NCBI GenBank assembly: GCA_018699155.1
Contig: JABIQA010000167.1
Location: forward strand, 6,699-70,698
Direction of reading: 5' to 3'
DNA: 64,000 bases
From: Chromatiales bacterium
GTDB lineage: Bacteria > Pseudomonadota > Gammaproteobacteria > Steroidobacterales > GCA-2729495
Part shown: positions 1-64,000 of the stretch, piece by piece
How positions within the stretch are numbered: the first letter of the stretch is position 1
Layout of the letters: the number at the start of each line of letters is the position of its first letter
Made by a program: the position numbers and the translations under genes
Notes under the pieces: model-generated
Database searches by the model: none
Told to the model about the DNA's origin: nothing
What the model saw: only the letters and a program-made list of their open reading frames with translations

Positions 1-1
1 T

Positions 2-151
2 ATCGCCCGCATGAACTCTGCGCTGCATGAACTCTTTATCGATGGCATCAAAACCAATACTTTACTGCATAAAGAAATCTTCCAGCATGCGGCATTCAAG
101 GCCGGCGGCACTGACATTCATTATCTCGAGCGCCGTCTCGGACTCTCGTGA
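2..151 (+). CDS. accC: Biotin carboxylase, C-terminal 49 codons only (the gene starts upstream of the window)
   Basis: Frame 2 reads [49 protein letters not shown]-stop. This matches the conserved AccC C-terminus (IDGIKTN...GGT.IHYLE..LG). accC-prmA adjacency is the usual gammaproteobacterial synteny. Confidence 0.8.
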
Positions 152-222
152 GTCTGAATAAAGCAAAGTAATAGCTGCCGGTTTTTCCGGCGGCTCTCCG
201 GCAAATTATTAGGGCAGCTCGC

Positions 223-1098
223 ATGGCATGGCTACAACTCACTCTGGAGCTAAAAAAAGATCGCGCTGAGGCCTTCGAATTACTCATGGAAGAAATGGAT
301 GCGCTTTCCATTACCTTTACAGATGCTGCCGATGACCCTGTATTGGAGCCTAAGCCTGGCGAAATGCCACTCTGGCAAAATATCTCTGCCGCTATTCTGT
401 TTGCTGAAGACACCCCTCCAGCAATCCTAATTGAAGCACTCTCTGAGCATTTTCCGGAAAGCTCGGCTGGTGCGACTACAGAAATACTCCAAGATCGGGA
501 ATGGCTGCACGAATGGAAACGCGACGTATCACCAAGAAAATATGGTGATCGACTCTGGGTTTATCCCTGGGTCGCCGAAGCCGTTACTGACCCCAATCAG
601 GTTATTGTTGAGCTGGAACCCGGATTGGCCTTTGGCACCGGCGAGCACCCGACCACGGCAATGTGCCTTGAGTGGCTTGATGGCCACGATGTCGCCAACA
701 AAAGTATTATCGATTACGGCTGCGGTTCCGGCCTTCTGGCAATCGCCGCACTCAAGCTCGGAGGGCGCGAGGCTGCTTGCGTAGACATCGATCTCCAAGC
801 CATCATCGCGACACGGTCAAACGCCGAAAGGAATAGCGTCAGTGACCGACTGCTTACCTGCGATGCCGAAACTCTCGTGCAAAATAGCTACGATATAGTT
901 ATCGCAAATATCCTCAGCGGGATACTGGTTGATTTATCATCAGCTCTGACGAAACTGGTCGCCCCCAAGGGCTGGCTGGTATTAACCGGCATACTCGCAG
1001 AACAGGCGGAAACTGTAATATCAGCCTACGCGCCACAAACCCCTCTATCGATTATTTTAGAACAGGATGGCTGGGTGCTTCTGGCCGGCGAGAAATAG
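223..1098 (+). CDS. prmA: Ribosomal protein L11 methyltransferase
   Basis: 291-aa ORF. It has the SAM-binding motif IDYGCGSGLLAI and the FGTGEHPTT motif typical of PrmA. It follows accC. Confidence 0.9.
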   Translation: MAWLQLTLELKKDRAEAFELLMEEMDALSITFTDAADDPVLEPKPGEMPLWQNISAAILFAEDTPPAILIEALSEHFPESSAGATTEILQDREWLHEWKRDVSPRKYGDRLWVYPWVAEAVTDPNQVIVELEPGLAFGTGEHPTTAMCLEWLDGHDVANKSIIDYGCGSGLLAIAALKLGGREAACVDIDLQAIIATRSNAERNSVSDRLLTCDAETLVQNSYDIVIANILSGILVDLSSALTKLVAPKGWLVLTGILAEQAETVISAYAPQTPLSIILEQDGWVLLAGEK

Positions 1099-1107
1099 TT
1101 AGCAATC

Positions 1108-2682
1108 ATGTTTACCCAATGCCCAAAATGCACAGCCACTTTTCGGATGACCTCCGAACAACTCCAACAAGCTGGAGGCCGGGTTCGCTGCGGCAAGTGC
1201 CAACATGTCTATAACGCTCTTAATTCCGATGATAGCCCGACAATAAAAGGCCCGGAGACCCTCCCCAACTGGCTCAATGAACTGGACGAAATTGAACACA
1301 GCGAGCAGCACAAACTACTGAGCACAGCTCCCGGCAACGGAGATGACGTCGATATGAGCCCCAACCCGGATGGCTCCGTTGCGAGATTCAACGAACCTGA
1401 AATCGGCTCAAAGGACATTGATTCCGATGACGATGCGTTCGATGACGAAGATAGCGACACCATTATTCGCATCGAGGAGGATGAAAAGGAGGCCGTTGGA
1501 GATATGGCAGGCATCCAAACAGCCGCAGATGACATCGATAACGAATCCAGCCAGGATGAAGATCAGGACATCGAATCAGATATTAATGACCCTCTCGAAT
1601 TCAACGTCCCCAAACAACAATGGGGTCGATTCTTCACCGGACACTATGAAGGCCCGATTATCGAGGCCGTAGGCCCGCTGCATGAAGATCAAGAAGACCC
1701 GGAGGCCTATGTCGACAAACCCGAAATCAATGTTGTTGTAGAAGATACAGAGATTCCTGCCGATGATATCGACAATGGCTTGGGTGATGCCGATGGCCAG
1801 GCGCCTCCCGAACAAAAAACCGCGTCGCTCCGTACCGCTATTGACAACTTGACCATGGAAAAGTCTGAGTGGCAACGCCTGCTTGCGGATGCTGATAACG
1901 AAGCCGAGGCTTTGTTCATGGTCGAGCCTGACGAAACTGAAAACGAAGACATCACCGATAACTCGGACGAAGAAGAGGCCGACGATACCGCAGTCGGCAT
2001 TGATGATGAAGATGACGAGGAGGGGTATGACAGCGAAAGCGATGTCGAAGTGTTAAGCACTGCGGACAACCAACCGCAAGGGGCTGCGCAAATCAACAAG
2101 CCCACTGAAGCCGACCTGAGCGCCCCGCCATTGTGGGCTAAGCCTAAAACAGAAGGGGAAAGCACAACTCAATCACGGCACTGGTTTGCTGCTGTCGGAT
2201 TGTTGCTGCTGTTCATCATGCTGGCTATCCAGCTCATGCACCATAATCGCGAGCAACTGGCTACTGACCCACGCTATGGCGAAACTATCCGCAGCGTTTA
2301 CGCCTCGCTGGATCGTCCGCTATACCCAGCATGGGAACTCAGCGCCTATAAAATTCGGGGCACTAAAGCCATCTCAGGTGAAACCAATGGCGACATGCTC
2401 GACATACGTGCGCAGCTCGCGATTACGGGCGACAAGCCTATGGGCGAACCGCAAATCCGCGTTATTTTAAAAGACCGCTGGGGCAAGCCGGTGAATAACT
2501 GGCTGTTTAGTGCGGAACAGTACATGCCCGGAATGCGTCCACCCAATGGGCTCATCCAGCCAGGGACGGTTATACCCATAAAATTAAGCGTTGTTGATCT
2601 CGGTTCAACCGCGCGCGGCTTTCAACTCGAAATCTGCCTGCGTCGTGAAGGCGGTGTTTTACAGTGCGACGGCCAGCTCTGA
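1108..2682 (+). CDS. Zinc-ribbon (MJ0042-type) / DUF3426-like membrane protein with a long acidic linker
   Basis: The N-terminus MFTQCPKCTATFRMTSEQL..RVRCGKCQHVYNAL is a CxxC...CxxC zinc ribbon. About 300 aa of D/E-rich low complexity follows, then one TM segment (WFAAVGLLLLFIMLAIQL) and a C-terminal domain. The position between prmA and dusB matches Pseudomonas-like genomes. Confidence 0.75.
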   Translation: MFTQCPKCTATFRMTSEQLQQAGGRVRCGKCQHVYNALNSDDSPTIKGPETLPNWLNELDEIEHSEQHKLLSTAPGNGDDVDMSPNPDGSVARFNEPEIGSKDIDSDDDAFDDEDSDTIIRIEEDEKEAVGDMAGIQTAADDIDNESSQDEDQDIESDINDPLEFNVPKQQWGRFFTGHYEGPIIEAVGPLHEDQEDPEAYVDKPEINVVVEDTEIPADDIDNGLGDADGQAPPEQKTASLRTAIDNLTMEKSEWQRLLADADNEAEALFMVEPDETENEDITDNSDEEEADDTAVGIDDEDDEEGYDSESDVEVLSTADNQPQGAAQINKPTEADLSAPPLWAKPKTEGESTTQSRHWFAAVGLLLLFIMLAIQLMHHNREQLATDPRYGETIRSVYASLDRPLYPAWELSAYKIRGTKAISGETNGDMLDIRAQLAITGDKPMGEPQIRVILKDRWGKPVNNWLFSAEQYMPGMRPPNGLIQPGTVIPIKLSVVDLGSTARGFQLEICLRREGGVLQCDGQL

Positions 2683-2695
2683 GCCCCGACACGTG

Positions 2696-3814
2696 ATGAA
2701 TACTCCCCGCATTGGCCCACATCAGCTCAGCAGCAACATATTGCTTGCTCCCATGGCTGGGCTCACTGACCAGCCATTCCGCAACCTATGTCGCCAATTC
2801 GGTGCAGGCATGGCCACCTCAGAGATGACCACTGCAGATACAGCAATGTGGCGGAGCCGTAAAAGCCAGCATCGACTGGTTCTCGATAATGAGAATGGCC
2901 TTAAGGTGATACAAATTGCTGGCAGTGATCCCCAACAAATTAGCGAAGCTGCCAAGGCTATAGAAGGTCTGGGCGCCGACATCATCGATATAAACATGGG
3001 CTGCCCGGCAAAAAAGGTCTGCAAAAAACTGGCGGGTTCAGCCCTGCTTCAGGATGAGCAACTGGTTAAGCAAATACTCGAGGCGGCGGTAAGCGCCGTC
3101 AGTATTCCGGTAACACTGAAAATCCGTACCGGCTGGGATTTAGCGCATCGTAATGGCCCCGAGATCGCCGCTATGGCAGAAAGCATTGGTATTGCTGCAT
3201 TGGCCGTACATGGGCGAACTCGTTCGTGCATGTTCAAAGCCGATGTTGAATACGACACCATTGCCGAGATCAAACAAAGAATAGATATTCCGGTATTTGC
3301 TAATGGCGACATTAAGACACCTCAACAAGCTGCGGTAGTCCTTGAGAAAACCGGTGCTGATGGCGTAATGATCGGACGTGGTGCGCTAGGGCAACCCTGG
3401 CTCTTCACAGCCATCAATAGCTGGCTAAACAAAAAACTTTTGCCGAACCCCCCCTCAATAATCGAGCAACGTGATATTATTCTTAATCACCTGAAGGCAC
3501 TCCATGAGCTCTATGGCTCCAACACCGGTGTCCGGGTAGCAAGAAAGCATCTGAGCTGGTATTGCCAGCATATAGAAGGCGCAGCAGAGTTTAAGTACAG
3601 TTTTGTGCGACTAAATAGCGCCGAAGATCAGCTGCAGATAACATTCGATTTTTTTGATCGCTGCCAGTCCACAGAGGCGGCGGCAGATTTGGCGGCTTCG
3701 CGTCATGGGGAATTAGGTTCGTGGTATCAAGCAAGAAAAAGCTCGCCAACAAGAAAACAGTCAAGAAGAAGACTGGAAAACCGGGCAAGGCAAAACTCCC
3801 CGAAGTTCAGCTGA
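2696..3814 (+). CDS. dusB: tRNA-dihydrouridine synthase B
   Basis: The start is trimmed to the ATG at 2696 (MNTPRIGPHQL..LAPMAGLTDQPFR). The TIM-barrel Dus motifs are present (DINMGCPAKKV, HGRTR). It sits upstream of fis as in E. coli. The 3' tail runs 94 nt into fis. Confidence 0.9.
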   Translation: MNTPRIGPHQLSSNILLAPMAGLTDQPFRNLCRQFGAGMATSEMTTADTAMWRSRKSQHRLVLDNENGLKVIQIAGSDPQQISEAAKAIEGLGADIIDINMGCPAKKVCKKLAGSALLQDEQLVKQILEAAVSAVSIPVTLKIRTGWDLAHRNGPEIAAMAESIGIAALAVHGRTRSCMFKADVEYDTIAEIKQRIDIPVFANGDIKTPQQAAVVLEKTGADGVMIGRGALGQPWLFTAINSWLNKKLLPNPPSIIEQRDIILNHLKALHELYGSNTGVRVARKHLSWYCQHIEGAAEFKYSFVRLNSAEDQLQITFDFFDRCQSTEAAADLAASRHGELGSWYQARKSSPTRKQSRRRLENRARQNSPKFS

Positions 3815-4044
3815 GAAATCGCCCGTTGCGATCACTCACAGAAGAAGCGCTGGGCCGATACTTCAAAGACCTTAACGGACATCAACCGACTAATCTTTAT
3901 AACCTGGTGCTGGGTGAAGTCGAAGCTCCATTGCTTGCCAGCGTCATGAAACATACCGATGGAAATCAAACAGTTGCATCTGAAATTCTTGGAATCAACC
4001 GTGCGACTTTACGCAAAAAGCTCAAGCAATACAGCCTGATTTAG
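3721..4044 (+). CDS. fis: DNA-binding protein Fis
   Basis: The C-terminal 73 aa ([19 protein letters not shown]...[37 protein letters not shown]) align residue-for-residue with E. coli Fis. The only in-frame start is the GTG at 3721, which gives a Lys-rich N-terminus. Confidence 0.9.
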
Positions 4045-4136
4045 CATCAAAGCCTTTACCTTTAAACGCCCACCATTGCGGCCGCACAGCTCCAGGGCGG
4101 AGTGAGCCGCACAACATTCTTTCAAGAGTTATCACT

Positions 4137-5684
4137 ATGAGCCAAACACTAAGAGTTCTGGTAAGCGTTTCTGACAAAACCGGCGTTGTCGAATTTGCAG
4201 GCAAACTGGCAAAACTAGGCGCTGAGTTTATTTCAACCGGCGGTACTGCAAAATCACTCCGCGAGGCCGGACTAACCGTTACCGATGTTTCCGAGGTTAC
4301 CGGCTTTCCCGAAATCATGGATGGCCGAGTAAAAACACTCAATCCGCTCATTCATGGCGGACTGCTTAATCGTGGCGAAAAAGATGCTGGGGTGATGCGC
4401 GAACACGGTATAGATAACATCGATATGCTGGTGGTGAACCTGTATCCATTTGAAGCTACGGTTGCCAAACCCGATTGCAGCTATGAAACTGCTATTGAAA
4501 ACATCGATATCGGCGGACCTGCCATGATCCGCGCGGCATCGAAGAATCACGCGCATACAACTGTTGTCACCGACCCCTCGGACTACGACATGATTACTGG
4601 TGAACTGGCAGAAAAAGGTGAGATTACTCTTGCCTTGCGCACCCGCCTGGCTAAAAAAGCTTTTGCGCATACCGCGTGTTACGACGCTGCTATCTGGAAC
4701 TATCTGCAACAGCAGGATAATGAACAAGAATGGCCTGAGCGCTACCCCATAGGGTTGCAGAAACAACAAGAACTGCGCTATGGCGAAAACCCACACCAGA
4801 GTGCCGCGGTCTACACGATGTCCCAGCCGAATGTCGGCGCCCTCATCAACGCAAGGTCCCATCAAGGAAAGCCTCTGTCATTCAATAACCTCGCCGATGC
4901 GGATGCCGCTCTGGAGTGCGTGCGTGCGTTGCCCGCACCAGCCTGTGTCATTGTTAAGCATGCCAACCCCTGCGGCGCAGCTATTGGCAGCGATGCGACT
5001 GATGCTTATCGCAAGGCCTACCAAACCGACCCCACATCTGCATTCGGCGGCATTATTGCCTTCAACTGCGAGGTTTCCTGTGAGTTAGTGGAGGAAATCA
5101 TCGGCCAGCAGTTTGTCGAAGTCATGGTAGCCCCCGGCTACTCAGCTGATGCTCTGCAAGCCCTTACTGCTAAGTCTAATATCCGAGTATTGGAGTGCGG
5201 CCTTGAGAAGAATAATGCCATGCACCACTACAAACAGATTGATGGTGGCATGCTGATTCAGGATCAAGACATTGGCCAAGTTGATACCGCCACACTTAAA
5301 GTCGTTACCAAGCAGCAGCCCAATGCTCAACAGATTGAAGATGCCCAGTTTGCATGGACGATTGCCAAGTTTGTTAAATCTAATGCGATTGTCTTCGTCA
5401 AAAATGGCCAAACGGTTGGCGTAGGTGCGGGCCAGATGAGCCGGGTTATTAGTGCACAGATCGCCGGCGAAAAGGCTGCTGCTGCTGGTCTGGAGACCAA
5501 AGGTGCTGTAATGGCTTCCGATGCGTTCTTTCCATTCCGTGATGGCATCGACTTTGCAGCTCAGTTCGGTATTGCCACAGTCATTCAACCCGGCGGATCT
5601 ATGCGCGATGACGAAGTTATTACCGCGGCCGACGAGCATGGCATGAATATGCTATTTACCGGGATGCGGCATTTCAGGCACTAA
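4137..5684 (+). CDS. purH: Bifunctional AICAR transformylase / IMP cyclohydrolase
   Basis: 515-aa ORF. The N-terminal MGS-like domain ([18 protein letters not shown]) and the AICARFT domain (KHANPCG) are present. Confidence 0.95.
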
Positions 5685-5849
5685 AATTGTCATTGGATTT
5701 GCAGCTCCGCTAAACGGTATTAAAAACCGGAGGGATTAACATTCAACTCGGGAATCGCAGGCTTGTATTTCATGAAGCCCCAAGTAAGAAAAAAGCCGCG
5801 GCCGGCTGCTATATAATTCCAGCTATCTTGAGTACATTCAGAGCAGCAG

Positions 5850-7139
5850 ATGAAGATATTAGTTATTGGTAATGGTGGCAGAGAACACGCATTAGCGTGG
5901 TCTTTAGCAAAATCACCCCGTGTTTCAGAGGTTTTTGTTGCCCCCGGCAACGCGGGCACCGCACGCGAACCCGGCATTACGAATGCGCCGGTGAAAACAG
6001 ATGATATCGATGGCTTGCTGCAGTTCGCTCAGAAAAACCAAATTGAACTCACTGTAGTTGGCCCCGAAACACCTTTGGTTGCAGGTGTAGTCGATCGCTT
6101 TTCAGATGCCGGCCTAGCCTGCTTTGGTCCGCGGGCTGCCGCTGCGCAACTGGAGGGTTCTAAAGCCTTCTGTAAAGATTTCATGGTGCGCCATGGTATC
6201 CCCACAGCAGAATACAAAGCATTTAGTGATCTCGAGCCCGCACTTAACTACGTAAACTCCTGCAAGATTCCAGTGGTTATTAAGGCTGACGGCCTCGCTG
6301 CTGGCAAGGGTGTGGTGATCTGCGACAACCGCAAATTCGCAGCCGCTACCGTGCAATCAATGCTCGCCGATAAAGCCTTTGGGGATGCTAGCAGCCGCAT
6401 CGTTATCGAAGAGTTCCTCGAGGGCGAAGAAGCCAGTTTCATCGGTCTCGTCGACGGCACTCACGTTCTCCCTTTTGCGAGCTCACAAGACCACAAAGCC
6501 CGCGATGATGGCGACCTTGGTCCAAACACTGGCGGCATGGGCGCGTACTCACCTGCACCCGTTGTCACAGACGAAGTTGCGGCCAGGGCGATGGAGCAGG
6601 TCATGTTGCCCACTGTTGATGGCATGCAAAAGGACGGCACACCCTATGTGGGCTTCCTTTACGCCGGACTTATGGTGTCTCCTGATGGCAGCCTGAAGGT
6701 GCTTGAGTTCAACTGCCGCATGGGTGATCCGGAAACGCAGCCCATTATGGCGCGGCTTAACACCGATCTGGTTGAGCTTATCGAAGCTGCACTTGCCGGT
6801 AACCTCGATAGTTCAACTGCCAACTGGGATCCCCGCGTCGCGCTTGGCGTTGTGCTCGCCGCTGGTGGTTACCCACTTGCTTACGAAAACGGCGATGTCA
6901 TCAGCGGTTTGCCAGACCCGGCTGGCGAAATCGACACCAAGGTATTCCACGCCGGCACCTCTGAGAAAGAGGGTGCGGTAGTTACTGCCGGTGGACGTGT
7001 ACTCTGTGCCGTTGCTTTAGCCGGCAGCGTCACAGAAGCTCAACAGAAGGCCTATGCTCTGACGCACTCTATCGACTGGAACAACGTCTACTATCGTAGC
7101 GATATTGGCTATCGGGCTATTGCCAGAGAACAGAAATAA
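5850..7139 (+). CDS. purD: Phosphoribosylamine-glycine ligase
   Basis: 429 aa. The sequence MKILVIGNGGREHALAWSL is the classic PurD N-terminus, and an ATP-grasp core follows. purH-purD synteny is present. Confidence 0.95.
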   Translation: MKILVIGNGGREHALAWSLAKSPRVSEVFVAPGNAGTAREPGITNAPVKTDDIDGLLQFAQKNQIELTVVGPETPLVAGVVDRFSDAGLACFGPRAAAAQLEGSKAFCKDFMVRHGIPTAEYKAFSDLEPALNYVNSCKIPVVIKADGLAAGKGVVICDNRKFAAATVQSMLADKAFGDASSRIVIEEFLEGEEASFIGLVDGTHVLPFASSQDHKARDDGDLGPNTGGMGAYSPAPVVTDEVAARAMEQVMLPTVDGMQKDGTPYVGFLYAGLMVSPDGSLKVLEFNCRMGDPETQPIMARLNTDLVELIEAALAGNLDSSTANWDPRVALGVVLAAGGYPLAYENGDVISGLPDPAGEIDTKVFHAGTSEKEGAVVTAGGRVLCAVALAGSVTEAQQKAYALTHSIDWNNVYYRSDIGYRAIAREQK

Positions 7140-7350
7140 GCTGTACCACATAGCCTGAATATTGCTGTCACGGCAGCATGTTTTACTCGGTTTTCCGCGG
7201 GTCGATTAAAGCAATGGGTTATTTACTGAACCAAATATTACCGGGCAGTGACCATTTTGCTTGATATTTGTCGGCCCATCCGGTGCTTATTATGAAGGAT
7301 TCATAACAATCGCTGAATGCTGACCTGGTAGCTATCGAACTGGATCAGGC

Positions 7351-8418
7351 TTACTGCAGCTGCATACCCCATGTCTTGTTCAGGAATGCCAACAAATCAC
7401 GATTAGAGCTTTCGTACGCATTAAGGTTGAAGCCCATCGTGTAGCCATCAGGGCCACCGCAAGAATTAATTGCAAGCATGGCTGAAATACTGGAGTCCAT
7501 GGAATAACCTGAACTTTCTTCGATATTCTCACCCGTTTCTGTCCACCGCATAATGCAGTCTTTAGTCACCCATGCCCCTTCCTTGAACGCCTGAGGGTAT
7601 GGGTTGTCCCAACCATGACCGGCGCCCTCATACACCACCATCTCAACATCAACGCCCATATCTGTGAGCTTGTCACGCATCCAGGCACATCGCTCTATCG
7701 ACATAGACTCATCGGCTCCCCCCATCATGATAAGCAATGGGCTACCCTCAACACGGAAGTCATCAAAGTTCGCAGAGCAGCCGCCATAGAACATGGCATA
7801 TGCAGAAAAACGCGGGCCGTCTTTGCCCATCACTCCTTCCACCACGGGCTCGAACATCATGTACATGGTTGAGCCTGCACCAAGAGAAAATCCCGTGACA
7901 CCAATTCTTTCGCTATCAATATATGGGTGATCTTGCAAAGCTTTTAGGGCGCTAAGCGCATCGGCCATTTGCGTATAGATAGGCGCCTTATCAAGACGAT
8001 CTAAGTAATCATCGGTGGATCGCAGATTTCTTGCAGTAAAGGTATCTACAGCTAATCCGGCAATTCCATGTTCCGCCAGCAACATCGCAAGATTCACGCT
8101 ACGGCCGCCCCATGCACCACCCGAGCCATGCAAAATGACCATTGCCGGAACCTTGTTCTCAGCTGATGCTTCCGCAGGTAATACCATTGTGCCGCCAGTC
8201 GTCTGCTGCACAGCGGTTTCACCTCCATTAACAAAATCTTTGCCTGTCTTCGCATTAAAACTCGGAAACCCCACCACTCCATAAGGGCGGTCGTTCCAGT
8301 TGCTTACGTAATAAACATTTACTGCCTCATGGGTCTGTGGCACCCATTGAAATGCCCCGTAAGCAGCGAGCAGCAACACGGCGGCAAAAAAACCTTTACG
8401 TAAAAATTGCATAACCAT
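7351..8418 (-). CDS. Secreted dienelactone-hydrolase-family alpha/beta hydrolase
   Basis: A signal-anchor sequence (FLRKGFFAAVLLLAAYGA) is followed by ILHGSGG and the nucleophile elbow GFSLGAG. The start was chosen at the ATG at 8418; 8412 is also possible. Confidence 0.7.
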   Translation of the reverse strand: MVMQFLRKGFFAAVLLLAAYGAFQWVPQTHEAVNVYYVSNWNDRPYGVVGFPSFNAKTGKDFVNGGETAVQQTTGGTMVLPAEASAENKVPAMVILHGSGGAWGGRSVNLAMLLAEHGIAGLAVDTFTARNLRSTDDYLDRLDKAPIYTQMADALSALKALQDHPYIDSERIGVTGFSLGAGSTMYMMFEPVVEGVMGKDGPRFSAYAMFYGGCSANFDDFRVEGSPLLIMMGGADESMSIERCAWMRDKLTDMGVDVEMVVYEGAGHGWDNPYPQAFKEGAWVTKDCIMRWTETGENIEESSGYSMDSSISAMLAINSCGGPDGYTMGFNLNAYESSNRDLLAFLNKTWGMQLQ

Positions 8419-8518
8419 TGTCCTGCACCTATTCGCCCTCGTCATCCGAAAGTAATACCCATCATTCTACCCATATGCCTGCCTTGGTGCGGTACCCCCA
8501 ATGATTAACTGCAGGCAC

Positions 8519-8546
8519 AAAAAAACCTGCCGAAGCAGGTTTTTTT
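8519..8546 (-). terminator. Rho-independent terminator downstream of rho (symmetric, could act in both directions)
   Basis: AAAAAACCTGC-CGAA-GCAGGTTTTTTT: a 6-bp GC-containing stem with a 4-nt loop, flanked by an A-run and a T-run. Confidence 0.7.
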
Positions 8547-8563
8547 GTCTATCGAACTAAGCG

Positions 8564-10090
8564 CTAGCGTTTCATTGCATCAAAGAAGCTCGAATTCGTC
8601 TTGGTTTCTTGCATTTTACCCAACAGGAACTCTGCCGCAGCAAGCTCATCCATCGGATGCAGCACTTTACGCAATACCCAGATTTTCTGAAGCTCATCGG
8701 GGTTAATCAATAGCTCTTCTTTGCGGGTGCCGGAGCGATTAATATTAATTGCCGGATAGATACGTTTTTCCGCGATACGGCGATCCAGATGGATTTCCAT
8801 ATTACCAGTACCTTTGAACTCCTCGTAAATCACATCGTCCATCTTCGAGCCAGTATCAACCAGAGCTGTAGCCAGAATGGTAAGACTACCGCCCTCTTCC
8901 ACATTACGAGCAGCGCCGAAAAATCTCTTAGGTCGATGCAATGCATTAGCATCAACACCACCGGTAAGCACCTTTCCAGATGAAGGGATGACAGTGTTAT
9001 AAGCACGCGCCAAACGAGTGATTGAGTCGAGCAGAATAACGACATCTTTCTTGTGCTCAACCAGACGCTTAGCCTTCTCGATAACCATTTCAGCGACCTG
9101 CACATGGCGACTGGCTGGCTCGTCAAAGGTGCTCGAAACCACTTCCCCGCGCACAGTACGAGCCATTTCGGTTACTTCTTCAGGACGCTCATCAATCAAC
9201 AGCACGATGAGAGTAACGTCAGGGTTATTCGCAGTAATCGCCGTTGCGATATTCTGCAACAACATGGTTTTACCCGCCTTCGGTGGCGACACGATCAAAC
9301 CACGCTGACCTTTACCGATAGGCGCGACCATATCGATAATTCGCGACGTGAGATCTTCGGTTGAACCCGTGCCCTGTTCCAGACACAGCCTATCGGTCGG
9401 GAACAATGGGGTGAGGTTCTCAAACAACACCTTATTGCGGGCGCTTTCCGGCTCATCGAGATTAATCTCGGCAACACGCAGCAACGCAAAATAACGCTCA
9501 CCTTCTTTAGGCGGACGTACCAAACCGCCAACGCTATCACCTGTGCGCAGATTAAATCGACGAATCTGGCTCGGAGATACGTAGATATCATCTGGGCCGG
9601 CAAGGAATGAGCTATCAGCAGAACGCAGGAAGCCGAAGCCATCCTGCAAAATTTCGAGCACGCCGTCACCGAAAATACCCTGACTTTTTGCACCATGTGC
9701 CTTCAGTATTTCGAAAATAATGTCTTGTTTGCGTGACCGGGCAAGACCTTCAAGCCCCATTGAGCTAGCCAGTGCTACCAGTTCGGCGACCTGCGTGTTC
9801 TTTAATTCGTTGAGGTGGAGAAGGTTCTTGTTCTTCTCCAACTCATCTTTACGAATGATGTCGTTCTCAGTAAAGCTGCCGAACTCTTCGGTATCCGGGC
9901 GACGCCGACGACCGCGAGATTTATTGCCGCCCTTGGAGCCATCACCGCCTTTGTTATGGTGGTTAGAACGATTACCGCCACGATTGCCGCCTTTGCCGCC
10001 ACCACCGCCGCCGCCGCCGTTGTTAGCATCGCCGTTGTTATTGCCGCCACCAGCACCGGAACGAGCAGAGCTTCCTAAATAACCTCTCAC
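8564..10090 (-). CDS. rho: Transcription termination factor Rho with a 90-aa Gly/Asn/Arg/Lys-rich N-terminal extension
   Basis: Residues 91-508 are collinear with E. coli Rho ([13 protein letters not shown].., Walker A PPKAGKT, and other conserved regions). No ATG lies between the GTG at 10090 and residue 110. The only alternative start is the TTG at 9841. Confidence 0.9.
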
Positions 10091-10407
10091 AGGTTCTTCT
10101 CCAGAAATTCCGCCAACTGCTTCTTGGACACCGCACCTACCTGCTGAGCTTCAACAACACCGCCCTTAAACAGAATAAGTGTCGGAATGCTGCGAATGCC
10201 ATATTGCTGTGGCGTTTTCGGGTTTGCATCGACATCGATCTTCGCAATATTGACCCGGCCTTCATACTCCGGGGCCAGTTCTTCAAGGATCGGGCCAATC
10301 ATTTTGCAAGGACTGCACCACTCTGCCCAGAAATCGACCAGAACAGGAACCCCTGACTCAATGACGTCAGACTGAAAACTCTTATCGCTTACGTGCGCTA
10401 TGCTCAT
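10087..10407 (-). CDS. trxA: Thioredoxin 1
   Basis: The start is trimmed to the ATG at 10407 ([33 protein letters not shown]). The product is 106 aa. The active site reads WCSPC rather than WCGPC. trxA-rho-rhlB synteny is as in E. coli. Confidence 0.9.
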
Positions 10408-10825
10408 ATTTTCACTTTCGCTATATAAAATTTGGGAAATTATTAGATTATTGGGAATTTCAAGAATATTGATAAAAAATGCTGTATTTGAATTTGGCCG
10501 GGAAATCGGCATGGGCTTTAAGCCCTGAGTGTGTATTTGCTGATTAAGCCCGTGTCTCCCCAAAAGACACACTTAAAAGTTACCTAAATCTTCAGTAAGA
10601 ATTGCTATAACGTTTTATTACGCTACTAATGAAGGTTTGCGCCGAATCAGGCACAATGCACTGCGATCTAGGGTTTGGGCTTCAAGTCTAACCCAACACA
10701 GGTCGTGTTCTGGCTCTTCGATTCGGCGGGAGCGGTTTAAAACCGCAAGTCGTTGACCAATTTGACCCCTTCCGGAACAATATTGCAAGTGCTATTGGCA
10801 CTTTTTAAGGGAATACTGCAGCACC

Positions 10826-12115
10826 ATGAGTGAATCAAAAACCCCAGAAGCAGATATCAGCTTCGCCAGTCTCGACCTTCCTGAAGAACTTCAGGCAGGC
10901 ATCCGCAAAACAGGCTTTACCCATTGCACGCCAATTCAAGGGCAAACACTGCCTATTGCGCTCAGTGGCAAAGACGTCGCCGGTCAAGCGCAAACGGGCA
11001 CTGGCAAAACAGCCGCATTCCTGATTGCTACATTCAGCCATTTGTTGCGCAACCCGTTGCCCGCCAACCAGGCAACCGACAAAAACCCCCGTGCAGTGAT
11101 CCTGGCGCCTACCCGCGAACTCGCATTGCAAATTCATTCGGACTGCGGGTCACTTGGCGCAGCCACCGGCTTCCGTTGTCAGGTGGTCTTTGGTGGCGCC
11201 GATTACGACAAGCAAAGGGACAAACTCCATGCCGGCGTTGATGTGCTGATCGGTACACCGGGTCGGTTTATTGACTACCTCAAACAAGGCGTATTCAACC
11301 TGAATTCTGTTCAAGTCATGGTGCTGGATGAGGCCGACCGTATGTTTGATCTAGGTTTCATCAAAGACATCCGCTATGTCATGCGACGCCTGCCACCGGC
11401 AGATATGCGGCTTAATTTGCTGTTCTCAGCAACGCTTAATCAAAAGGTTCTGGAGCTGGCCTATGAGCACATGAATGATCCAGTTTCGGTTCGCATTGAA
11501 CCGGAAAAAGTGACTGCCGACAAGGTGACTCAGGCCGTCTACTTCCCGGGCAATCATGAGAAGCAGCGCTTGCTGGTTAACCTGCTGCGCCAAGTGGAAG
11601 CGAAGCGAACCATGGTGTTCGTAAACATGAAACATCAGGCAGAAAAAGTTGCCGTACTTCTATCCGCGAATGGCTTTAGTGCATCAGCTATATCAGGCGA
11701 CGTGCCACAAAATAAACGCATGCGGATGCTGGAATCTTTCCAATCGGGTGAACTGGGTATTTTAATTGCAACCGACGTTGCATCACGCGGCTTGCATATT
11801 GATGGCGTCACTCACGTGGTTAATTACGACCTGCCTCAGGATTGCGAAGATTACGTACATCGCATCGGACGAACTGCACGTGCCGGCGCCTCCGGCGATG
11901 CCATTAGCTTCGCCTGCGAAAGCTATGCTATGACTATGCCCGATATCGAAAAATACATTGGGTTTTCGATTCCGGTTAAACCCATCACACCAGAACTTCT
12001 GGCCGAAGTGACTGTTCCGAAAATGCCAGCCCGCAAACGCAGCGGACCATCAAAAGGCGGCGCAGGTGGCCGTGGCAGACCGCATAGCGGTGGCGGACAG
12101 CACCGCAGACGTTAG
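10826..12115 (+). CDS. rhlB: ATP-dependent DEAD-box RNA helicase RhlB
   Basis: The sequence is highly similar along its length to E. coli RhlB as I recall it ([53 protein letters not shown]). The C-terminal tail is RGG-rich. It is divergent from trxA. Confidence 0.85.
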
Positions 12116-12137
12116 ACACTTTGTTGGGGGGCGCAGG

Positions 12138-12848
12138 TCAAACAGGTTCCAGGTCATTCATTGCCCCGGGATCTAATAATTCATCAAGACTGTGCACCGA
12201 TGCGAAGGTTTCAATCACGCGGGCCGGCAAGCCTGTATCGGGGCGCTCAACCGCAACCACCCGATCAATTCCGTAGTCTCTCGCGGCACGCAGCACCGAC
12301 AGGCTATCGTCAACAAACAAGCTTCTGCTGCGATCGAACCCCAAACTAGCCTGCAGCGCGGGCCAAAAATCCGCATGCTCTTTCGGATAGCCGAACTCGT
12401 GCGATGTGACCATGCCATCAAAATAATGGTCAAAATCCACCGCTGATAATTTAACCCGCAGGGCTTCCGGATGCGCGTTTGTCACAAGAATTAAACGCCG
12501 ATGGCTTTTTTGTACGGCCTCCAGAAAGCGGCGGGTATCTGGCAAAAACCGCACCTTATGACCAATAGAGTGTTTGAGCGCCGCCATATCCAGATCCAGA
12601 GCTTCGCTCCAGTACTCGAGGCAATACCACTGGAGAGTGCCCTCTTTCGCCGCGAAGAGCGCGAAGAGCCTGGCACGGGCATCAGCCTCGGAGATATCAC
12701 GCTTTAATGCTATACGGGCTGGCACCAGCTCGCGCCAGAAGTAATGGTCGAAGGCCAGATCAAGCACGGTCCCATCCATATCAAGCAGGACTGTGTCGCA
12801 ATGGCTCCAATCGACACCTAGCTGCTTTGCTTTATTTCGCTCGGTCAT
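12138..12848 (-). CDS. yrfG: HAD-superfamily nucleotidase (YrfG-like GMP/IMP nucleotidase)
   Basis: DTVLLDMDGTVLDLAFDHYFW..WYCLEYWSE..LVTNAHP..FGYPKE..LFVDDS aligns closely with E. coli YrfG as I recall it. Confidence 0.8.
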   Translation of the reverse strand: MTERNKAKQLGVDWSHCDTVLLDMDGTVLDLAFDHYFWRELVPARIALKRDISEADARARLFALFAAKEGTLQWYCLEYWSEALDLDMAALKHSIGHKVRFLPDTRRFLEAVQKSHRRLILVTNAHPEALRVKLSAVDFDHYFDGMVTSHEFGYPKEHADFWPALQASLGFDRSRSLFVDDSLSVLRAARDYGIDRVVAVERPDTGLPARVIETFASVHSLDELLDPGAMNDLEPV

Positions 12849-12903
12849 TCGGATACTTTACGGCATTCGCTATCGATTGTGGTTGCAACCAACAGGCCAT
12901 CCC

Positions 12904-13701
12904 ATGCAGACAAATCTGAAACAACTCATTCCCGACATTCTCTCCATTGCCCGTGAAGCCGGGCAGGATATCCTGGAAATCTACCGGGGAGATATAGATG
13001 TCGAAACCAAAGCGGATGATTCACCTTTAACTGCCGCCGATCGCGCAGCACATAACCGAATTGTTGCCGGACTGACGGCGTTAACGCCCAGTATCCCGAT
13101 TCTGTCAGAAGAGTCTGTTGTTATACCTTTTGCAGAACGTTCCGGCTGGAAGGAATACTGGCTCGTCGACCCACTCGATGGCACCAAAGAATTTATTAAA
13201 AAGAACGGTGAGTTCACCGTTAATATCGCGTTAATCCAAGGGCATAAGTCTGTGCTTGGGGTTGTGCATGTCCCTGATAAAAACACCGACTATTTTGGCT
13301 GCACTGAGACCGGCTCATTTATACAGCGCGCGGGCGAAGCGGCCATCACAATTCGGGTAACGACTCCGGCACCATCCCCCATCCGTGTCGTTGGCAGTCG
13401 CTCGCACCGTGGTGAGCTTGTTGATGCCTATCTGAAAAAGCTGGGTTCACATGTGATGGTATCCATGGGCAGTTCGCTAAAGCTGTGCCTGGTCGCAGCA
13501 GGCGAAGCAGACGTCTACCCCCGCCTCGGCCTCACATCAGAATGGGACACCGCAGCCGCACAGGCTATAGTTGAATGTGCCGGTGGCTGCGTTATCGGCC
13601 TCGATGGCACACCACTGCTGTATAACGCGAAAGCAGATATCCTGAACCCCCATTTCATCGTATATGGCGACGGTTCTAAAGACTGGACCCGCTATTTGTA
13701 A
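12904..13701 (+). CDS. cysQ: 3'(2'),5'-bisphosphate nucleotidase
   Basis: The start is trimmed to the ATG at 12904. Inositol-monophosphatase-family motifs are present (WLVDPLDGTKEF, SSLK, WDTAAAQAI). Confidence 0.85.
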   Translation: MQTNLKQLIPDILSIAREAGQDILEIYRGDIDVETKADDSPLTAADRAAHNRIVAGLTALTPSIPILSEESVVIPFAERSGWKEYWLVDPLDGTKEFIKKNGEFTVNIALIQGHKSVLGVVHVPDKNTDYFGCTETGSFIQRAGEAAITIRVTTPAPSPIRVVGSRSHRGELVDAYLKKLGSHVMVSMGSSLKLCLVAAGEADVYPRLGLTSEWDTAAAQAIVECAGGCVIGLDGTPLLYNAKADILNPHFIVYGDGSKDWTRYL

Positions 13702-13898
13702 GGCGGAAGACGCCTTCAACGTGTCGCTTGGGAGAGCCGTGAAAGACTGATAGAATGCTCATAAGCGATGCGCAAAGGCTCCCGAAAAACAGCAGTAGCA
13801 TAAAAATACCCGGGGCAACCAACAAGAATAAGCCGCAGATCAATATCCCAAGCAATTGCTGCTGATGCAGCATAAGTGATAGTAATGATTATAAACTC

Positions 13899-14114
13899 AT
13901 GAGTAATAACGTCGAAACCAGCGTATTCCGAGCCCGCTCCCGCCTTAAAGAACTGCGGGTTGCACATCATGATCTTGATACATCTATTCACGAGCTATCA
14001 ACCGATCCGAACGTCGATCTGCTAAAGATCAAACGCCTGAAAAAACAGAAACTCCGCATCAAAGACATGATCGTCCGCATTGAAAGCCAGTTAATTCCGG
14101 ACCTCAACGCCTAA
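13899..14114 (+). CDS. DUF465 (YdcH-like) small coiled-coil protein
   Basis: 71 aa. It has the pattern LKELRVAHHDLDTSIHEL....D...IKRLKKQKLRIKD.I, which is typical of the YdcH/DUF465 family. Confidence 0.7.
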   Translation: MSNNVETSVFRARSRLKELRVAHHDLDTSIHELSTDPNVDLLKIKRLKKQKLRIKDMIVRIESQLIPDLNA

Positions 14115-14426
14115 TTGCTCACCTGCTTAAGCCTCTCGCCAACCGCAGCATTCAGACGCTTATCGAAACTCCTTACATACAACGCATACCCATAAGCCTA
14201 TGTTTTTAATGGCTCATTGAAGCTATTTTGTGGCGTTTGTCACAACAATGCTGCGCCAGCATGTCGAAAAAAAGACAAGCCACCAAAAATGCCCGGTTTT
14301 GAGCCGCTAGCGCAGAGCATGACGAACAGTCAAGGCGCTTCTCCTGCGGAAAATGGTGAGACTGGCCTCACATTAAACGAGAGGTTTTCCTACTTTAGTT
14401 AAATTGAGGCACTTACGACATTTAGC

Positions 14427-14442
14427 TGGCACGCATTCTGCA
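14427..14442 (+). promoter_or_regulatory. Sigma-54 (RpoN) -24/-12 promoter
   Basis: TGGCACGCATTCTGCA compared with the consensus TGGCACG-N4-TTGCW. The GG and GC dinucleotides have exactly the consensus spacing, and there is one mismatch (C for T at -15). No ORF lies downstream. Confidence 0.55.
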
Positions 14443-14451
14443 AGAGACAAG

Positions 14452-14571
14452 TGACACTAAAACTCGTATCAATAATAAGAAGGGTTATTCATAAACCCGT
14501 GCTTCGCACTCTGGAGTTTTAGCTCGTCCGTTCCGTGCCAGTAAAACCCGCCGTCAGGCAGGTTCTTTTTT
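14452..14571 (+). ncRNA. Candidate sigma-54-dependent small RNA (about 120 nt, unnamed)
   Basis: It is bounded by the sigma-54 promoter and an intrinsic terminator. It has an internal 9-bp long-range helix (CTAAAACTC at 14457-14465 pairs with GAGTTTTAG at 14514-14522) plus small hairpins. I saw no credible ORF or RBS. It is convergent with the downstream minus-strand gene. Confidence 0.4.
14545..14571 (+). terminator. Intrinsic terminator of the candidate sRNA
   Basis: AACCCGCC-GTCA-GGCAGGTT (8-bp stem with one mismatch) is followed by CTTTTTT. Confidence 0.55.
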
Positions 14572-14605
14572 ATCTCAACCAAGGAAACGTTGTTTAGAGC
14601 AAATA

Positions 14606-15127
14606 TCAATCTTTTTCATGACTGACCAAGAACTGTTGAAACAAAACCTGGAGCCGCTCTAGGCTCTCCGCATCACCAAGACCATGATCACCCGCTAAAA
14701 GGGTAAAACGCCCCTGACATTCCAACGCAAACCGCAAGCCATTACGATACGGTACAACCTCATCACGCCAGCCGTGCACGAGGGTTGCTTGGCAACGCAA
14801 TGGCAGAGGGTTAAACGCTTCGTAGCCCGGCACATAAATTGCTGTGGCTATCAGGAACACGCCGGTAACAGCAATACGGTGTGCAACGGCAGCACTGACT
14901 GCTGCACCCATACTGCTGCCCACAAGTAATACCGGTGTGGTTTGTTGCATGCACCATGCAAAGAGCTTGTCGATACGCTCTGCGGGATCATCGATACCAC
15001 GATAATCAAGTGACTCAACACGCCACCCAGCCTGCTCAGCCAGCGGCGTTAGCATTCTGATCTTTGTGCCGTCGGGGCCGCTCTCCTGGCCATGAGAAAA
15101 GCACACTATTCCTCGTTTTGAATCCAT
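14606..15127 (-). CDS. Small alpha/beta-fold hydrolase (esterase-like)
   Basis: 173 aa. It has the sequences CFSHGQESGP and GSSMGAA (nucleophile elbow G-x-S-x-G). It begins 3 nt downstream of the symporter stop, so the two are probably co-transcribed. Confidence 0.65.
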   Translation of the reverse strand: MDSKRGIVCFSHGQESGPDGTKIRMLTPLAEQAGWRVESLDYRGIDDPAERIDKLFAWCMQQTTPVLLVGSSMGAAVSAAVAHRIAVTGVFLIATAIYVPGYEAFNPLPLRCQATLVHGWRDEVVPYRNGLRFALECQGRFTLLAGDHGLGDAESLERLQVLFQQFLVSHEKD

Positions 15128-15130
15128 TAA

Positions 15131-16552
15131 TTAGACATCGGCCGCAGCCCGCTCGCGACCAAACCAGGCCACGGCAAAAGCCACCAGGAACGGCACCACC
15201 CGCTCCAGAATGTCGCCCGGGGTATCCGGCATCCAGTTAAAGAAAACCGTTAAACCAAAGCCCAGCCAAAGGCTTATCAAAGCCGGCGTGCGGCGAATGC
15301 GCACATTGGCAATAAATAGAAGCACCATAGGACCAAACGAAGCGCCTAGCGCATGCCATGCAAACAACACTCGGTCAAAAATTGACGATGGCAGAAATAA
15401 AGATATTGCGCAGGCGATAACCGTAACAAGCGTAACCACAACCCGCGAGTCAGTAAGCACTTTGGCATGCGCACGACTGTCTGCAAGATTCCAATCGCGG
15501 GCAATGGATGATGCTGCCACCAGCAACTGGCTGTCAGCTGTCGACATAATTGCCGACAACACACCGGCGATCATCACGCCTGCAATTACCGGTGGCAACA
15601 ACTGCTGGGTTGCATGAAAGAAAATCTGTTCTTCGTTACCGGTCATTGGAAATAATACCCGTGCCGACCAGCCAAGAATGAGCATGCCACTGAACACTAT
15701 AGATGCCCAGCAAATAGCAATAATCCTGCCCTGACGTAAGCTCGCATCATCTTTAATGGCCATAAAACGATTCATTACATGGGGCTGGCCGATATACGCG
15801 ACACCCGGACTCAGCATGCCGAATACAAAGCCCACCGCGGCAAGGCCGCTGTACTTGCCGGTAAAGCTGAGAAAAACCTCATCCTCCACACCGGCCATTC
15901 CAGTCCACAAACCTGAAAAGCCACCGACTTCCAACAGACACAGCACCGGCAACAAGGCGGCCACTGATACCATTAGCACGGCTTGCACGGCATCGGTAAC
16001 CGCAACGGCCCAAAAGCCACCAATAAGGGTGTACACCAACACGATGGCAGCACCAAAAAGGATGGCCGCCGTCGGCGCCATACCAAAGCTGCTGGAAAAT
16101 GCCAGCCCGGCGCCCTGAAACTGCGCCGCAATGTAGAACATAAGGCTAACCAGAATGATGATTGAAGCAGAGCGGATTACCACGTTGCTGCCATCACGAT
16201 CGAAACGACCAAATAGAAGCTCGGACAAAGTCACTGCATCGTCCCGCTCGGTCGCCTGTCGCAGGCGCGGCGCTACATAGGACCAACTGAACACATAACC
16301 CCCAAGCACTCCCGGCAAGAACCAGAAAGCCTCCATGCCCACTGCATAAGCAGTGCCACTGACCCCCAACAGCGACCATGCCGATGACGAACTGGCCGAA
16401 GCGCTGAGGCTCGCGACCCATGGCCCAAGCTGACGACCACCGAGGAAATAATCCCCCTGATCGGTGGTGCGCTTCTGTGCCCAGACACCGATCAATACCA
16501 ACACGATCATGTAAGCAATAAGCGTTATCATGATCCAAAAAGAATCAGCCAT
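15131..16552 (-). CDS. Sodium:solute symporter family (SSF) transporter
   Basis: 473 aa with about 12-13 hydrophobic segments. The YFLGGR motif near the N-terminus is typical of PutP/PanF-like SSF carriers. Confidence 0.85.
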   Translation of the reverse strand: MADSFWIMITLIAYMIVLVLIGVWAQKRTTDQGDYFLGGRQLGPWVASLSASASSSSAWSLLGVSGTAYAVGMEAFWFLPGVLGGYVFSWSYVAPRLRQATERDDAVTLSELLFGRFDRDGSNVVIRSASIIILVSLMFYIAAQFQGAGLAFSSSFGMAPTAAILFGAAIVLVYTLIGGFWAVAVTDAVQAVLMVSVAALLPVLCLLEVGGFSGLWTGMAGVEDEVFLSFTGKYSGLAAVGFVFGMLSPGVAYIGQPHVMNRFMAIKDDASLRQGRIIAICWASIVFSGMLILGWSARVLFPMTGNEEQIFFHATQQLLPPVIAGVMIAGVLSAIMSTADSQLLVAASSIARDWNLADSRAHAKVLTDSRVVVTLVTVIACAISLFLPSSIFDRVLFAWHALGASFGPMVLLFIANVRIRRTPALISLWLGFGLTVFFNWMPDTPGDILERVVPFLVAFAVAWFGRERAAADV

Positions 16553-16666
16553 TTGTAAAGATTATCCTAGGAAACTTCCTGCAGCATCGCAAATTTGAAC
16601 AGCAGCGGCAACACGAACCCATCATTACGACCGATGCAATACAATGCCAATACCCAACTTACATAC

Positions 16667-19600
16667 ATGGAATCGATGAGCGATAACTGGCAATTCTGGA
16701 TTGATCGCGGCGGTACATTCACCGATGTGATTGCCCGCGAGCCCTGCGGGAAACTGCGTATTCAAAAACTGCTGTCAGATAATCCATTGATGTACACCGA
16801 TGCAGCTGCCGAAGGCATTCGCCGCTTTCTGAGCGATGCAGATGCACCTCAGGTCAGCTTTATCAAGATGGGCACAACTGTTGCGACGAATGCGCTGCTC
16901 GAACATGCCGGCGAGGCGGTAGCATTGATTACTACCCGCGGCTTTGCAGATGCATTGAAAATTGGCAATCAGAGTCGTCCGGATATTTTCGCGCTCAATA
17001 TAAGTAAGCCAACTCCGCTCTATCATGCTGTATTTGAAGTCGATGAAAGAGTTTCTGCCGATGGCGCTGTGCTTCAAAAACTTGATGAACCCGCGGCACG
17101 GGATATATTGGAAAACATCTGTGATAGCGGCATTCGCAGTGTCGCCATATGTTTGCTGCACAGCTATCTGTTCCCCCTCCATGAACAACGACTGTTTGAA
17201 TTGGCGCGGCAAGCCGGTATTCAGAACATCTCTGTGTCACACCGTTTAAGTGGCCTGCAACGGCTCATCAGTCGTGGCCAAACAACCGTAGCCGATGCCT
17301 ATGTCACTCCGGTGCTCAGCAAATACATTAAAAGCTTTCAACAGGCGCTGGCAGCGAATAAACATACGCCGACAAACTTTTTAATGATGCAAAGTAATGG
17401 CGGCATGGTTGTTGCTGACGACTTATGCGGTAAAGACAGCATCCTGTCGGGCCCAGCTGGTGGCATGGTGGGTATGGCAGCCGGAGGCAAGCGCGCAGGT
17501 CTGACGCGTCTCATCGGCTTTGATATGGGTGGCACATCCACGGATGTATCTGTGTATGACAATGGTCATGAGCTCAGTCGCGAAACCCAAATTGGCGGCA
17601 ATTTTATTCAAACGCCGATGATCAATATCCATACTATTGCTGCCGGTGGCGGCTCGGTGCTCAGATACGCAGACAGCCGCTTGCAGGCAGGTCCCGATTC
17701 AGCCGGCGCTTTCCCCGGGCCATTGTGCTACCTGAACAGCGGCCCGCTGACCGTTACCGATGCCAATCTTCTGACCGGACACATACAAGCAAGCGCCTTT
17801 CCAGCTGTGTTTGGTCCTTCGGGCTCCGAGCTCTTAAGTATCGACAGCGTTAAAGCCGCCTTCGCCGCACTGACACGAACCATCAATTCATCTAAAGGAT
17901 TTGCATACACGTCAGAACAAACGGCCTGCGGATTTATCCGCGTTGCCACCGAGAGCATGGCCAACGCAATACGACACATTACCGGCCAACAGGGGAAGAA
18001 TCCGGCGGACTTTACTCTGTGCTGCTTCGGTGGCGCAGGCGGGCAGCATGCCTGTGCTGTCGCAGAACTACTGGGTATCAGGCAAATCCTGATTGACCCG
18101 TTTGCGAGTGTGCTGTCAGCCTACGGCATTGGAATTGCACCGGTCAGCAAGGTTAAACAACTGACAGTTAACCTACCCGTGGAAGGCAGCACCGAGCAAC
18201 TTGCCGCAACAATCGAGCAACTCCGGGCAGAGTGCGAAGCTGCATTACCCGCTGAGAATATTGATCCGGCAACGCTCCGGTCAGTGGCGCGCTTGTTCAT
18301 TAAAGTTAGCGGTAGCGATAACACCTTACCCATGAGCACTCCTACGCTTGAAACGCTACGGAAGGATTTTGCCGATGCACACAAGCAGCGGTTTGGTTTT
18401 GCCCCGGCGGTCGATGCCGTTCTTCTAATTGACAGCATCGAAATTAATACAACCGCAGAAACCCTGGCGACCGCCACAGGCACTCTGGAGACGGAGGCAT
18501 TGGCGAATGCATCAAGCACTGCCGAGGTCTATCTCGATGATAAATGGCAGACCATTCCATGCATCACACTCGAATCCATTGTCAGTGGCGAAGAACTCCC
18601 GGGACCTGCGCTAATCATTGAGGCGAACTCAAGTATCATATTGCCTCGGGGTTGGAAGGCCCATGTAAATGCAAGCCTGCAGCTGATACTCAACCAGCAT
18701 GAAAGTCGTTCGCTGGCCATTTCTAACCCCGAAGTAGCAGACCCGGTATTACTGGAAATATTCAATCAACGCTTCATGCACATTGCCGCTCAAATGGGTG
18801 ATGCGCTGCAAGCATCCGCCCGTTCTACCAACATCAAAGACCGGCTGGATTTCTCCTGCGCCCTATTCAATAACACCGGCGAACTCATCGCTAATGCACC
18901 TCATATACCGGTTCATCTCGGCTCGATGGACAGCTGTGTACAAGCCTTATTAAAGCAGCATCGCAGTGGCTTTATGCAAGGCAATAGCTATATCAGCAAC
19001 TCACCATTCTCGGGGGGCACCCACCTGCCCGACATCACTGTTGTATCTCCACTGCTCGATGAAACCACCGGAGATATCCAGTGTTTAATCGCATCGCGAG
19101 CGCATCACGCCGATATCGGTGGCATTAGTCCCGGGTCGATGCCAGCAAACAGTCACTCCATTTCAGAGGAAGGTATTATCTTTGATGGTTTTTGTATTGT
19201 CAGTGATGGCGTTATGCGTGAGCAGGCTCTGCGTCACCACCTGGCCGCAGGGCCGCTGCCCGCCAGAAACCCCGAGCAGAACATTGCAGACCTAACGGCC
19301 CAGTTGGCGGCCAACACGCAAGGTCAGAGACTCTTTAAAAATCTGCAGCATGAGATGGGTGCTGCGACAGTGACCCACTATATGGAGCATGTCCTCGACA
19401 ACGCCGAACAGGTTATTCGCACGGCGATACAAGGCCTGAGCGGCGGCAGTTATAGCTATGAAATGGATAGCGGCGAAGCCATCATTGTCGCCATACATAT
19501 CGACCATAGCCAGCGCTCGGCAATCATAGATTTCAACGGTACCAGCCCGCAGAGCGCAACTAACTTTAATGCCCCGGCAGCAATTTCAAGAGCCGCCGTC

Positions 19601-20263
19601 ATGTATGTGTTCAGAACCCTTGCGCAAAAACCTATTCCACTGAACGCTGGTTGCCTGCGGCCATTGACCATTATACTGCCCGACGCATCGCTGTTAAGCC
19701 CGGACAACACGGCTGCAGTTGTGGCAGGAAACGTTGAAACATCGCAATGCATTGTCGACACGTTGTTTGCTGCACTTGGCGTATTGGCCGCATCACAGGG
19801 CACCATGAATAATCTGACATTCGGCAATGCCACGCACCAGTATTACGAAACGCTGGGTGGCGGCTCAGGAGCGGGTGCCGATTTTGATGGTTGCGATGCC
19901 ATACAAACCCATATGACAAACTCACGACTCACCGACATCGAAATTCTGGAATCTCGCTACCCGGTAAGAGTGAACGAGTTTTCGATTCGAGCTGACTCTG
20001 GCGGAGCGGGCAAGCATTGCGGCGGCAACGGACTTATCCGGGAGTTTGAATTTCTCGAGGCTATGGAAGTATCGATATTGTCAAACCACCGACGCATCGC
20101 GCCATTCGGACTCCATCATGGCGGCTCTGCGGCAACCGGTATTAACCTGCTAAAACAGGGCTCAACCAACAGTGTGTTGAATGCAACTGCCACAGTGGCA
20201 GTGCAGCCCGGTGACCGGGTGCGAATTGCGACCCCCGGCGGCGGCGGTTACGGCAAGGCGTGA
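16667..20263 (+). CDS. Fused hydantoinase A/B-type 5-oxoprolinase (ATP-hydrolysing)
   Basis: About 1200 aa. [16 protein letters not shown] is the canonical HyuA/oxoprolinase N-terminus, and a HyuB-like C-terminal half follows. The longest ORF starts at the TTG at 16595. ATG candidates are at 16634, 16667 and 16676, so the start is uncertain. Confidence 0.85.
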
Positions 20264-20319
20264 ACCCTGATCATTGCGGACATATTCGGAGTGACCGCAC
20301 TTTCTATGTAGGAATGAAC

Positions 20320-21294
20320 TTACGGTCGCAACACAATTGAACCGCTGGTGCGACGCGTTTCCAGGTCAGAGTGCGCCTGTGCAACATCAGCTAACGCATA
20401 CTCATGATTAATTGAAACGTTTACCGCCCCACTCGTGAGCACTGCGAACAAAGCATCACGTGCAGCATGCAGGCCGGCCTGATCGGCAATAAAGTCAAAT
20501 AACACCGGACGGGTTAAATACAAAGACCCACGGGCCGCGAGTTCCAGCGGCGAAAAGGGTTTAACCGGACCTGAAGCGTTGCCATAAGTCACCATCGTGC
20601 CATGGCGCCGCAAACAATCCAGCGATTGAATAAACGTATCCTGACCCACAGAGTCATACACAGCGGCCACCCCGTCAGCACCCGTTAACTCGCGCACCCG
20701 GGCAACAAAATCCGGATCACCGGCCATTACTATTTCGGCACAGCCATTAGCGCGCGCCAACTCAGCTTTTGCTTCAGTGCTAACAACGCCAATAACGCGG
20801 GCGCCTAAGCTATGTGCCCATTGCGATGCAATCAATCCAACACCGCCAGCGGCCGCATACAACAAAACGGTGTCGCCGGCTTGCACGCGATAACTTTTAA
20901 ACAATAAGTACCAAGCTGTAAAACCTTTCAACATTGAGGCGGCTGCTGTTGCTTCATCAATACCCTCAGGCAAAACAACAACTCGGTTAGCTGCAACAAC
21001 CCGTTCTGATGCGTATGCACCCGGTGGCTGACTGGCATACGCTACCCGATCACCGATCACCACTCCGGTCACACCGGAACCAACCGCAGTCACTACACCG
21101 GCCGCCTCAAGGCCCAAACCCGCTGGCATTTTCAGCGGGTATAAGCCAGAGCGGTGATAGGTGTCAATAAAGTTAACGCCTATTGCGGTATGCCTGACCA
21201 GAACCTCACCAGCACCGGGCTGCCGATCGGGTATTTGCACCAACTGCATGACCTCAGGGCCACCAAACTCATTAATCTGAACCGTCTGTGCCAT
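20320..21294 (-). CDS. qor: NADPH:quinone oxidoreductase (zeta-crystallin family MDR)
   Basis: The start is trimmed to the ATG at 21294 (MAQTVQINEFGGPEVMQL). The Rossmann motif AAAGGVG is present and the C-terminus (...TSGSIVLRP) is Qor-like. Confidence 0.85.
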   Translation of the reverse strand: MAQTVQINEFGGPEVMQLVQIPDRQPGAGEVLVRHTAIGVNFIDTYHRSGLYPLKMPAGLGLEAAGVVTAVGSGVTGVVIGDRVAYASQPPGAYASERVVAANRVVVLPEGIDEATAAASMLKGFTAWYLLFKSYRVQAGDTVLLYAAAGGVGLIASQWAHSLGARVIGVVSTEAKAELARANGCAEIVMAGDPDFVARVRELTGADGVAAVYDSVGQDTFIQSLDCLRRHGTMVTYGNASGPVKPFSPLELAARGSLYLTRPVLFDFIADQAGLHAARDALFAVLTSGAVNVSINHEYALADVAQAHSDLETRRTSGSIVLRP

Positions 21295-21411
21295 TTGAAC
21301 CGCCCTTTCACCCACGCCAATAGAAACCTCAGTATAATGGCGATCATTCATCATTAAAGCCTTTGCCCGCAAAAATTTTGTTGCATAAAACATGGGCAGG
21401 AAACCTTACTT

Positions 21412-22641
21412 ATGAGCAAGAAAGTTATTGTTGTCGGTGCTGGGCATGCTGCCGGGCAGGTGGCGGTGTCATTGCGACAAAAAGGTTTTGACGGTGCCAT
21501 CACTCTCGTCGGCGAAGAAGCCTACGCGCCCTATCAGCGGCCGCCCCTGTCGAAAGCCTTTTTGGCTGGCGAATTGGATGCCAACCGCTTGATGTTCAAG
21601 CCCGAGAGGTACTACCCGGAACACAACATCGAGCTTGAGCTGAATACCCGGGTCGAATCTATCGATAGGGAAAATAAATCAGTCGCTCTGAGCAGTGGCA
21701 AGCAATTGGATTATGACTGGCTGGTGCTCACTACAGGCAGCCGCGTCCGCAAAGCCCCGATTCCTGGCAGCGAACTGGCCAACGTGCATTATCTTCGTAA
21801 CATCACTGACGTCGAGGCTATTCGCAGCGGCTTAACGCCGGGAAGCAACCTAGTAATAGTGGGCGCCGGTTACATTGGTCTGGAAGTTGCAGCTATTGCA
21901 AAAAAAGGCGGGCTCAATGTAACCGTACTGGAAATGGCCGAGCGGCCACTGCAGCGCGCCGTTGCGCCCGAACTTTCCGATTTCTACACCAAACTGCATA
22001 CCGACGCCGGCGTAGACCTGCGTTGCAATGTCCGCATCGAGAGCTTTAGTGGCAGCACTGCCGTTACAGGTGTGAACCTGAAGGGTGCAGCGCCGCTGCC
22101 AGCCGACATTGTCATTATTGGCATTGGTATTCTACCAAACACCGAACTCGCTGAGGCAGCAGGCCTTACTATTGATAATGGTATTGCTGTCGACGAGTTC
22201 TGCCGCACCGAGGATCCGAGCATTCTCTCTGCTGGCGACTGCACATCTCACCCCAACCGGCTGCTAGGTCGTCGGCTGCGCCTTGAATCAGTGCACAACG
22301 CATTAGAACAAGCCAAAACAGTAGCCTGCACTATCTGCGGCGAACCGGTGGAGTACGCGCAAATCCCCTGGTTCTGGTCAGACCAATACGACATTAAGTT
22401 ACAGATTGTCGGCTTATCGGAGGGCTATGACACAGTGATATTGCGTGGCGAGCCTGCCAGTAAACATTTTGCGGCCTTCTATCTGAAGGGCAACAAATTG
22501 CTTTCTGTCGATGCCATAAACAGCGCGCGCGAATTCATGTTGGCAAAGAAGTTGTTGGCGAAGGGCGCTGAATTGGATGTCGAACAACTCAAAGACATGA
22601 GCATACCGTTCAAGGATATAGCTACCGCGGCTCTCGCCTAA
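21412..22641 (+). CDS. FAD/NAD(P)-dependent ferredoxin (rubredoxin/putidaredoxin-type) reductase
   Basis: There are two dinucleotide-binding motifs (VVGAGHAAG and IVGAGYIGLE) and a C-terminal reductase dimerisation domain (WFWSDQYD). Confidence 0.8.
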   Translation: MSKKVIVVGAGHAAGQVAVSLRQKGFDGAITLVGEEAYAPYQRPPLSKAFLAGELDANRLMFKPERYYPEHNIELELNTRVESIDRENKSVALSSGKQLDYDWLVLTTGSRVRKAPIPGSELANVHYLRNITDVEAIRSGLTPGSNLVIVGAGYIGLEVAAIAKKGGLNVTVLEMAERPLQRAVAPELSDFYTKLHTDAGVDLRCNVRIESFSGSTAVTGVNLKGAAPLPADIVIIGIGILPNTELAEAAGLTIDNGIAVDEFCRTEDPSILSAGDCTSHPNRLLGRRLRLESVHNALEQAKTVACTICGEPVEYAQIPWFWSDQYDIKLQIVGLSEGYDTVILRGEPASKHFAAFYLKGNKLLSVDAINSAREFMLAKKLLAKGAELDVEQLKDMSIPFKDIATAALA

Positions 22642-22644
22642 TAG

Positions 22645-23286
22645 CTAACGCTTAATACTTAACTGCAACTCGCCCCGCTGAATATCGGGGTCATTTATAG
22701 GGTTTAACAAAACCTCCGAGTAGTGCCCTGTTGCACTCGAATACAAACCACTAATGCCGACAATCCGATTACCGGCACCTTCACCGGCCATGGTCAGCAT
22801 ATAACGTTCGCCTCCGGCTTGCGGTTCGCCTCCAACAAGAAAAGAACTCATGCCGTCATGAAGCAACTCACGACGACTTTCCAGCGACTGCATGTAAACA
22901 CTGCCCCGATTAGGCCAGAATATATTCCAATAGCTGCGTGTTCTAAATTCACCAAACAACAAATTCGAATTGCGCTCGCTGGCACTCAGACGCGTGGCAA
23001 AGGCCACCGGAGCATCCGATGAATCACGCAGCACCATAACTGCAGCCACAGTGTTACGAATGGCGGATTCATCGAAATCTGCGGGGCCGCGAAGCAGTCT
23101 GGCAATATTCAATAAGCCATCAGCGGTGGAATGCATGCCGTACACATCGCTGCTCGCATAGCGATAAACACCGGCACCAACAATTTCGCGCTGCAAACTA
23201 TCCTCAACCAATGGATTAAAAACCACCAGCAGAAAGCCTGTAAACCCACCCCCGAGCAACCCCAGCAATACGATCAACTTCCTCAT
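22645..23286 (-). CDS. Membrane-anchored hypothetical protein (paralog of the upstream gene)
   Basis: 213 aa with an N-terminal signal anchor (MRKLIVLLGLLGGGFTGFLLVVF). Its start overlaps the upstream stop (ATGA). I recognise no domain. Confidence 0.6.
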   Translation of the reverse strand: MRKLIVLLGLLGGGFTGFLLVVFNPLVEDSLQREIVGAGVYRYASSDVYGMHSTADGLLNIARLLRGPADFDESAIRNTVAAVMVLRDSSDAPVAFATRLSASERNSNLLFGEFRTRSYWNIFWPNRGSVYMQSLESRRELLHDGMSSFLVGGEPQAGGERYMLTMAGEGAGNRIVGISGLYSSATGHYSEVLLNPINDPDIQRGELQLSIKR

Positions 23287-23861
23287 GCAGGATCCACTCC
23301 CACCAAAAGCGTACTTAACAACAACACGCTCTCAGCTTTACCGTCGCCATCGGTGTCCTTAGATAACGGCATCTCGACATAGCTGCCCGCAAGCTCGCTG
23401 AATTCCCGATCACCGACGACCATGCGGCCCTGCTGAATATTTAACTCAAGGTTGGCACCCTCAGCCAATGCCGGAGACAATGAGGATGGGTTCTGCGACA
23501 ACAAGAAGCTGCCGCGACTCGGCAGCAGCAACAGCCAATTCACCGCGAGCTCAAACTCACCGTTCGCGTCAGGGATTAAGCTCGTCATCCGAGACGCTAA
23601 TCCAATGACTTTGCCACTCGTATTTCTTAGCTTAAACAGGTCGGCGTGAGTCCCCTGCGCTGGAAATGCAGCCACTAGATCTTGCTGAGCCTGAGTAATG
23701 CGATCCCGGTCTAAATGTATATAAAAGTCTTCTTTGCGGCCGCCGTTAGCAACCACCTCAATATCTGACCGCACCCGCAGCTGATTTGGCAGCGGATAGA
23801 AATAGGCTCCGGTAATCACCAGCGTTAATCCCAGAATAAAAGCTGTAATGAAAGCTTTAAT
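23283..23861 (-). CDS. Membrane-anchored hypothetical protein (paralog of 22645..23286); possible ATT start
   Basis: The ORF track starts at the GTG at 23819. The frame stays open upstream and encodes IKAFITAFILGLTLVITGAYF, a signal anchor. An ATT codon at 23861 lies 6 nt after a GGAG. The 5' end is uncertain (23819 to 23861). Confidence 0.55.
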   Translation of the reverse strand: MKAFITAFILGLTLVITGAYFYPLPNQLRVRSDIEVVANGGRKEDFYIHLDRDRITQAQQDLVAAFPAQGTHADLFKLRNTSGKVIGLASRMTSLIPDANGEFELAVNWLLLLPSRGSFLLSQNPSSLSPALAEGANLELNIQQGRMVVGDREFSELAGSYVEMPLSKDTDGDGKAESVLLLSTLLVGVDPA

Positions 23862-23956
23862 AAACGGCTCCTAATCGAAAAATCACACTCCGCTCGGTAC
23901 TAGCCACCACCCTACCAAAAGGACAGCGGCAGACAACCCTGCCACTTAAAGGCACG

Positions 23957-25522
23957 CTAAGAATAATAGCGCTGAATGTATTCATCAAAAGTAACTGTAT
24001 CGGACTTTTCTATGTCGGCCTGACGCAACAACGATGCGGCAGCCTCTTCAGTCAATGCAGTGCGGCGCACATTGTGTTCAGGCGCCTGTGCCAGAAAATA
24101 ATCTCTATTAGCGCCAGCTACCTTTAGCCCGTATTCAACGAAAGACAAGCCGCTTTCATGAAGCTCAGCCAGCATGCGCGCCGATGGCGTAAGCTCAGGG
24201 TCTCTCGCAACAGCCAGCTGAATTGCCAGGGACTGCTGGTATTCCTCACCCACACTGCAATCCAGCATCGCTGCAACCGGCTGCATATCTTCGAGCAACT
24301 CCAGCGCCCAATCTTGCATAGAAACCTCAGCACCGTTCCGTTGCAGCTTGAGCCCGGGTTTACGACCGTACTCAGCAACAGCCGCCTGATTGGCTTTATT
24401 CTCGGCCGCTTCATCAATGCTAATCGGCGGACTGTCCTGCAACATACAATAGGCGAGGTAGGTTTCAACAAAACGTATCTCAGCCTGATTAATACCGACC
24501 GGATCAAATGGACTCACATCAAGCACACGTAACTCTACGTACTCAACACCACCACGCCGCAAGGCTTTGGTCGGTCGCTCACCGGTTCGTGCTACCCGCT
24601 TGGGTCGCACCGAACTGTAATACTCGTTCTCAATCTGTAATCGATTGGTATTTAGCTGCAGGCGCTCACCATTATTATCCCGCAAGCCCAATGCCTGCCA
24701 CTGCGCATCAGGGGATTTAATGGCCGCCGAAAGGTCGCGGACATATTCATCAAGGCTATTAGCAGATACATGCAGCGCAGACTGGCTGGTGTTTTGATAA
24801 CCCAAACCACTCATACGCAATGATGTGGCATAGGGTCCGAACACAGTGCTCTCGTCTAACTGCTCGAGACTGGTCTCACTGCCTTTCAGAAAGCTTTTGC
24901 AGACCGCAGGAGAAGCCCCAAATAGATACAATATCAGCCAGTCAAACCGCCGCACGTTGCGCACTAAGCTCATATAAGCAGCCGAACGAAAATCACCGGC
25001 ATCATCAGTAGAGCCTTCCAGTTCCTGATAGACAGGCCAGAAATATTCAGGCAATGAATAGTTGAGGTGCAGGCCAGAAATAACCTGCATGAAACGCCCA
25101 TAACGATTGCCTAGGCCCATTCGATATAGGGTTTTCATCCGGCCAACATTAGAATCGCCGTATTGAGCAAGACGAATTGACGATTCGGTGGTCAGCCCGC
25201 AGGGCATGCTAAAAGGCCATAAAAGCTCGTCGCCCATGCCCTCAACGGCGAACTGATGCAGGTCGAACAAACATTGCATCACTTCCCAAGTACTTGGCTG
25301 GGGCGGAGTAACGAACTCAACGAGCGCTTCGGAATAATCGGTGGTGATGAACTTGTGCGTCAGCGCCGACCCCAGAGCTTCCGGATGCGGTGTCTGCGCG
25401 ATACGGCCATCTGCAGCAATACGCAAACATTCACGCTCTATACCGCGCATACCCCCACCGAATAGACTTTTGCAATCCCGCTGCTGCAATTCACGAAGGC
25501 GTCTTGCGTACACATCACTCAT
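23957..25522 (-). CDS. gshA: Glutamate-cysteine ligase
   Basis: 521 aa. The sequence GMRGIERECLRI and the overall length are typical of proteobacterial GshA. Confidence 0.9.
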   Translation of the reverse strand: MSDVYARRLRELQQRDCKSLFGGGMRGIERECLRIAADGRIAQTPHPEALGSALTHKFITTDYSEALVEFVTPPQPSTWEVMQCLFDLHQFAVEGMGDELLWPFSMPCGLTTESSIRLAQYGDSNVGRMKTLYRMGLGNRYGRFMQVISGLHLNYSLPEYFWPVYQELEGSTDDAGDFRSAAYMSLVRNVRRFDWLILYLFGASPAVCKSFLKGSETSLEQLDESTVFGPYATSLRMSGLGYQNTSQSALHVSANSLDEYVRDLSAAIKSPDAQWQALGLRDNNGERLQLNTNRLQIENEYYSSVRPKRVARTGERPTKALRRGGVEYVELRVLDVSPFDPVGINQAEIRFVETYLAYCMLQDSPPISIDEAAENKANQAAVAEYGRKPGLKLQRNGAEVSMQDWALELLEDMQPVAAMLDCSVGEEYQQSLAIQLAVARDPELTPSARMLAELHESGLSFVEYGLKVAGANRDYFLAQAPEHNVRRTALTEEAAASLLRQADIEKSDTVTFDEYIQRYYS

Positions 25523-25884
25523 TAGCTATCTGACCTTTCCATCGTTCTATGCACAAAAATGACCGGATCATAACGACCAGAAGAGTCTGCTAAATAGGGA
25601 CTCACCGCAAGAAAGCGCAACAATAACCTAAAAAAACCGCTAAGACACACCCATTCTAAGCACACCTCATCCAGCATTCAGGCCAGAATATTCATTACTT
25701 AAGAACTGCAATGTCGAATCTGTACATAGCGTGAATATTGTTATGTTGAGGAAGAACAAATCATCAAGAATGCCATCAACCATTGTGAAAGGTTGCCCGC
25801 TGTTGTTTTGTTCATAAATAACTGCCAACCAATACGAATACTGTGGATTGACGGCGGCGGCGTTACCACCTTAAAAACCGGCAA

Positions 25885-26901
25885 CTAAGGCAAGCTTGCG
25901 GCATTCAGTAACCAGCGATTCACCCAGCTTGTAAGGCGATAATTCTCCAGATACCCGCAATGACCGCCAAAACTGCTCACGTCGACTTTGAAACAATCTG
26001 TAGTCTGCAAGCGGTTCAGACCGCTAACTGGAATAATAGGATCATCCGCGGCAAGCAGCACGCGCGAATCAACATTTAGGTTTTCGAGACGCCCACGAAC
26101 CAGAGAGTATTCATGCAGATAGTTATAGAGGTCAGGGTACTCTGTGTGATGAACAACAAAGTGTTCCGTCATCTCAGTGAGCGTCGCAAAACGCTGCAAC
26201 TCTGAGAAATCATAGCGGCCCGGGAAAGCTGACATTTTCTTCATCAGGGAGTTGCGCCATTTGTTCAGAAAGTACCAACGATAAATAAACCAACCAGTAT
26301 CAAGTGCATGCATAGTCTCGGCTGGGTCCAATACAGGGCAAACCGCCAGAACGCGGAACACATCAATGCCATGGTTTGCAGCAAGAGCACCAACACGTAA
26401 TGCAAAGTTACCGCCTAACGAAAATCCTCCTAGCAACAAACGTGAGGGTTTATATCGGGCCTGCGCCCAGGCAACGGCATCGATTACCTCTTGCAATCGA
26501 CAGGAGTGAAACATGTCTTCATTTAAATGATGTGATGGTCCGTGATCACGAAGATTCAAACGCAGCACAGAGTAGCCTGCCGCATGAAACTGACGCGTTG
26601 CAGACAGCAAATAAACCGATTCTGCGCTGCCTTCCCAGCCGTGAATCAGAACTGTAAGGGGCGAACCCGGGGCGCCCGGCGTAAAATGAGCCAGCAACCT
26701 CACGCCATCGCCACAGGGCACAATCACATCAGTACTCAGCTTGCGCAACCCCGCAAATCGCCGGCGCACTGTTCCGGCGCGAATACCGGCACTCGACAGC
26801 ACTGCCTGGATATGCGGATTAGCCAGGCCCAGTGCGGGTGAGAATTCAGTGATGTCAGACGGGTTCTTGAGCAATGAGGTACCGCAAGCGAGGAGATTCA
26901 A
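25885..26901 (-). CDS. YheT/ABHD-like alpha/beta hydrolase
   Basis: It has NPHIQAVL, IHGWEGS, the nucleophile motif GFSLGGN, and a C-terminal GGHCGY. The start is a TTG and is uncertain. Confidence 0.75.
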   Translation of the reverse strand: MNLLACGTSLLKNPSDITEFSPALGLANPHIQAVLSSAGIRAGTVRRRFAGLRKLSTDVIVPCGDGVRLLAHFTPGAPGSPLTVLIHGWEGSAESVYLLSATRQFHAAGYSVLRLNLRDHGPSHHLNEDMFHSCRLQEVIDAVAWAQARYKPSRLLLGGFSLGGNFALRVGALAANHGIDVFRVLAVCPVLDPAETMHALDTGWFIYRWYFLNKWRNSLMKKMSAFPGRYDFSELQRFATLTEMTEHFVVHHTEYPDLYNYLHEYSLVRGRLENLNVDSRVLLAADDPIIPVSGLNRLQTTDCFKVDVSSFGGHCGYLENYRLTSWVNRWLLNAASLP

Positions 26902-27011
26902 GCCGGGAAAGGGGCAGCATAACGAACCCGACCGTATGAATCAGAAAATGGATGATAGCGCGTCTATCCGGCATAATAGCCCACTCCAACACTAAGATAC
27001 GGAATGCCACT

Positions 27012-27383
27012 ATGACTCACCGCACCTCAATTTTTCGCCGGGCTCTGCACACGCTGATCCTAACCTCAGCAGGCCTGTTTATGGCCACGACGGCACAGGC
27101 AAATTGTAACTTTCCAGCAAATGTCGAGATTCCTGACGGCAGTACCGCCACTGAAGCCGAATTAGTTGCGACGCAAGGTACTGTCAAGCAGTATATGGCT
27201 GCAGTTGAAACCTATCTCGCCTGCCTCGAAGAGGAAACTAATGCATTAGGACCCGACGTCACTGAAGATCAGATCCGGGTTAGCGATATGAAACACAACG
27301 CTGCTGTCGACGAAATGGAAAAAATCGCGTCAGCTTTTAATGCTGAAATTCGTGCATTCAATAAAAAGAATTCAACCGACTAA
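27012..27383 (+). CDS. Small secreted hypothetical protein
   Basis: The start is trimmed to the ATG at 27012. A signal peptide (LILTSAGLFMATTAQA-NC) is followed by a helical mature part with two Cys residues. Confidence 0.55.
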   Translation: MTHRTSIFRRALHTLILTSAGLFMATTAQANCNFPANVEIPDGSTATEAELVATQGTVKQYMAAVETYLACLEEETNALGPDVTEDQIRVSDMKHNAAVDEMEKIASAFNAEIRAFNKKNSTD

Positions 27384-27386
27384 AGC

Positions 27387-27431
27387 GCCTAAAGTAGAAT
27401 AAAGCTTTGTATTTATAGGCTTATTTTTTTT
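27387..27431 (+). terminator. Probable intrinsic terminator
   Basis: An imperfect hairpin (GCCTA...TAGGC with an extended AT-rich stem) is followed by TTATTTTTTTT. Confidence 0.5.
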
Positions 27432-27627
27432 CGGCGTAGGCTGCCTGACCAGAGTTCATGGCTTGGCATGCCCGCTTTATGTTGATACAGATTCAATCCG
27501 GCACAGCCGGTGGTAGAATTCCGCCCCCGATTCAGGTGCACGCCAACGAACTCCGTAATAACAGGCTTGCCCAGAAACACTCCAGAATCAACACTAATTA
27601 CCAGAACGAAACACAGGAACTTAAACA

Positions 27628-28611
27628 ATGAAATCCCCCGTTAGAGTCGCCATTACCGGCGCCGCCGGCCAGATCGGTTACGCACTGGCCTTCCGTATTG
27701 CTTCAGGCCAGATGCTTGGTGCCGATCAACCCGTCATCCTTCAGCTGCTGGAAATTACCCCCGCACTTGGCGCGCTGAATGGTGTTGCAATGGAACTTGA
27801 TGATTGCGCATTCCCCACCCTTGCTGGAATCGTTACAAGCGACGACCCTAACGTGGCGTTCAAAGACGCTGACTACGCGCTGCTCGTTGGTGCCAAACCT
27901 CGCGGCCCCGGCATGGAGCGCGCTGACCTGTTGCAAGGCAATGCGGCCATCTTCTCAGTACAGGGCAAGGCCATGAACGATCACGCCAGCCGCAATATTA
28001 AAGTATTGGTTGTCGGAAACCCTGCTAACACCAATGCACTTATTGCACAGAAGAATGCACCCAGTATTCCAAAAGAAAACTTTACTGCAATGACCCGCCT
28101 TGATCACAACCGTGCGCTTGCCCAGCTTGCCGGCAAAGCCGGTGTTCACAACACTGATGTAACAGGCGCCATCATCTGGGGCAACCACTCAGCTACTCAA
28201 TACCCGGACATCAGCCATTGCACTATCGCTGGTAAAGCCGCCAATGATGCGATTGACAGCAACTGGTTACAGGGCGAGTTCATCACCACCGTACAGCAAC
28301 GTGGCGCAGCCATTATTAAAGCTCGCGGTCTTTCAAGCGCTGCATCAGCCGCATCATCTGCCATTGATCATGTGCGTGACTGGGCGCTCGGTACGCCTGT
28401 CGGCGAATACACCAGCATGGCCGTGCCTTCAGATGGCAGCTACGGCATTGCTGAAGGCCTTGTTTATTCGTTCCCTGTCACGTGCAAGGCTGGCACGTAT
28501 GAAATAGTTCAGGGTCTGTCAGTATCCGATTTCAGCCGCAAGCTGATGGATGCTACCGATACTGAGCTGCGTGAAGAACGCGCTGCTGTGGAGCATCTGT
28601 TCCCAGCGTAA
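27628..28611 (+). CDS. mdh: Malate dehydrogenase (327-aa, LDH-unlike MDH type)
   Basis: [20 protein letters not shown] and GNPANTNA are diagnostic for this MDH class. Confidence 0.95.
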
Positions 28612-28631
28612 GCAACTGCAAAAGCATCAAT

Positions 28632-28659
28632 AAAAAAGCCCGCTAATGCGGGCTTTTTT
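28632..28659 (+). terminator. Intrinsic terminator of mdh
   Basis: AAAAAAGCCCGC-TAAT-GCGGGCTTTTTT: a perfect 6-bp GC stem followed by a T6 tract. Confidence 0.8.
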
Positions 28660-28861
28660 ATTGCCGCATGTTCAGCAAAGTACATCCGATAAACACCTAA
28701 TGCTCAGCAGTACTGGCCTCAGTGCTTATGCTGAAAGGTCGGCCAGATGTGCGCATGGCGTTTTATCGCGCGGAGAAAGCAATGCTTAAGGTATAGTTTA
28801 AGGACAACTGTTGGCGCTACAGTGGCTCTGCCACTGAAATAGATGCTAGCTATTAAGAACA

Positions 28862-28871
28862 AAACCGGTTT
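28862..28871. promoter_or_regulatory. Perfect 10-bp palindrome AAACCGGTTT upstream of fadE (possible PsrA-type operator)
   Basis: The palindrome lies 45 nt upstream of the fadE GTG. The AAAC-N2-GTTT layout matches what I recall for PsrA boxes upstream of beta-oxidation genes. This rests on the motif alone. Confidence 0.25.
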
Positions 28872-28915
28872 AGGGCTTTTCGGACCCCTAACCTTTCAAT
28901 TGGAAGGGTTTTATC

Positions 28916-31369
28916 GTGGCTACTCTGCTTTCTGCTTTGATTGGGTTCGCGCTGTTTTTAAGCGTGCTCATTTTTCTCGCTTACAAACGCTTCGACCTGC
29001 GCAGCTCAACCATTGCTACCGGCGTGGCACTGGCAATTTATACCGCGGCCGGCAGTGGCTTCTGGCTTTTGCTGCTTTGGGTCGTTTTCGGCGGCATGGT
29101 CTTACTCAACCTAAAGTCTTTCCGCCGAACACGATTGAGCGCACCCGCATTCAATATCTACAAAACCATGGTGCCCACCCTCTCTGATACCGAAAGAGAA
29201 GCACTGGAAGCAGGTACCGTCGGCTGGGATGGCGAACTGTTCACCGGCCATCCGAACTGGAACCAGTGGCTGTCTATTCCAAAACCCAAATTAACGTCGG
29301 AAGAACAGGCATTTCTCGATGGGCCCTGCGAAGAACTTTGCAGCATGCTGGATGACTGGCAGATTGTGCATGAGCTTGGCGACCTGCCCCCCGAAGTCTG
29401 GGCCTATATTAAAGAGCATCAATTCTTCGCCATGAAGATTCCTACCGAATACGGCGGCCTGGGCTTTTCAGCCAGTGCGGTAGCCAAAGTTCTGGCTAAA
29501 CTGGTCAGCCGTTCTGTGGTTGCGGCCAGCACGGTGGCTGTTCCCAACTCTCTCGGCCCCGGCGAACTGTTGGTTCACTACGGTACTGAAGATCAAAAAC
29601 AACGCTACCTACCCGGACTTGCCAGTGGCAAAGAGGTGCCCTGTTTTGCGCTCACCGCACCGCGTGCGGGCTCTGATGCAGCGGCGATTCCGGACACAGG
29701 CATTGTCTGTAGAGAAGAGCTCGGCGGAAAAGAGGTCCTCGGCATTCGCCTGAATTGGAATAAGCGCTACATCACTCTATCTCCGGTTGCGACTGTGCTG
29801 GGGCTCGCTTTTAAACTCTATGATCCTGAGCAACTGCTCAGCGAGGAAGTGGATGCCGGTATCACTGTCGCACTCATTCCCACCAATACCGCAGGCGTCA
29901 CCATCGGGCGGCGGCATATGCCGCTTGGCACGCCGTTTCAAAACGGCCCTACCCAGGGTAAAGACGTATTCATGCCGATTGATGCGATCATCGGTGGTCC
30001 AGAACGTGCTGGCCAGGGTTGGCGCATGTTGATGGAGCAGCTGGCCGAAGGACGCGGCGTTTCACTGCCTTCCGAAGCTCAGGGTGGCGCGCAAGCCGCC
30101 GTCTATGCAACCGGGGCCTATGCCCGCATTCGTAAGCAGTTCAACGTATCAGTCAGCCAGTTCGAAGGTGTCGGCGAGATCATCGCCCGCATGGCCGGCA
30201 ACACCTACATTATGAATGCCAGTGTTTCGGTCACCTGCAACCTTATCTCCCGTGGTGCAAAGCCTGCGGTACCCTCAGCAATACTCAAGGCGCGCTGCAC
30301 CGAACTCGGTCGGCAGGTTTCCAGCGATGCCATGGATATTCAAGGCGGTAAAGGCGTCATGATGGGGCCCAAGAATTACCTTGCCAACACCTATGCCAGC
30401 ATTCCTATTAGCATCACCGTCGAAGGCGCCAATATCCTCACCCGCAGTCTCATTATTTTTGGCCAGGGAGCGATTCGCTGCCACCCATATGTATTGAAAG
30501 AAATGGCTGCGGCCAAGAACCCTGATTACAGTAGGGGTCTGGCTGAGTTTGATGACAGCCTGTTCAAACACATCGGCAATGCACTCGGCAATGCTGCGCG
30601 ATCATTTATACTCGCACTCACCCATGCGCGCTTTACCGATGTACCTGTGGAAGGCCCAACCAAACGCTATTACCAGCATATAAATCGATTCAGCGCTGCA
30701 TTTGCGCTCACTGCCGATATAGCCATGCTGGTGCTCGGCGGTAGCCTGAAACGCCGTGAATCACTTAGCGGCCGGCTTGCTGATGTATTTGGTTCGTTGT
30801 ATCTGGCCAGCACGGTGCTCAAGCATTTTGAAAATCAGGGGCGTCAGGAAAGTGATCTGCCTTTAGTGGAATGGGCCTGCCGTCAGCTGCTGTATCAGGC
30901 ACAGGAGCAGTTGCATGGTTTTCTGCGCAACTTCCCAAATCGACTCGTCGCAGCAGGACTCCGCGCGATGATCTTCCCGCTTGGGCGCATGTATTCAGCA
31001 CCCTCAGATAAACTGGCATTTCAAATTGTCGATTTGGTGACACATCCAACACCAAGCCGTGAGCGTTTAACCGAAGACGCTTATATAGCGAAGCACGAGA
31101 GCAATCCCTTGGGCATGTTGCAGGCGGCGCTGGAGTTGGCCGAGCATGCAGCGCCGCTGGAGAAAAAAATCCGCGATGCAGTTAAGGCAGGCCTGATCAG
31201 CGGTGCCGACCTGCCCGCGCAGATTGATGCCGCGCTTGCAAAAGGAGTGCTGACAGCCGATGAAGCTGAGGAACTGCGGCATTATGACGCAGCAGTAATG
31301 GCATTGGTGGCGGTTGACGACTTTGGTCCCGAGGCATTTGGCAGGCCCGACCATGACATAACCGCGTAA
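28916..31369 (+). CDS. fadE: Large acyl-CoA dehydrogenase (FadE type)
   Basis: 817 aa. Two N-terminal TM helices are followed by the ...MVPTLSDTEREALEAGTVGWDGELF region and the ACAD core. It is collinear with E. coli FadE (814 aa). The start is a GTG preceded by GGAAGG. Confidence 0.9.
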   Translation: MATLLSALIGFALFLSVLIFLAYKRFDLRSSTIATGVALAIYTAAGSGFWLLLLWVVFGGMVLLNLKSFRRTRLSAPAFNIYKTMVPTLSDTEREALEAGTVGWDGELFTGHPNWNQWLSIPKPKLTSEEQAFLDGPCEELCSMLDDWQIVHELGDLPPEVWAYIKEHQFFAMKIPTEYGGLGFSASAVAKVLAKLVSRSVVAASTVAVPNSLGPGELLVHYGTEDQKQRYLPGLASGKEVPCFALTAPRAGSDAAAIPDTGIVCREELGGKEVLGIRLNWNKRYITLSPVATVLGLAFKLYDPEQLLSEEVDAGITVALIPTNTAGVTIGRRHMPLGTPFQNGPTQGKDVFMPIDAIIGGPERAGQGWRMLMEQLAEGRGVSLPSEAQGGAQAAVYATGAYARIRKQFNVSVSQFEGVGEIIARMAGNTYIMNASVSVTCNLISRGAKPAVPSAILKARCTELGRQVSSDAMDIQGGKGVMMGPKNYLANTYASIPISITVEGANILTRSLIIFGQGAIRCHPYVLKEMAAAKNPDYSRGLAEFDDSLFKHIGNALGNAARSFILALTHARFTDVPVEGPTKRYYQHINRFSAAFALTADIAMLVLGGSLKRRESLSGRLADVFGSLYLASTVLKHFENQGRQESDLPLVEWACRQLLYQAQEQLHGFLRNFPNRLVAAGLRAMIFPLGRMYSAPSDKLAFQIVDLVTHPTPSRERLTEDAYIAKHESNPLGMLQAALELAEHAAPLEKKIRDAVKAGLISGADLPAQIDAALAKGVLTADEAEELRHYDAAVMALVAVDDFGPEAFGRPDHDITA

Positions 31370-31409
31370 ACTGGAGTAATATCCCGTTTCCTCATGGAAA
31401 GGCGAGACT

Positions 31410-31913
31410 ATGAACCAGAAAACACACGGCAGAATTCTACCGGTATTGGCCGCACTGCTAGCAAGCAGCGCACTCATTGGCTGCAGTGGCGGCTCCGAAG
31501 CGCCCCAGGCAGTTGCCAAAACTGAGAATCAAAGCCCGCTCCAAGTACTGGAGATGCCGCGCACTGCTGCGCCTGAAGATGCCCGCGTCTATTTTATTAA
31601 CGTTCAGGATGCTGACATCGTTGCCTCGCCGCTAACCTTGCAGTTCGGCGCCGAAAACATCACCATTGCTACAGCAGGCAGCTACGAACCCGCAACCGGG
31701 CACCACCACTTGCTAATCGATGCAGATCTGCCGCCGTTGAATCAGGTGTTTCCCTCTGACGACAACCATGTCCACTTCGGTGGCGGTCAACTCGAAACAA
31801 CGGTTGAACTTGAGCCTGGCACCCACACGCTACAGTTACTGCTTGGTGATGGTCACCATGTACCGCATGAGCCTCCGGTAATGTCGGAAAAAATCACGAT
31901 CACGGTAGAATAA
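31410..31913 (+). CDS. DUF4399-like lipoprotein
   Basis: The lipobox ALIGC is at residues 21-25, and the TGHHHLLID motif is characteristic of DUF4399. Confidence 0.7.
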   Translation: MNQKTHGRILPVLAALLASSALIGCSGGSEAPQAVAKTENQSPLQVLEMPRTAAPEDARVYFINVQDADIVASPLTLQFGAENITIATAGSYEPATGHHHLLIDADLPPLNQVFPSDDNHVHFGGGQLETTVELEPGTHTLQLLLGDGHHVPHEPPVMSEKITITVE

Positions 31914-32001
31914 CTCTACTTACATTTAGCTCCGGCAATACCAACCTGCCGGCAGTACCACAGCAAAAATGGCCGGTATATTCGCCAACCGGAACTGAAT
32001 C

Positions 32002-33477
32002 ATGACTCAAAATCTTCAACCATCAGTAGGAATAAGCGGCCTTGCTCTGCATGTTCCGCCATATCGCGTTCGTCTGAAAGACTGGTGCGCATGGAACAAT
32101 GGCGACTGGTCAAAAATAAAAAACGTCATTGGTCACAGCTTCCGGATGCTGGGCCCTCAGCAAAGCGTTTATACAATGGCTGCCAACTCTGTGCTTCGAT
32201 TAATTGAACGCTACGAAATCGACCCACAGAACATTGGCTTTCTGGCGCTCGGAACAGAATCGAGTACCGACAACTCCGCTGGTGCCATTATTGTGAAAGG
32301 CATTGTCGATGAGGCATTAATTGCTCAAGGGAAACAGCCTCTCTCCCGACATTGCGAAGTGCCTGAGTTCAAACACGCTTGCCTCGGTGGCGTGTATGCG
32401 CTCAAAAATGGTCTGCGCTACTTGAGTTCTGACGGCAAAAACCAACAGGCTATTGTGGTCTGTTCAGATATTGCACTTTACGAATTAAATAGCTCGGGAG
32501 AACCCACTCAGGGCGCAGGTGCGGTAGCCATGCTGTTAGAAGCCAATCCTGCATTAGCAAGCATCGATCTAAATGAATCCGGTAGTGCATCCAGTTACCG
32601 AGCTGTCGATTTCCGCAAGCCTATTGCCTACAAAAACGGCACGGGCCAAATCGAAGCATGTCGGGATATCCCCGTATTCAATGGCAAGTACTCCACCAGT
32701 TGCTATGTGGATGAGGTGCTGCGGGCACTTGAACAGATGTATGAACGGCGCGAGCTGAAACCCGCCGAGTACCTGCGCTCACTGCCCAACTTATTTATGC
32801 ATCGGCCTTTCCGGCGCATGCCAGAAACCGGTTATGGCATGGCATGGCTGCATGCTCTCGCATCCGGCTCAGCTAAAGACCAAACTGTTCTGACAGGTTA
32901 CTGTGATGCGGCAGGTGTAAGCGCAGAGGACACGATTGTAGAAATCACCAGCTTACCTGACGTAGCCAGCCTGGCCACCAACGGTTGTATTGATGACGAA
33001 GTTTTCCCTTTGAGCACTAAAGTGCTCAGGGCGCTGCGCAAATTGGCTGATTTCAAAGATGTGGTCAGCGACAAGATGAGCCTCGGTGCCGACCCCATGA
33101 TGGATCTAGGCAATATCTACTCGGGCGCACTGCCCGCGTGGTTAGCAGCCGGCTTTGATCAAGCTATTGAACGCGGCGAAGATCTCAGCGGTGAAGAAAT
33201 ATTGTTGCTCGCTTACGGGAGCGGTGACGCCGCGGAAGCGATTCCCGCACGGGTCGTGCCGGGCTGGGAAAAAGCAGCGCGCAAAATTCACTTTGCTCAG
33301 GCTCTCGAAAACACTATCGACCTGACGCACGAGCAGTACCTCGCATTGCGTGACCGGGCAGATTCTGACGTTCTCGGATTTCCGGCAACCAATGAGAGCA
33401 TCGTTACTCATGTTGGTCACAACAAAGGCGCGGGATTTCAGGATGTTGGCATTGAGTACTACCGCTACATCCGCTAA
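32002..33477 (+). CDS. mvaS: Hydroxymethylglutaryl-CoA synthase family protein (long form, 491 aa)
   Basis: HMGS catalytic motifs occur in the correct order: LGTESSTD (Glu86), KHACLGG (Cys127), FMHRPF (His267), GNIYSGA (Asn371) and AYGSG. Confidence 0.8.
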   Translation: MTQNLQPSVGISGLALHVPPYRVRLKDWCAWNNGDWSKIKNVIGHSFRMLGPQQSVYTMAANSVLRLIERYEIDPQNIGFLALGTESSTDNSAGAIIVKGIVDEALIAQGKQPLSRHCEVPEFKHACLGGVYALKNGLRYLSSDGKNQQAIVVCSDIALYELNSSGEPTQGAGAVAMLLEANPALASIDLNESGSASSYRAVDFRKPIAYKNGTGQIEACRDIPVFNGKYSTSCYVDEVLRALEQMYERRELKPAEYLRSLPNLFMHRPFRRMPETGYGMAWLHALASGSAKDQTVLTGYCDAAGVSAEDTIVEITSLPDVASLATNGCIDDEVFPLSTKVLRALRKLADFKDVVSDKMSLGADPMMDLGNIYSGALPAWLAAGFDQAIERGEDLSGEEILLLAYGSGDAAEAIPARVVPGWEKAARKIHFAQALENTIDLTHEQYLALRDRADSDVLGFPATNESIVTHVGHNKGAGFQDVGIEYYRYIR

Positions 33478-33491
33478 AGATTGCGAACGAC

Positions 33492-34523
33492 TCAGTCGGT
33501 TCGCAATTCAACGCCCGGCACAGTCGGCGACCAATCTGGCAGCATTACTGCAGAATCAAAGTTAGCGGCAAACTGCTGGATTTTGGCTGTCGAGTCGCTG
33601 AACACTAAGCCAAAATCCCCGCCACCAGCCCCTGATGGTTTATAAACGGCGCCAATAGCCGCCGCACGATGTTCGAAATCAACATGCTCGGCAGAAAAAA
33701 TCCCCACAGCCGCTGCCTCATCCAAACGGTTTAATCCACAACGGTAAGTTGCCAAGAGGTCGAGCAACTCGGGCACGTTTTGTCGCTGCCACACTTCCTG
33801 AAAGCAGCCAGCAATCTGGGTTAACTCGCCAATCAGGCTTAGATACGTCGCCGGATTCGATTCACGCAGACCATCGAGGCGCTGCAACATCTGGCCGGTT
33901 GAAGCAGCATGACCTGTCCATACTGGCAGCATATAAAGCCCCTGTGGCCAGCTCAAAGCTTCGCTTTTCGGCGACCCCATCGCGTCAAGTTGAAATCGGA
34001 TTACGCCACCATGAAGGCTGGTTGCCACATCGATGCCGCTGCCCTTTCCGCCTTGAAACTGACGATGTACGTCATAGCAGAGTTGGTGCAAATCATCGGG
34101 CAATCCAAATAAAGCATGAAGCGCTGCCGTTAAACTCACGCAAACTGCAGCCGAAGAGCCCAGACCAAGCTTCTGCCCGTCGGTGGCAAGATAAAACTCA
34201 CTGCTATCGATTGAAATAACAACATCAGGCAATGCAGCCGGCAACCGCCCGACCAGCTGTTCAAGCAATACACGCAGCAGCTCGCCACGCTCAGCGGGAT
34301 CATTATCAGTAAACTCAAGGCTGCCGTCAGCCTGCCAGATAAACGGGAAGCGCTCGGTATCGCTGGTGGTTACCTCAAGTACGCTCTGGCCAATGGTGGC
34401 ACTTACGCTAACGCGCGAACGCCGGTTAACCGCTAGGGCAATGGCTGAAGCGCCATCAATCACCGCATACTCACCGGTAATTACCAACTTGCCCGGCGCA
34501 CTAACAGCAATAGACGGCATCAA
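33492..34523 (-). CDS. Phosphomevalonate kinase (ERG8/GHMP type)
   Basis: APGKLVITGEYAVIDGA is PMK-type (GEYAV rather than the GEHAV of mevalonate kinase). The GHMP motif KLGLGSSAAV is present. VWTGHAAST and KPSGAGGGDFG correspond to S. pneumoniae PMK GWTKEVAVS and KSSGAGGGDCG. Confidence 0.8.
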   Translation of the reverse strand: MMPSIAVSAPGKLVITGEYAVIDGASAIALAVNRRSRVSVSATIGQSVLEVTTSDTERFPFIWQADGSLEFTDNDPAERGELLRVLLEQLVGRLPAALPDVVISIDSSEFYLATDGQKLGLGSSAAVCVSLTAALHALFGLPDDLHQLCYDVHRQFQGGKGSGIDVATSLHGGVIRFQLDAMGSPKSEALSWPQGLYMLPVWTGHAASTGQMLQRLDGLRESNPATYLSLIGELTQIAGCFQEVWQRQNVPELLDLLATYRCGLNRLDEAAAVGIFSAEHVDFEHRAAAIGAVYKPSGAGGGDFGLVFSDSTAKIQQFAANFDSAVMLPDWSPTVPGVELRTD

Positions 34524-34526
34524 GAC

Positions 34527-35507
34527 TTAAGCCTTTGCAACAGGTTCAACCCAGGCGCCCTGCCCGAGTGTGCAATCCAGCGTCTGCAAAACCCCGGGAA
34601 CACTCTGTAAGCGCTCGCGCACGATTGCGGCAGCTTCGGGCAAACAAACGGCCTTAAGTTGAGGGCCTGCATCTACGGTAAAAAATACCGGAACACCATC
34701 AGCCCGAAGCTTCATTACCGCCTGCATGCATGCCAAAGTTGCGGGTGACCAATACAGCAATGGCGGTTGGGTGCTCATGGCAAGCGCATGCATCTTCAGG
34801 CAGTTGTGCTCGGCAAGATCTGCGAGGCGCATAAAATCCTTATCGGTAAAACACGAGAGCCCGTCGGCAAGATCCTGGGGATGACTGCTAACCCAGCCAT
34901 CGAAGTAAGGGGATGCCGCACGGCTCGATTCCATACCTGCAGTAGAACTGACGGCCTTCTTTTCCACGGAGGTTACCGCCACTATTACTTCCAACGGCCA
35001 GCGTGCCGGCTCGCTTACGCTAGAACATATTGTTTCACCGGGGCTGCTAGCAATATCCAACCACACCCCACCGGCAAATAAAGAGCGCGGTGCAGAACCC
35101 GAACCAAGCCTGGATATTCTTACCAGTTCCTGTGGCGACAGGCTTAAGCCAAGTGCTGCGGCACCGGCTACCGTAAGAGCTGCAAAACCGGAGGCCGACG
35201 AGGCCAACCCGGCGCCGGTCGGAAAGTCATTGGCTGATTCAACATTGGCAAACAAGGAAACGCCGGCGTGTTGGCGCAGTTCATCCAGGCAGCGAACCAT
35301 CCGCAAATCGGCAGCGGCATCAGCCTTACCATCAAGCAGCAATTGGTCCTGCTTGAGCTTTTCGCTGAATTCGATAGTGGTGCGGGTATGCAGACCACCC
35401 AGCGTGACAGATAACGAGCCGGTCGCCGGCAGATTCCTCTCAGTGTCGCTTTTACCCCAATACTTAATTAGAGCAACATTCGGATGCGCTACGGCCATGG
35501 CACGCAT
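34527..35507 (-). CDS. mvaD: Diphosphomevalonate decarboxylase
   Basis: AHPNVALIKYWGKSD...PATGSLSVTL is the canonical MVD N-terminus, and the GHMP motif GAGLASSASGFAAL is present. Confidence 0.85.
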   Translation of the reverse strand: MRAMAVAHPNVALIKYWGKSDTERNLPATGSLSVTLGGLHTRTTIEFSEKLKQDQLLLDGKADAAADLRMVRCLDELRQHAGVSLFANVESANDFPTGAGLASSASGFAALTVAGAAALGLSLSPQELVRISRLGSGSAPRSLFAGGVWLDIASSPGETICSSVSEPARWPLEVIVAVTSVEKKAVSSTAGMESSRAASPYFDGWVSSHPQDLADGLSCFTDKDFMRLADLAEHNCLKMHALAMSTQPPLLYWSPATLACMQAVMKLRADGVPVFFTVDAGPQLKAVCLPEAAAIVRERLQSVPGVLQTLDCTLGQGAWVEPVAKA

Positions 35508-35644
35508 GGATAAATTCCTTCGATAAACTCAGTGCGGGAGATTAAAGCAGGATTATAGCCTTGCATCGGTTAATATTGCCCCGATTCTCATACATAGTGC
35601 CGACTGTCGGCTTCTGAAGCCTTAACGCAAGCAGTTATTGACCA

Positions 35645-36547
35645 ATGAAAAATTCAATGCCATATAAAGATAAAATTAACACTTACACCCTGCGGGTCAA
35701 TGAGATGCTGGAACAGAGCCTGCCAAGTGCTGAGCTACCTCCCCGGCAGCTGCATGAAGCAATGCGCTACTCGGTGCTGGGTGGCGGTAAACGCGTCCGG
35801 CCCCTGCTCGTTTACGCTACCGGCGAAGCGCTCGGTATTGAGTCCTCGATCCTGGATGCGCCTGCCGCAGCCATAGAACTCATGCATGCGTTCTCGCTTG
35901 TGCATGACGATCTACCGGCCATGGATGATGATGACCTGCGGCGTGGCCAGCCAACGGTGCACATTAAATTTGATGAGGCCACAGCTATTTTAGCCGCCGA
36001 TGCCCTGCAACCATTGGCTTTTGAAATCCTTGCCGAAACCTCTGCAATGCGCGCACGTCCGGAAGCACAACGCCGCATTATCAGTGCTCTGGCCCGCGCC
36101 TGTGGCTCAAACGGTATGACCGGCGGTCAATCGATAGACCTTGCCTCTGAGGCCAAATCGTTGAATGCCGCGGAACTCGAACACATGTACCGACTGAAAA
36201 CCGGGCGACTGCTCTGGGTCAGCGTCATGTCCGCAGCCTACTGCGACCCGACCATGACCCCTGCCGGACTGCACTCACTAGAGCGCTTTATCGATGCGCT
36301 TGGTCTAGCCTTCCAGATCCGTGATGACATTCTCGATATAGAGGGCAGCAGCGATGTCATCGGCAAGCCGCAGGGTTCGGATCTGGAGCTCGACAAAGCA
36401 ACTTACCCTGCCCTATTTGGCATGCAGACCGCTAAAGACAGAACCCAGGAGCTACTTGAACTGGCGCTTGCATCCATTGAACATCTGGGAGAACCTGCAG
36501 ACATCTTGCGCTGGATCGGCAATTACATCGTTCAACGTGAAAGCTGA
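35645..36547 (+). CDS. ispA: (2E,6E)-farnesyl diphosphate synthase
   Basis: 300 aa with the first and second aspartate-rich motifs (LVHDDLPAMDDDDLRRG and FQIRDDILD). Confidence 0.9.
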   Translation: MKNSMPYKDKINTYTLRVNEMLEQSLPSAELPPRQLHEAMRYSVLGGGKRVRPLLVYATGEALGIESSILDAPAAAIELMHAFSLVHDDLPAMDDDDLRRGQPTVHIKFDEATAILAADALQPLAFEILAETSAMRARPEAQRRIISALARACGSNGMTGGQSIDLASEAKSLNAAELEHMYRLKTGRLLWVSVMSAAYCDPTMTPAGLHSLERFIDALGLAFQIRDDILDIEGSSDVIGKPQGSDLELDKATYPALFGMQTAKDRTQELLELALASIEHLGEPADILRWIGNYIVQRES

Positions 36548-36628
36548 AGCCAGGGGTAGAATGCACAAGGTCTCGAATCACTAACAAATCATTATCACTG
36601 ACAACTTTCGGATATTAGCCCGCCTGAT

Positions 36629-38377
36629 ATGTATACAAGCTTTTTCGGTCTGAACGAAAAACCCTTCTCGATCACCCCTGATCCGAGATACCTGTATATG
36701 AGCGCGCGACACACCGAGGCGCTGGCTCATCTGGTTTACGGCATCACTGAATCGGGCGGCTTTATCCAACTCACCGGTGAAGTTGGTACGGGTAAAACCA
36801 CACTTATTCGTGGCCTGCTGCAACAACTGCCAGAAAATGCAGACATTGCGCTGGTGTTGAATCCACAACTATCTCGGTCGGAGTTTCTGGCCGTGATTCT
36901 TGAGGAGCTGGGCATTCCGCCGGTGGAAAATCCAGAAAGCATCAAAGAGCTCCATTCCGCTCTCAATGTCTATCTGTTAGAAAACCACAGCCGTGGTAGA
37001 CGCACAGTATTGATTGTTGATGAAGCCCAGAATCTGGCCATCGATGTACTTGAACAAATCCGACTACTGACAAACCTCGAAACGGCACAAACCAAACTGC
37101 TACAGATCACTCTAATTGGCCAGCCTGAACTGCGTCAGGTTTTGTCGCGCAATGACTTAAGACAACTCGCACAGCGCATTACCGGCCGCTATCATCTGGA
37201 GCCGCTGAGCAAGAAAGATACCAGTGAGTATATTCAGCATCGAATTGCAGTTGCGGGCGGTAATGGCGCCATTTTTTCACCTGCAGCATGTCGCGAAGCC
37301 TTTAAGCTGTCGTATGGTGTCCCCAGAATTATCAATGTAATTTGCGACCGAGCATTACTGGGTGCTTATACGCAGGAAGAGTTGGTGGTGACGCCGGCAC
37401 TTATGCGCCAGGCGGCACGAGAAATTTACGACAACGGGCAGCACAATGAGTCTGTGTGGCTGCGCTGGCAGAAACCCCTTATTGCGTCAGCACTGGTTGC
37501 TGCACTGCTGCTCGGCGGTTGGTTAGGCTCGAGCCAACGTCCAGCACAATTCACCGCCAGATCAATTCCAGTTGCAGAAACTCTCCCGACGGAAACCTTA
37601 TCGCTGGCTAGTGACGAACAACTTCCTGAGGCTGAGCTAGCACTTCAACAAGAAACAGAGCAAGACGCTGCACAAGAAGACCTGTGGGAGCCGCCAGCAC
37701 AAGCCACTGAATCTATAGATGCACCGACTGAAGATAGCAACACCAAAACAGTGTCGCTGGATGAATTTCTGTTCAAGCACAAAGATTCAACAAACACCGC
37801 TGGAGCATTTAATACGCTGTTTAGTCTTTGGGGGGTGGCCTATGCGCCAGGCCCGGGAAACGCCTGTGACTTTGCCAGGGAGTACAACCTAAGCTGCACC
37901 TGGCAACAAGGAACACTCGCCCAACTGCAAGCACTCAACCGGCCTGCCATCCTGACGCTCCGGGACAACGATGGAGTTAGCCACAGTGTGTCCATCGTAA
38001 AGCTGAGCCCCACAATTGCGACACTCGAAATCAATCAGGAGCAGCTGGATATTCCGGTTGCAGAATTAAGTCCTGGATGGTTTGGCAGCTCGCTGTTGCT
38101 GTGGCAGTTACAAATTGATCCGGATAAATCCTTGGCTCCCGGCGAACGAAATGCTGGGGTTCCCTGGTTGCGTCAAAGCATAATGAACATTAGTGGCTGG
38201 AATCCGGGCGTGGTCTCAGACCCAGACTACTACGACGCCGCTCTCGCTAGTGAAGTAAAAAAATACCAACGCCAGCGACGCCTGAGTGTTGACGGCTTAA
38301 TTGGCGCGCAAACTCAAATTGCTATCAACACCGACTTAAATCTGCCGAACACGCCAATACTCGTGACGAGGAATTAA
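36629..38377 (+). CDS. gspA: ExeA/GspA-like AAA ATPase with a C-terminal peptidoglycan-binding domain
   Basis: The N-terminus FFGLNEKPFSITPDPRYLY and the Walker A motif GEVGTGKTT are present, followed by a TM segment. The C-terminal PG_binding_1-like motif is YQRQRRLSVDGLIGAQT. Confidence 0.8.
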   Translation: MYTSFFGLNEKPFSITPDPRYLYMSARHTEALAHLVYGITESGGFIQLTGEVGTGKTTLIRGLLQQLPENADIALVLNPQLSRSEFLAVILEELGIPPVENPESIKELHSALNVYLLENHSRGRRTVLIVDEAQNLAIDVLEQIRLLTNLETAQTKLLQITLIGQPELRQVLSRNDLRQLAQRITGRYHLEPLSKKDTSEYIQHRIAVAGGNGAIFSPAACREAFKLSYGVPRIINVICDRALLGAYTQEELVVTPALMRQAAREIYDNGQHNESVWLRWQKPLIASALVAALLLGGWLGSSQRPAQFTARSIPVAETLPTETLSLASDEQLPEAELALQQETEQDAAQEDLWEPPAQATESIDAPTEDSNTKTVSLDEFLFKHKDSTNTAGAFNTLFSLWGVAYAPGPGNACDFAREYNLSCTWQQGTLAQLQALNRPAILTLRDNDGVSHSVSIVKLSPTIATLEINQEQLDIPVAELSPGWFGSSLLLWQLQIDPDKSLAPGERNAGVPWLRQSIMNISGWNPGVVSDPDYYDAALASEVKKYQRQRRLSVDGLIGAQTQIAINTDLNLPNTPILVTRN

Positions 38378-38380
38378 GCC

Positions 38381-38974
38381 GTGTCGATTATCCTTGATGC
38401 ACTTCGAAAGTCAGAACACCAACGCCAGCGTAATGCCACACCGGGAATTGCGGACCATGTGGTTAAGCCGACTGGAAGCAAACGCGCGCCATGGCTAACG
38501 GCTATTTTTGTATTGCTTGCGCTTAACGGGGTATTTCTCACCGTGCTTTGGCTACAACAGGATGCGCAGCTTCCCTCTGGCGGGACGCCCCAACTGCGAC
38601 AAGCGCCCGTTCGCGAAAACACCCGGCCTGCCGCCAACAGCGCAACTGCCGAACAGCAGCTAATACCCGCGCCCGCAGCTAATGCTGCAGCCGCTGCAAC
38701 AGTTCGCATACCGAAAACCACACCGGCGCCAAGTAGCAATGAGCAACTGCCCTCAATGGAAACCCTGCAACTGAAGGGTGTCATTACACTGCCACCAATG
38801 CGCATCGATCTTCATGTATACAGTGAAGTTCCGGCAGAGCGGTTTGTCTTTGTGAACATGAAAAAACAGACTGAAGGGTCGCAGTTGCCGGAAGGCCCCA
38901 CGGTTGAAACCATTACTCCGGAAGGAGTTACCCTGTTTTGGCAGGGGCAACGTTTTGTGATGTCGAAAAACTAG
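38381..38974 (+). CDS. gspB: GspB/ExeB-like general secretion pathway protein
   Basis: MSIILDALRKSEHQRQ is the characteristic GspB N-terminus. One TM segment is present. It begins 4 nt after gspA and has a GTG start. Confidence 0.65.
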   Translation: MSIILDALRKSEHQRQRNATPGIADHVVKPTGSKRAPWLTAIFVLLALNGVFLTVLWLQQDAQLPSGGTPQLRQAPVRENTRPAANSATAEQQLIPAPAANAAAAATVRIPKTTPAPSSNEQLPSMETLQLKGVITLPPMRIDLHVYSEVPAERFVFVNMKKQTEGSQLPEGPTVETITPEGVTLFWQGQRFVMSKN

Positions 38975-39098
38975 TTGGCGTTTCCGGCAGCCTAACATTC
39001 CTTTAGCGAAAAACCTTTCCAACGTTTAAACGCGCGGGAAATTGCCCTGGTGAGAAAAGCCCTAATAAGGGCGCTCGTGCTAATCAACCGCGGCCCAA

Positions 39099-39881
39099 TC
39101 AGTCACGCAACCCAATGCCCTTATGAATGAGGTAATAACAGGTGACCGCAAACAGGACCAGAAATATCAGAATTACAGCAAATGCCGAGCCAATGCTGAT
39201 ATCAGACACCCCAATAATGCCATAACGGAAACCGTTTACCATATACAGAATCGGATTGAATTTGGAAAGACCGGCCCAAAAATCGGGCAATAGTGATGTG
39301 GTGTAAAACACGCCACCCAAATAGGTCAATGGCGCTAAAATAAAGGCCGGAATAATTGCGATATCATCAAATTTTCTGGCGAATATCGCGTTAATCATCC
39401 CCGCCATAGAAAATACCATGGCAGTAAGAATAAGGACCGCGAACGCAATAAACGGGTGCTTTACGTCAATCTCGGTAAAGAACAGCGTGACCACTGTAAC
39501 GATAGCACCTACGGCAAGGCCACGGACAACACCACCCATCACATGCCCAAGAATAATCACCCAGCCGCTTAACGGGGATACCAACATTTCTTGAAGGTAA
39601 CCTTGAAACTTTGCTCCAAAAAATGAAGACACTACGTTACCGTATGAGCTTGTAATAACCGACATCATAATCAAACCCGGTGCCATAAACTGCATGTAGT
39701 CGAAGCCGCCCATATCACCAATTCGCCGCCCGATAAGATTACCGAAAATGACGAAGTAGAGCGACATAGTGATTGCGGGTGGCACTATGGTCTGTACCCA
39801 GATTCGCGCAACACGCGAAGTCTCTTTGCGAACGATGGTGTACAAACCAACCAACTGAATTTTCAATGGGGCACCTGACAT
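39099..39881 (-). CDS. yadH: ABC-2 type transporter permease (YadH-like)
   Basis: 260 aa with 6 predicted hydrophobic segments. It overlaps the upstream ATPase gene by 1 nt (TAATG). Confidence 0.85.
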   Translation of the reverse strand: MSGAPLKIQLVGLYTIVRKETSRVARIWVQTIVPPAITMSLYFVIFGNLIGRRIGDMGGFDYMQFMAPGLIMMSVITSSYGNVVSSFFGAKFQGYLQEMLVSPLSGWVIILGHVMGGVVRGLAVGAIVTVVTLFFTEIDVKHPFIAFAVLILTAMVFSMAGMINAIFARKFDDIAIIPAFILAPLTYLGGVFYTTSLLPDFWAGLSKFNPILYMVNGFRYGIIGVSDISIGSAFAVILIFLVLFAVTCYYLIHKGIGLRD

Positions 39882-40819
39882 TAACGGTCACTCCCTTCAA
39901 TTGAGGCATCTTTGCGCTGTGTCAAACGTATGAACAGCTCTTCAAGGCGATTGGTTTTATTGCGCATACTTGAAACGGCAATGCCGCGCTCGTTTAACAG
40001 GCTAAAAAGGTCATTAATACTCTGGCCTTTGCCAACCTCTACCTCAAGCTCCGATTCACTTACCGAACGCACTTTAAAGTCCGCCAGAACCGGCGCAGCA
40101 TCAAGCGGATTAACTAAATCAAGAACGAAAACCTCCTGATGCAGCTTGCGTAGAATTGCCGACATCCGGTCGTTCTCAACAATTCTGCCATCGTCGATAA
40201 TCGCAATGTTGCGGCACAGGGTTTCTGCTTCCTCAAGATAATGGGTTGTCAGAATAATTGTCGTGCCCTGCTCATTGATTTCTTTCAGAAACCCCCACAT
40301 TGAACGACGAATTTCAATATCAACACCGGCAGTAGGCTCATCAAGAATCAATAGTTTTGGCGAGTGGACCAGTGCGCGTGCAATCATTAACCGGCGCTTC
40401 ATGCCGCCGGACAGACCCCGCGCCTGATCATCGCGACGATCCCATAGCTGAAGCTGACGTAACATCGCCTCCGTATGGACCGCTGCTTGCGAGCGCGGTA
40501 TGCCGTAGTAGCCGGCCTGATTCATCACGATGTCGTAGCAGCTCTCGTAGAGATTCATATTGATCTCCTGCGGCACAACACCAATGCATGCTTTCGCCGC
40601 GTAAATATCGTTATCGAGACTGTGACCAAATACTCGAATATCGCCGGCAGTTTTATTTACCAAAGAAGTGATGATTCCGATGGTGGTGGTTTTACCTGCG
40701 CCATTGGGCCCAAGGAGCGCAAAGAAATCGCCCTCTTCAACGTCCAGATCAATACCGCGTAGAGCCCGGATTCCGTTGGGGTAAGTTTTAGTAAGACTAT
40801 TTATCGCTAATGCTTTCAT
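39881..40819 (-). CDS. yadG: ABC transporter ATP-binding protein (YadG-like)
   Basis: The start is trimmed to the ATG at 40819 (MKALAINSLTKTY). It has Walker A GPNGAGKTT, the signature LSGGMKRR and Walker B LLILDEPT. Confidence 0.85.
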   Translation of the reverse strand: MKALAINSLTKTYPNGIRALRGIDLDVEEGDFFALLGPNGAGKTTTIGIITSLVNKTAGDIRVFGHSLDNDIYAAKACIGVVPQEINMNLYESCYDIVMNQAGYYGIPRSQAAVHTEAMLRQLQLWDRRDDQARGLSGGMKRRLMIARALVHSPKLLILDEPTAGVDIEIRRSMWGFLKEINEQGTTIILTTHYLEEAETLCRNIAIIDDGRIVENDRMSAILRKLHQEVFVLDLVNPLDAAPVLADFKVRSVSESELEVEVGKGQSINDLFSLLNERGIAVSSMRNKTNRLEELFIRLTQRKDASIEGSDR

Positions 40820-40925
40820 GCGGCACATTGTGAAGACCTTGTCGTCACAAACCAAGAGTCTTTCATTAATGCGGCAGTAGCACGGTCACCAAAAGGGTTG
40901 GCACGCGAACCATCTAAAATATTGG

Positions 40926-41537
40926 TCAGCCAAGAGTTCGCGCAACCAAGAGAGGTAATGCTGCCAACCTAGCTACGGTATTGGTCTCACTATCTGGCAA
41001 GTTTGCGACACGCACTAAATCCGGCCAGAAGCGCGGATCAGTAGTAAAGCGCGCCATTAATTTGCGCGGGGCCTGTTCAACAAGCTTACGGATTTCAATA
41101 AAACTCATTGCCGCAAGTGAAGCAATTGATTCCGGCCGCAAGCCTAAGAACAAGCGTGCCGCTGCTGTGTCACGACGGACCACCGACCAAATATAAGTTA
41201 GGAGGCCCGCCGCGAACACCTTAACCTCACTTTGCCAAACCGAAGATACCTCTTCGGATATGGCTACGTTTTGCTGGCGTCTCATGTCATGACAACCCAT
41301 GGGGGAATCTGCGCTTGAGGATAGCAGGGGCGCCAGTTCTACCAGCAGGCACGGAACCTCATCAAGGCTGCCGTAAACCGGGAAATCGGGTTCCCGCAGT
41401 GCCTGCAAGGAGTGCTGCGGCATACCGAACAGGCCTTCTATGTCTGGGGCATCCGGGTCGAGCATCAGCCTAATGAATTCTCGATTGAACTCGGCAATTT
41501 CAGGGTACACATCTAAATCAGGGAATTTAGCTCGCAT
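40926..41537 (-). CDS. Hypothetical protein with FlhD-like region(s)
   Basis: The C-terminal half (AAARLFLGLRPESIASLAAMSFIEIRKLVEQAPRKLMARF) aligns by eye with E. coli FlhD ([40 protein letters not shown]). The N-terminal half shows a weaker second copy. The gene is divergent from an flhC-like gene. Confidence 0.45.
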   Translation of the reverse strand: MRAKFPDLDVYPEIAEFNREFIRLMLDPDAPDIEGLFGMPQHSLQALREPDFPVYGSLDEVPCLLVELAPLLSSSADSPMGCHDMRRQQNVAISEEVSSVWQSEVKVFAAGLLTYIWSVVRRDTAAARLFLGLRPESIASLAAMSFIEIRKLVEQAPRKLMARFTTDPRFWPDLVRVANLPDSETNTVARLAALPLLVARTLG

Positions 41538-41565
41538 TCTAGGCGCTCCAGTACCAAAACAGATG

Positions 41566-41640
41566 ATTACTATATATGGGCTTTTTTAACCCTATTAGGA
41601 ACTATATTACTCTATATGGTCGAAAATCCACATATACGGT
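41566..41640. promoter_or_regulatory. Phased direct repeats in the divergent flhD-like/flhC-like control region
   Basis: ATTACTATATATGGG (41566-41580) and ATTACTCTATATGGT (41606-41620) match at 13 of 15 positions and are exactly 40 bp apart. A third core copy, CATATACGGT, ends at 41640, 20 bp further on. Confidence 0.4.
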
Positions 41641-41712
41641 ATATTTAGGTGTATTGGGCAGATTCAGGAAGAGGGCATAGCAATAATAATTACAACATCA
41701 TGAGGGATAACC

Positions 41713-42279
41713 ATGCGCATCACCGACCACCGCTACAACGGCGAAATCGAACGTTTCAACCTGGCTGTCCGAATGATTGGGCACGAGGCTCGTACCGGCA
41801 CTATTCGAAAATGCACAGGCTTCACCGAGGACAGGATCCGCAAAATTTACGGCAGTTATTTTAAATCTAACGCCGACAATGTCATCAAACGGCGGCGCGG
41901 TAAATCACCCACCCAAGTCAGTATTTTTATTAATACCAACAAACACCAATTCGAATCAACGGTGCTGGCATGTTTGTTTGTCATGTGCGGAGTCGTGGCT
42001 TTCGATACTAAAGGCATGCCGTCAACCACCTGCGGGCTTGATAAAGTCGGTGTGGGACAGCGCCTCTGTGAGGCTTTCGAACGTTATCGACAATTGCACC
42101 CGAACCCTAATTTCACATTCGAAAAAGCATGGGGGCTATTCAACGCATTGACTCAAGCCAATGAACTGATCCTGTCCAATTGTGAAAGCTGCAATGGCAA
42201 GTATATTCATGACAGATACGCGCTTAACTATCACTTCTGTGCCAGCTGCGAATTGCTCGATGCGGCTGTGCGGATGTAA
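41713..42279 (+). CDS. FlhC-family transcriptional activator homolog
   Basis: 188 aa. The N-terminal NLAVRMIGHEARTGTI...TEDRIRKIYG corresponds to FlhC LAMELITLGARLQML...SRGRLIKLYK. The central AWGLF corresponds to AWTLV. The Cys4 zinc site C-x2-C-x15-C-x2-C (SNCESCNGKY...HFCASCEL) corresponds to the FlhC C-x2-C-x16-C-x2-C site. Confidence 0.7.
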   Translation: MRITDHRYNGEIERFNLAVRMIGHEARTGTIRKCTGFTEDRIRKIYGSYFKSNADNVIKRRRGKSPTQVSIFINTNKHQFESTVLACLFVMCGVVAFDTKGMPSTTCGLDKVGVGQRLCEAFERYRQLHPNPNFTFEKAWGLFNALTQANELILSNCESCNGKYIHDRYALNYHFCASCELLDAAVRM

Positions 42280-42311
42280 AGTAACTATTCCTTTATGCAT
42301 TGGCAGGGTTA

Positions 42312-43259
42312 ATGGATCGTATTCAAACCTATTTTTCAGGCGGTTCCATCGATCGTATGAGCGCTCTGCGCAAAGATGAGCAATCTCTGCAACGGTTATT
42401 GGGACAGCCCAGCACTTACCTGTTGCCGGTATCGGAGGGCGAGGTGCTTGTCCGCGATGGAAAGCCCGCATTGCTTGGGTTTCCGGATATTGCTATCGCC
42501 ACGCATCAGCAAGTTCCGACGCTCGAGCAACTGGTGTATCTGGGGCGCATCTCCGATCAGGACCTTTTCGCATTTAACACCCGCTCGAGCAATGGCTTCA
42601 GTGTGCCCCAAAACTGTACGTTTCTTAGCGGACGCGAGCTCATGGGTAGCGTAGACAGAGAGTCGGCATCACTATTGGCTTATGCCCGCGGCATTCTTAA
42701 TTGGCATGATAGCCACCGGTTCTGCGGTCATTGTGGCGCTCCCAACCGCAGCACTGAGGGCGGCTTCGTTATGAAGTGCTCGGTATGTGATCAACGCAGC
42801 TTTCCGAGACTCGATCCGGCAATCATCGTATTGGTCGTCCACGATAATCGCTGTTTGCTGGGACGCCAGGCGGCATGGCCGGAGCAAAGGTTTTCGACCA
42901 TAGCCGGCTTTGCTGAGCCGGGTGAGAACCTCGAAGATGCAGTCAGACGTGAAGTGCTTGAAGAAACGAACGTGAGGGTAGGCAGCTGTGACTACCTTGC
43001 ATCTCAACCCTGGCCCTTTCCCTCAGCGCTAATGATTGGATTCCATGCAGAAGGCCTGTCCACCGACATCAAGCTCAACGATGCAGAGCTCATTGAGGCC
43101 GGCTGGTTCAGCCGGGAAGATCTCCGCAGCAGCGCAATTGTTCTGCCGCCACGGCAATCCATCGCCTTTGAGCTAATTGCGGCCTGGCATGACTTGCACA
43201 GCGATATCCGGCTCGGTGAGCTCCCCGCATCAGCGGAATTCAACGCGCCCAGCGCCTAA
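42312..43259 (+). CDS. nudC: NAD-capped RNA hydrolase / NADH pyrophosphatase
   Basis: It has the zinc ribbon FCGHCGAP...KCSVCDQRSFPR and the Nudix box GFAEPGENLEDAVRREVLEETNV followed by SQPWPFP. The start was chosen at the ATG at 42312; the longest ORF begins at the TTG at 42300. Confidence 0.85.
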   Translation: MDRIQTYFSGGSIDRMSALRKDEQSLQRLLGQPSTYLLPVSEGEVLVRDGKPALLGFPDIAIATHQQVPTLEQLVYLGRISDQDLFAFNTRSSNGFSVPQNCTFLSGRELMGSVDRESASLLAYARGILNWHDSHRFCGHCGAPNRSTEGGFVMKCSVCDQRSFPRLDPAIIVLVVHDNRCLLGRQAAWPEQRFSTIAGFAEPGENLEDAVRREVLEETNVRVGSCDYLASQPWPFPSALMIGFHAEGLSTDIKLNDAELIEAGWFSREDLRSSAIVLPPRQSIAFELIAAWHDLHSDIRLGELPASAEFNAPSA

Positions 43260-43284
43260 GCCCCCAATTGTCAGCACAGGTCGC

Positions 43285-43313
43285 TTGACAGAGAGACGAT
43301 TCATCAATAATAT
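43285..43313 (+). promoter_or_regulatory. Near-consensus sigma-70 promoter of the arg operon
   Basis: TTGACA (43285-43290), a 17-nt spacer, then TAATAT (43308-43313). The predicted transcription start is around 43320. Confidence 0.5.
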
Positions 43314-43355
43314 GCGCATATGATTTTTCTTATGCGCATATTATTGATGAATCGT
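43296..43355. promoter_or_regulatory. Perfect 25-bp inverted repeat (probable ArgR operator)
   Basis: ACGATTCATCAATAATATGCGCATA, a 10-nt spacer (TGATTTTTCT), then TATGCGCATATTATTGATGAATCGT. I checked by hand that the arms are exact reverse complements. Each arm contains the 10-bp palindrome TATGCGCATA and an ATTCA/TGAAT element. The left arm overlaps the -10 region. The right arm ends 1 nt before the argR ATG. Confidence 0.6.
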
Positions 43356-43356
43356 T

Positions 43357-43812
43357 ATGCCTACAACGACTGATATACGCGAAAAACGGCGTCAGGCGAT
43401 TCTGGAGATTATTTCGCAGGAATCCGTCGCACGGCAGTCGGTACTCGTGGAAAAGCTTCAGGCAGATGGGTTTCAGGCCACTCAATCAAGTGTGAGTCGT
43501 GATCTGCGCGAAATGAATATCACCAAGAATGGCCAGAATTATGCAGCGCCGCAGAACACCAGCGAGGTCTCACAAGGGCTAATGGATATGCCGGTTGGCT
43601 TTGTCCGGCAACTCGATACCGCTGGAGCCAACATCACTGTCATCAAGACGGCAGTGGGGGCGGCGCAACGGGTTGCTGTTTTTCTGGACCGCAGCGAATG
43701 GCCTGAGATAGTAGGTACTATTTCAGGCGATGACACTATTTTTATTGCCACGCGTGATGCACGCGAGCAAAAAGCTCTGCTCGTCAAACTGCAAAGCAGT
43801 TTGACGATTTAA
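43357..43812 (+). CDS. argR: Arginine repressor (ArgR/AhrC family)
   Basis: 151 aa. It has a winged-helix N-terminus (..QSSVSRDLREM..) and the C-terminal oligomerisation/arginine-binding motif GTISGDDTIFIA. Confidence 0.85.
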   Translation: MPTTTDIREKRRQAILEIISQESVARQSVLVEKLQADGFQATQSSVSRDLREMNITKNGQNYAAPQNTSEVSQGLMDMPVGFVRQLDTAGANITVIKTAVGAAQRVAVFLDRSEWPEIVGTISGDDTIFIATRDAREQKALLVKLQSSLTI

Positions 43813-43831
43813 CCACCAGGAATTACGCCGC

Positions 43832-45049
43832 ATGACTACAAGTAATAATTCATCACCCATCCTTCTGGCTTATTCAGGCGGACTCGACACTTCGTTCTGT
43901 GTGCCCTGGCTGAAAGAGACCTATGGTCGCCCAGTGATTACCGCCTGTGTGAATACCGGCGGCCTTGATGCTGCGGCTGCAAAAAGTCTTGAAGACCGGG
44001 CAATGGCACTCGGCGCAACCGAGCATGTGCTTATTGAAGCCCGTGATATTTTCTTTCACCGGGTTTTGAAATACCTGATTGCGGGTAATGTCCGCCGTGG
44101 TCAGCTGTACCCGATGTGCGTGGGCGCCGAACGCGGCATTCAGGCAACCTTGCTGGCCGAGCTCGCTAAAAAGCGCGGCACAACTACTGTTGCACATGGC
44201 TGTACGGCCGCAGGTAATGACCAGGTTCGCTTTGAAGTTGCACTGAAAACCATCAACCCTGATTTGGAAATTATTGCGCCGGTGCGTGACCAATCCTTCG
44301 TCCGCGAAGAACAGGTTACTTACTTGCAAGCAGGCAACTACCCAATGCCGCCATCTGGCGCTAAGTACTCTATTAACCGTGGCTTATGGGGCGTTAGTAT
44401 TGGCGGGAAAGAAACGCTGACGTCAGCAAACACTATCCCTGAAGACGCGTGGGTGCTTTCTTCCGGTGCTTTCGACAAGCCAAATACCCCACAGGAACTG
44501 GTCATCGGTTTTGAGGAAGGGGTGCCTGTAACAATCAATGGGGAAAAGCTTACACCGGTTAATCTGATCGAGAAGCTGGAGACTATTGCAGGTGCTTATG
44601 GCATCGGTCGTGGCATTCACCTCGGTGATACTGTGCTGGGCACCAAGGGCCGTGTAGCTTTCGAGGCGCCTGCAGCAGAAGTTCTTCTCACAGCGCATCG
44701 TGAACTTGAAAAGCTGGTACTCAGTTCTTTGCAGATGAGCATTAAAGAAGGTGTCTCGCTCAACTATGGCAACTTCGTGCATGAAGGTAAGCAGCTTGAT
44801 CCGGTATGCCGTGACATCGAAGCATTGTTAGAGTCTTCACAACAACGCGTCACCGGCACCGTCAAATTAAAACTGCGCCCCGGCAACTTGTTCGTGGAGG
44901 GCGTTGAATCAGCTTACTCACTAATGGCGGCAACCAAAGGCGTGTATGGCGAGGCTGCTGGCGAATGGACTCCGCGCGATGCCTTGGGGTACTCAACCGT
45001 ATTATCACTTTCCGGAATGCTACAAACTCGGGCAGGACAAAAAAAATGA
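43832..45049 (+). CDS. argG: Argininosuccinate synthase
   Basis: 405 aa. It has the ATP pyrophosphatase motif AYSGGLDTS and the sequences GCTAAGNDQVRFE and NRGLWG. Confidence 0.95.
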   Translation: MTTSNNSSPILLAYSGGLDTSFCVPWLKETYGRPVITACVNTGGLDAAAAKSLEDRAMALGATEHVLIEARDIFFHRVLKYLIAGNVRRGQLYPMCVGAERGIQATLLAELAKKRGTTTVAHGCTAAGNDQVRFEVALKTINPDLEIIAPVRDQSFVREEQVTYLQAGNYPMPPSGAKYSINRGLWGVSIGGKETLTSANTIPEDAWVLSSGAFDKPNTPQELVIGFEEGVPVTINGEKLTPVNLIEKLETIAGAYGIGRGIHLGDTVLGTKGRVAFEAPAAEVLLTAHRELEKLVLSSLQMSIKEGVSLNYGNFVHEGKQLDPVCRDIEALLESSQQRVTGTVKLKLRPGNLFVEGVESAYSLMAATKGVYGEAAGEWTPRDALGYSTVLSLSGMLQTRAGQKK

Positions 45050-46098
45050 AAACTGTACTCGCAGACAAAATCGGATCGGTTGCGCTTCACAAAAGCATCA
45101 GCCAGGAACTCCACCTGAGCCCGGAAATACCGTGCGAGGAAGGCGTGCTTATCGCCGTTGAAGTGCTAAACAATAAAGCCACTTACAACAAACTCGAACT
45201 GATCAGCGGGCGTATGGCACAGCTGAAGCGCGGCGACATCATCGTGGGTGCTCTCGGGCACCGAAATGCGTTGTTTGGCTACTCCGGTCACTTGCCAGAA
45301 ACTGTAAAACCCGGCGACATTTTGCAGCTATTGAATATTGGTGGCGTGATTGGCGTTTGCGATTCTATTAATGCCAATTTCGGCCAACCTTTTGAGGGCA
45401 AGGTACTAGGCGCCGTGCTCGAGTTTCCGCACTTGGGCGAACGCATCGGCGTTCCTGCCCGTGTTGGTGCGGAAACGCTCAATGGATTACCTCCACTCGA
45501 TACGAAGGGCATACCAATAGTTGCGCTTGCCGGAACCTGTATGGATTCCGGTAAAACAGCAGCCGCATGCGCAATTGTCAGCCGCCTGCGTCACCATGGT
45601 TTAACCATTGATGCCTTCAAGGCGACCGGTGTCGCTTTACGTCGCGACATTCTCGCGATGGAAGATGCTGGTGCACGCAATACAGTTATTTTCAGTGATT
45701 TTGGTGTGGTTGCCAGCTCGGATGAAACGGGACCTGCAGTCACCCGCACGATGCTGAATAAGCTGTGCGCAAAAAAACCCGATGTTGTGGTATTTGAACT
45801 TGGCGATGGCCTACTCGGCTCTTATGGAGTTCAGGCGATTCTGTCGGACAAAGAAATTAAGAAGGCTCTGTCCTGCATTATACTCTGCGCCAATGACCCT
45901 GTAGCGGCATGGGGGGGCGTCAAGCTCATGCAGCAAGATTACAACTTGGACACCAGTGTTGTTACAGGCCCCGCTACGGATAACCAGGTCGGTAAAAAAT
46001 TGATCAACAACCGTTTAAATGTGCCGGCATGGAATGCGCTGACCGACAGCACTGAGCTCGGCGATGAGGTCATCAACATTCTTAAATTGGGTAAATAG
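45046..46098 (+). CDS. Uncharacterised 350-aa protein with a BioD/CobQ-like P-loop, embedded in the arginine operon
   Basis: The ATG at 45046 overlaps the argG TGA (ATGA). The upstream part of the tracked ORF lies inside argG and is discarded. The motif GT-x4-GKT (LAGTCMDSGKTAAA, residues 163-171) has the same spacing as BioD GTDTEVGKT. I do not recognise the N-terminal 150 aa. argC follows 45 nt later. Confidence 0.8.
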   Translation: MKTVLADKIGSVALHKSISQELHLSPEIPCEEGVLIAVEVLNNKATYNKLELISGRMAQLKRGDIIVGALGHRNALFGYSGHLPETVKPGDILQLLNIGGVIGVCDSINANFGQPFEGKVLGAVLEFPHLGERIGVPARVGAETLNGLPPLDTKGIPIVALAGTCMDSGKTAAACAIVSRLRHHGLTIDAFKATGVALRRDILAMEDAGARNTVIFSDFGVVASSDETGPAVTRTMLNKLCAKKPDVVVFELGDGLLGSYGVQAILSDKEIKKALSCIILCANDPVAAWGGVKLMQQDYNLDTSVVTGPATDNQVGKKLINNRLNVPAWNALTDSTELGDEVINILKLGK

Positions 46099-46143
46099 CA
46101 TAAGATTTTGCGGCCCTGAAGTAGGTTGCATTGGAATAAGGTC

Positions 46144-47190
46144 ATGAGTGATACAGTTAAAACAGTGGTCATTGGCAGCTCCGGTTATGTCGGCGGAGAA
46201 CTGCTGCGTCTGATAGCCGGGCACCCGCAACTGGAGCTCGTAGCTGCAGTATCTGAGTCAAATTCCGGAACACCCATCAATAGTGTGTTTCCACATTTGC
46301 ATAATGCGCTTGGTGAGCAATGTTTTATTGGTCCGGCTGAATTGCAACAACATTTGCACGGCAAAATAGCAATATTTTCGGCCGCACCGCATGGGGCAAG
46401 CGCAGGCATGATTGCCGATGTTCTGGCACAGGCCAAGAACGCCGATGTAAATATTGTCGATGTGTCTGCGGACTTCCGCTTCGCCGATAGCGCCAGTTAC
46501 TCTGCTGTTTATGGCGAACACGGCGCTCCGGATTTGCTCGATCAGTTTGTCTGTGGACTGCCGGAACACATGCCAAACACCGAGCACCCGAACGTGGGCC
46601 ATCCCGGATGTTTTGCTACCGCCATGCTGCTTGGGGCTGTGCCACTGCTGCAGTTGGACCTAATCGAGCCCGAACTGAATGCCTTTGGCATTACCGGCAG
46701 CACCGGTTCCGGTCAGGCGCCATCTACTGGCACACATCATCCGGTACGCAACTCGAATCTGTATGCCTATAAGCCACTTGAACATCGTCATGCGCCTGAG
46801 GTTGTTGCTATTTGCAAAGCCCTAACCGGCAAAGACAGCACGCTCAACTTTATCCCTCACTCAGGACCGTTTGCGCGAGGAATTCACATGACGATTCAGG
46901 CTAAATTGAAACAACCCCGGACGACCGAAGACCTGGTTGCAGAGTTCACTGACTTTTATAACCATAACGAGTTTGTCACTGTGGTGAGCGGTCAGCCAAA
47001 GCTGAAAGATGTTACGTGCAGCAATTATTCACAGATCGGCCTTGCCACTAACGGGGATTCAGTGGTGGTATTTACGGTCATCGACAATCTAATTAAAGGT
47101 GCCGCTGGCGGTGCAGTCCAATGGATGAATCGCAAACTGGGCTTTGATGAGACACTGGGTCTGACAACACCCGGAAGTGGCTGGGGCTGA
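46144..47190 (+). CDS. argC: N-acyl-gamma-glutamyl-phosphate reductase
   Basis: The start is trimmed to the ATG at 46144 (MSDTVKTVVIGSSGYVGGELLRL). The catalytic Cys motif GHPGCFAT and the C-terminal DNLIKGAAG are present. Confidence 0.9.
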   Translation: MSDTVKTVVIGSSGYVGGELLRLIAGHPQLELVAAVSESNSGTPINSVFPHLHNALGEQCFIGPAELQQHLHGKIAIFSAAPHGASAGMIADVLAQAKNADVNIVDVSADFRFADSASYSAVYGEHGAPDLLDQFVCGLPEHMPNTEHPNVGHPGCFATAMLLGAVPLLQLDLIEPELNAFGITGSTGSGQAPSTGTHHPVRNSNLYAYKPLEHRHAPEVVAICKALTGKDSTLNFIPHSGPFARGIHMTIQAKLKQPRTTEDLVAEFTDFYNHNEFVTVVSGQPKLKDVTCSNYSQIGLATNGDSVVVFTVIDNLIKGAAGGAVQWMNRKLGFDETLGLTTPGSGWG

Positions 47191-47194
47191 GAAC

Positions 47195-48358
47195 ATGGGC
47201 AACATTAAAAATATGGCGCAGCAGGCCGAAGCCGAACACCTATTGCAGGTCTATGCGCAGTGGAGTTTTGAGCCGGTGTCGGCCAAAGGTGTGCATATTC
47301 AGTGTAAAGATGTTGAATTGCTTGACCTCTATGGCGGTCATGCTGTCGCTGCACTTGGCTACAGTCACCCCGCCTTGGTTAAAGCGCTGGAACATCAGGC
47401 CAACACTCTGTTCTTTCAGAGCAATGCTGTCGCGCTTGATGTACGCGCAGAGGCTGCGCGCAAGCTTGCGGCTTTTGCCCCTGAATCCATGAATCATGTG
47501 TTTCTGGTTAATAGTGGTGCTGAAGCCAATGAGAATGCACTGCGCATTGCTATTAAACACACCAATCGCGGCAAGGTGGTGGCTATCGAACATGGCTTCC
47601 ACGGACGTACTGCAGCGGCAGGTGCCTGCACCTGGGGCGCAAAAGATAACTGGTATGCCTTCCCGAACACTCCATTTGCGGTCGATTTTCTGCCAAGAGA
47701 TGAGGTTAGTGCTATCGATTCTTGCATCGATAAAGATACTGCAGCCGTAATTCTGGAACCCATACAAGGTGTCGCTGGTGCCTACGACCTAAGTACTGAC
47801 TTTGTTCAAGGCATTGCTGAACGCTGCAAAGCCGTTGGCGCACTATTGATTGTGGATGAGGTACAAACCGGTATTGGTCGCTGCGGCAGTGCCTTTGCAA
47901 TTGAGCTGTATGACGTTACGCCGGACATCATCACCACAGCCAAAGCGCTGGGTGGCGGGTTTCCCGTTGGCGCAGTAATTGTGGCGGAGCATCTTAAAGA
48001 CGCTGTTCACAATGGCGACCTTGGCAGCACCTTCGGTGGTGGCCCACTCGCCTGCGCCATGATTTCTGCGGTGATTGATATCATCAACAAGGAAAACCTA
48101 ATAGCCAACGTGTGCGAGCAAGCGGCATTCTTGCGCGCCAATCTGCCAATAGGGCCGGTGGTTGCCATTCAGGGCAAAGGTTTTCTTACCGGATTAATCT
48201 GCGACCGGCCAGCAAAAGAAGTGGCCGCGGAACTAATGAAAAGAAACATACTGGTAGGCAGCAGTTCTGACCCTAAAGTGGTCCGTCTATTGCCGCCATT
48301 GACGCTGCAACGCAAGCATATACAACAACTGCTCGATGCTTTGGTAGATATTAAATAG
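47195..48358 (+). CDS. argD: N-acyl-ornithine aminotransferase (class III PLP aminotransferase)
   Basis: It has NSGAEANE, DEVQTGIGRCG and the PLP-lysine context ITTAKALGGGFP. The start was chosen at the ATG at 47195; the ATG at 47213 is also possible. Confidence 0.85.
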   Translation: MGNIKNMAQQAEAEHLLQVYAQWSFEPVSAKGVHIQCKDVELLDLYGGHAVAALGYSHPALVKALEHQANTLFFQSNAVALDVRAEAARKLAAFAPESMNHVFLVNSGAEANENALRIAIKHTNRGKVVAIEHGFHGRTAAAGACTWGAKDNWYAFPNTPFAVDFLPRDEVSAIDSCIDKDTAAVILEPIQGVAGAYDLSTDFVQGIAERCKAVGALLIVDEVQTGIGRCGSAFAIELYDVTPDIITTAKALGGGFPVGAVIVAEHLKDAVHNGDLGSTFGGGPLACAMISAVIDIINKENLIANVCEQAAFLRANLPIGPVVAIQGKGFLTGLICDRPAKEVAAELMKRNILVGSSSDPKVVRLLPPLTLQRKHIQQLLDALVDIK

Positions 48359-48385
48359 CCTGACTCAATCCACAAGGTAATGATT

Positions 48386-49390
48386 ATGAAAGAGTTTCAA
48401 GATCTGGCCCTGATTACTCCGGAAGAAGTAGAAAACCTGCTGTCTCTCGCTCGGCGCTTAGAAACGCACCCAGAACCACGGGCTTTGGAAGGAAAGATTC
48501 TGGCGCTGCTGTTCCTGAACCCTTCGCTGCGCACACTGGCTTCGTTCCAGGCGGCAATGGGTCGATTGGGAGGCAACTCGTTTGTCATCTCACCGGACAT
48601 GTCTATTCACGGATTAGAAACACGTCGCGGTATCGTGATGGATGGACAAGCAGCCGAACATATTCGGGAAGCTATTCCCGTTATCGCGTCATACGCCGAT
48701 GCACTTGGTATCCGGGCATTCGCTGAACGCGAAGAACTTGACCATGATCTGGCCGACAAAGATTACATGGCATTCCGCGAACTGGTGAAGATACCGCTCA
48801 TCAACATGGAATCTGCTATCAATCATCCCTGCCAGAGTCTGGCGGACTGGAAAACAATGGACGATCTGGAACTGCCCCGCGCGGGCGGCAAGTTTGTGTT
48901 GAGTTGGGCCTATCACCCACGGGCATTACCACTGGCAGTACCCTCTGCAACAGTGCATATGGCGGCGATGCGCGGTATGGACGTTACCGTGTTGCGGCCA
49001 GAAGGCTTTGAACTGCCTGAAAGTATCATGCAAAAAGCCCGCGATGCGGCGCAGTTCTCCGGAGGCTCAGTAACTGAGACAGATGATAAAGCAGCGGCAC
49101 TGGAAGGTGCGCATGTGATCTATGCAAAATCATGGGCCTCAACAAAACATTATGGCCACCTGCCTAACGATGAAAAGGCGCGGGAAGGATTAAAACATTG
49201 GTGCATTAACAACAGTTGGTTTGACACCACGCAGAAAGATGCTCGCTTTATGCATTGCCTGCCGGCAAGACGCGGCATAGTTGTGGCCGATGAAGTTCTG
49301 GATGGGCCACGCAGTGTGGTTATTCCGGAAGCACGTAACAGAATGTATGCACAAATGGCTGTGCTGCATCAAATGCTAGGAACTAAGTAA
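48386..49390 (+). CDS. argF': N-acetyl/N-succinyl-L-ornithine carbamoyltransferase (argF' type, not a canonical OTCase)
   Basis: There is close by-eye similarity to B. fragilis N-succinylornithine transcarbamylase as I recall it: RGIVMDGQAAEHIREAIPVIASYADALGIRAFA corresponds to RGVIMDGDKPEHLLEAIPVMGCYCDIIGVRSFA, and MHCLPARRGIVVADEVLDGPRSVVIPEARNR corresponds to MHCLPVRRNMIVTDDVIESPQSIVIPEAANR. It lacks the OTCase DxxxSMG ornithine loop. The second ATG (48386) is preferred because of SD spacing; the ATG at 48380 is possible. Confidence 0.85.
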   Translation: MKEFQDLALITPEEVENLLSLARRLETHPEPRALEGKILALLFLNPSLRTLASFQAAMGRLGGNSFVISPDMSIHGLETRRGIVMDGQAAEHIREAIPVIASYADALGIRAFAEREELDHDLADKDYMAFRELVKIPLINMESAINHPCQSLADWKTMDDLELPRAGGKFVLSWAYHPRALPLAVPSATVHMAAMRGMDVTVLRPEGFELPESIMQKARDAAQFSGGSVTETDDKAAALEGAHVIYAKSWASTKHYGHLPNDEKAREGLKHWCINNSWFDTTQKDARFMHCLPARRGIVVADEVLDGPRSVVIPEARNRMYAQMAVLHQMLGTK

Positions 49391-49393
49391 CTC

Positions 49394-50320
49394 ATGATTA
49401 ACAACACTAAAACCCGGGACATCGTAGTAGCGGCGCTCACTCACGCGACGCCGTACATACGCATGTACAAAAATAAGGTCTTCGTTATTAAGGCCGGCGG
49501 TGAAGTGTTTGAGGACATTGAAACCACCAAGACACTGGTTGAGCAAATAGCAATACTTCACCAGATAGGCATTCGCGTGGTCATTGTTCATGGCGGCGGC
49601 CCACAGTCGACCCGATTAGCCGACACCCTAGGCATTGAAACCAACATGGTCGAGGGGCGTCGGGTAACAGATGCAAAGACGCTTAAAGTGTCGGCCATGG
49701 TTCTAAATGGTGAAATCAACACTCAGATTCTGGCGGCTTGCCGGAGCCTCAGTGTGCCTGCCGTGGGGATTAGTGGCGTTGATTGTGGGCTCATCAAGGC
49801 CAGCAAGCGCCCCCCTGTAAAAATAGACGATGAGACGGTGGACTACGGCTTCGTCGGCAATATTGATTCGGTTGATATCAGTGTGTTGCAGACGCAACTG
49901 GACAGCGGGTTGGTACCGGTCATTAGCCCGTTATCGGCAGATGACGATGGCACACTGCTGAATATCAATGCCGATACCGTTGCAGCGGAAATCGCCTCTG
50001 CATTGGGTGCGGAAAAACTCATTCTTGCAACCGGCGCACCGGGCATTCTTGAAAACGTCGATGACCCTAGTTCGATTATTTCCTATGTCGATATCGAGGG
50101 CTTACAGGTACTGCGGGACAACGGCTCGTTAAAAGCCGGTATGTTACCAAAGGCCACTGCTATCGAATCGGCGATTCACGGCGGTGTGTCGCGTGTGCAT
50201 ATGATCTCGTACAAGATCCCCAACAGCCTACTGCTTGAAATCTTCACTAATGAGGGTACGGGCACACTTATCGTTAAACACATTGAAGCACTCTCCGCGG
50301 CAGAACAGGGGCAGGACTAA
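49394..50320 (+). CDS. argB: N-acyl-glutamate kinase (kinase only, no GNAT domain)
   Basis: 308 aa with amino-acid-kinase motifs (VIKAGGE, VVIVHGGGPQ, NINADT). Confidence 0.9.
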   Translation: MINNTKTRDIVVAALTHATPYIRMYKNKVFVIKAGGEVFEDIETTKTLVEQIAILHQIGIRVVIVHGGGPQSTRLADTLGIETNMVEGRRVTDAKTLKVSAMVLNGEINTQILAACRSLSVPAVGISGVDCGLIKASKRPPVKIDDETVDYGFVGNIDSVDISVLQTQLDSGLVPVISPLSADDDGTLLNINADTVAAEIASALGAEKLILATGAPGILENVDDPSSIISYVDIEGLQVLRDNGSLKAGMLPKATAIESAIHGGVSRVHMISYKIPNSLLLEIFTNEGTGTLIVKHIEALSAAEQGQD

Positions 50321-51513
50321 TGTCATCAAACACACGCTTGTGGGATAAGGGTCAGCCATTGGATGAGCGCATCCTGCGTTACACCGCGGGCGAAGACCAC
50401 ATACTTGATGCTCGCCTGATTCAATACGATGTGCGCGCTTCTATTGCTCACGCTGGCATGCTGCATGCACAGGGGCTGATAAGCGAAGCCGATTATACCG
50501 CCATTGAAACCGGTCTGAGCACGCTAGCTGAATCTCATGCTGCAGGAGAGTGGTGCATCTCGCTAGAAGATGAGGATGTGCACACTGCGTTAGAAGGTCG
50601 GCTCACCGCCGCCATAGGTGATGCTGGAAAACGAATTCACTTAGGGCGCTCGCGAAACGATCAGGTGTTAGTTGCACTTCGTTTGTATTTGCGCGATGCC
50701 GCACATCACCTCGCCGCAGCCGCACAAACAACCGTTACCGCGTTAGAAGACCTGGCGGGCACGCAAGGGCGTATTGCCCTGCCCGGCTACACCCATATGC
50801 AGCAGGGCATGCCCAGTTCTGTGGCCCTATGGGCAGGTGCTTATATCACTGAGTTGCAGGACGATATCGCGGGCATTCAACGCACATTGCTGCGGATCAA
50901 CCTCAGCCCTTTAGGCAGTGCAGCGGGTTATGGCACACCCAATATTCCGGTAGACCGGCAGTTTACCGCCGATGCTTTAGGCTTCGACCAAGTGCACGAA
51001 CCCGTCACAGCCGTACAGCTCTCACGCGGTAAAGCGGAAGCCTCATTAGTGTTTGAACTGTCCTTACTTATGCAGGATATGGGACGCCTCGCATCCGACC
51101 TGCTGTTGTTTTATACGCAGGAGTTTGCGTTTATCAGCCTGCCCGACAACATAACAACCGGCTCATCAATTATGCCGCAGAAGCGTAACCCCGACGTACT
51201 AGAACTTGTGCGTGCGGCGACTGCAACCATGCAAGGCAGCCTAGTGGAAATAATGAGCATCACCGCTAAATTACCTTCAGGCTATCAGCGCGACCTACAA
51301 CGCATTAAATCGCCTCTGTTTAAGGCAATTGATCTGGCCGAAGATTCAGCGCTGATCATGGCAAATCTTGTCAACGGCCTGAGCTTCAATGCTGAGAACA
51401 TCACACTGGACCCATCAGTTCATGCCGCTGGAGACGCCAACAAGATGGTTGTTGAAGAAGGCATTAGCTTCCGTGATGCCTATCGCCGGGTTAGCGAGGC
51501 TTATAAAAAATGA
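50320..51513 (+). CDS. argH: Argininosuccinate lyase (short form, 397 aa)
   Basis: It has the fumarase/lyase signature GSSIMPQKRNPD and HLGRSRNDQV. It ends right after ..GISFRDAYRRVSEAYKK, so it lacks about 60 C-terminal residues found in E. coli ArgH. It overlaps argB by 1 nt (TAATG). Confidence 0.9.
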   Translation: MSSNTRLWDKGQPLDERILRYTAGEDHILDARLIQYDVRASIAHAGMLHAQGLISEADYTAIETGLSTLAESHAAGEWCISLEDEDVHTALEGRLTAAIGDAGKRIHLGRSRNDQVLVALRLYLRDAAHHLAAAAQTTVTALEDLAGTQGRIALPGYTHMQQGMPSSVALWAGAYITELQDDIAGIQRTLLRINLSPLGSAAGYGTPNIPVDRQFTADALGFDQVHEPVTAVQLSRGKAEASLVFELSLLMQDMGRLASDLLLFYTQEFAFISLPDNITTGSSIMPQKRNPDVLELVRAATATMQGSLVEIMSITAKLPSGYQRDLQRIKSPLFKAIDLAEDSALIMANLVNGLSFNAENITLDPSVHAAGDANKMVVEEGISFRDAYRRVSEAYKK

Positions 51514-51728
51514 TTGGCATACGCCCGAGAGGGTTGCTTTTAGGCATAATTTTTAGCGCTAGCCTCATGGCCTGTGGTCAGTCTGGCGCCTTGTATTTGC
51601 CTGGTTCTGAGGCAGTTAACTCGGCAAGCTCCGTGCCGAATGCAGAACCTGTTAATGACGAACAAACCGAGCTCACAGAGCTTACCGAATCAACAATACC
51701 GACTTCTAATACCGAAGTAACCGAATGA
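51510..51728 (+). CDS. lptM: Small lipoprotein LptM/YifL-like
   Basis: 72 aa. The lipobox and following motif SLMACGQSGALYLPG match the YifL CG.KGPLY.P signature. ATGA overlaps occur at both ends (with argH and polA). Confidence 0.7.
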   Translation: MIGIRPRGLLLGIIFSASLMACGQSGALYLPGSEAVNSASSVPNAEPVNDEQTELTELTESTIPTSNTEVTE

Positions 51729-54454
51729 GCAAGCAGCAATCATTGCTTTTGGTCGATGGATCCTCATACCTATATCGTGCATTTCATGCTGCGCCCCCGC
51801 TAAATACACGCAGTGGCCAACCGACCGGCGCTATTCACGTGATGCTGAATATGCTGCATAAGACTCTGCGCGAAGAGAATACCGATCTCGTCGCCATTAT
51901 CATGGATGCGCCGGGAAAAAATTTCCGTCACGATATGTACTCGGACTACAAAGCCAACCGCCCTCCGATGCCGGATGATTTGCGACTGCAGGTTGATGCA
52001 TTGAATACAGCCATCGAGTTATCGGGCCTGCCGTTTATCCGGGTACCCGGCGTGGAAGCTGATGATGTAATCGGCACGCTGGCAACTCAAGCTACTGCCG
52101 CCGGCATCAGCACCATCATCAGCACCGGTGATAAAGATATGGCGCAGCTTGTTAACAGCTCAGTTTCATTAATCGACACCATGCATAACCCGTCACGCCG
52201 GACAGATATCGAAGGTGTTAAGAAAAAATTCGACGTCACGCCCGAGCAGATTATTGACTACCTTGCACTTATCGGCGACACCTCCGATAACGTGCCCGGC
52301 ATCCCAAAATGCGGCCCTAAAACCGCTGCTAAATGGCTCAATGAGTACGGCACACTCGATAAACTGGTTGCGCACGCTGGCGACATAGGCGGCAAAATTG
52401 GTGAGAGCCTGCGTGACCATTTGGAGCAGTTAAAGCTCTCCAGACGATTGGTTACCATCGATACCGCTGTTGAATTGGCATATTCGCCAGGCTCACTCGC
52501 TGCGACAAAGCCCGATAATAAAGGGCTTCAGAAGCTGTATGAAGAACTGGAGCTCAAAGGGCTACTCAAAGCTCTGGGCAACGACTCTTCACCAGCAGTA
52601 ACTGCACCGCCTGATGCCACTCATGACATGCCGGCAATCAATAACGAGCGTAAGTACGAAACCCTACTTACCCAGGCAGATTTTGAACGCTGGATCAAGA
52701 AAATAGAGTCCGCCACGCTTACCGCGTTTGATACAGAGACAACCAGCATTAACTATATGCAGGCCGAACTAGTGGGCATATCATTTGCGGTAGAAGCAGG
52801 CGAAGCCGCATACCTGCCCGTCGGTCACAGCTACGCTGGCGTGCCGGAACAACTGGATCGTAATACCGTGCTAAAGCGGCTCAAGCCCTGGCTAGAAAGT
52901 AACGCGCATAAAAAGGTAGGGCACCATCTTAAATACGATGCGCATATTCTTGCTAACTACGATATCGACTTGAACGGTATGGCCTATGACACCATGATTG
53001 AGTCCTATGTACTGAATAGTACTGCCGGACGCCATGATCTGGATTCAGTAGCCCTGCGCAATCTCGGCATTAAAACCATTCACTATGAAGATGTGGCCGG
53101 TAAAGGGGCGAAGCAGATAGGTTTTAATGAGGTTTCTATAGAAATAGCCACACCGTATGCCAGCGAAGATGCCGATATTTGTTTGCAACTGCATCAGCAT
53201 TTGTGGGGCCTAATTGATGCCATTCCTGCGCTGCGTGATCTCTATTTGGATATCGAACAACCGCTGGTTAAAGTGCTCCAGACCATAGAAGAAACCGGCG
53301 TAAGAATTGACGATTTTCAGCTGGCCCAACAGAGCACAGAACTGGAACAGAAGCTCCAGAAAATCGAAGAAAAAGCCCATGTTGTTGCCGGTCATTCGTT
53401 TAATCTCGCCTCTCCCAAACAACTGCAAGCCATTCTATTTGAAGAACTTGAGCTCCCGGTAGTTCGCAAAACCCCTAAAGGCCAGCCATCTACAGCAGAA
53501 GATGTACTGCAAGAGCTGGCTGATGACTATGAGCTACCACGCCTGATACTGGAACACAGAGGCATGGCAAAGCTGAAGAGCACTTACACGGACAAATTGC
53601 CGGGCATGATTAGTCCACGCACGGGGCGCATTCACACCTCTTATCATCAATCGGTTGCCGCCACTGGGCGCCTCTCGTCATCGGATCCGAACCTGCAGAA
53701 TATTCCGATTCGAACAGAAGAAGGTCGGCGTATCCGTCAGGCGTTTATTCCAGAGAACGGCTATAAGCTCATTGCTGCTGACTATTCGCAAATTGAGTTA
53801 CGCATCATGGCGCACATCTCTGGAGATCCGAATCTACTGGAAGCCTTCGCCAACGATAAAGACGTGCATCAGGCCACAGCCGCAGAAGTTTTTTCGGTTG
53901 AACTTGAAGCCGTCACCACCGAGCAGCGCAGAGCAGCAAAGGCGATTAATTTCGGGCTGATGTATGGCATGTCTGCATTCGGTCTGGCCAAACAGCTTGG
54001 TGTGGGGCGTTATGAGGCACAGGATTATATCGATACCTATTTTGCCCGCTACCCCGGGGTCAGTAAATTTATGGAGCGCACTCGCGATGAAGCCAAGCAA
54101 CTGGGCTACGTCGAAACCGTATTCGGGCGCCGGCTCTACCTTCCCGAGATCAATGATCGAAACGGTCAGCGGCGGCAGTATGCTGAACGCAGCGCCATCA
54201 ATGCACCAATGCAGGGCACAGCGGCTGACATCATCAAGAAAGCCATGCTAAAGGTTCAGAACTGGCTGGACGAGGAACACGTGGATGCACGGATCATTAT
54301 GCAGGTGCACGATGAACTCGTGCTCGAGACCCGAGAAGCTTGCGTTGATAACGTCAAATCAAAGCTGGAGGAGCTGATGTCACAGGCGGCAACACTAAAA
54401 GTACCATTGCGGGTTGATGTTGGTGTCGGTGATAACTGGGATCAGGCTCACTAA
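51725..54454 (+). CDS. polA: DNA polymerase I
   Basis: 909 aa. It has the 5'-3' exonuclease domain (LLLVDGSSYLYRAFHA), the 3'-5' exonuclease domain (FDTETTS), and polymerase motifs A (LIAADYSQIELRIMAH), B (RRAAKAINFGLMYGMSAFGL) and C (QVHDELV). Confidence 0.97.
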   Translation: MSKQQSLLLVDGSSYLYRAFHAAPPLNTRSGQPTGAIHVMLNMLHKTLREENTDLVAIIMDAPGKNFRHDMYSDYKANRPPMPDDLRLQVDALNTAIELSGLPFIRVPGVEADDVIGTLATQATAAGISTIISTGDKDMAQLVNSSVSLIDTMHNPSRRTDIEGVKKKFDVTPEQIIDYLALIGDTSDNVPGIPKCGPKTAAKWLNEYGTLDKLVAHAGDIGGKIGESLRDHLEQLKLSRRLVTIDTAVELAYSPGSLAATKPDNKGLQKLYEELELKGLLKALGNDSSPAVTAPPDATHDMPAINNERKYETLLTQADFERWIKKIESATLTAFDTETTSINYMQAELVGISFAVEAGEAAYLPVGHSYAGVPEQLDRNTVLKRLKPWLESNAHKKVGHHLKYDAHILANYDIDLNGMAYDTMIESYVLNSTAGRHDLDSVALRNLGIKTIHYEDVAGKGAKQIGFNEVSIEIATPYASEDADICLQLHQHLWGLIDAIPALRDLYLDIEQPLVKVLQTIEETGVRIDDFQLAQQSTELEQKLQKIEEKAHVVAGHSFNLASPKQLQAILFEELELPVVRKTPKGQPSTAEDVLQELADDYELPRLILEHRGMAKLKSTYTDKLPGMISPRTGRIHTSYHQSVAATGRLSSSDPNLQNIPIRTEEGRRIRQAFIPENGYKLIAADYSQIELRIMAHISGDPNLLEAFANDKDVHQATAAEVFSVELEAVTTEQRRAAKAINFGLMYGMSAFGLAKQLGVGRYEAQDYIDTYFARYPGVSKFMERTRDEAKQLGYVETVFGRRLYLPEINDRNGQRRQYAERSAINAPMQGTAADIIKKAMLKVQNWLDEEHVDARIIMQVHDELVLETREACVDNVKSKLEELMSQAATLKVPLRVDVGVGDNWDQAH

Positions 54455-54511
54455 ATCAGTCTTATCACCGCGGTGCGCCTAAATTATTTCACTTTGGGGC
54501 CACTAAAACAT

Positions 54512-54538
54512 GAACTTTTGGCGCAAATTGGTATCATA
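54512..54538 (+). promoter_or_regulatory. Sigma-E/AlgU-type promoter
   Basis: GAACTT (54512-54517), a 16-nt spacer, then TCATA (54534-54538), compared with the ECF sigma-E consensus GAACTT-N16/17-TCnnA. Confidence 0.45.
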
Positions 54539-54544
54539 TCAGTT

Positions 54545-54662
54545 GGGCGCTTAGCGCCCCCCGCTTGCCTCCCTAAGCGGGGCAGTAAGGCAGGTTTCCC
54601 CAAGCCGCTTGCTGTAGCCCCGGGTGTAACCCCTGTAATTCGCACCCGGGGCACCTTTTCTT
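54545..54662 (+). ncRNA. Candidate sRNA at the polA-engB locus (positional equivalent of Spot 42 / Pseudomonas ErsA)
   Basis: There are three hairpins. The first is GGGCGC-TTA-GCGCCC (54545-54559). The second is CCCCGCTT-GCCTCCCT-AAGCGGGG (54559-54582), with a C/U-rich loop. The third is the terminator GCCCCGGGTG...CACCCGGGGC (54617-54652) followed by a T-rich tail. The 64-aa ORF over the same region has no RBS. Confidence 0.45.
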
Positions 54663-54699
54663 CCTGAAAAGATGCCTATAAACACAGCAAATAACTTAT

Positions 54700-55329
54700 T
54701 TATATGGACTTTTCGGGCTGCTTTGCCGCCATCGAGCTATCTGCCTGCGCCAGAAACTTATCCAAAACCACCCTTGCCTCCGACGTACCGTCTTTTTTCA
54801 ACGACGAAAAAAGCTGCACTGATGCAGCCCCCTCGAGCTCCTTAGTAACCTTCAGCAACGCCGCTTTTGCAGGGCCACGTTTAAGTTTGTCGGATTTGCT
54901 GAGCAGAATATGCACAGGACAACCCACCTCCTGACCCCAATTCACCATCTGCCAATCGAAATCGCCCAGCAAACGCCTGATATCAACGATCAGGAACATG
55001 CCCGCCAAAGACTGCCGCTCGTTGAAATAACTGCCCATTAGCTCTTGCCAGTGGTCTTTCATAGCCATAGTGACCTTGGCGTAGCCATAGCCCGGCAAAT
55101 CGACCAGCCTTTGTCCATCTTCGCGCAAGGTAAAGAAATTAATTAATTGGGTGCGACCAGGGCTCTTGCTGATCTTGGCAAAACCGCGCCGATTAACAAT
55201 AGTATTGATGGCACTGGACTTGCCTGCATTCGACCGTCCAGCGAAGGCGACCTCTGCTCCTGAATCAGCCACGAACTGTTTTGGCAGGTTGGCGCTCTTG
55301 ATGAAGCTGGCCGCTGGGTAATGAGACAT
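54700..55329 (-). CDS. engB: Ribosome biogenesis GTP-binding protein EngB/YihA
   Basis: 209 aa with G1 GRSNAGKSS, G3 DLPGYGYA and G4 SKSDK. It is convergent with polA, as in E. coli and Pseudomonas. Confidence 0.9.
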   Translation of the reverse strand: MSHYPAASFIKSANLPKQFVADSGAEVAFAGRSNAGKSSAINTIVNRRGFAKISKSPGRTQLINFFTLREDGQRLVDLPGYGYAKVTMAMKDHWQELMGSYFNERQSLAGMFLIVDIRRLLGDFDWQMVNWGQEVGCPVHILLSKSDKLKRGPAKAALLKVTKELEGAASVQLFSSLKKDGTSEARVVLDKFLAQADSSMAAKQPEKSI

Positions 55330-55469
55330 GAGTTTTGAGCCTGAAAAAAGCAGGATTTAGCCGATTCGGCGTCGATTTGGTGTAGAATCCGCCGCTGACC
55401 CAAGTGTAGCATGGGGTCTTATAGTTAAACTCAAACAACCCCTACTTCAGTTCAGGCAGACTTCCGAAC

Positions 55470-56132
55470 GTGATTATAAAATCAACTTATTTAAATGTAT
55501 CTCTGCGAGCTCTGCTTGCCGTCTTCTCAACCGTTGCTCTCGCGAGCGGCGCACAAGCAGCAGGCTCTATTGATGCGGGCAAAGAGAAAGCCGCAACTTG
55601 TATCGCCTGCCATGGCGTTGATGGCAATAGCGCGAACCCGCAATGGCCAAGCCTTGCAGGTCAAGGCGAGGCCTATATGATCAGCACAACGGAAGCATTT
55701 CAGATTCCACTCGGAGAAGCCGGTGAAGTCGTTGAAGGTGGTCGCTATGACCCTGTGATGACTGGGCAAGCTATCAATCTCTCTGCCGAAGACCTAGCGG
55801 ATTTAGGCGCCTATTTCAATGCTCAGCGAATGACAGGAAAAGTATCTGATCCTGCGTTAGTTGGTGAGGGCGAGGGACTCTACCGCGGCGGCAATATTGA
55901 AGCCAATGTTTCAGCCTGTATCGCATGTCACGGACCCAGTGGCCGAGGCAATGCGCCTGCCGCCTACCCATCAATTGCTGGACAGCATGCCGTATACACA
56001 ATCAAACAGCTGCAAGACTATCGCTCCGGCGCACGTAAATCGGACAAGTCAGAGGTCATGCGCAGCATTACAGAACGCATGACAGACAATGAGATAGCGG
56101 CGGTAGCTTCATACATTCAGGGTCTGCGTTAG
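55470..56132 (+). CDS. cc4: Di-haem cytochrome c4
   Basis: It has a signal peptide and two CxxCH motifs (CIACHG twice) with the matching distal Met regions. The start is a GTG. Confidence 0.85.
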   Translation: MIIKSTYLNVSLRALLAVFSTVALASGAQAAGSIDAGKEKAATCIACHGVDGNSANPQWPSLAGQGEAYMISTTEAFQIPLGEAGEVVEGGRYDPVMTGQAINLSAEDLADLGAYFNAQRMTGKVSDPALVGEGEGLYRGGNIEANVSACIACHGPSGRGNAPAAYPSIAGQHAVYTIKQLQDYRSGARKSDKSEVMRSITERMTDNEIAAVASYIQGLR

Positions 56133-56176
56133 TACAGATCGACTACTATTGATTTATTAGCAACTGGTGCGCATTC

Positions 56177-56941
56177 ATGTTTAGAAAACTGCTGGCAATT
56201 ACTGCTCTCTCTATTCTGGCTGCATGCAGCCCGGCTCCGGAAAATACACCTACTCAGGAGACTCCTGTTGCTGAAGCCGCAGCAATATCTCCGACCATCG
56301 CCGATGTTATCGTTGTCGATGATTCTGTCGATGCGCCCCCCCAAACTGCCGGCATGGCAGCTCCCGTAGAATTTAAGTATAAGCAGGGGGATCACTATGA
56401 GCGATTCACCAATGCTCAGGGAACCAGCAGCGCGCCAGATAAGATCGAAGTTGCCGAAGTATTCTGGTATGGCTGCCCACACTGCTACAGCTTTGAGCCC
56501 TACCTGAAGAACTGGAAAAAAACTCTGGGGCCTGACGTCAGCTTGGTTCAGCTGCCGGTTATGTGGAACCCTACCAATGAAATCCATGCGCGCCTGTTCT
56601 ATACCGCACAGGCACTTGGGATTCTCGAGCAGGCACACGGTGATATTTTTCAGGCTATCCATACGAAGGGTGAAATGCTGGCATCTGAATCTGCACAACG
56701 CGAGTTCATCACCAGCCGGTATGACATTAGTGAAGAAGACTTTGACAAGGCTTATCGTTCATTCTCTGTAAATAGCAAATTGCAGCAGGCAAAAAACTGG
56801 ACTCAGCGCTATCAGATTCGCTCTGTGCCCGTGCTCATCATCAACGGTAAATACGCAACGGTCGGCACCGAGCTGCGTGACTACGAACAGATTCTTGATG
56901 TTGCTGACGAACTTATTGAACGCGAACGTCAAGACCGATAA
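56177..56941 (+). CDS. dsbA: Thiol:disulfide interchange protein DsbA, predicted lipoprotein form
   Basis: The active site is FWYGCPHCY and the cis-Pro loop is RSVPVLIING. The N-terminus MFRKLLAITALSILAAC carries a lipobox (LAAC). A linker of about 45 aa rich in Pro/Ala/Thr follows. Confidence 0.85.
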   Translation: MFRKLLAITALSILAACSPAPENTPTQETPVAEAAAISPTIADVIVVDDSVDAPPQTAGMAAPVEFKYKQGDHYERFTNAQGTSSAPDKIEVAEVFWYGCPHCYSFEPYLKNWKKTLGPDVSLVQLPVMWNPTNEIHARLFYTAQALGILEQAHGDIFQAIHTKGEMLASESAQREFITSRYDISEEDFDKAYRSFSVNSKLQQAKNWTQRYQIRSVPVLIINGKYATVGTELRDYEQILDVADELIERERQDR

Positions 56942-56990
56942 CAGCACTTCGGCACTAAGTCTAATCAGGTATGGGGTTGCTCAACGCTAG

Positions 56991-57431
56991 CTAAGAGTGA
57001 TCGTGGTTGGCTGCTGCACAAGCCTCGCAGTTTACCCAACCTGAGTCGCCATCTACGTAGTGCTCTTTCTTCCAGATTGGCACGCGTAGCTTCACCTCAT
57101 CGATAACGTACCGACAAGCATCGAATGCCTCTCCACGATGAGGCGCACTGACGCCAACCCATACAGCTACGTCGCCTATTTCCAGACTGCCTGTACGGTG
57201 CACGCACACAATGCGGGCGATAGGGAACCTCTGGAGAGCTTCCGCAAGGATCTTGTCGCCTTCTTTAACCGCCAATGCTTGATAAGATTCATACTCCAGA
57301 CGCAGCACCTGCTGCCCCTCGTTATGATTACGCACCCAACCATCAAAGCTCACGAATGCGCCACAGGTTTCATCGCGTAACTGCTCAGTAAGTGTGGCGA
57401 TAGAGATTGGATCTTTGGTCAAATCAAACAC
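56991..57431 (-). CDS. moaE: Molybdopterin synthase catalytic subunit
   Basis: 146 aa. GAFVSFDGWVRNHNEG and PIWKKE are MoaE hallmarks. Confidence 0.9.
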   Translation of the reverse strand: MFDLTKDPISIATLTEQLRDETCGAFVSFDGWVRNHNEGQQVLRLEYESYQALAVKEGDKILAEALQRFPIARIVCVHRTGSLEIGDVAVWVGVSAPHRGEAFDACRYVIDEVKLRVPIWKKEHYVDGDSGWVNCEACAAANHDHS

Positions 57432-57432
57432 G

Positions 57433-57684
57433 TCAACCTCCCGCTACTGGGGGAATAAATACAACACGGTCGCCATCATGCAATTCCGCAGCCCAAACGC
57501 TGAACTCATCGTTTATGGCAACCTTAAAGTTGCGGGGTGCGGCAAAACCATATGCCGACTGCAATTCCTGAAATAATGCCTCAGCGGTTGCCGCATCGGT
57601 GACCAGCGACTCCGAAGCCCGGTCTGCCTGCTCTCGCAGTATCGCAAAGTATTCTATGTGTATGGTTTTCATTCTGCCTTCCAT
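57433..57684 (-). CDS. moaD: Molybdopterin synthase sulfur carrier subunit
   Basis: 83 aa. It is ubiquitin-like and ends in the obligatory C-terminal Gly-Gly (..IPPVAGG). It ends 1 nt before moaE. Confidence 0.85.
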   Translation of the reverse strand: MEGRMKTIHIEYFAILREQADRASESLVTDAATAEALFQELQSAYGFAAPRNFKVAINDEFSVWAAELHDGDRVVFIPPVAGG

Positions 57685-57898
57685 CTTTTAGCGTTCAACA
57701 CGACAACTGCGCATAACGTTTTATTATAAGCCTGCTCTAGCGGTTGTAGCCTACATTCGGCAGGACTTCCTGCCAATGACATATAGCACCCGTATGCTTG
57801 GTAACCGCCAAAGTACTAAACTTTTTTATGGCGCGGTCAGCATTTACACGCTTGCTAGCTTCGCTGGGGAGGCGATACCCGGGATAGCGCGAACCGGC

Positions 57899-58321
57899 TT
57901 ACCCGGCAAACAAACTTTCCGGATCGGCGAAGCCTTTAAACTCGAGCGCATTACCAAAGGGATCGTAGAGGAAGAATGTTCCCTGCTCGCCAGGCTGTCC
58001 CGCAAATCGGATTTTCGGCTCAAGCATAAAAACCTGACTGAATGAGCGCAAACGTTCAGCTAATTCCTGCCAGTCACTCATGCTAAGCACTACACCAAAG
58101 TGCGGCACCGGCACACTGTCACCATCAACTGGATTATGCGCTGTGCCCGCCGCTGCGGCCCCACAATGACAAACCAACTGATGTCCAAAGAAATCGAAAT
58201 CTACCCAGCGCTCTGCGCTTCGCCCTTCACGGCATCCCAACACCTCGCCATAAAACTCACGAGCTTGCGCAAGCTCATGAACAACAATTGCAAGATGAAA
58301 TGGCGGCAGCTTAGAGCTCAT
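57899..58321 (-). CDS. VOC (glyoxalase/bleomycin-resistance/dioxygenase) family protein
   Basis: 140 aa. It has FHLAIVVHELAQAREFYGEVLG, FFGHQLVCH and DPFGNALEFK. Its start overlaps the upstream stop (ATGA). Confidence 0.7.
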   Translation of the reverse strand: MSSKLPPFHLAIVVHELAQAREFYGEVLGCREGRSAERWVDFDFFGHQLVCHCGAAAAGTAHNPVDGDSVPVPHFGVVLSMSDWQELAERLRSFSQVFMLEPKIRFAGQPGEQGTFFLYDPFGNALEFKGFADPESLFAG

Positions 58322-59364
58322 AAATCCACCGAAGATTGATACGCAGGCTCTGGCCCGTGAGGATCCCAGGCGGATGGTGCCTGCGCGAGAAAACTGACCA
58401 ACTCACTTATCAGCACCGCCGAGCTCAGCCCCGTCGGCTGGTTTTCAACGATTTGCAAACGGGCGGCGACCTCATTGACGCCCTCAAAAGCCCATTGGGC
58501 ATTTGCCGGTTCAAGCGCATTAAGGTGCTCTGCCAGAGGCGTCAGATCAACACGTGGTAACGGTCGAAAGCGGACTACCTGCACCCAACTTTCATAACGA
58601 TACTGAAACGACATATGTTGACCCTGAACCCAAAGAATCCGAGAACAATCTGTATGCTCAAATATTGCGAAAGGGTGCACTGGCAGCTCCCAACGAAGCA
58701 GATAACGCCGAATCGAAATACACGGCAAGGTATCAGGCACGTGGATTATTGCCAGATCAACGTCGGGATGAAGCTCAATTCGAACCTGACCAGCGGCGAG
58801 CAATTCACGACTCTGCTGCCAAAAGTTATATTCGGCCTGCCACTTCGCAGTATCACTGAATGGGTCGGCTAATATTTCCGGCAATGCCCGCAACATACCC
58901 CGATACTGCTCGATAATACGCTGACGCAAGGGCAGGCTAAAAACCTTAGCCCCCAATGGTGAGCTTTCCTTATCGGACCATGCACCTAAAACAAATGCTA
59001 ATTTTGCCGCGGTCTCGTCAGTGCAGCGCCAGAAGTCGGTCGCGTAGGACGTCGCAATACACAGGTCACGATGCTGATACGCGAGCTCCGGATTAACCAA
59101 AGCAAACATGCTCAGTAAGCCATCCTCATCGTAGTGACTGTTAGAGACAACTGACACATCGACATGTGCTGCAGGGTCATCCAGATAGGTATAAACGATA
59201 TGTGTAGAGGTATCTTCTCGCAGATGGTCTGGAGTACGATTCCAGGGCCAATGAGACAAGCTCAGAAGAGTTGAAGCCTGATCCTTGCCATCAACTACGA
59301 TATGCGGGTCGTCGCCGATTTCGTGATAAGGCACATAACGTGCGGGTGCAGGAAGACGGGGCAC
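58318..59364 (-). CDS. Conserved hypothetical protein (about 348 aa)
   Basis: The longest ORF (to 59547) overlaps the upstream membrane-protein gene by 154 nt. The GTG at 59364, preceded by GAGGTGG, removes the overlap. I do not recognise the family with confidence. Confidence 0.55.
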   Translation of the reverse strand: MPRLPAPARYVPYHEIGDDPHIVVDGKDQASTLLSLSHWPWNRTPDHLREDTSTHIVYTYLDDPAAHVDVSVVSNSHYDEDGLLSMFALVNPELAYQHRDLCIATSYATDFWRCTDETAAKLAFVLGAWSDKESSPLGAKVFSLPLRQRIIEQYRGMLRALPEILADPFSDTAKWQAEYNFWQQSRELLAAGQVRIELHPDVDLAIIHVPDTLPCISIRRYLLRWELPVHPFAIFEHTDCSRILWVQGQHMSFQYRYESWVQVVRFRPLPRVDLTPLAEHLNALEPANAQWAFEGVNEVAARLQIVENQPTGLSSAVLISELVSFLAQAPSAWDPHGPEPAYQSSVDL

Positions 59365-59393
59365 AGCCCACCTCAGAGAGTTCGAATTAGCGA

Positions 59394-59777
59394 CTACTTC
59401 GACCGGACAAAAAAGCCCAGCACAAAAGCAAAAAGACCAACGGCTATTACAGCCAAAATATGGTACTGGGGTGCGGCAATATACTCTGCGCCCGGCGCTA
59501 CGATAGCGGGAGAGATAAGTCGCCACACATACCAACCAACAATCCATGCAGCAGGAACAATAGTCGGCAGAATCGCCACGACAGATGCGGTGTCATTATT
59601 CGCCTTGCGCAACATTAACCAGCTGAACAAACCCCCAATCAATACCGGCAACAAATTAATCCCAAATAGCGACATTGCGGCATCCATGTTTCCGGGAAAA
59701 ACTAACAGACTGGAAACAACTGCCATCAAAGGGACCGAAGCCATTCCTAATAGATTAAGTTTACCGTACTTAGTCAT
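59394..59777 (-). CDS. Small integral membrane protein (4 predicted TM segments)
   Basis: 127 aa and hydrophobic throughout. I recognise no domain. Confidence 0.55.
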   Translation of the reverse strand: MTKYGKLNLLGMASVPLMAVVSSLLVFPGNMDAAMSLFGINLLPVLIGGLFSWLMLRKANNDTASVVAILPTIVPAAWIVGWYVWRLISPAIVAPGAEYIAAPQYHILAVIAVGLFAFVLGFFVRSK

Positions 59778-59916
59778 ACCACTGATCCCGCAGAAATAGT
59801 CACAAAGTTGTATGCCACAAATAATAGCACCCCTGTCGCATTAAGGCGGCAGGGGTGCATGCTTTTACGGCAAAAATCCGCAGAATGGCTTCACAACTGC
59901 CCGAAGCCAGTCATGC

Positions 59917-60069
59917 TTAAAACAATGTATAGATAAACGGTGCCGCTGCAGAACCTTGGGCAACAACAATCAATACACCGAGCAACAACATCACAAGAAT
60001 AATCGGCGCCAACCAGAACTTCTTGCGCTCTCTCATGAAGCCCCACAAATCCTTACATAAATCGATCAT
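59917..60069 (-). CDS. DUF5989 / SxtK-like small membrane protein (50 aa; below the ORF-track cutoff)
   Basis: Hand translation gives MIDLCKDLWGFMRERKKFWLAPIILVMLLLGVLIVVAQGSAAAPFIYTLF-stop. The RKKFWL.PII....APFIYTLF pattern matches the SxtK-like family. Its ATG overlaps the upstream stop (TGATG). Confidence 0.6.
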   Translation of the reverse strand: MIDLCKDLWGFMRERKKFWLAPIILVMLLLGVLIVVAQGSAAAPFIYTLF

Positions 60070-60524
60070 CAGAAGGGATTCTCCAAGTTTTTAATCGGAT
60101 TGTCTTTTGAAATAACCCTATAGGTCTCAACACTATCATCCAGCTTGCGTGCCATGGAGTCTTTACCCATAACTCGCATAACCAAACCAATCGGGGCAAA
60201 CATTAGGTAGAACACAATGCCCATAATCAAGGGGGTCATAATCTTGCTCATCATCAGACCGAAGCTCATCCAAACATGATGGACCCCTTTAAGGCTCATC
60301 GGGGCAGCCAGCCCCCATATAATCAGCAGGCCACCCAGCATAAATGGCCAGCGCAGCGCTGTTTGAGACGGATCTAATGCGCCCCAAAAATCATAGCTAT
60401 GAAGGAATCTAATTTCTGTAAACAGCCATGGAAACAGAAAACCGAACAGGCCAATAAGGATTAGGCCGGTAACAACACCGAAATCACGCAAACCCTTCTT
60501 ATCTAAAACAGGAATTTCATGCAT
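60069..60524 (-). CDS. SxtJ-like membrane protein
   Basis: 151 aa with LRDFG followed by 4 hydrophobic segments. It sits between a carbamoyltransferase and a DUF5989 gene, as in SxtI/J/K-type trios. Confidence 0.6.
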   Translation of the reverse strand: MHEIPVLDKKGLRDFGVVTGLILIGLFGFLFPWLFTEIRFLHSYDFWGALDPSQTALRWPFMLGGLLIIWGLAAPMSLKGVHHVWMSFGLMMSKIMTPLIMGIVFYLMFAPIGLVMRVMGKDSMARKLDDSVETYRVISKDNPIKNLENPF

Positions 60525-60529
60525 AGCTA

Positions 60530-62380
60530 TTAATCCAACTCAAACTCATCTTTCCAATCATCGGTACCTTCCCACTTGGGCTGATCTTCTTTAGCAAGCA
60601 GAAAGTTATCAATAATCAAATAATCCATCTCCGTGCGCATAAAACATCGATACGCATCATCGGCAGTCATCACAATAGGTTCGCCGCGGACATTAAATGA
60701 GGTATTCACCAATACCCCGCAGTCGGTCTCCTTATTAAACTCGCTAAGCACATTATAGAAGTACGGATTAGTCTCTTTGTGCACAGTTTGAATTCGTGCC
60801 GAGTAGTCAACATGAGTAATTGCTGGAAGCTTCGAGCGAGGCACATTCAATTTTGCAATGCCAAACAAATTATCCTGCTCCTCAGTCATCGCAATGCGCT
60901 GCTCTTCAACAATTGGAGCAACAATCAGCATATACGGACTGGGGCGGTCTTGAATGAAATATTCGGACACCCTCTCAGCTAAAACCGCAGGGGCAAATGG
61001 CCGGAATGACTCACGATATTTAATTTTAAGGTTCATCACCGACTGCATCTTCGGGCTGCGCGGGTCGCCGATGATAGAGCGACTGCCTAAAGCACGCGGA
61101 CCAAATTCCATACGCCCCTGAGCCATACCGATAACATTTTCGGTTGCCAGAATTTTGGCAACGCGCGGGAAGAATTCAGCGTCTTTAAGCTGTGTATAAA
61201 CAGCCCCATATACGTCTAGATCTTTCTTGATACCTTCGTCAGTGAACTTAGGTCCAAGATAAGAACCACTCATCAAGTCATTCTTGTTGTCGACTGAGCG
61301 CGGGCCGTCTTTATAGTGATGCCAGATAACAGCAGCAGCACCAAGCGCGCCGCCAGCATCGCCTGCAGCGGGCTGAATCCAGATGTCTTTAAACGGGCCA
61401 TCGCGAAGAAGAATGCCGTTAGAAACGCAGTTAAGTGCTACGCCACCAGCCAAACACAGATAGTCAGCACCGGTTTCTTTGTGCAATGTTTCGGCAAGTC
61501 GCATCACCACAATCTCGGTAACTTTCTGAATCGATGCTGCAAGATCCATTTCCCGCTGAGTAATTTCAGTTTCGGCTGTACGCGCCGGACCACCAAACAG
61601 ATCTGCGAACTTATCGTTCGTCATTGTCAGGCCGGTGCAGTAATTAAAATAAGACATATCAAGGCGGAATGTGCCATCTGCCTTCAGGTCAAGCAGGTTG
61701 TCGAGAATCAGATCAACATACTTGGGCTCGCCGTATGGTGCCAGACCCATAAGCTTGTATTCGCCGGAGTTAACTTTAAATCCGGTAAAATAAGTAAATG
61801 CTGAATACAGCAACCCCAGGGAATGGGGAAAATCAATTTCCCATAAAGGCTTAAGATGATTGCCCTCACCAAGCCATGCCGACGTTGTGGCCCACTCGCC
61901 GACACCATCGAGACACAACACCACAGCCTTATCATAAGGACTGTAGAAAAATGCAGAAGCCGCATGAGATTGATGATGCTCAGCAAACATTAGGTCAGGC
62001 AGATCCTTTTGTTTGCAGCCTGCTAATTTCGCGAGCTCACGCTTTAGCGTGGTTTTTAAATAAAGTTTCTCTTTCAACCAGATAGGCATCGCCGCAATAA
62101 ATGAACGGAAGCCTTGCGGCGCATAAGAAAGATAGGTTTCCAATAGGCGCTCAAACTTAACAAGAGGCTTGTCATAGAAAACAACATGATCAACATCAGT
62201 TAGATTGATGCCAGCTTCTTCGAGACAGTACTGAATGGCCTCGGCAGGAAAACCCGGATCATGCTTTTTACGCGTAAACCGTTCTTGTTGAACCGCCGCA
62301 ACAATATTTCCATCATGGATCAATGCTGCTGCACTGTCGTGGTAGTAGGCTGAAAGCCCTAGAATATATGTCCCGCTCAC
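60530..62380 (-). CDS. NodU/CmcH-family carbamoyltransferase
   Basis: 616 aa. ILGLSAYYHDSAAALIHDGNIVAAVQQERFTRKKHD is the canonical Carbam_trans_N start, and the C-terminal Carbam_trans_C region is present (VNTSFNVRGEPIV). Confidence 0.9.
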   Translation of the reverse strand: MSGTYILGLSAYYHDSAAALIHDGNIVAAVQQERFTRKKHDPGFPAEAIQYCLEEAGINLTDVDHVVFYDKPLVKFERLLETYLSYAPQGFRSFIAAMPIWLKEKLYLKTTLKRELAKLAGCKQKDLPDLMFAEHHQSHAASAFFYSPYDKAVVLCLDGVGEWATTSAWLGEGNHLKPLWEIDFPHSLGLLYSAFTYFTGFKVNSGEYKLMGLAPYGEPKYVDLILDNLLDLKADGTFRLDMSYFNYCTGLTMTNDKFADLFGGPARTAETEITQREMDLAASIQKVTEIVVMRLAETLHKETGADYLCLAGGVALNCVSNGILLRDGPFKDIWIQPAAGDAGGALGAAAVIWHHYKDGPRSVDNKNDLMSGSYLGPKFTDEGIKKDLDVYGAVYTQLKDAEFFPRVAKILATENVIGMAQGRMEFGPRALGSRSIIGDPRSPKMQSVMNLKIKYRESFRPFAPAVLAERVSEYFIQDRPSPYMLIVAPIVEEQRIAMTEEQDNLFGIAKLNVPRSKLPAITHVDYSARIQTVHKETNPYFYNVLSEFNKETDCGVLVNTSFNVRGEPIVMTADDAYRCFMRTEMDYLIIDNFLLAKEDQPKWEGTDDWKDEFELD

Positions 62381-62651
62381 GCTAATTTTCTCTATCCTAT
62401 GGCTAATGCCGGATTACCGACAGAATCAATAAAATTCAAAACGCCCAACTGCTATGGGCAAACACCTATTTCCAACTCGATCTACTAAGAAGACAACAGG
62501 ACTAAATACTAGATACTAATATCACAAAGTTCTGTGACCATAGTCGCGGAACGGCGTCTCGCTGGCAGCTCTGTTTCGCATGTGAGCATACACAACGATT
62601 TGACCCAGTCAATCATCAGCTAGGCGGCAAGACCCATTAGTCTCAAGTTCT

Positions 62652-63002
62652 TTAGCTTTGCGCAGGCCCGAGATCCCATTTTTCCAAGGTTTCCGGCATG
62701 AAACCACCTCTGGAGTAGACCTCAAGGTAGTGCAAGCGGCCATTTTTCATGAACAGGCTGCTTCCAGCGCCATCCATGAGCATATCGCTGCTGATATGGG
62801 GACATACCGGACGAACGCCATCGGGAATAAGCACAGATCCTTCGGGAACACTAAGATACAGGAACAGCCCGGTACCCATAAAATCGCGTTTTTGCACCTC
62901 AGCAGCGGCAATCTGCCCTGCCAACTCCTGACTCCCAGAATGCTGCGCAATCCAGTCAAGAACCGCCTGCTCCAGCTCACCCATAAATAGCCCGCCAAAC
63001 AC
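62652..63002 (-). CDS. Hypothetical protein (about 110-116 aa)
   Basis: An open frame with coding-like composition. I recognise no motif. The start is ambiguous (63002 or the ATG at 62984). Confidence 0.45.
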   Translation of the reverse strand: MFGGLFMGELEQAVLDWIAQHSGSQELAGQIAAAEVQKRDFMGTGLFLYLSVPEGSVLIPDGVRPVCPHISSDMLMDGAGSSLFMKNGRLHYLEVYSRGGFMPETLEKWDLGPAQS

Positions 63003-63118
63003 TTAAAAATTGATCATCGCACACCAACGTGAATGATGCGCGCTGTCTGTATATAAACCATACTTTCGTTAGACACCCGATGGGCATCGAATCCCAGCAG
63101 AAAAGATCGTCGAAGCTC

Positions 63119-63799
63119 TTAAATTATCGCTGTAACCGCGTTCATGTATTTAGAATGCCTGGCCACCCTAATAGGCAGGCCATGAAGGACTTGAGTTGCT
63201 AGCTGACGCTCAGCACGGTCAAACTTGCACTCCACGACAACAGTCTCTGGCAGATTCGCCTTCAAGCGAATATTTGGTCGCGGATTTTTCCGCTGATCCC
63301 AGACCATCTGGTCGAAGTCGAGCGTAATACGAATACGGCCACATGCACTCAGATAATAAAAACGACGATAGTGATTAATCATTACCGCCCAAGGATTCTG
63401 CTCCAGCCAGAGACGACCCTCGTGATCAAGCTGAGGCGCTATCATATTTCGGATTTCCGTCCATGTTGTGCGGTCATCAACTGGTAGGTCTTTGACTTTG
63501 TACAGCAGTTTCCAGCCGTACTGATTGCGTTTCTGCTTGATCTCCAGCTTGCCGGGAGAGGGCAGCAAACTATCGCCATACCAGCGATACCGTACTTTTG
63601 TGCGGTCACTTACGCCCGCCAAGTTCTCGGCATAGGCCGAATACTCTAAAGTATCAAAGTAAATATTATGCACCGTACGCATCGGATACGCCTCTGAAAA
63701 TGCCAGAGGATGCAAACGCAGCCACTGATACACCACATCTGTATCACGCCGATTCGTAACGAACTTAATTTCTTGTCGGGCACCATCAGGAACTAACAT
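63119..63799 (-). CDS. VTC-domain (CYTH-like, polyphosphate-polymerase-domain) protein
   Basis: 226 aa. The N-terminal EIKF, then NIYFDT, RYRWYG and LEIKQKR, fit the strand pattern of bacterial VTC-domain proteins as I recall it. Confidence 0.65.
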   Translation of the reverse strand: MLVPDGARQEIKFVTNRRDTDVVYQWLRLHPLAFSEAYPMRTVHNIYFDTLEYSAYAENLAGVSDRTKVRYRWYGDSLLPSPGKLEIKQKRNQYGWKLLYKVKDLPVDDRTTWTEIRNMIAPQLDHEGRLWLEQNPWAVMINHYRRFYYLSACGRIRITLDFDQMVWDQRKNPRPNIRLKANLPETVVVECKFDRAERQLATQVLHGLPIRVARHSKYMNAVTAII

Positions 63800-64000
63800 T
63801 ACTCGCGAGCCTCAGGTTTAGGCCGCCGCAATCCCGGCCGCATAACAGTTTCATAGAGTTCATCCACATCAATATCCTCCGGAGCAAACTCCTCACCATC
63901 GAGGCTTACCCGACTTCCAGTCTGCACCACTGCGACCGCACGATTACCCTCCATGACCATGTTCCTTGCCACTACTTCGGCGATACCAAACTCAGGCTTC
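63799..64000 (-). CDS. 3' end of an upstream gene (partial; possibly DUF4956-like)
   Basis: The minus-strand frame is open from the window edge to a TAA at 63799-63801, which overlaps the VTC ATG (TAATG). It reads ..KPEFGIAEVVARNMVMEGNRAVAVVQTGSRVSLDGEEFAPEDIDVDELYETVMRPGLRRPKPEARE-stop. The family assignment rests only on the usual VTC/DUF4956 pairing. Confidence 0.4.
   Translation of the reverse strand, partial: KPEFGIAEVVARNMVMEGNRAVAVVQTGSRVSLDGEEFAPEDIDVDELYETVMRPGLRRPKPEARE

What the first reader, a model, noticed from the sequence alone, without database searches (positions are those of the whole stretch)
45046..46098. Orphan P-loop protein translationally coupled inside the arginine biosynthesis operon: candidate for a missing pathway enzyme
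Seen in the sequence:
- A 350-aa ORF has an ATG that overlaps the argG stop codon (ATGA), and argC follows 45 nt later.
- The gene therefore lies inside a tight argR-argG-X-argC-argD-argF'-argB-argH cluster.
- The cluster encodes every step from acyl-glutamate kinase to argininosuccinate lyase.
- It encodes no acyl-glutamate synthase (ArgA, ArgJ or a GNAT). ArgB here is 308 aa and kinase-only.
- It encodes no ArgE-type deacylase.
- X carries a GT-x4-GKT P-loop (LAGTCMDSGKT) with the spacing of dethiobiotin synthetase and CobQ-type ATP-dependent amide-forming enzymes. This is followed by FELGDGLLGS and ILCAND segments.
- I cannot place the N-terminal 150 aa in any family.

Inference:
- X may be a non-orthologous replacement for the first step. 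It could form N-acyl-glutamate either as an ATP-dependent ligase or as a CoA-dependent transferase.
- Less likely, X is the acyl-citrulline deacylase.

I recall, without certainty, that the similarly sized DUF1611 family has a related P-loop half. I also recall that one member (DgcN) was reported as a glutamate N-acetyltransferase, which would make the first idea chemically plausible.
Basis: partly seen in the sequence, partly recalled or inferred. Interest (0 to 1): 0.8.

Follow-up and report, generated by a model that had tools for sequence, protein, structure and literature searches.

The report
Predicted alternative first enzyme for arginine
An unannotated P-loop protein embedded in the arginine-synthesis operon belongs to a large family that a recent preprint already predicted, without testing it, to replace the missing first enzyme of the pathway; the genomic evidence holds up here, but the chemistry it uses is still open.

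Summary
A 350-aa ORF (45046-46098) starts in the argG stop codon (ATGA) and sits in argR-argG-X-argC-argD-argF'-argB-argH. No GNAT, ArgA, ArgJ or M20/ArgE gene lies in the 64-kb window. X has no Pfam or NCBIfam family but more than 7,000 database relatives.

X is 61% identical to Steroidobacter denitrificans A0A127FCT3. [quoted passage not shown] The central idea is therefore published.

New support:
- X lies directly upstream of argC wherever the downstream gene could be identified, in six gene orders, down to 31% identity.
- A real X-ArgB-type kinase fusion exists.
- ArgF' residue 92 is Ala or Pro, never Glu, in 113 linked loci, which indicates the succinyl route.

New cautions:
- The claimed DgcN/DUF1611 link is no better than generic P-loop similarity.
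- The N-domain is all-beta and unplaced.
- Four of the five family-invariant residues map onto the P-loop, K37 and E115 of dethiobiotin synthetase, so an ATP-dependent succinate-glutamate ligase is as plausible as an acyl-CoA transferase.
- One lineage (L175) carries X together with a short-NAGS-type GNAT and an ArgE-type M20 in one operon, which weakens the simple replacement logic.

No biochemistry exists.

The parts
43357..43812 (+). argR, arginine repressor, first gene of the cluster
   Evidence: Pfam Arg_repressor and Arg_repressor_C. TIGR01529, E 4.6e-33.
43832..45049 (+). argG, argininosuccinate synthase. Its stop codon overlaps the start codon of X.
   Evidence: TIGR00032, 311.9 bits against a cutoff of 268. 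ATGA overlap at 45046-45049.
45046..46098 (+). X, 350 aa. [quoted passage not shown]
   Evidence: 61% identity over 349 aa to P0318 (A0A127FCT3), E 1e-166. No Pfam or NCBIfam family. More than 7,000 relatives. AF2 model with pLDDT 96.5.
45046..45480 (+). N-terminal all-beta domain of X (about residues 1-145). It carries the invariant motif G71-x-R73-x-A75..G78..G81..P84, and E51.
   Evidence: DSSP on the model shows only strands in residues 2-126. No Foldseek hit covers it, with TMq no higher than 0.43. Invariant residues.
45517..46095 (+). C-terminal P-loop alpha/beta domain of X (about residues 158-350), with a dethiobiotin-synthetase / CTP-synthase-amidoligase-like (SIMIBI) fold.
   Evidence: Foldseek against PDB: DTBS 1dts E 2.6e-6, HypB, SRP GTPases. 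Foldseek against BFVD: CTP synthase is the top hit, E 9.8e-5. hhalign against E. coli BioD: E 3.7e-5. Profile against PDB sequences: best hit is Mtb DTBS 3FGN, E 8.6e-4.
45532..45558 (+). Deviant Walker A loop G163-T-C-M-D-S-G169-K170-T171 (GT-x4-GKT).
   Evidence: Read from the sequence. Aligns to BioD G8-T-D-T-E-V-G-K15-T16. G169 and K170 are invariant in 57 diverse members.
45619..45621 (+). K192, invariant. Aligned to DTBS K37.
   Evidence: hhalign. Invariance.
45796..45798 (+). E251 (in FELGDG), invariant. Aligned to DTBS E115 at the end of the Walker-B-like strand.
   Evidence: hhalign. Invariance.
46144..47190 (+). [quoted passage not shown] It is the gene directly downstream of X in every locus where the downstream gene could be identified.
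   Evidence: TIGR01850, 308.6 bits. X-argC adjacency seen.
47177..48358 (+). argD, N-acyl-ornithine aminotransferase.
   Evidence: Aminotran_3, E 2.3e-89. TIGR00707 is the best NCBIfam match.
48380..49390 (+). argF', N-acyl-ornithine carbamoyltransferase with the succinyl-type signature Ala92 (codon 48653-48655).
   Evidence: NF003384, 333 bits. The best PDB hit is the E92A mutant 3L02, and the aligned residue is Ala. Over 113 linked loci the residue is Ala in 110, Pro in 3 and Glu in none.
49394..50320 (+). argB, N-acyl-glutamate kinase. Kinase domain only, with a roughly 25-aa N-terminal extension.
   Evidence: TIGR00761, 218.8 bits. Alignment with E. coli ArgB and ArgA.
50320..51513 (+). 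argH, argininosuccinate lyase. Short form of 397 aa without the ASL_C2 tail.
   Evidence: TIGR00838, 326 bits, matching only model positions 12-389 of 455. Downstream reading frames checked.

Best explanation
X is the first-step enzyme of an arginine pathway that runs through N-succinylated intermediates. It makes N-succinyl-L-glutamate, which ArgB, ArgC, ArgD and ArgF' (succinyl type, Ala92) then process.

X is a two-domain protein. The unplaced all-beta N-domain carries an invariant Arg/Glu-containing motif and probably holds the dicarboxylate or glutamate substrate. The dethiobiotin-synthetase-like P-loop domain has its Lys-Thr P-loop, second Lys (K192) and acidic strand-end residue (E251) intact.

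Shown here:
- orthology to the published predicted family
- linkage to arg genes that survives operon rearrangement
- a fusion to an ArgB-type kinase
- the succinyl signature in ArgF'
- conservation of the DTBS-type phosphate and Mg-site positions

Inferred:
- the reaction itself
- how the acyl group is activated. Either succinyl-CoA binds through the P-loop (as GapMind proposes by analogy with DgcN), or succinate is phosphorylated by ATP and attacked by the glutamate alpha-amine (as in DTBS, CobQ and CTP-synthase amidoligases). I rate these two about equally likely.
For: - Orthology: X is 61% identical (E 1e-166) to A0A127FCT3, which occupies the same operon slot in S. denitrificans. GapMind reports that S. 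denitrificans grows in minimal medium, has no recognisable ArgA, and that the family never co-occurs with Pseudomonas-type ArgA.
- Linkage: the same gene order holds wherever the contig is long enough among the 80 fetched species-level loci. Members at 31-44% identity lie directly upstream of argC in five other arrangements, and members at 28-32% on short contigs lie directly after an OTCase gene or argH. L176 carries only argR-X-argC-argD-argF'-argB, the acylated-intermediate module.
- Fusion: P0221 is an X domain followed by an AA_kinase domain whose best NCBIfam match is argB (E 7e-37). It occurs on 4 contigs from 4 samples, and the kinase half keeps K8, R66, D162 and K217 in E. coli ArgB numbering.
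- No competitor nearby: no GNAT, ArgA, ArgJ or M20 gene in the window, and no homolog of the L175 GNAT, the L175/L171 M20s or E. coli ArgE in about 165 close loci.
- Succinyl route: ArgF' residue 92 is Ala in 110 loci, Pro in 3 and never Glu.
- Intact active-site-like core: G169, K170, K192 and E251 are four of the five residues invariant across 57 diverse members, and they align to BioD G14, K15, K37 and E115.
Against: - No member of the family has been assayed. GapMind lists it only as a prediction.
- In L175 an X homolog with an intact motif set shares one operon with a 167-aa GNAT and an ArgE/DapE-type M20. The GNAT's only PDB relatives are the 174-182-residue amino-acid acetyltransferase chains 5YGE and 5YO2, and it matches the ArgH(A) GNAT domain. 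That operon would be complete without X.
- The structural analogy to DgcN is not specific.
- The same genomes reportedly also lack ArgE, so a gap-filling argument alone cannot say which gap X fills.
- A fungal homolog lies outside any arg context.
- Absence of ArgA, ArgJ or a short NAGS elsewhere in this organism's genome could not be checked from a 64-kb window.
Confidence: 0.55

Rival explanations
1. X produces N-succinyl-glutamate by recycling the acyl group. It would act as an ArgJ-like transacylase, moving succinyl from N-succinyl-citrulline (or N-succinyl-ornithine) to glutamate. That would fill the ArgA and ArgE gaps at the same time, with a GNAT needed only for priming in lineages that keep one.
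For: - GapMind reports that both ArgA and ArgE are missing in S. denitrificans.
- No M20 or ArgE gene in the window or close loci.
- The L175 operon has X plus a short-NAGS GNAT, which resembles organisms that pair a monofunctional ArgJ with a priming NAGS.
- ArgB here has the N-terminal extension. From general knowledge, that extension is typical of arginine-sensitive kinases in acyl-recycling organisms.
- The fusion with an ArgB-type kinase is equally compatible with this reading.
Against: - A P-loop nucleotide-binding fold with intact Lys/Thr/Glu phosphate and Mg positions has no obvious role in an energy-neutral transacylation.
- No similarity to the ArgJ (Ntn) fold.
- L175 and L171 still keep an M20 deacylase beside X.
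- DapE, not examined here, could cover the deacylase step.
Confidence: 0.1
2. X is not a catalyst of a missing step. It is an NTP-dependent accessory or regulatory factor of the early pathway, for example one that assembles or controls an ArgB/ArgC complex. The true first enzyme would be an unrecognised GNAT encoded elsewhere in the genome.
For: - The closest folds include non-enzymatic SIMIBI NTPases: SRP GTPases, HypB, MeaB-like proteins and MobB.
- X co-exists with a complete ArgA(GNAT)-to-ArgH gene set in L175.
- Short NAGS GNATs are hard to recognise, and GapMind reports its co-occurrence test only against a Pseudomonas-type ArgA.
- The invariant neighbour is argC.
Against: - No G4-type (NKxD) guanine motif is evident.
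- The P-loop has the GT-x4-GK[TS] form of DTBS-type enzymes, and K192 aligns with the DTBS-specific second lysine K37.
- The N-domain has an invariant Arg/Glu-bearing motif that looks like a small-molecule site.
- The fusion partner is a kinase domain that keeps K8, R66, D162 and K217.
Confidence: 0.2
3. X is the missing deacylase, an N-succinyl-citrulline desuccinylase (ArgE replacement).
For: GapMind reports that S. denitrificans lacks the expected ArgE. No ArgE gene in the window or close loci.
Against: - Amide hydrolysis has no precedent in this fold.
- X co-occurs with ArgE/DapE-type M20 genes in L171 and L175.
- The fusion to an ArgB-type kinase and the adjacency to argC tie X to the start of the pathway, not its end.
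Confidence: 0.04

Closest known systems
[quoted passage not shown]
   Same: Same protein family and clear orthology: 61% identity over the full length, the same slot between argG and argC, the same downstream genes through polA, and Ala at ArgF' residue 92.
   Different: Nothing essential differs. The window protein comes from an uncultured marine gammaproteobacterium; its exact sequence is MBT5891670.1, labelled 'Chromatiales bacterium'. The published function is a prediction only.
DgcN / DUF1611 (PF07755 plus PF17396; PDB 7XRJ, 2OBN), a D-glutamate N-acetyltransferase
   Same: A P-loop alpha/beta domain with a GT-x4-GK-type loop. The reported substrate is a glutamate that becomes N-acylated (as cited).
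   Different: - Only about 40 residues around the P-loop match PF07755, at sub-threshold scores and no better than MobB or CbiA.
- The Rossmann-like DUF1611_N domain is replaced by an all-beta domain.
- 2OBN ranks only 36th in Foldseek, and 7XRJ is not in the top 50.
- No DUF1611 chain is found by the family profile among PDB sequences at E up to 10.
- DgcN acts on the D-enantiomer in a catabolic route.
Dethiobiotin synthetase (BioD) and the related amidoligase domains of CobB/CobQ and CTP synthase
   Same: - Best sequence-profile hit in PDB (3FGN, E 8.6e-4). hhalign against E. coli BioD gives E 3.7e-5. Foldseek TMt is 0.51-0.57 to DTBS chains, and CTP synthase is the top hit in BFVD.
- Same GT-x4-GKT loop. 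K192 aligns to K37 and E251 to E115.
- From general knowledge, these enzymes phosphorylate a carboxyl or carbonyl oxygen with ATP and let an amine attack it, which is the chemistry needed to join succinate to glutamate.
   Different: No family model is reached: bioD TIGR00347 gives a best E of 1e-4 in 11 of 57 members. X has an extra 145-residue beta domain. No ATP use has been shown.
Canonical N-acetylglutamate synthases: ArgA (AAK plus GNAT), bifunctional NAGS/K, short NAGS (M. tuberculosis Rv2747, ArgH(A) fusions), and ArgJ
   Same: The proposed product class and position in the pathway. The X-kinase fusion P0221 mirrors the kinase-plus-synthase architecture of ArgA and NAGS/K.
   Different: No GNAT or Ntn fold. 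The domain order is reversed in the fusion. The acyl group is predicted to be succinyl.
The Bacteroides-type arginine pathway through N-succinyl-ornithine transcarbamylase (PDB 2FG6, 2G7M)
   Same: ArgF' carries a small residue (Ala or Pro) at the position that sets succinyl specificity. The operon begins with argR.
   Different: From my own recollection, not tested here, Bacteroides clusters carry a GNAT at the start of the operon. Here X takes that role or place.

Membership tests
GapMind-predicted alternative N-succinylglutamate synthase family (A0A127FCT3) | Sequence similarity of at least 30% of the maximal bit score to A0A127FCT3 | tested here: met
   457 bits, 61% identity over 349 of 350 residues, E 1e-166. 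P0318 is confirmed as UniRef100_A0A127FCT3.
GapMind-predicted alternative N-succinylglutamate synthase family (A0A127FCT3) | Encoded inside an arginine-biosynthesis gene cluster | tested here: met
   argR-argG-X-argC-argD-argF'-argB-argH. The same cluster is present in S. denitrificans.
GapMind-predicted alternative N-succinylglutamate synthase family (A0A127FCT3) | The neighbouring ArgF' has A, P, S or V (not E) at residue 92 | tested here: met
   Ala92. The best PDB hit is the E92A mutant 3L02.
GapMind-predicted alternative N-succinylglutamate synthase family (A0A127FCT3) | No canonical ArgA in the same genome | not testable with these tools
   Only 64 kb of the genome is available. There is none in the window. 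Whole genomes could not be scanned.
GapMind-predicted alternative N-succinylglutamate synthase family (A0A127FCT3) | N-succinyl-L-glutamate synthase activity | not testable with these tools
   Never measured for any member.
DUF1611 / DgcN | PF07755 (DUF1611_C) at or above the gathering score | tested here: not met
   X gives no hit at E up to 10. 31 of 57 members give sub-threshold hits, best E 1.3e-5. Where ranges were printed, the hits cover only about 40 residues at the P-loop.
DUF1611 / DgcN | Rossmann-like N-terminal domain PF17396 (DUF1611_N) | tested here: not met
   Not among the 25 most-matched Pfam families. The model's N-domain is all-beta, at pLDDT above 90.
DUF1611 / DgcN | DUF1611/DgcN structures are the nearest structural neighbours | tested here: not met
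   2OBN_B ranks 36th (E 2.2e-5, TMq 0.40), behind SRP GTPases, DTBS and HypB. 7XRJ is not in the top 50. No DUF1611 chain appears in the profile-versus-PDB search at E up to 10.
Dethiobiotin-synthetase-like ATP-dependent amidoligases (BioD, CobB/CobQ, CTP synthase N-domain) | GT-x4-GK[TS] P-loop, a second Lys (BioD K37) and an acidic strand-end residue (BioD E115) | tested here: met
   The hhalign alignment gives K170=K15, T171=T16, K192=K37 and E251=E115. All are invariant or nearly so in 57 diverse members.
Dethiobiotin-synthetase-like ATP-dependent amidoligases (BioD, CobB/CobQ, CTP synthase N-domain) | A family model (TIGR00347 bioD, PF13500 AAA_26, CobQ models) at or above threshold | tested here: not met
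   Only sub-threshold hits: bioD in 11 of 57 members (best E 1.1e-4), AAA_26 in 10 of 57.
Dethiobiotin-synthetase-like ATP-dependent amidoligases (BioD, CobB/CobQ, CTP synthase N-domain) | ATP-dependent formation of a C-N bond | not testable with these tools
   Requires an enzyme assay.
Canonical NAGS (ArgA, short NAGS GNAT, ArgJ) | GNAT (PF00583) or ArgJ (Ntn) catalytic domain | tested here: not met
   X gives no such Pfam or NCBIfam hit.
ArgE/DapE M20 deacylases | Peptidase_M20 catalytic domain | tested here: not met
   No hit for X. Genuine M20 genes lie beside X in L171 and L175.

The most novel reading that the evidence does not exclude
X founds a new enzyme class: an ATP-dependent succinate:L-glutamate ligase. 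It would be built from a dethiobiotin-synthetase-like P-loop domain plus a novel beta domain, and would start arginine biosynthesis from free succinate rather than from an acyl-CoA. After deacylation of N-succinyl-citrulline, the released succinate would be re-attached at the cost of one ATP. The family's spread to a fungus, next to a citrate synthase gene, would then hint at a wider set of dicarboxylate-amino-acid ligases.
Probability: 0.25. Interest if true: 0.8.

Novelty: new member of a known kind. Interest (0 to 1): 0.5.

Why it matters
The first step of arginine biosynthesis is unassigned in a large, environmentally abundant group: Woeseiaceae, Steroidobacteraceae and related uncultured Gammaproteobacteria of marine sediments and soils. 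At least 583 stretches of a one-genome-per-species collection encode a relative of this gene.

Automated annotation leaves the gene as 'hypothetical', or mislabels it 'DUF1611', and calls the neighbouring transcarbamylase acetyl-specific. Metabolic models of these organisms therefore wrongly predict arginine auxotrophy.

If the family is confirmed, it would be a further, structurally unrelated solution for N-acyl-glutamate synthesis. If it uses ATP and free succinate, it would also be new chemistry for this step.

The idea itself is no longer new, because GapMind 2026 published it. This analysis adds three things:
- independent support, from the kinase fusion and from linkage that survives operon rearrangement
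- a correction, because the DgcN analogy is weak and the DTBS-type residues are the conserved ones
- a counter-example, the L175 operon, that any final model must explain

Tried and rejected
- **Family scans on X alone.** Pfam and NCBIfam gave only MobB noise.
- **First AF2 model.** Built from 27 close homologs, it had a poor N-domain (pLDDT 76) and was replaced by a model from 57 diverse sequences (pLDDT 96.5).
- **Foldseek.** The PDB library was searched twice and BFVD once. No hit covers the N-terminal beta domain, so its fold stays unplaced.
- **DgcN paper (Yu et al. 2023).** I tried to read it for its mechanism, but it is not held in the library. A search for DgcN plus acetyl-CoA found nothing useful. 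DgcN's co-substrate is therefore quoted only through GapMind.
- **Direct profile comparison with a DUF1611 alignment.** Not possible, because I had no DUF1611 sequence. I used Pfam and NCBIfam votes and a PDB sequence search instead.
- **Metagenome scan with the diverse profile.** It failed for lack of a conserved stretch. The repeat run returned only relatives of at least 60% identity. Distant contexts had to come from the capped per-protein look-ups.
- **P0176, an apparent X-ArgC fusion.** The ArgC part scores only 41.8 bits and the X part matches in two pieces. I treated it as a probable gene-call artefact and did not use it.
- **LysW/ArgX carrier-protein route.** Rejected: ArgB and ArgC match the acetylglutamate-type models far better, and no LysW-like gene is present.
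- **X as a second kinase or as a carbamate-activating enzyme.** Considered and dropped, because ArgB and ArgF' are present in the clusters that hold the full module.


Full report
**1. Observation**

The ORF is exactly as described.
- It runs from 45046 to 46098 on the + strand and encodes 350 aa. Its ATG shares bases with the argG stop codon (ATGA at 45046-45049). The argC ATG at 46144 follows 45 nt after the X stop.
- Pfam and NCBIfam identify the neighbours as argR, argG, argC, argD, an N-acyl-ornithine carbamoyltransferase (argF'), a kinase-only 308-aa argB, and argH. The genes are separated by -14 to +45 nt.
- Pfam scans of 50 of the window's 65 ORFs of at least 140 aa found no GNAT, ArgA, ArgJ or M20/ArgE-type gene; X has no family, one ORF was not scanned and 13 overlap larger genes. 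tblastn with E. coli ArgE found nothing in the window, and E. coli ArgA hit only ArgB.
- The P-loop LAGTCMDSGKT and the FELGDG and ILCAND segments are present.
- X itself matches no Pfam family at E up to 0.01. Its only matches are MobB noise: Pfam at E 0.012 and NCBIfam at E 0.0024.

**2. X is a real, large and unnamed family**

- A database search gave more than 7,000 relatives. The best 120 are 67-87% identical, all labelled 'hypothetical' and none with a Pfam domain.
- A scan of one genome per species found 583 stretches that encode a relative, in Woeseiaceae, Steroidobacteraceae and uncultured 'Chromatiales' or Gammaproteobacteria MAGs.
- An exhaustive profile search found 1,606 clusters at 50% identity with E up to 0.001.
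- The exact sequence of X is already deposited as MBT5891670.1, 'hypothetical protein [Chromatiales bacterium]'.

**3. The idea is already in the literature**

[quoted passage not shown] Its arguments are:
- The organism grows in minimal medium but has no recognisable ArgA.
- Homologs are almost always found in arg operons.
- They never co-occur with Pseudomonas-type ArgA.
- Foldseek gives a weak hit to the D-glutamate acetyltransferase DgcN (PDB 7XRJ, rmsd 5.6 A, E 1.4e-7).
- The neighbouring ArgF' proteins have A, P, S or V at residue 92.

The preprint did not test the prediction experimentally.

I confirmed that P0318 is A0A127FCT3. X is 61% identical to it over 349 residues (E 1e-166). The S. 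denitrificans locus has the same argR-argG-X-argC-argD-argF'-argB-argH order, continuing to polA. X is therefore an ortholog of the published candidate.

**4. Independent tests that support a role at the start of the pathway**

(a) Linkage survives rearrangement.
- Among the 80 species-level loci fetched, the gene order is the same wherever the contig is long enough.
- Distant members keep arg neighbours in other arrangements:

| Locus | Identity to X | Gene order |
|---|---|---|
| L176 | 44% | argR-X-argC-argD-argF'-argB |
| L177 | 42% | argF'-argB-argH-argG-X-argC |
| L178 | 39% | argR-X-argC |
| L175 | about 37% | argG-X-argC-argD-argF'-argB-M20-GNAT-argH |
| L171 | 31% | argG-argH-X-argC-argD-argF'-argB |
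| L088 | 32% | X directly after argH (short contig) |
| L086, L087 | 28% | X directly after an OTCase gene (short contigs) |

- The constant feature is X directly upstream of argC, wherever the downstream gene could be identified.
- L176 contains only the acylated-intermediate module plus X.

(b) A fusion exists.
- P0221 (626 aa) joins an X domain to an amino-acid-kinase domain whose best NCBIfam match is argB (E 7e-37).
- The identical gene occurs on four contigs from four samples, next to a genuine arginase.
- The kinase half keeps K8, R66, D162 and K217 in E. coli ArgB numbering. E. coli ArgA's kinase-like domain has M, E and F at positions 8, 162 and 217.
- A synthase-kinase fusion mirrors ArgA and NAGS/K. 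It argues that the product of X feeds ArgB.

(c) The acyl group is succinyl.
- The window's ArgF' matches the E92A mutant of the Xanthomonas enzyme best, and carries Ala at that position.
- Across 113 X-linked loci the residue is Ala in 110, Pro in 3 and never Glu. It is Thr in L175.
- GapMind, citing Shi et al. 2007, reports that E92A/P/S/V switches specificity to N-succinyl-ornithine. The NCBIfam name 'N-acetylornithine carbamoyltransferase' is therefore probably wrong here in its acyl group.

**5. Structure, and what the fold really resembles**

- With 57 diverse sequences, AlphaFold2 gives pLDDT 96.5 and pTM 0.92. The model has an all-beta N-domain (about residues 1-145) and a P-loop alpha/beta domain (about residues 158-350).
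- Foldseek against PDB matches only the C-domain, with TMq no higher than 0.41. The top hits are SRP GTPases (E 4e-7), dethiobiotin synthetase (1DTS, E 2.6e-6) and HypB. The DUF1611 structure 2OBN ranks 36th (E 2.2e-5), and 7XRJ is not among the top 50.
- Against viral models the top hit is CTP synthase. From general knowledge, its amidoligase domain is DTBS-like.
- The family profile's best PDB sequence hit is M. tuberculosis DTBS (E 8.6e-4). No DUF1611 chain appears even at E up to 10.
- Sub-threshold votes over the 57 members are MobB 38, CbiA 32, DUF1611_C 31 and AAA_26 10 in Pfam, and mobB, CobB, bioD and CobQ in NCBIfam.
- The DgcN analogy therefore carries little weight. X is not a DUF1611 protein, although UniRef labels A0A127FCT3 as one.

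What is conserved is informative.
- The five residues invariant in 57 diverse members are P84, G169, K170, K192 and E251.
- hhalign against E. coli BioD (E 3.7e-5) aligns K170/T171 with K15/T16, K192 with K37, and E251 with E115.
- From established knowledge of DTBS, those are the P-loop, the second lysine at the phosphoryl-transfer site, and a Mg-site carboxylate.
- From general knowledge, DTBS, CobB/CobQ and CTP synthase all use ATP to phosphorylate a carboxyl or carbonyl oxygen, which an amine then attacks. The same chemistry would join succinate to the glutamate amine.
- An ATP-dependent ligase is therefore at least as consistent with the sequence as an acyl-CoA transferase. From general biochemistry, succinyl-CoA and succinate plus ATP are energetically equivalent through succinyl-CoA synthetase.
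- This step is inference; no tool here can distinguish the two mechanisms.

**6. A counter-example**

- In L175 the X homolog keeps the full invariant motif set. It shares one operon with an ArgE/DapE-type M20 and a 167-aa GNAT that abuts argH.
- That GNAT's only PDB relatives are the 174-182-residue 'Amino-acid acetyltransferase' chains 5YGE, 5YO2 and 6ADD (E 2.4e-9). From my recollection these are M. tuberculosis Rv2747.
- It also matches the GNAT part of the ArgH(A) fusion model, the short 'amino-acid N-acetyltransferase' model and the ArgA GNAT domain.
- That operon would be complete without X.
- Three readings are possible: a transitional state of non-orthologous displacement, two routes to the same product, or a role for X other than ArgA. 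As far as I read it, GapMind's co-occurrence test covered only Pseudomonas-type ArgA and would not see this.
- L171 also keeps an M20 beside X. This argues against X being the deacylase.

**7. Verdict**

- Most likely (about 0.55), X makes N-succinyl-L-glutamate. How the acyl group is activated is unresolved.
- Rivals are an NTP-dependent accessory or regulatory factor (about 0.2), an ArgJ-like succinyl transacylase filling both gaps (about 0.1), and a deacylase (about 0.04).
Its interpretation is partly supported, and it has already been published as a prediction.
- Novelty: a new member of a known, predicted and still untested kind.
- Interest is moderate, at 0.5. The gene family is abundant and unannotated and the experiment is simple, but the central idea is not new.

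**8. Limits**

- Only 64 kb of this genome was available, so absence of ArgA, ArgJ, short NAGS or ArgE elsewhere in it is unknown.
- The DgcN paper could not be read.
- The N-domain fold is unplaced.
- Distant contexts are few because the look-ups were capped.

Noticed in passing
L175:8790-17975 (metagenome contig ORJL010219931.1): The operon argG-X-argC-argD-argF'-argB-M20-GNAT-argH places an X homolog together with an ArgE/DapE-type deacylase and a short-NAGS-type GNAT. The GNAT's PDB relatives are 5YGE and 5YO2, and it matches the ArgH(A) GNAT domain. This is the only case seen in which X is not the sole ArgA candidate.
   Followed up: partly
L082:8001-9881 (also L083, L084, L085): A 626-aa natural fusion of an X domain with an ArgB-like amino-acid-kinase domain. 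It occurs on four contigs from four JGI samples, divergent from a genuine arginase gene. The kinase half keeps K8, R66, D162 and K217 (E. coli ArgB numbering) but has G11D and N158A.
   Followed up: partly
window 48380-49390 (codon 48653-48655): NCBIfam names ArgF' an N-acetylornithine carbamoyltransferase, above its cutoff. The protein has Ala at specificity residue 92, the succinyl-type signature, so automated annotation probably assigns the wrong acyl group.
   Followed up: yes
window 50320-51513: ArgH is only 397 aa and lacks the C-terminal ASL_C2 region; it matches model positions 12-389 of 455. The short form is shared by L001 (396 aa) and S. denitrificans (401 aa). More distant X-carrying operons have 438-455-aa ArgH. 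This looks like a lineage trait rather than a frameshift.
   Followed up: partly
window about 51510-51728: A 72-codon ORF encodes a lipoprotein-like peptide (MIGIRPRGLLLGIIFSASLMACGQSG...). It overlaps the argH stop and the polA start. S. denitrificans has an LptM-like gene in the same interval.
   Followed up: no
L174:10001-11056 (Aspergillus avenaceus ML742132.1): An intronless 351-aa family member (31% identical to X, invariant residues intact) lies in a fungal genome among genuine fungal genes. It is next to a citrate synthase, a Zn2Cys6 regulator and an MFS transporter. This may be a horizontal transfer into a dicarboxylate- or tricarboxylate-related cluster.
   Followed up: no
window 32002-36547: Mevalonate-pathway genes lie together in a gammaproteobacterial window: HMG-CoA synthase, a GHMP kinase, diphosphomevalonate decarboxylase and a polyprenyl synthase.
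   Followed up: no
window 58318-62380: A minus-strand group of a NodU/CmcH-type carbamoyltransferase (60530-62380), an SxtJ-like protein (60069-60524) and a DUF6687 protein (58318-59547). Function unknown.
   Followed up: no
window 16595-25522: A fused 1,222-aa hydantoinase A/B (5-oxoprolinase-type) gene at 16595-20263 and glutamate-cysteine ligase at 23957-25522. Both are gamma-glutamyl-cycle genes and lie near each other.
   Followed up: no
window 40926-42279: A divergent FlhD-like / FlhC-like gene pair sits just upstream of nudC and the arg cluster. The same pair is in the same place in L001.
   Followed up: no
literature: PMC12363236; UniRef100_A0A127FCT3: UniRef labels the Steroidobacter ortholog 'DUF1611 domain-containing'. 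A Mariana Trench survey lists Woeseiales as major carriers of dgcN. If that survey's dgcN set captured this family, the D-glutamate catabolism signal in Woeseiales may be an annotation artefact.
   Followed up: no
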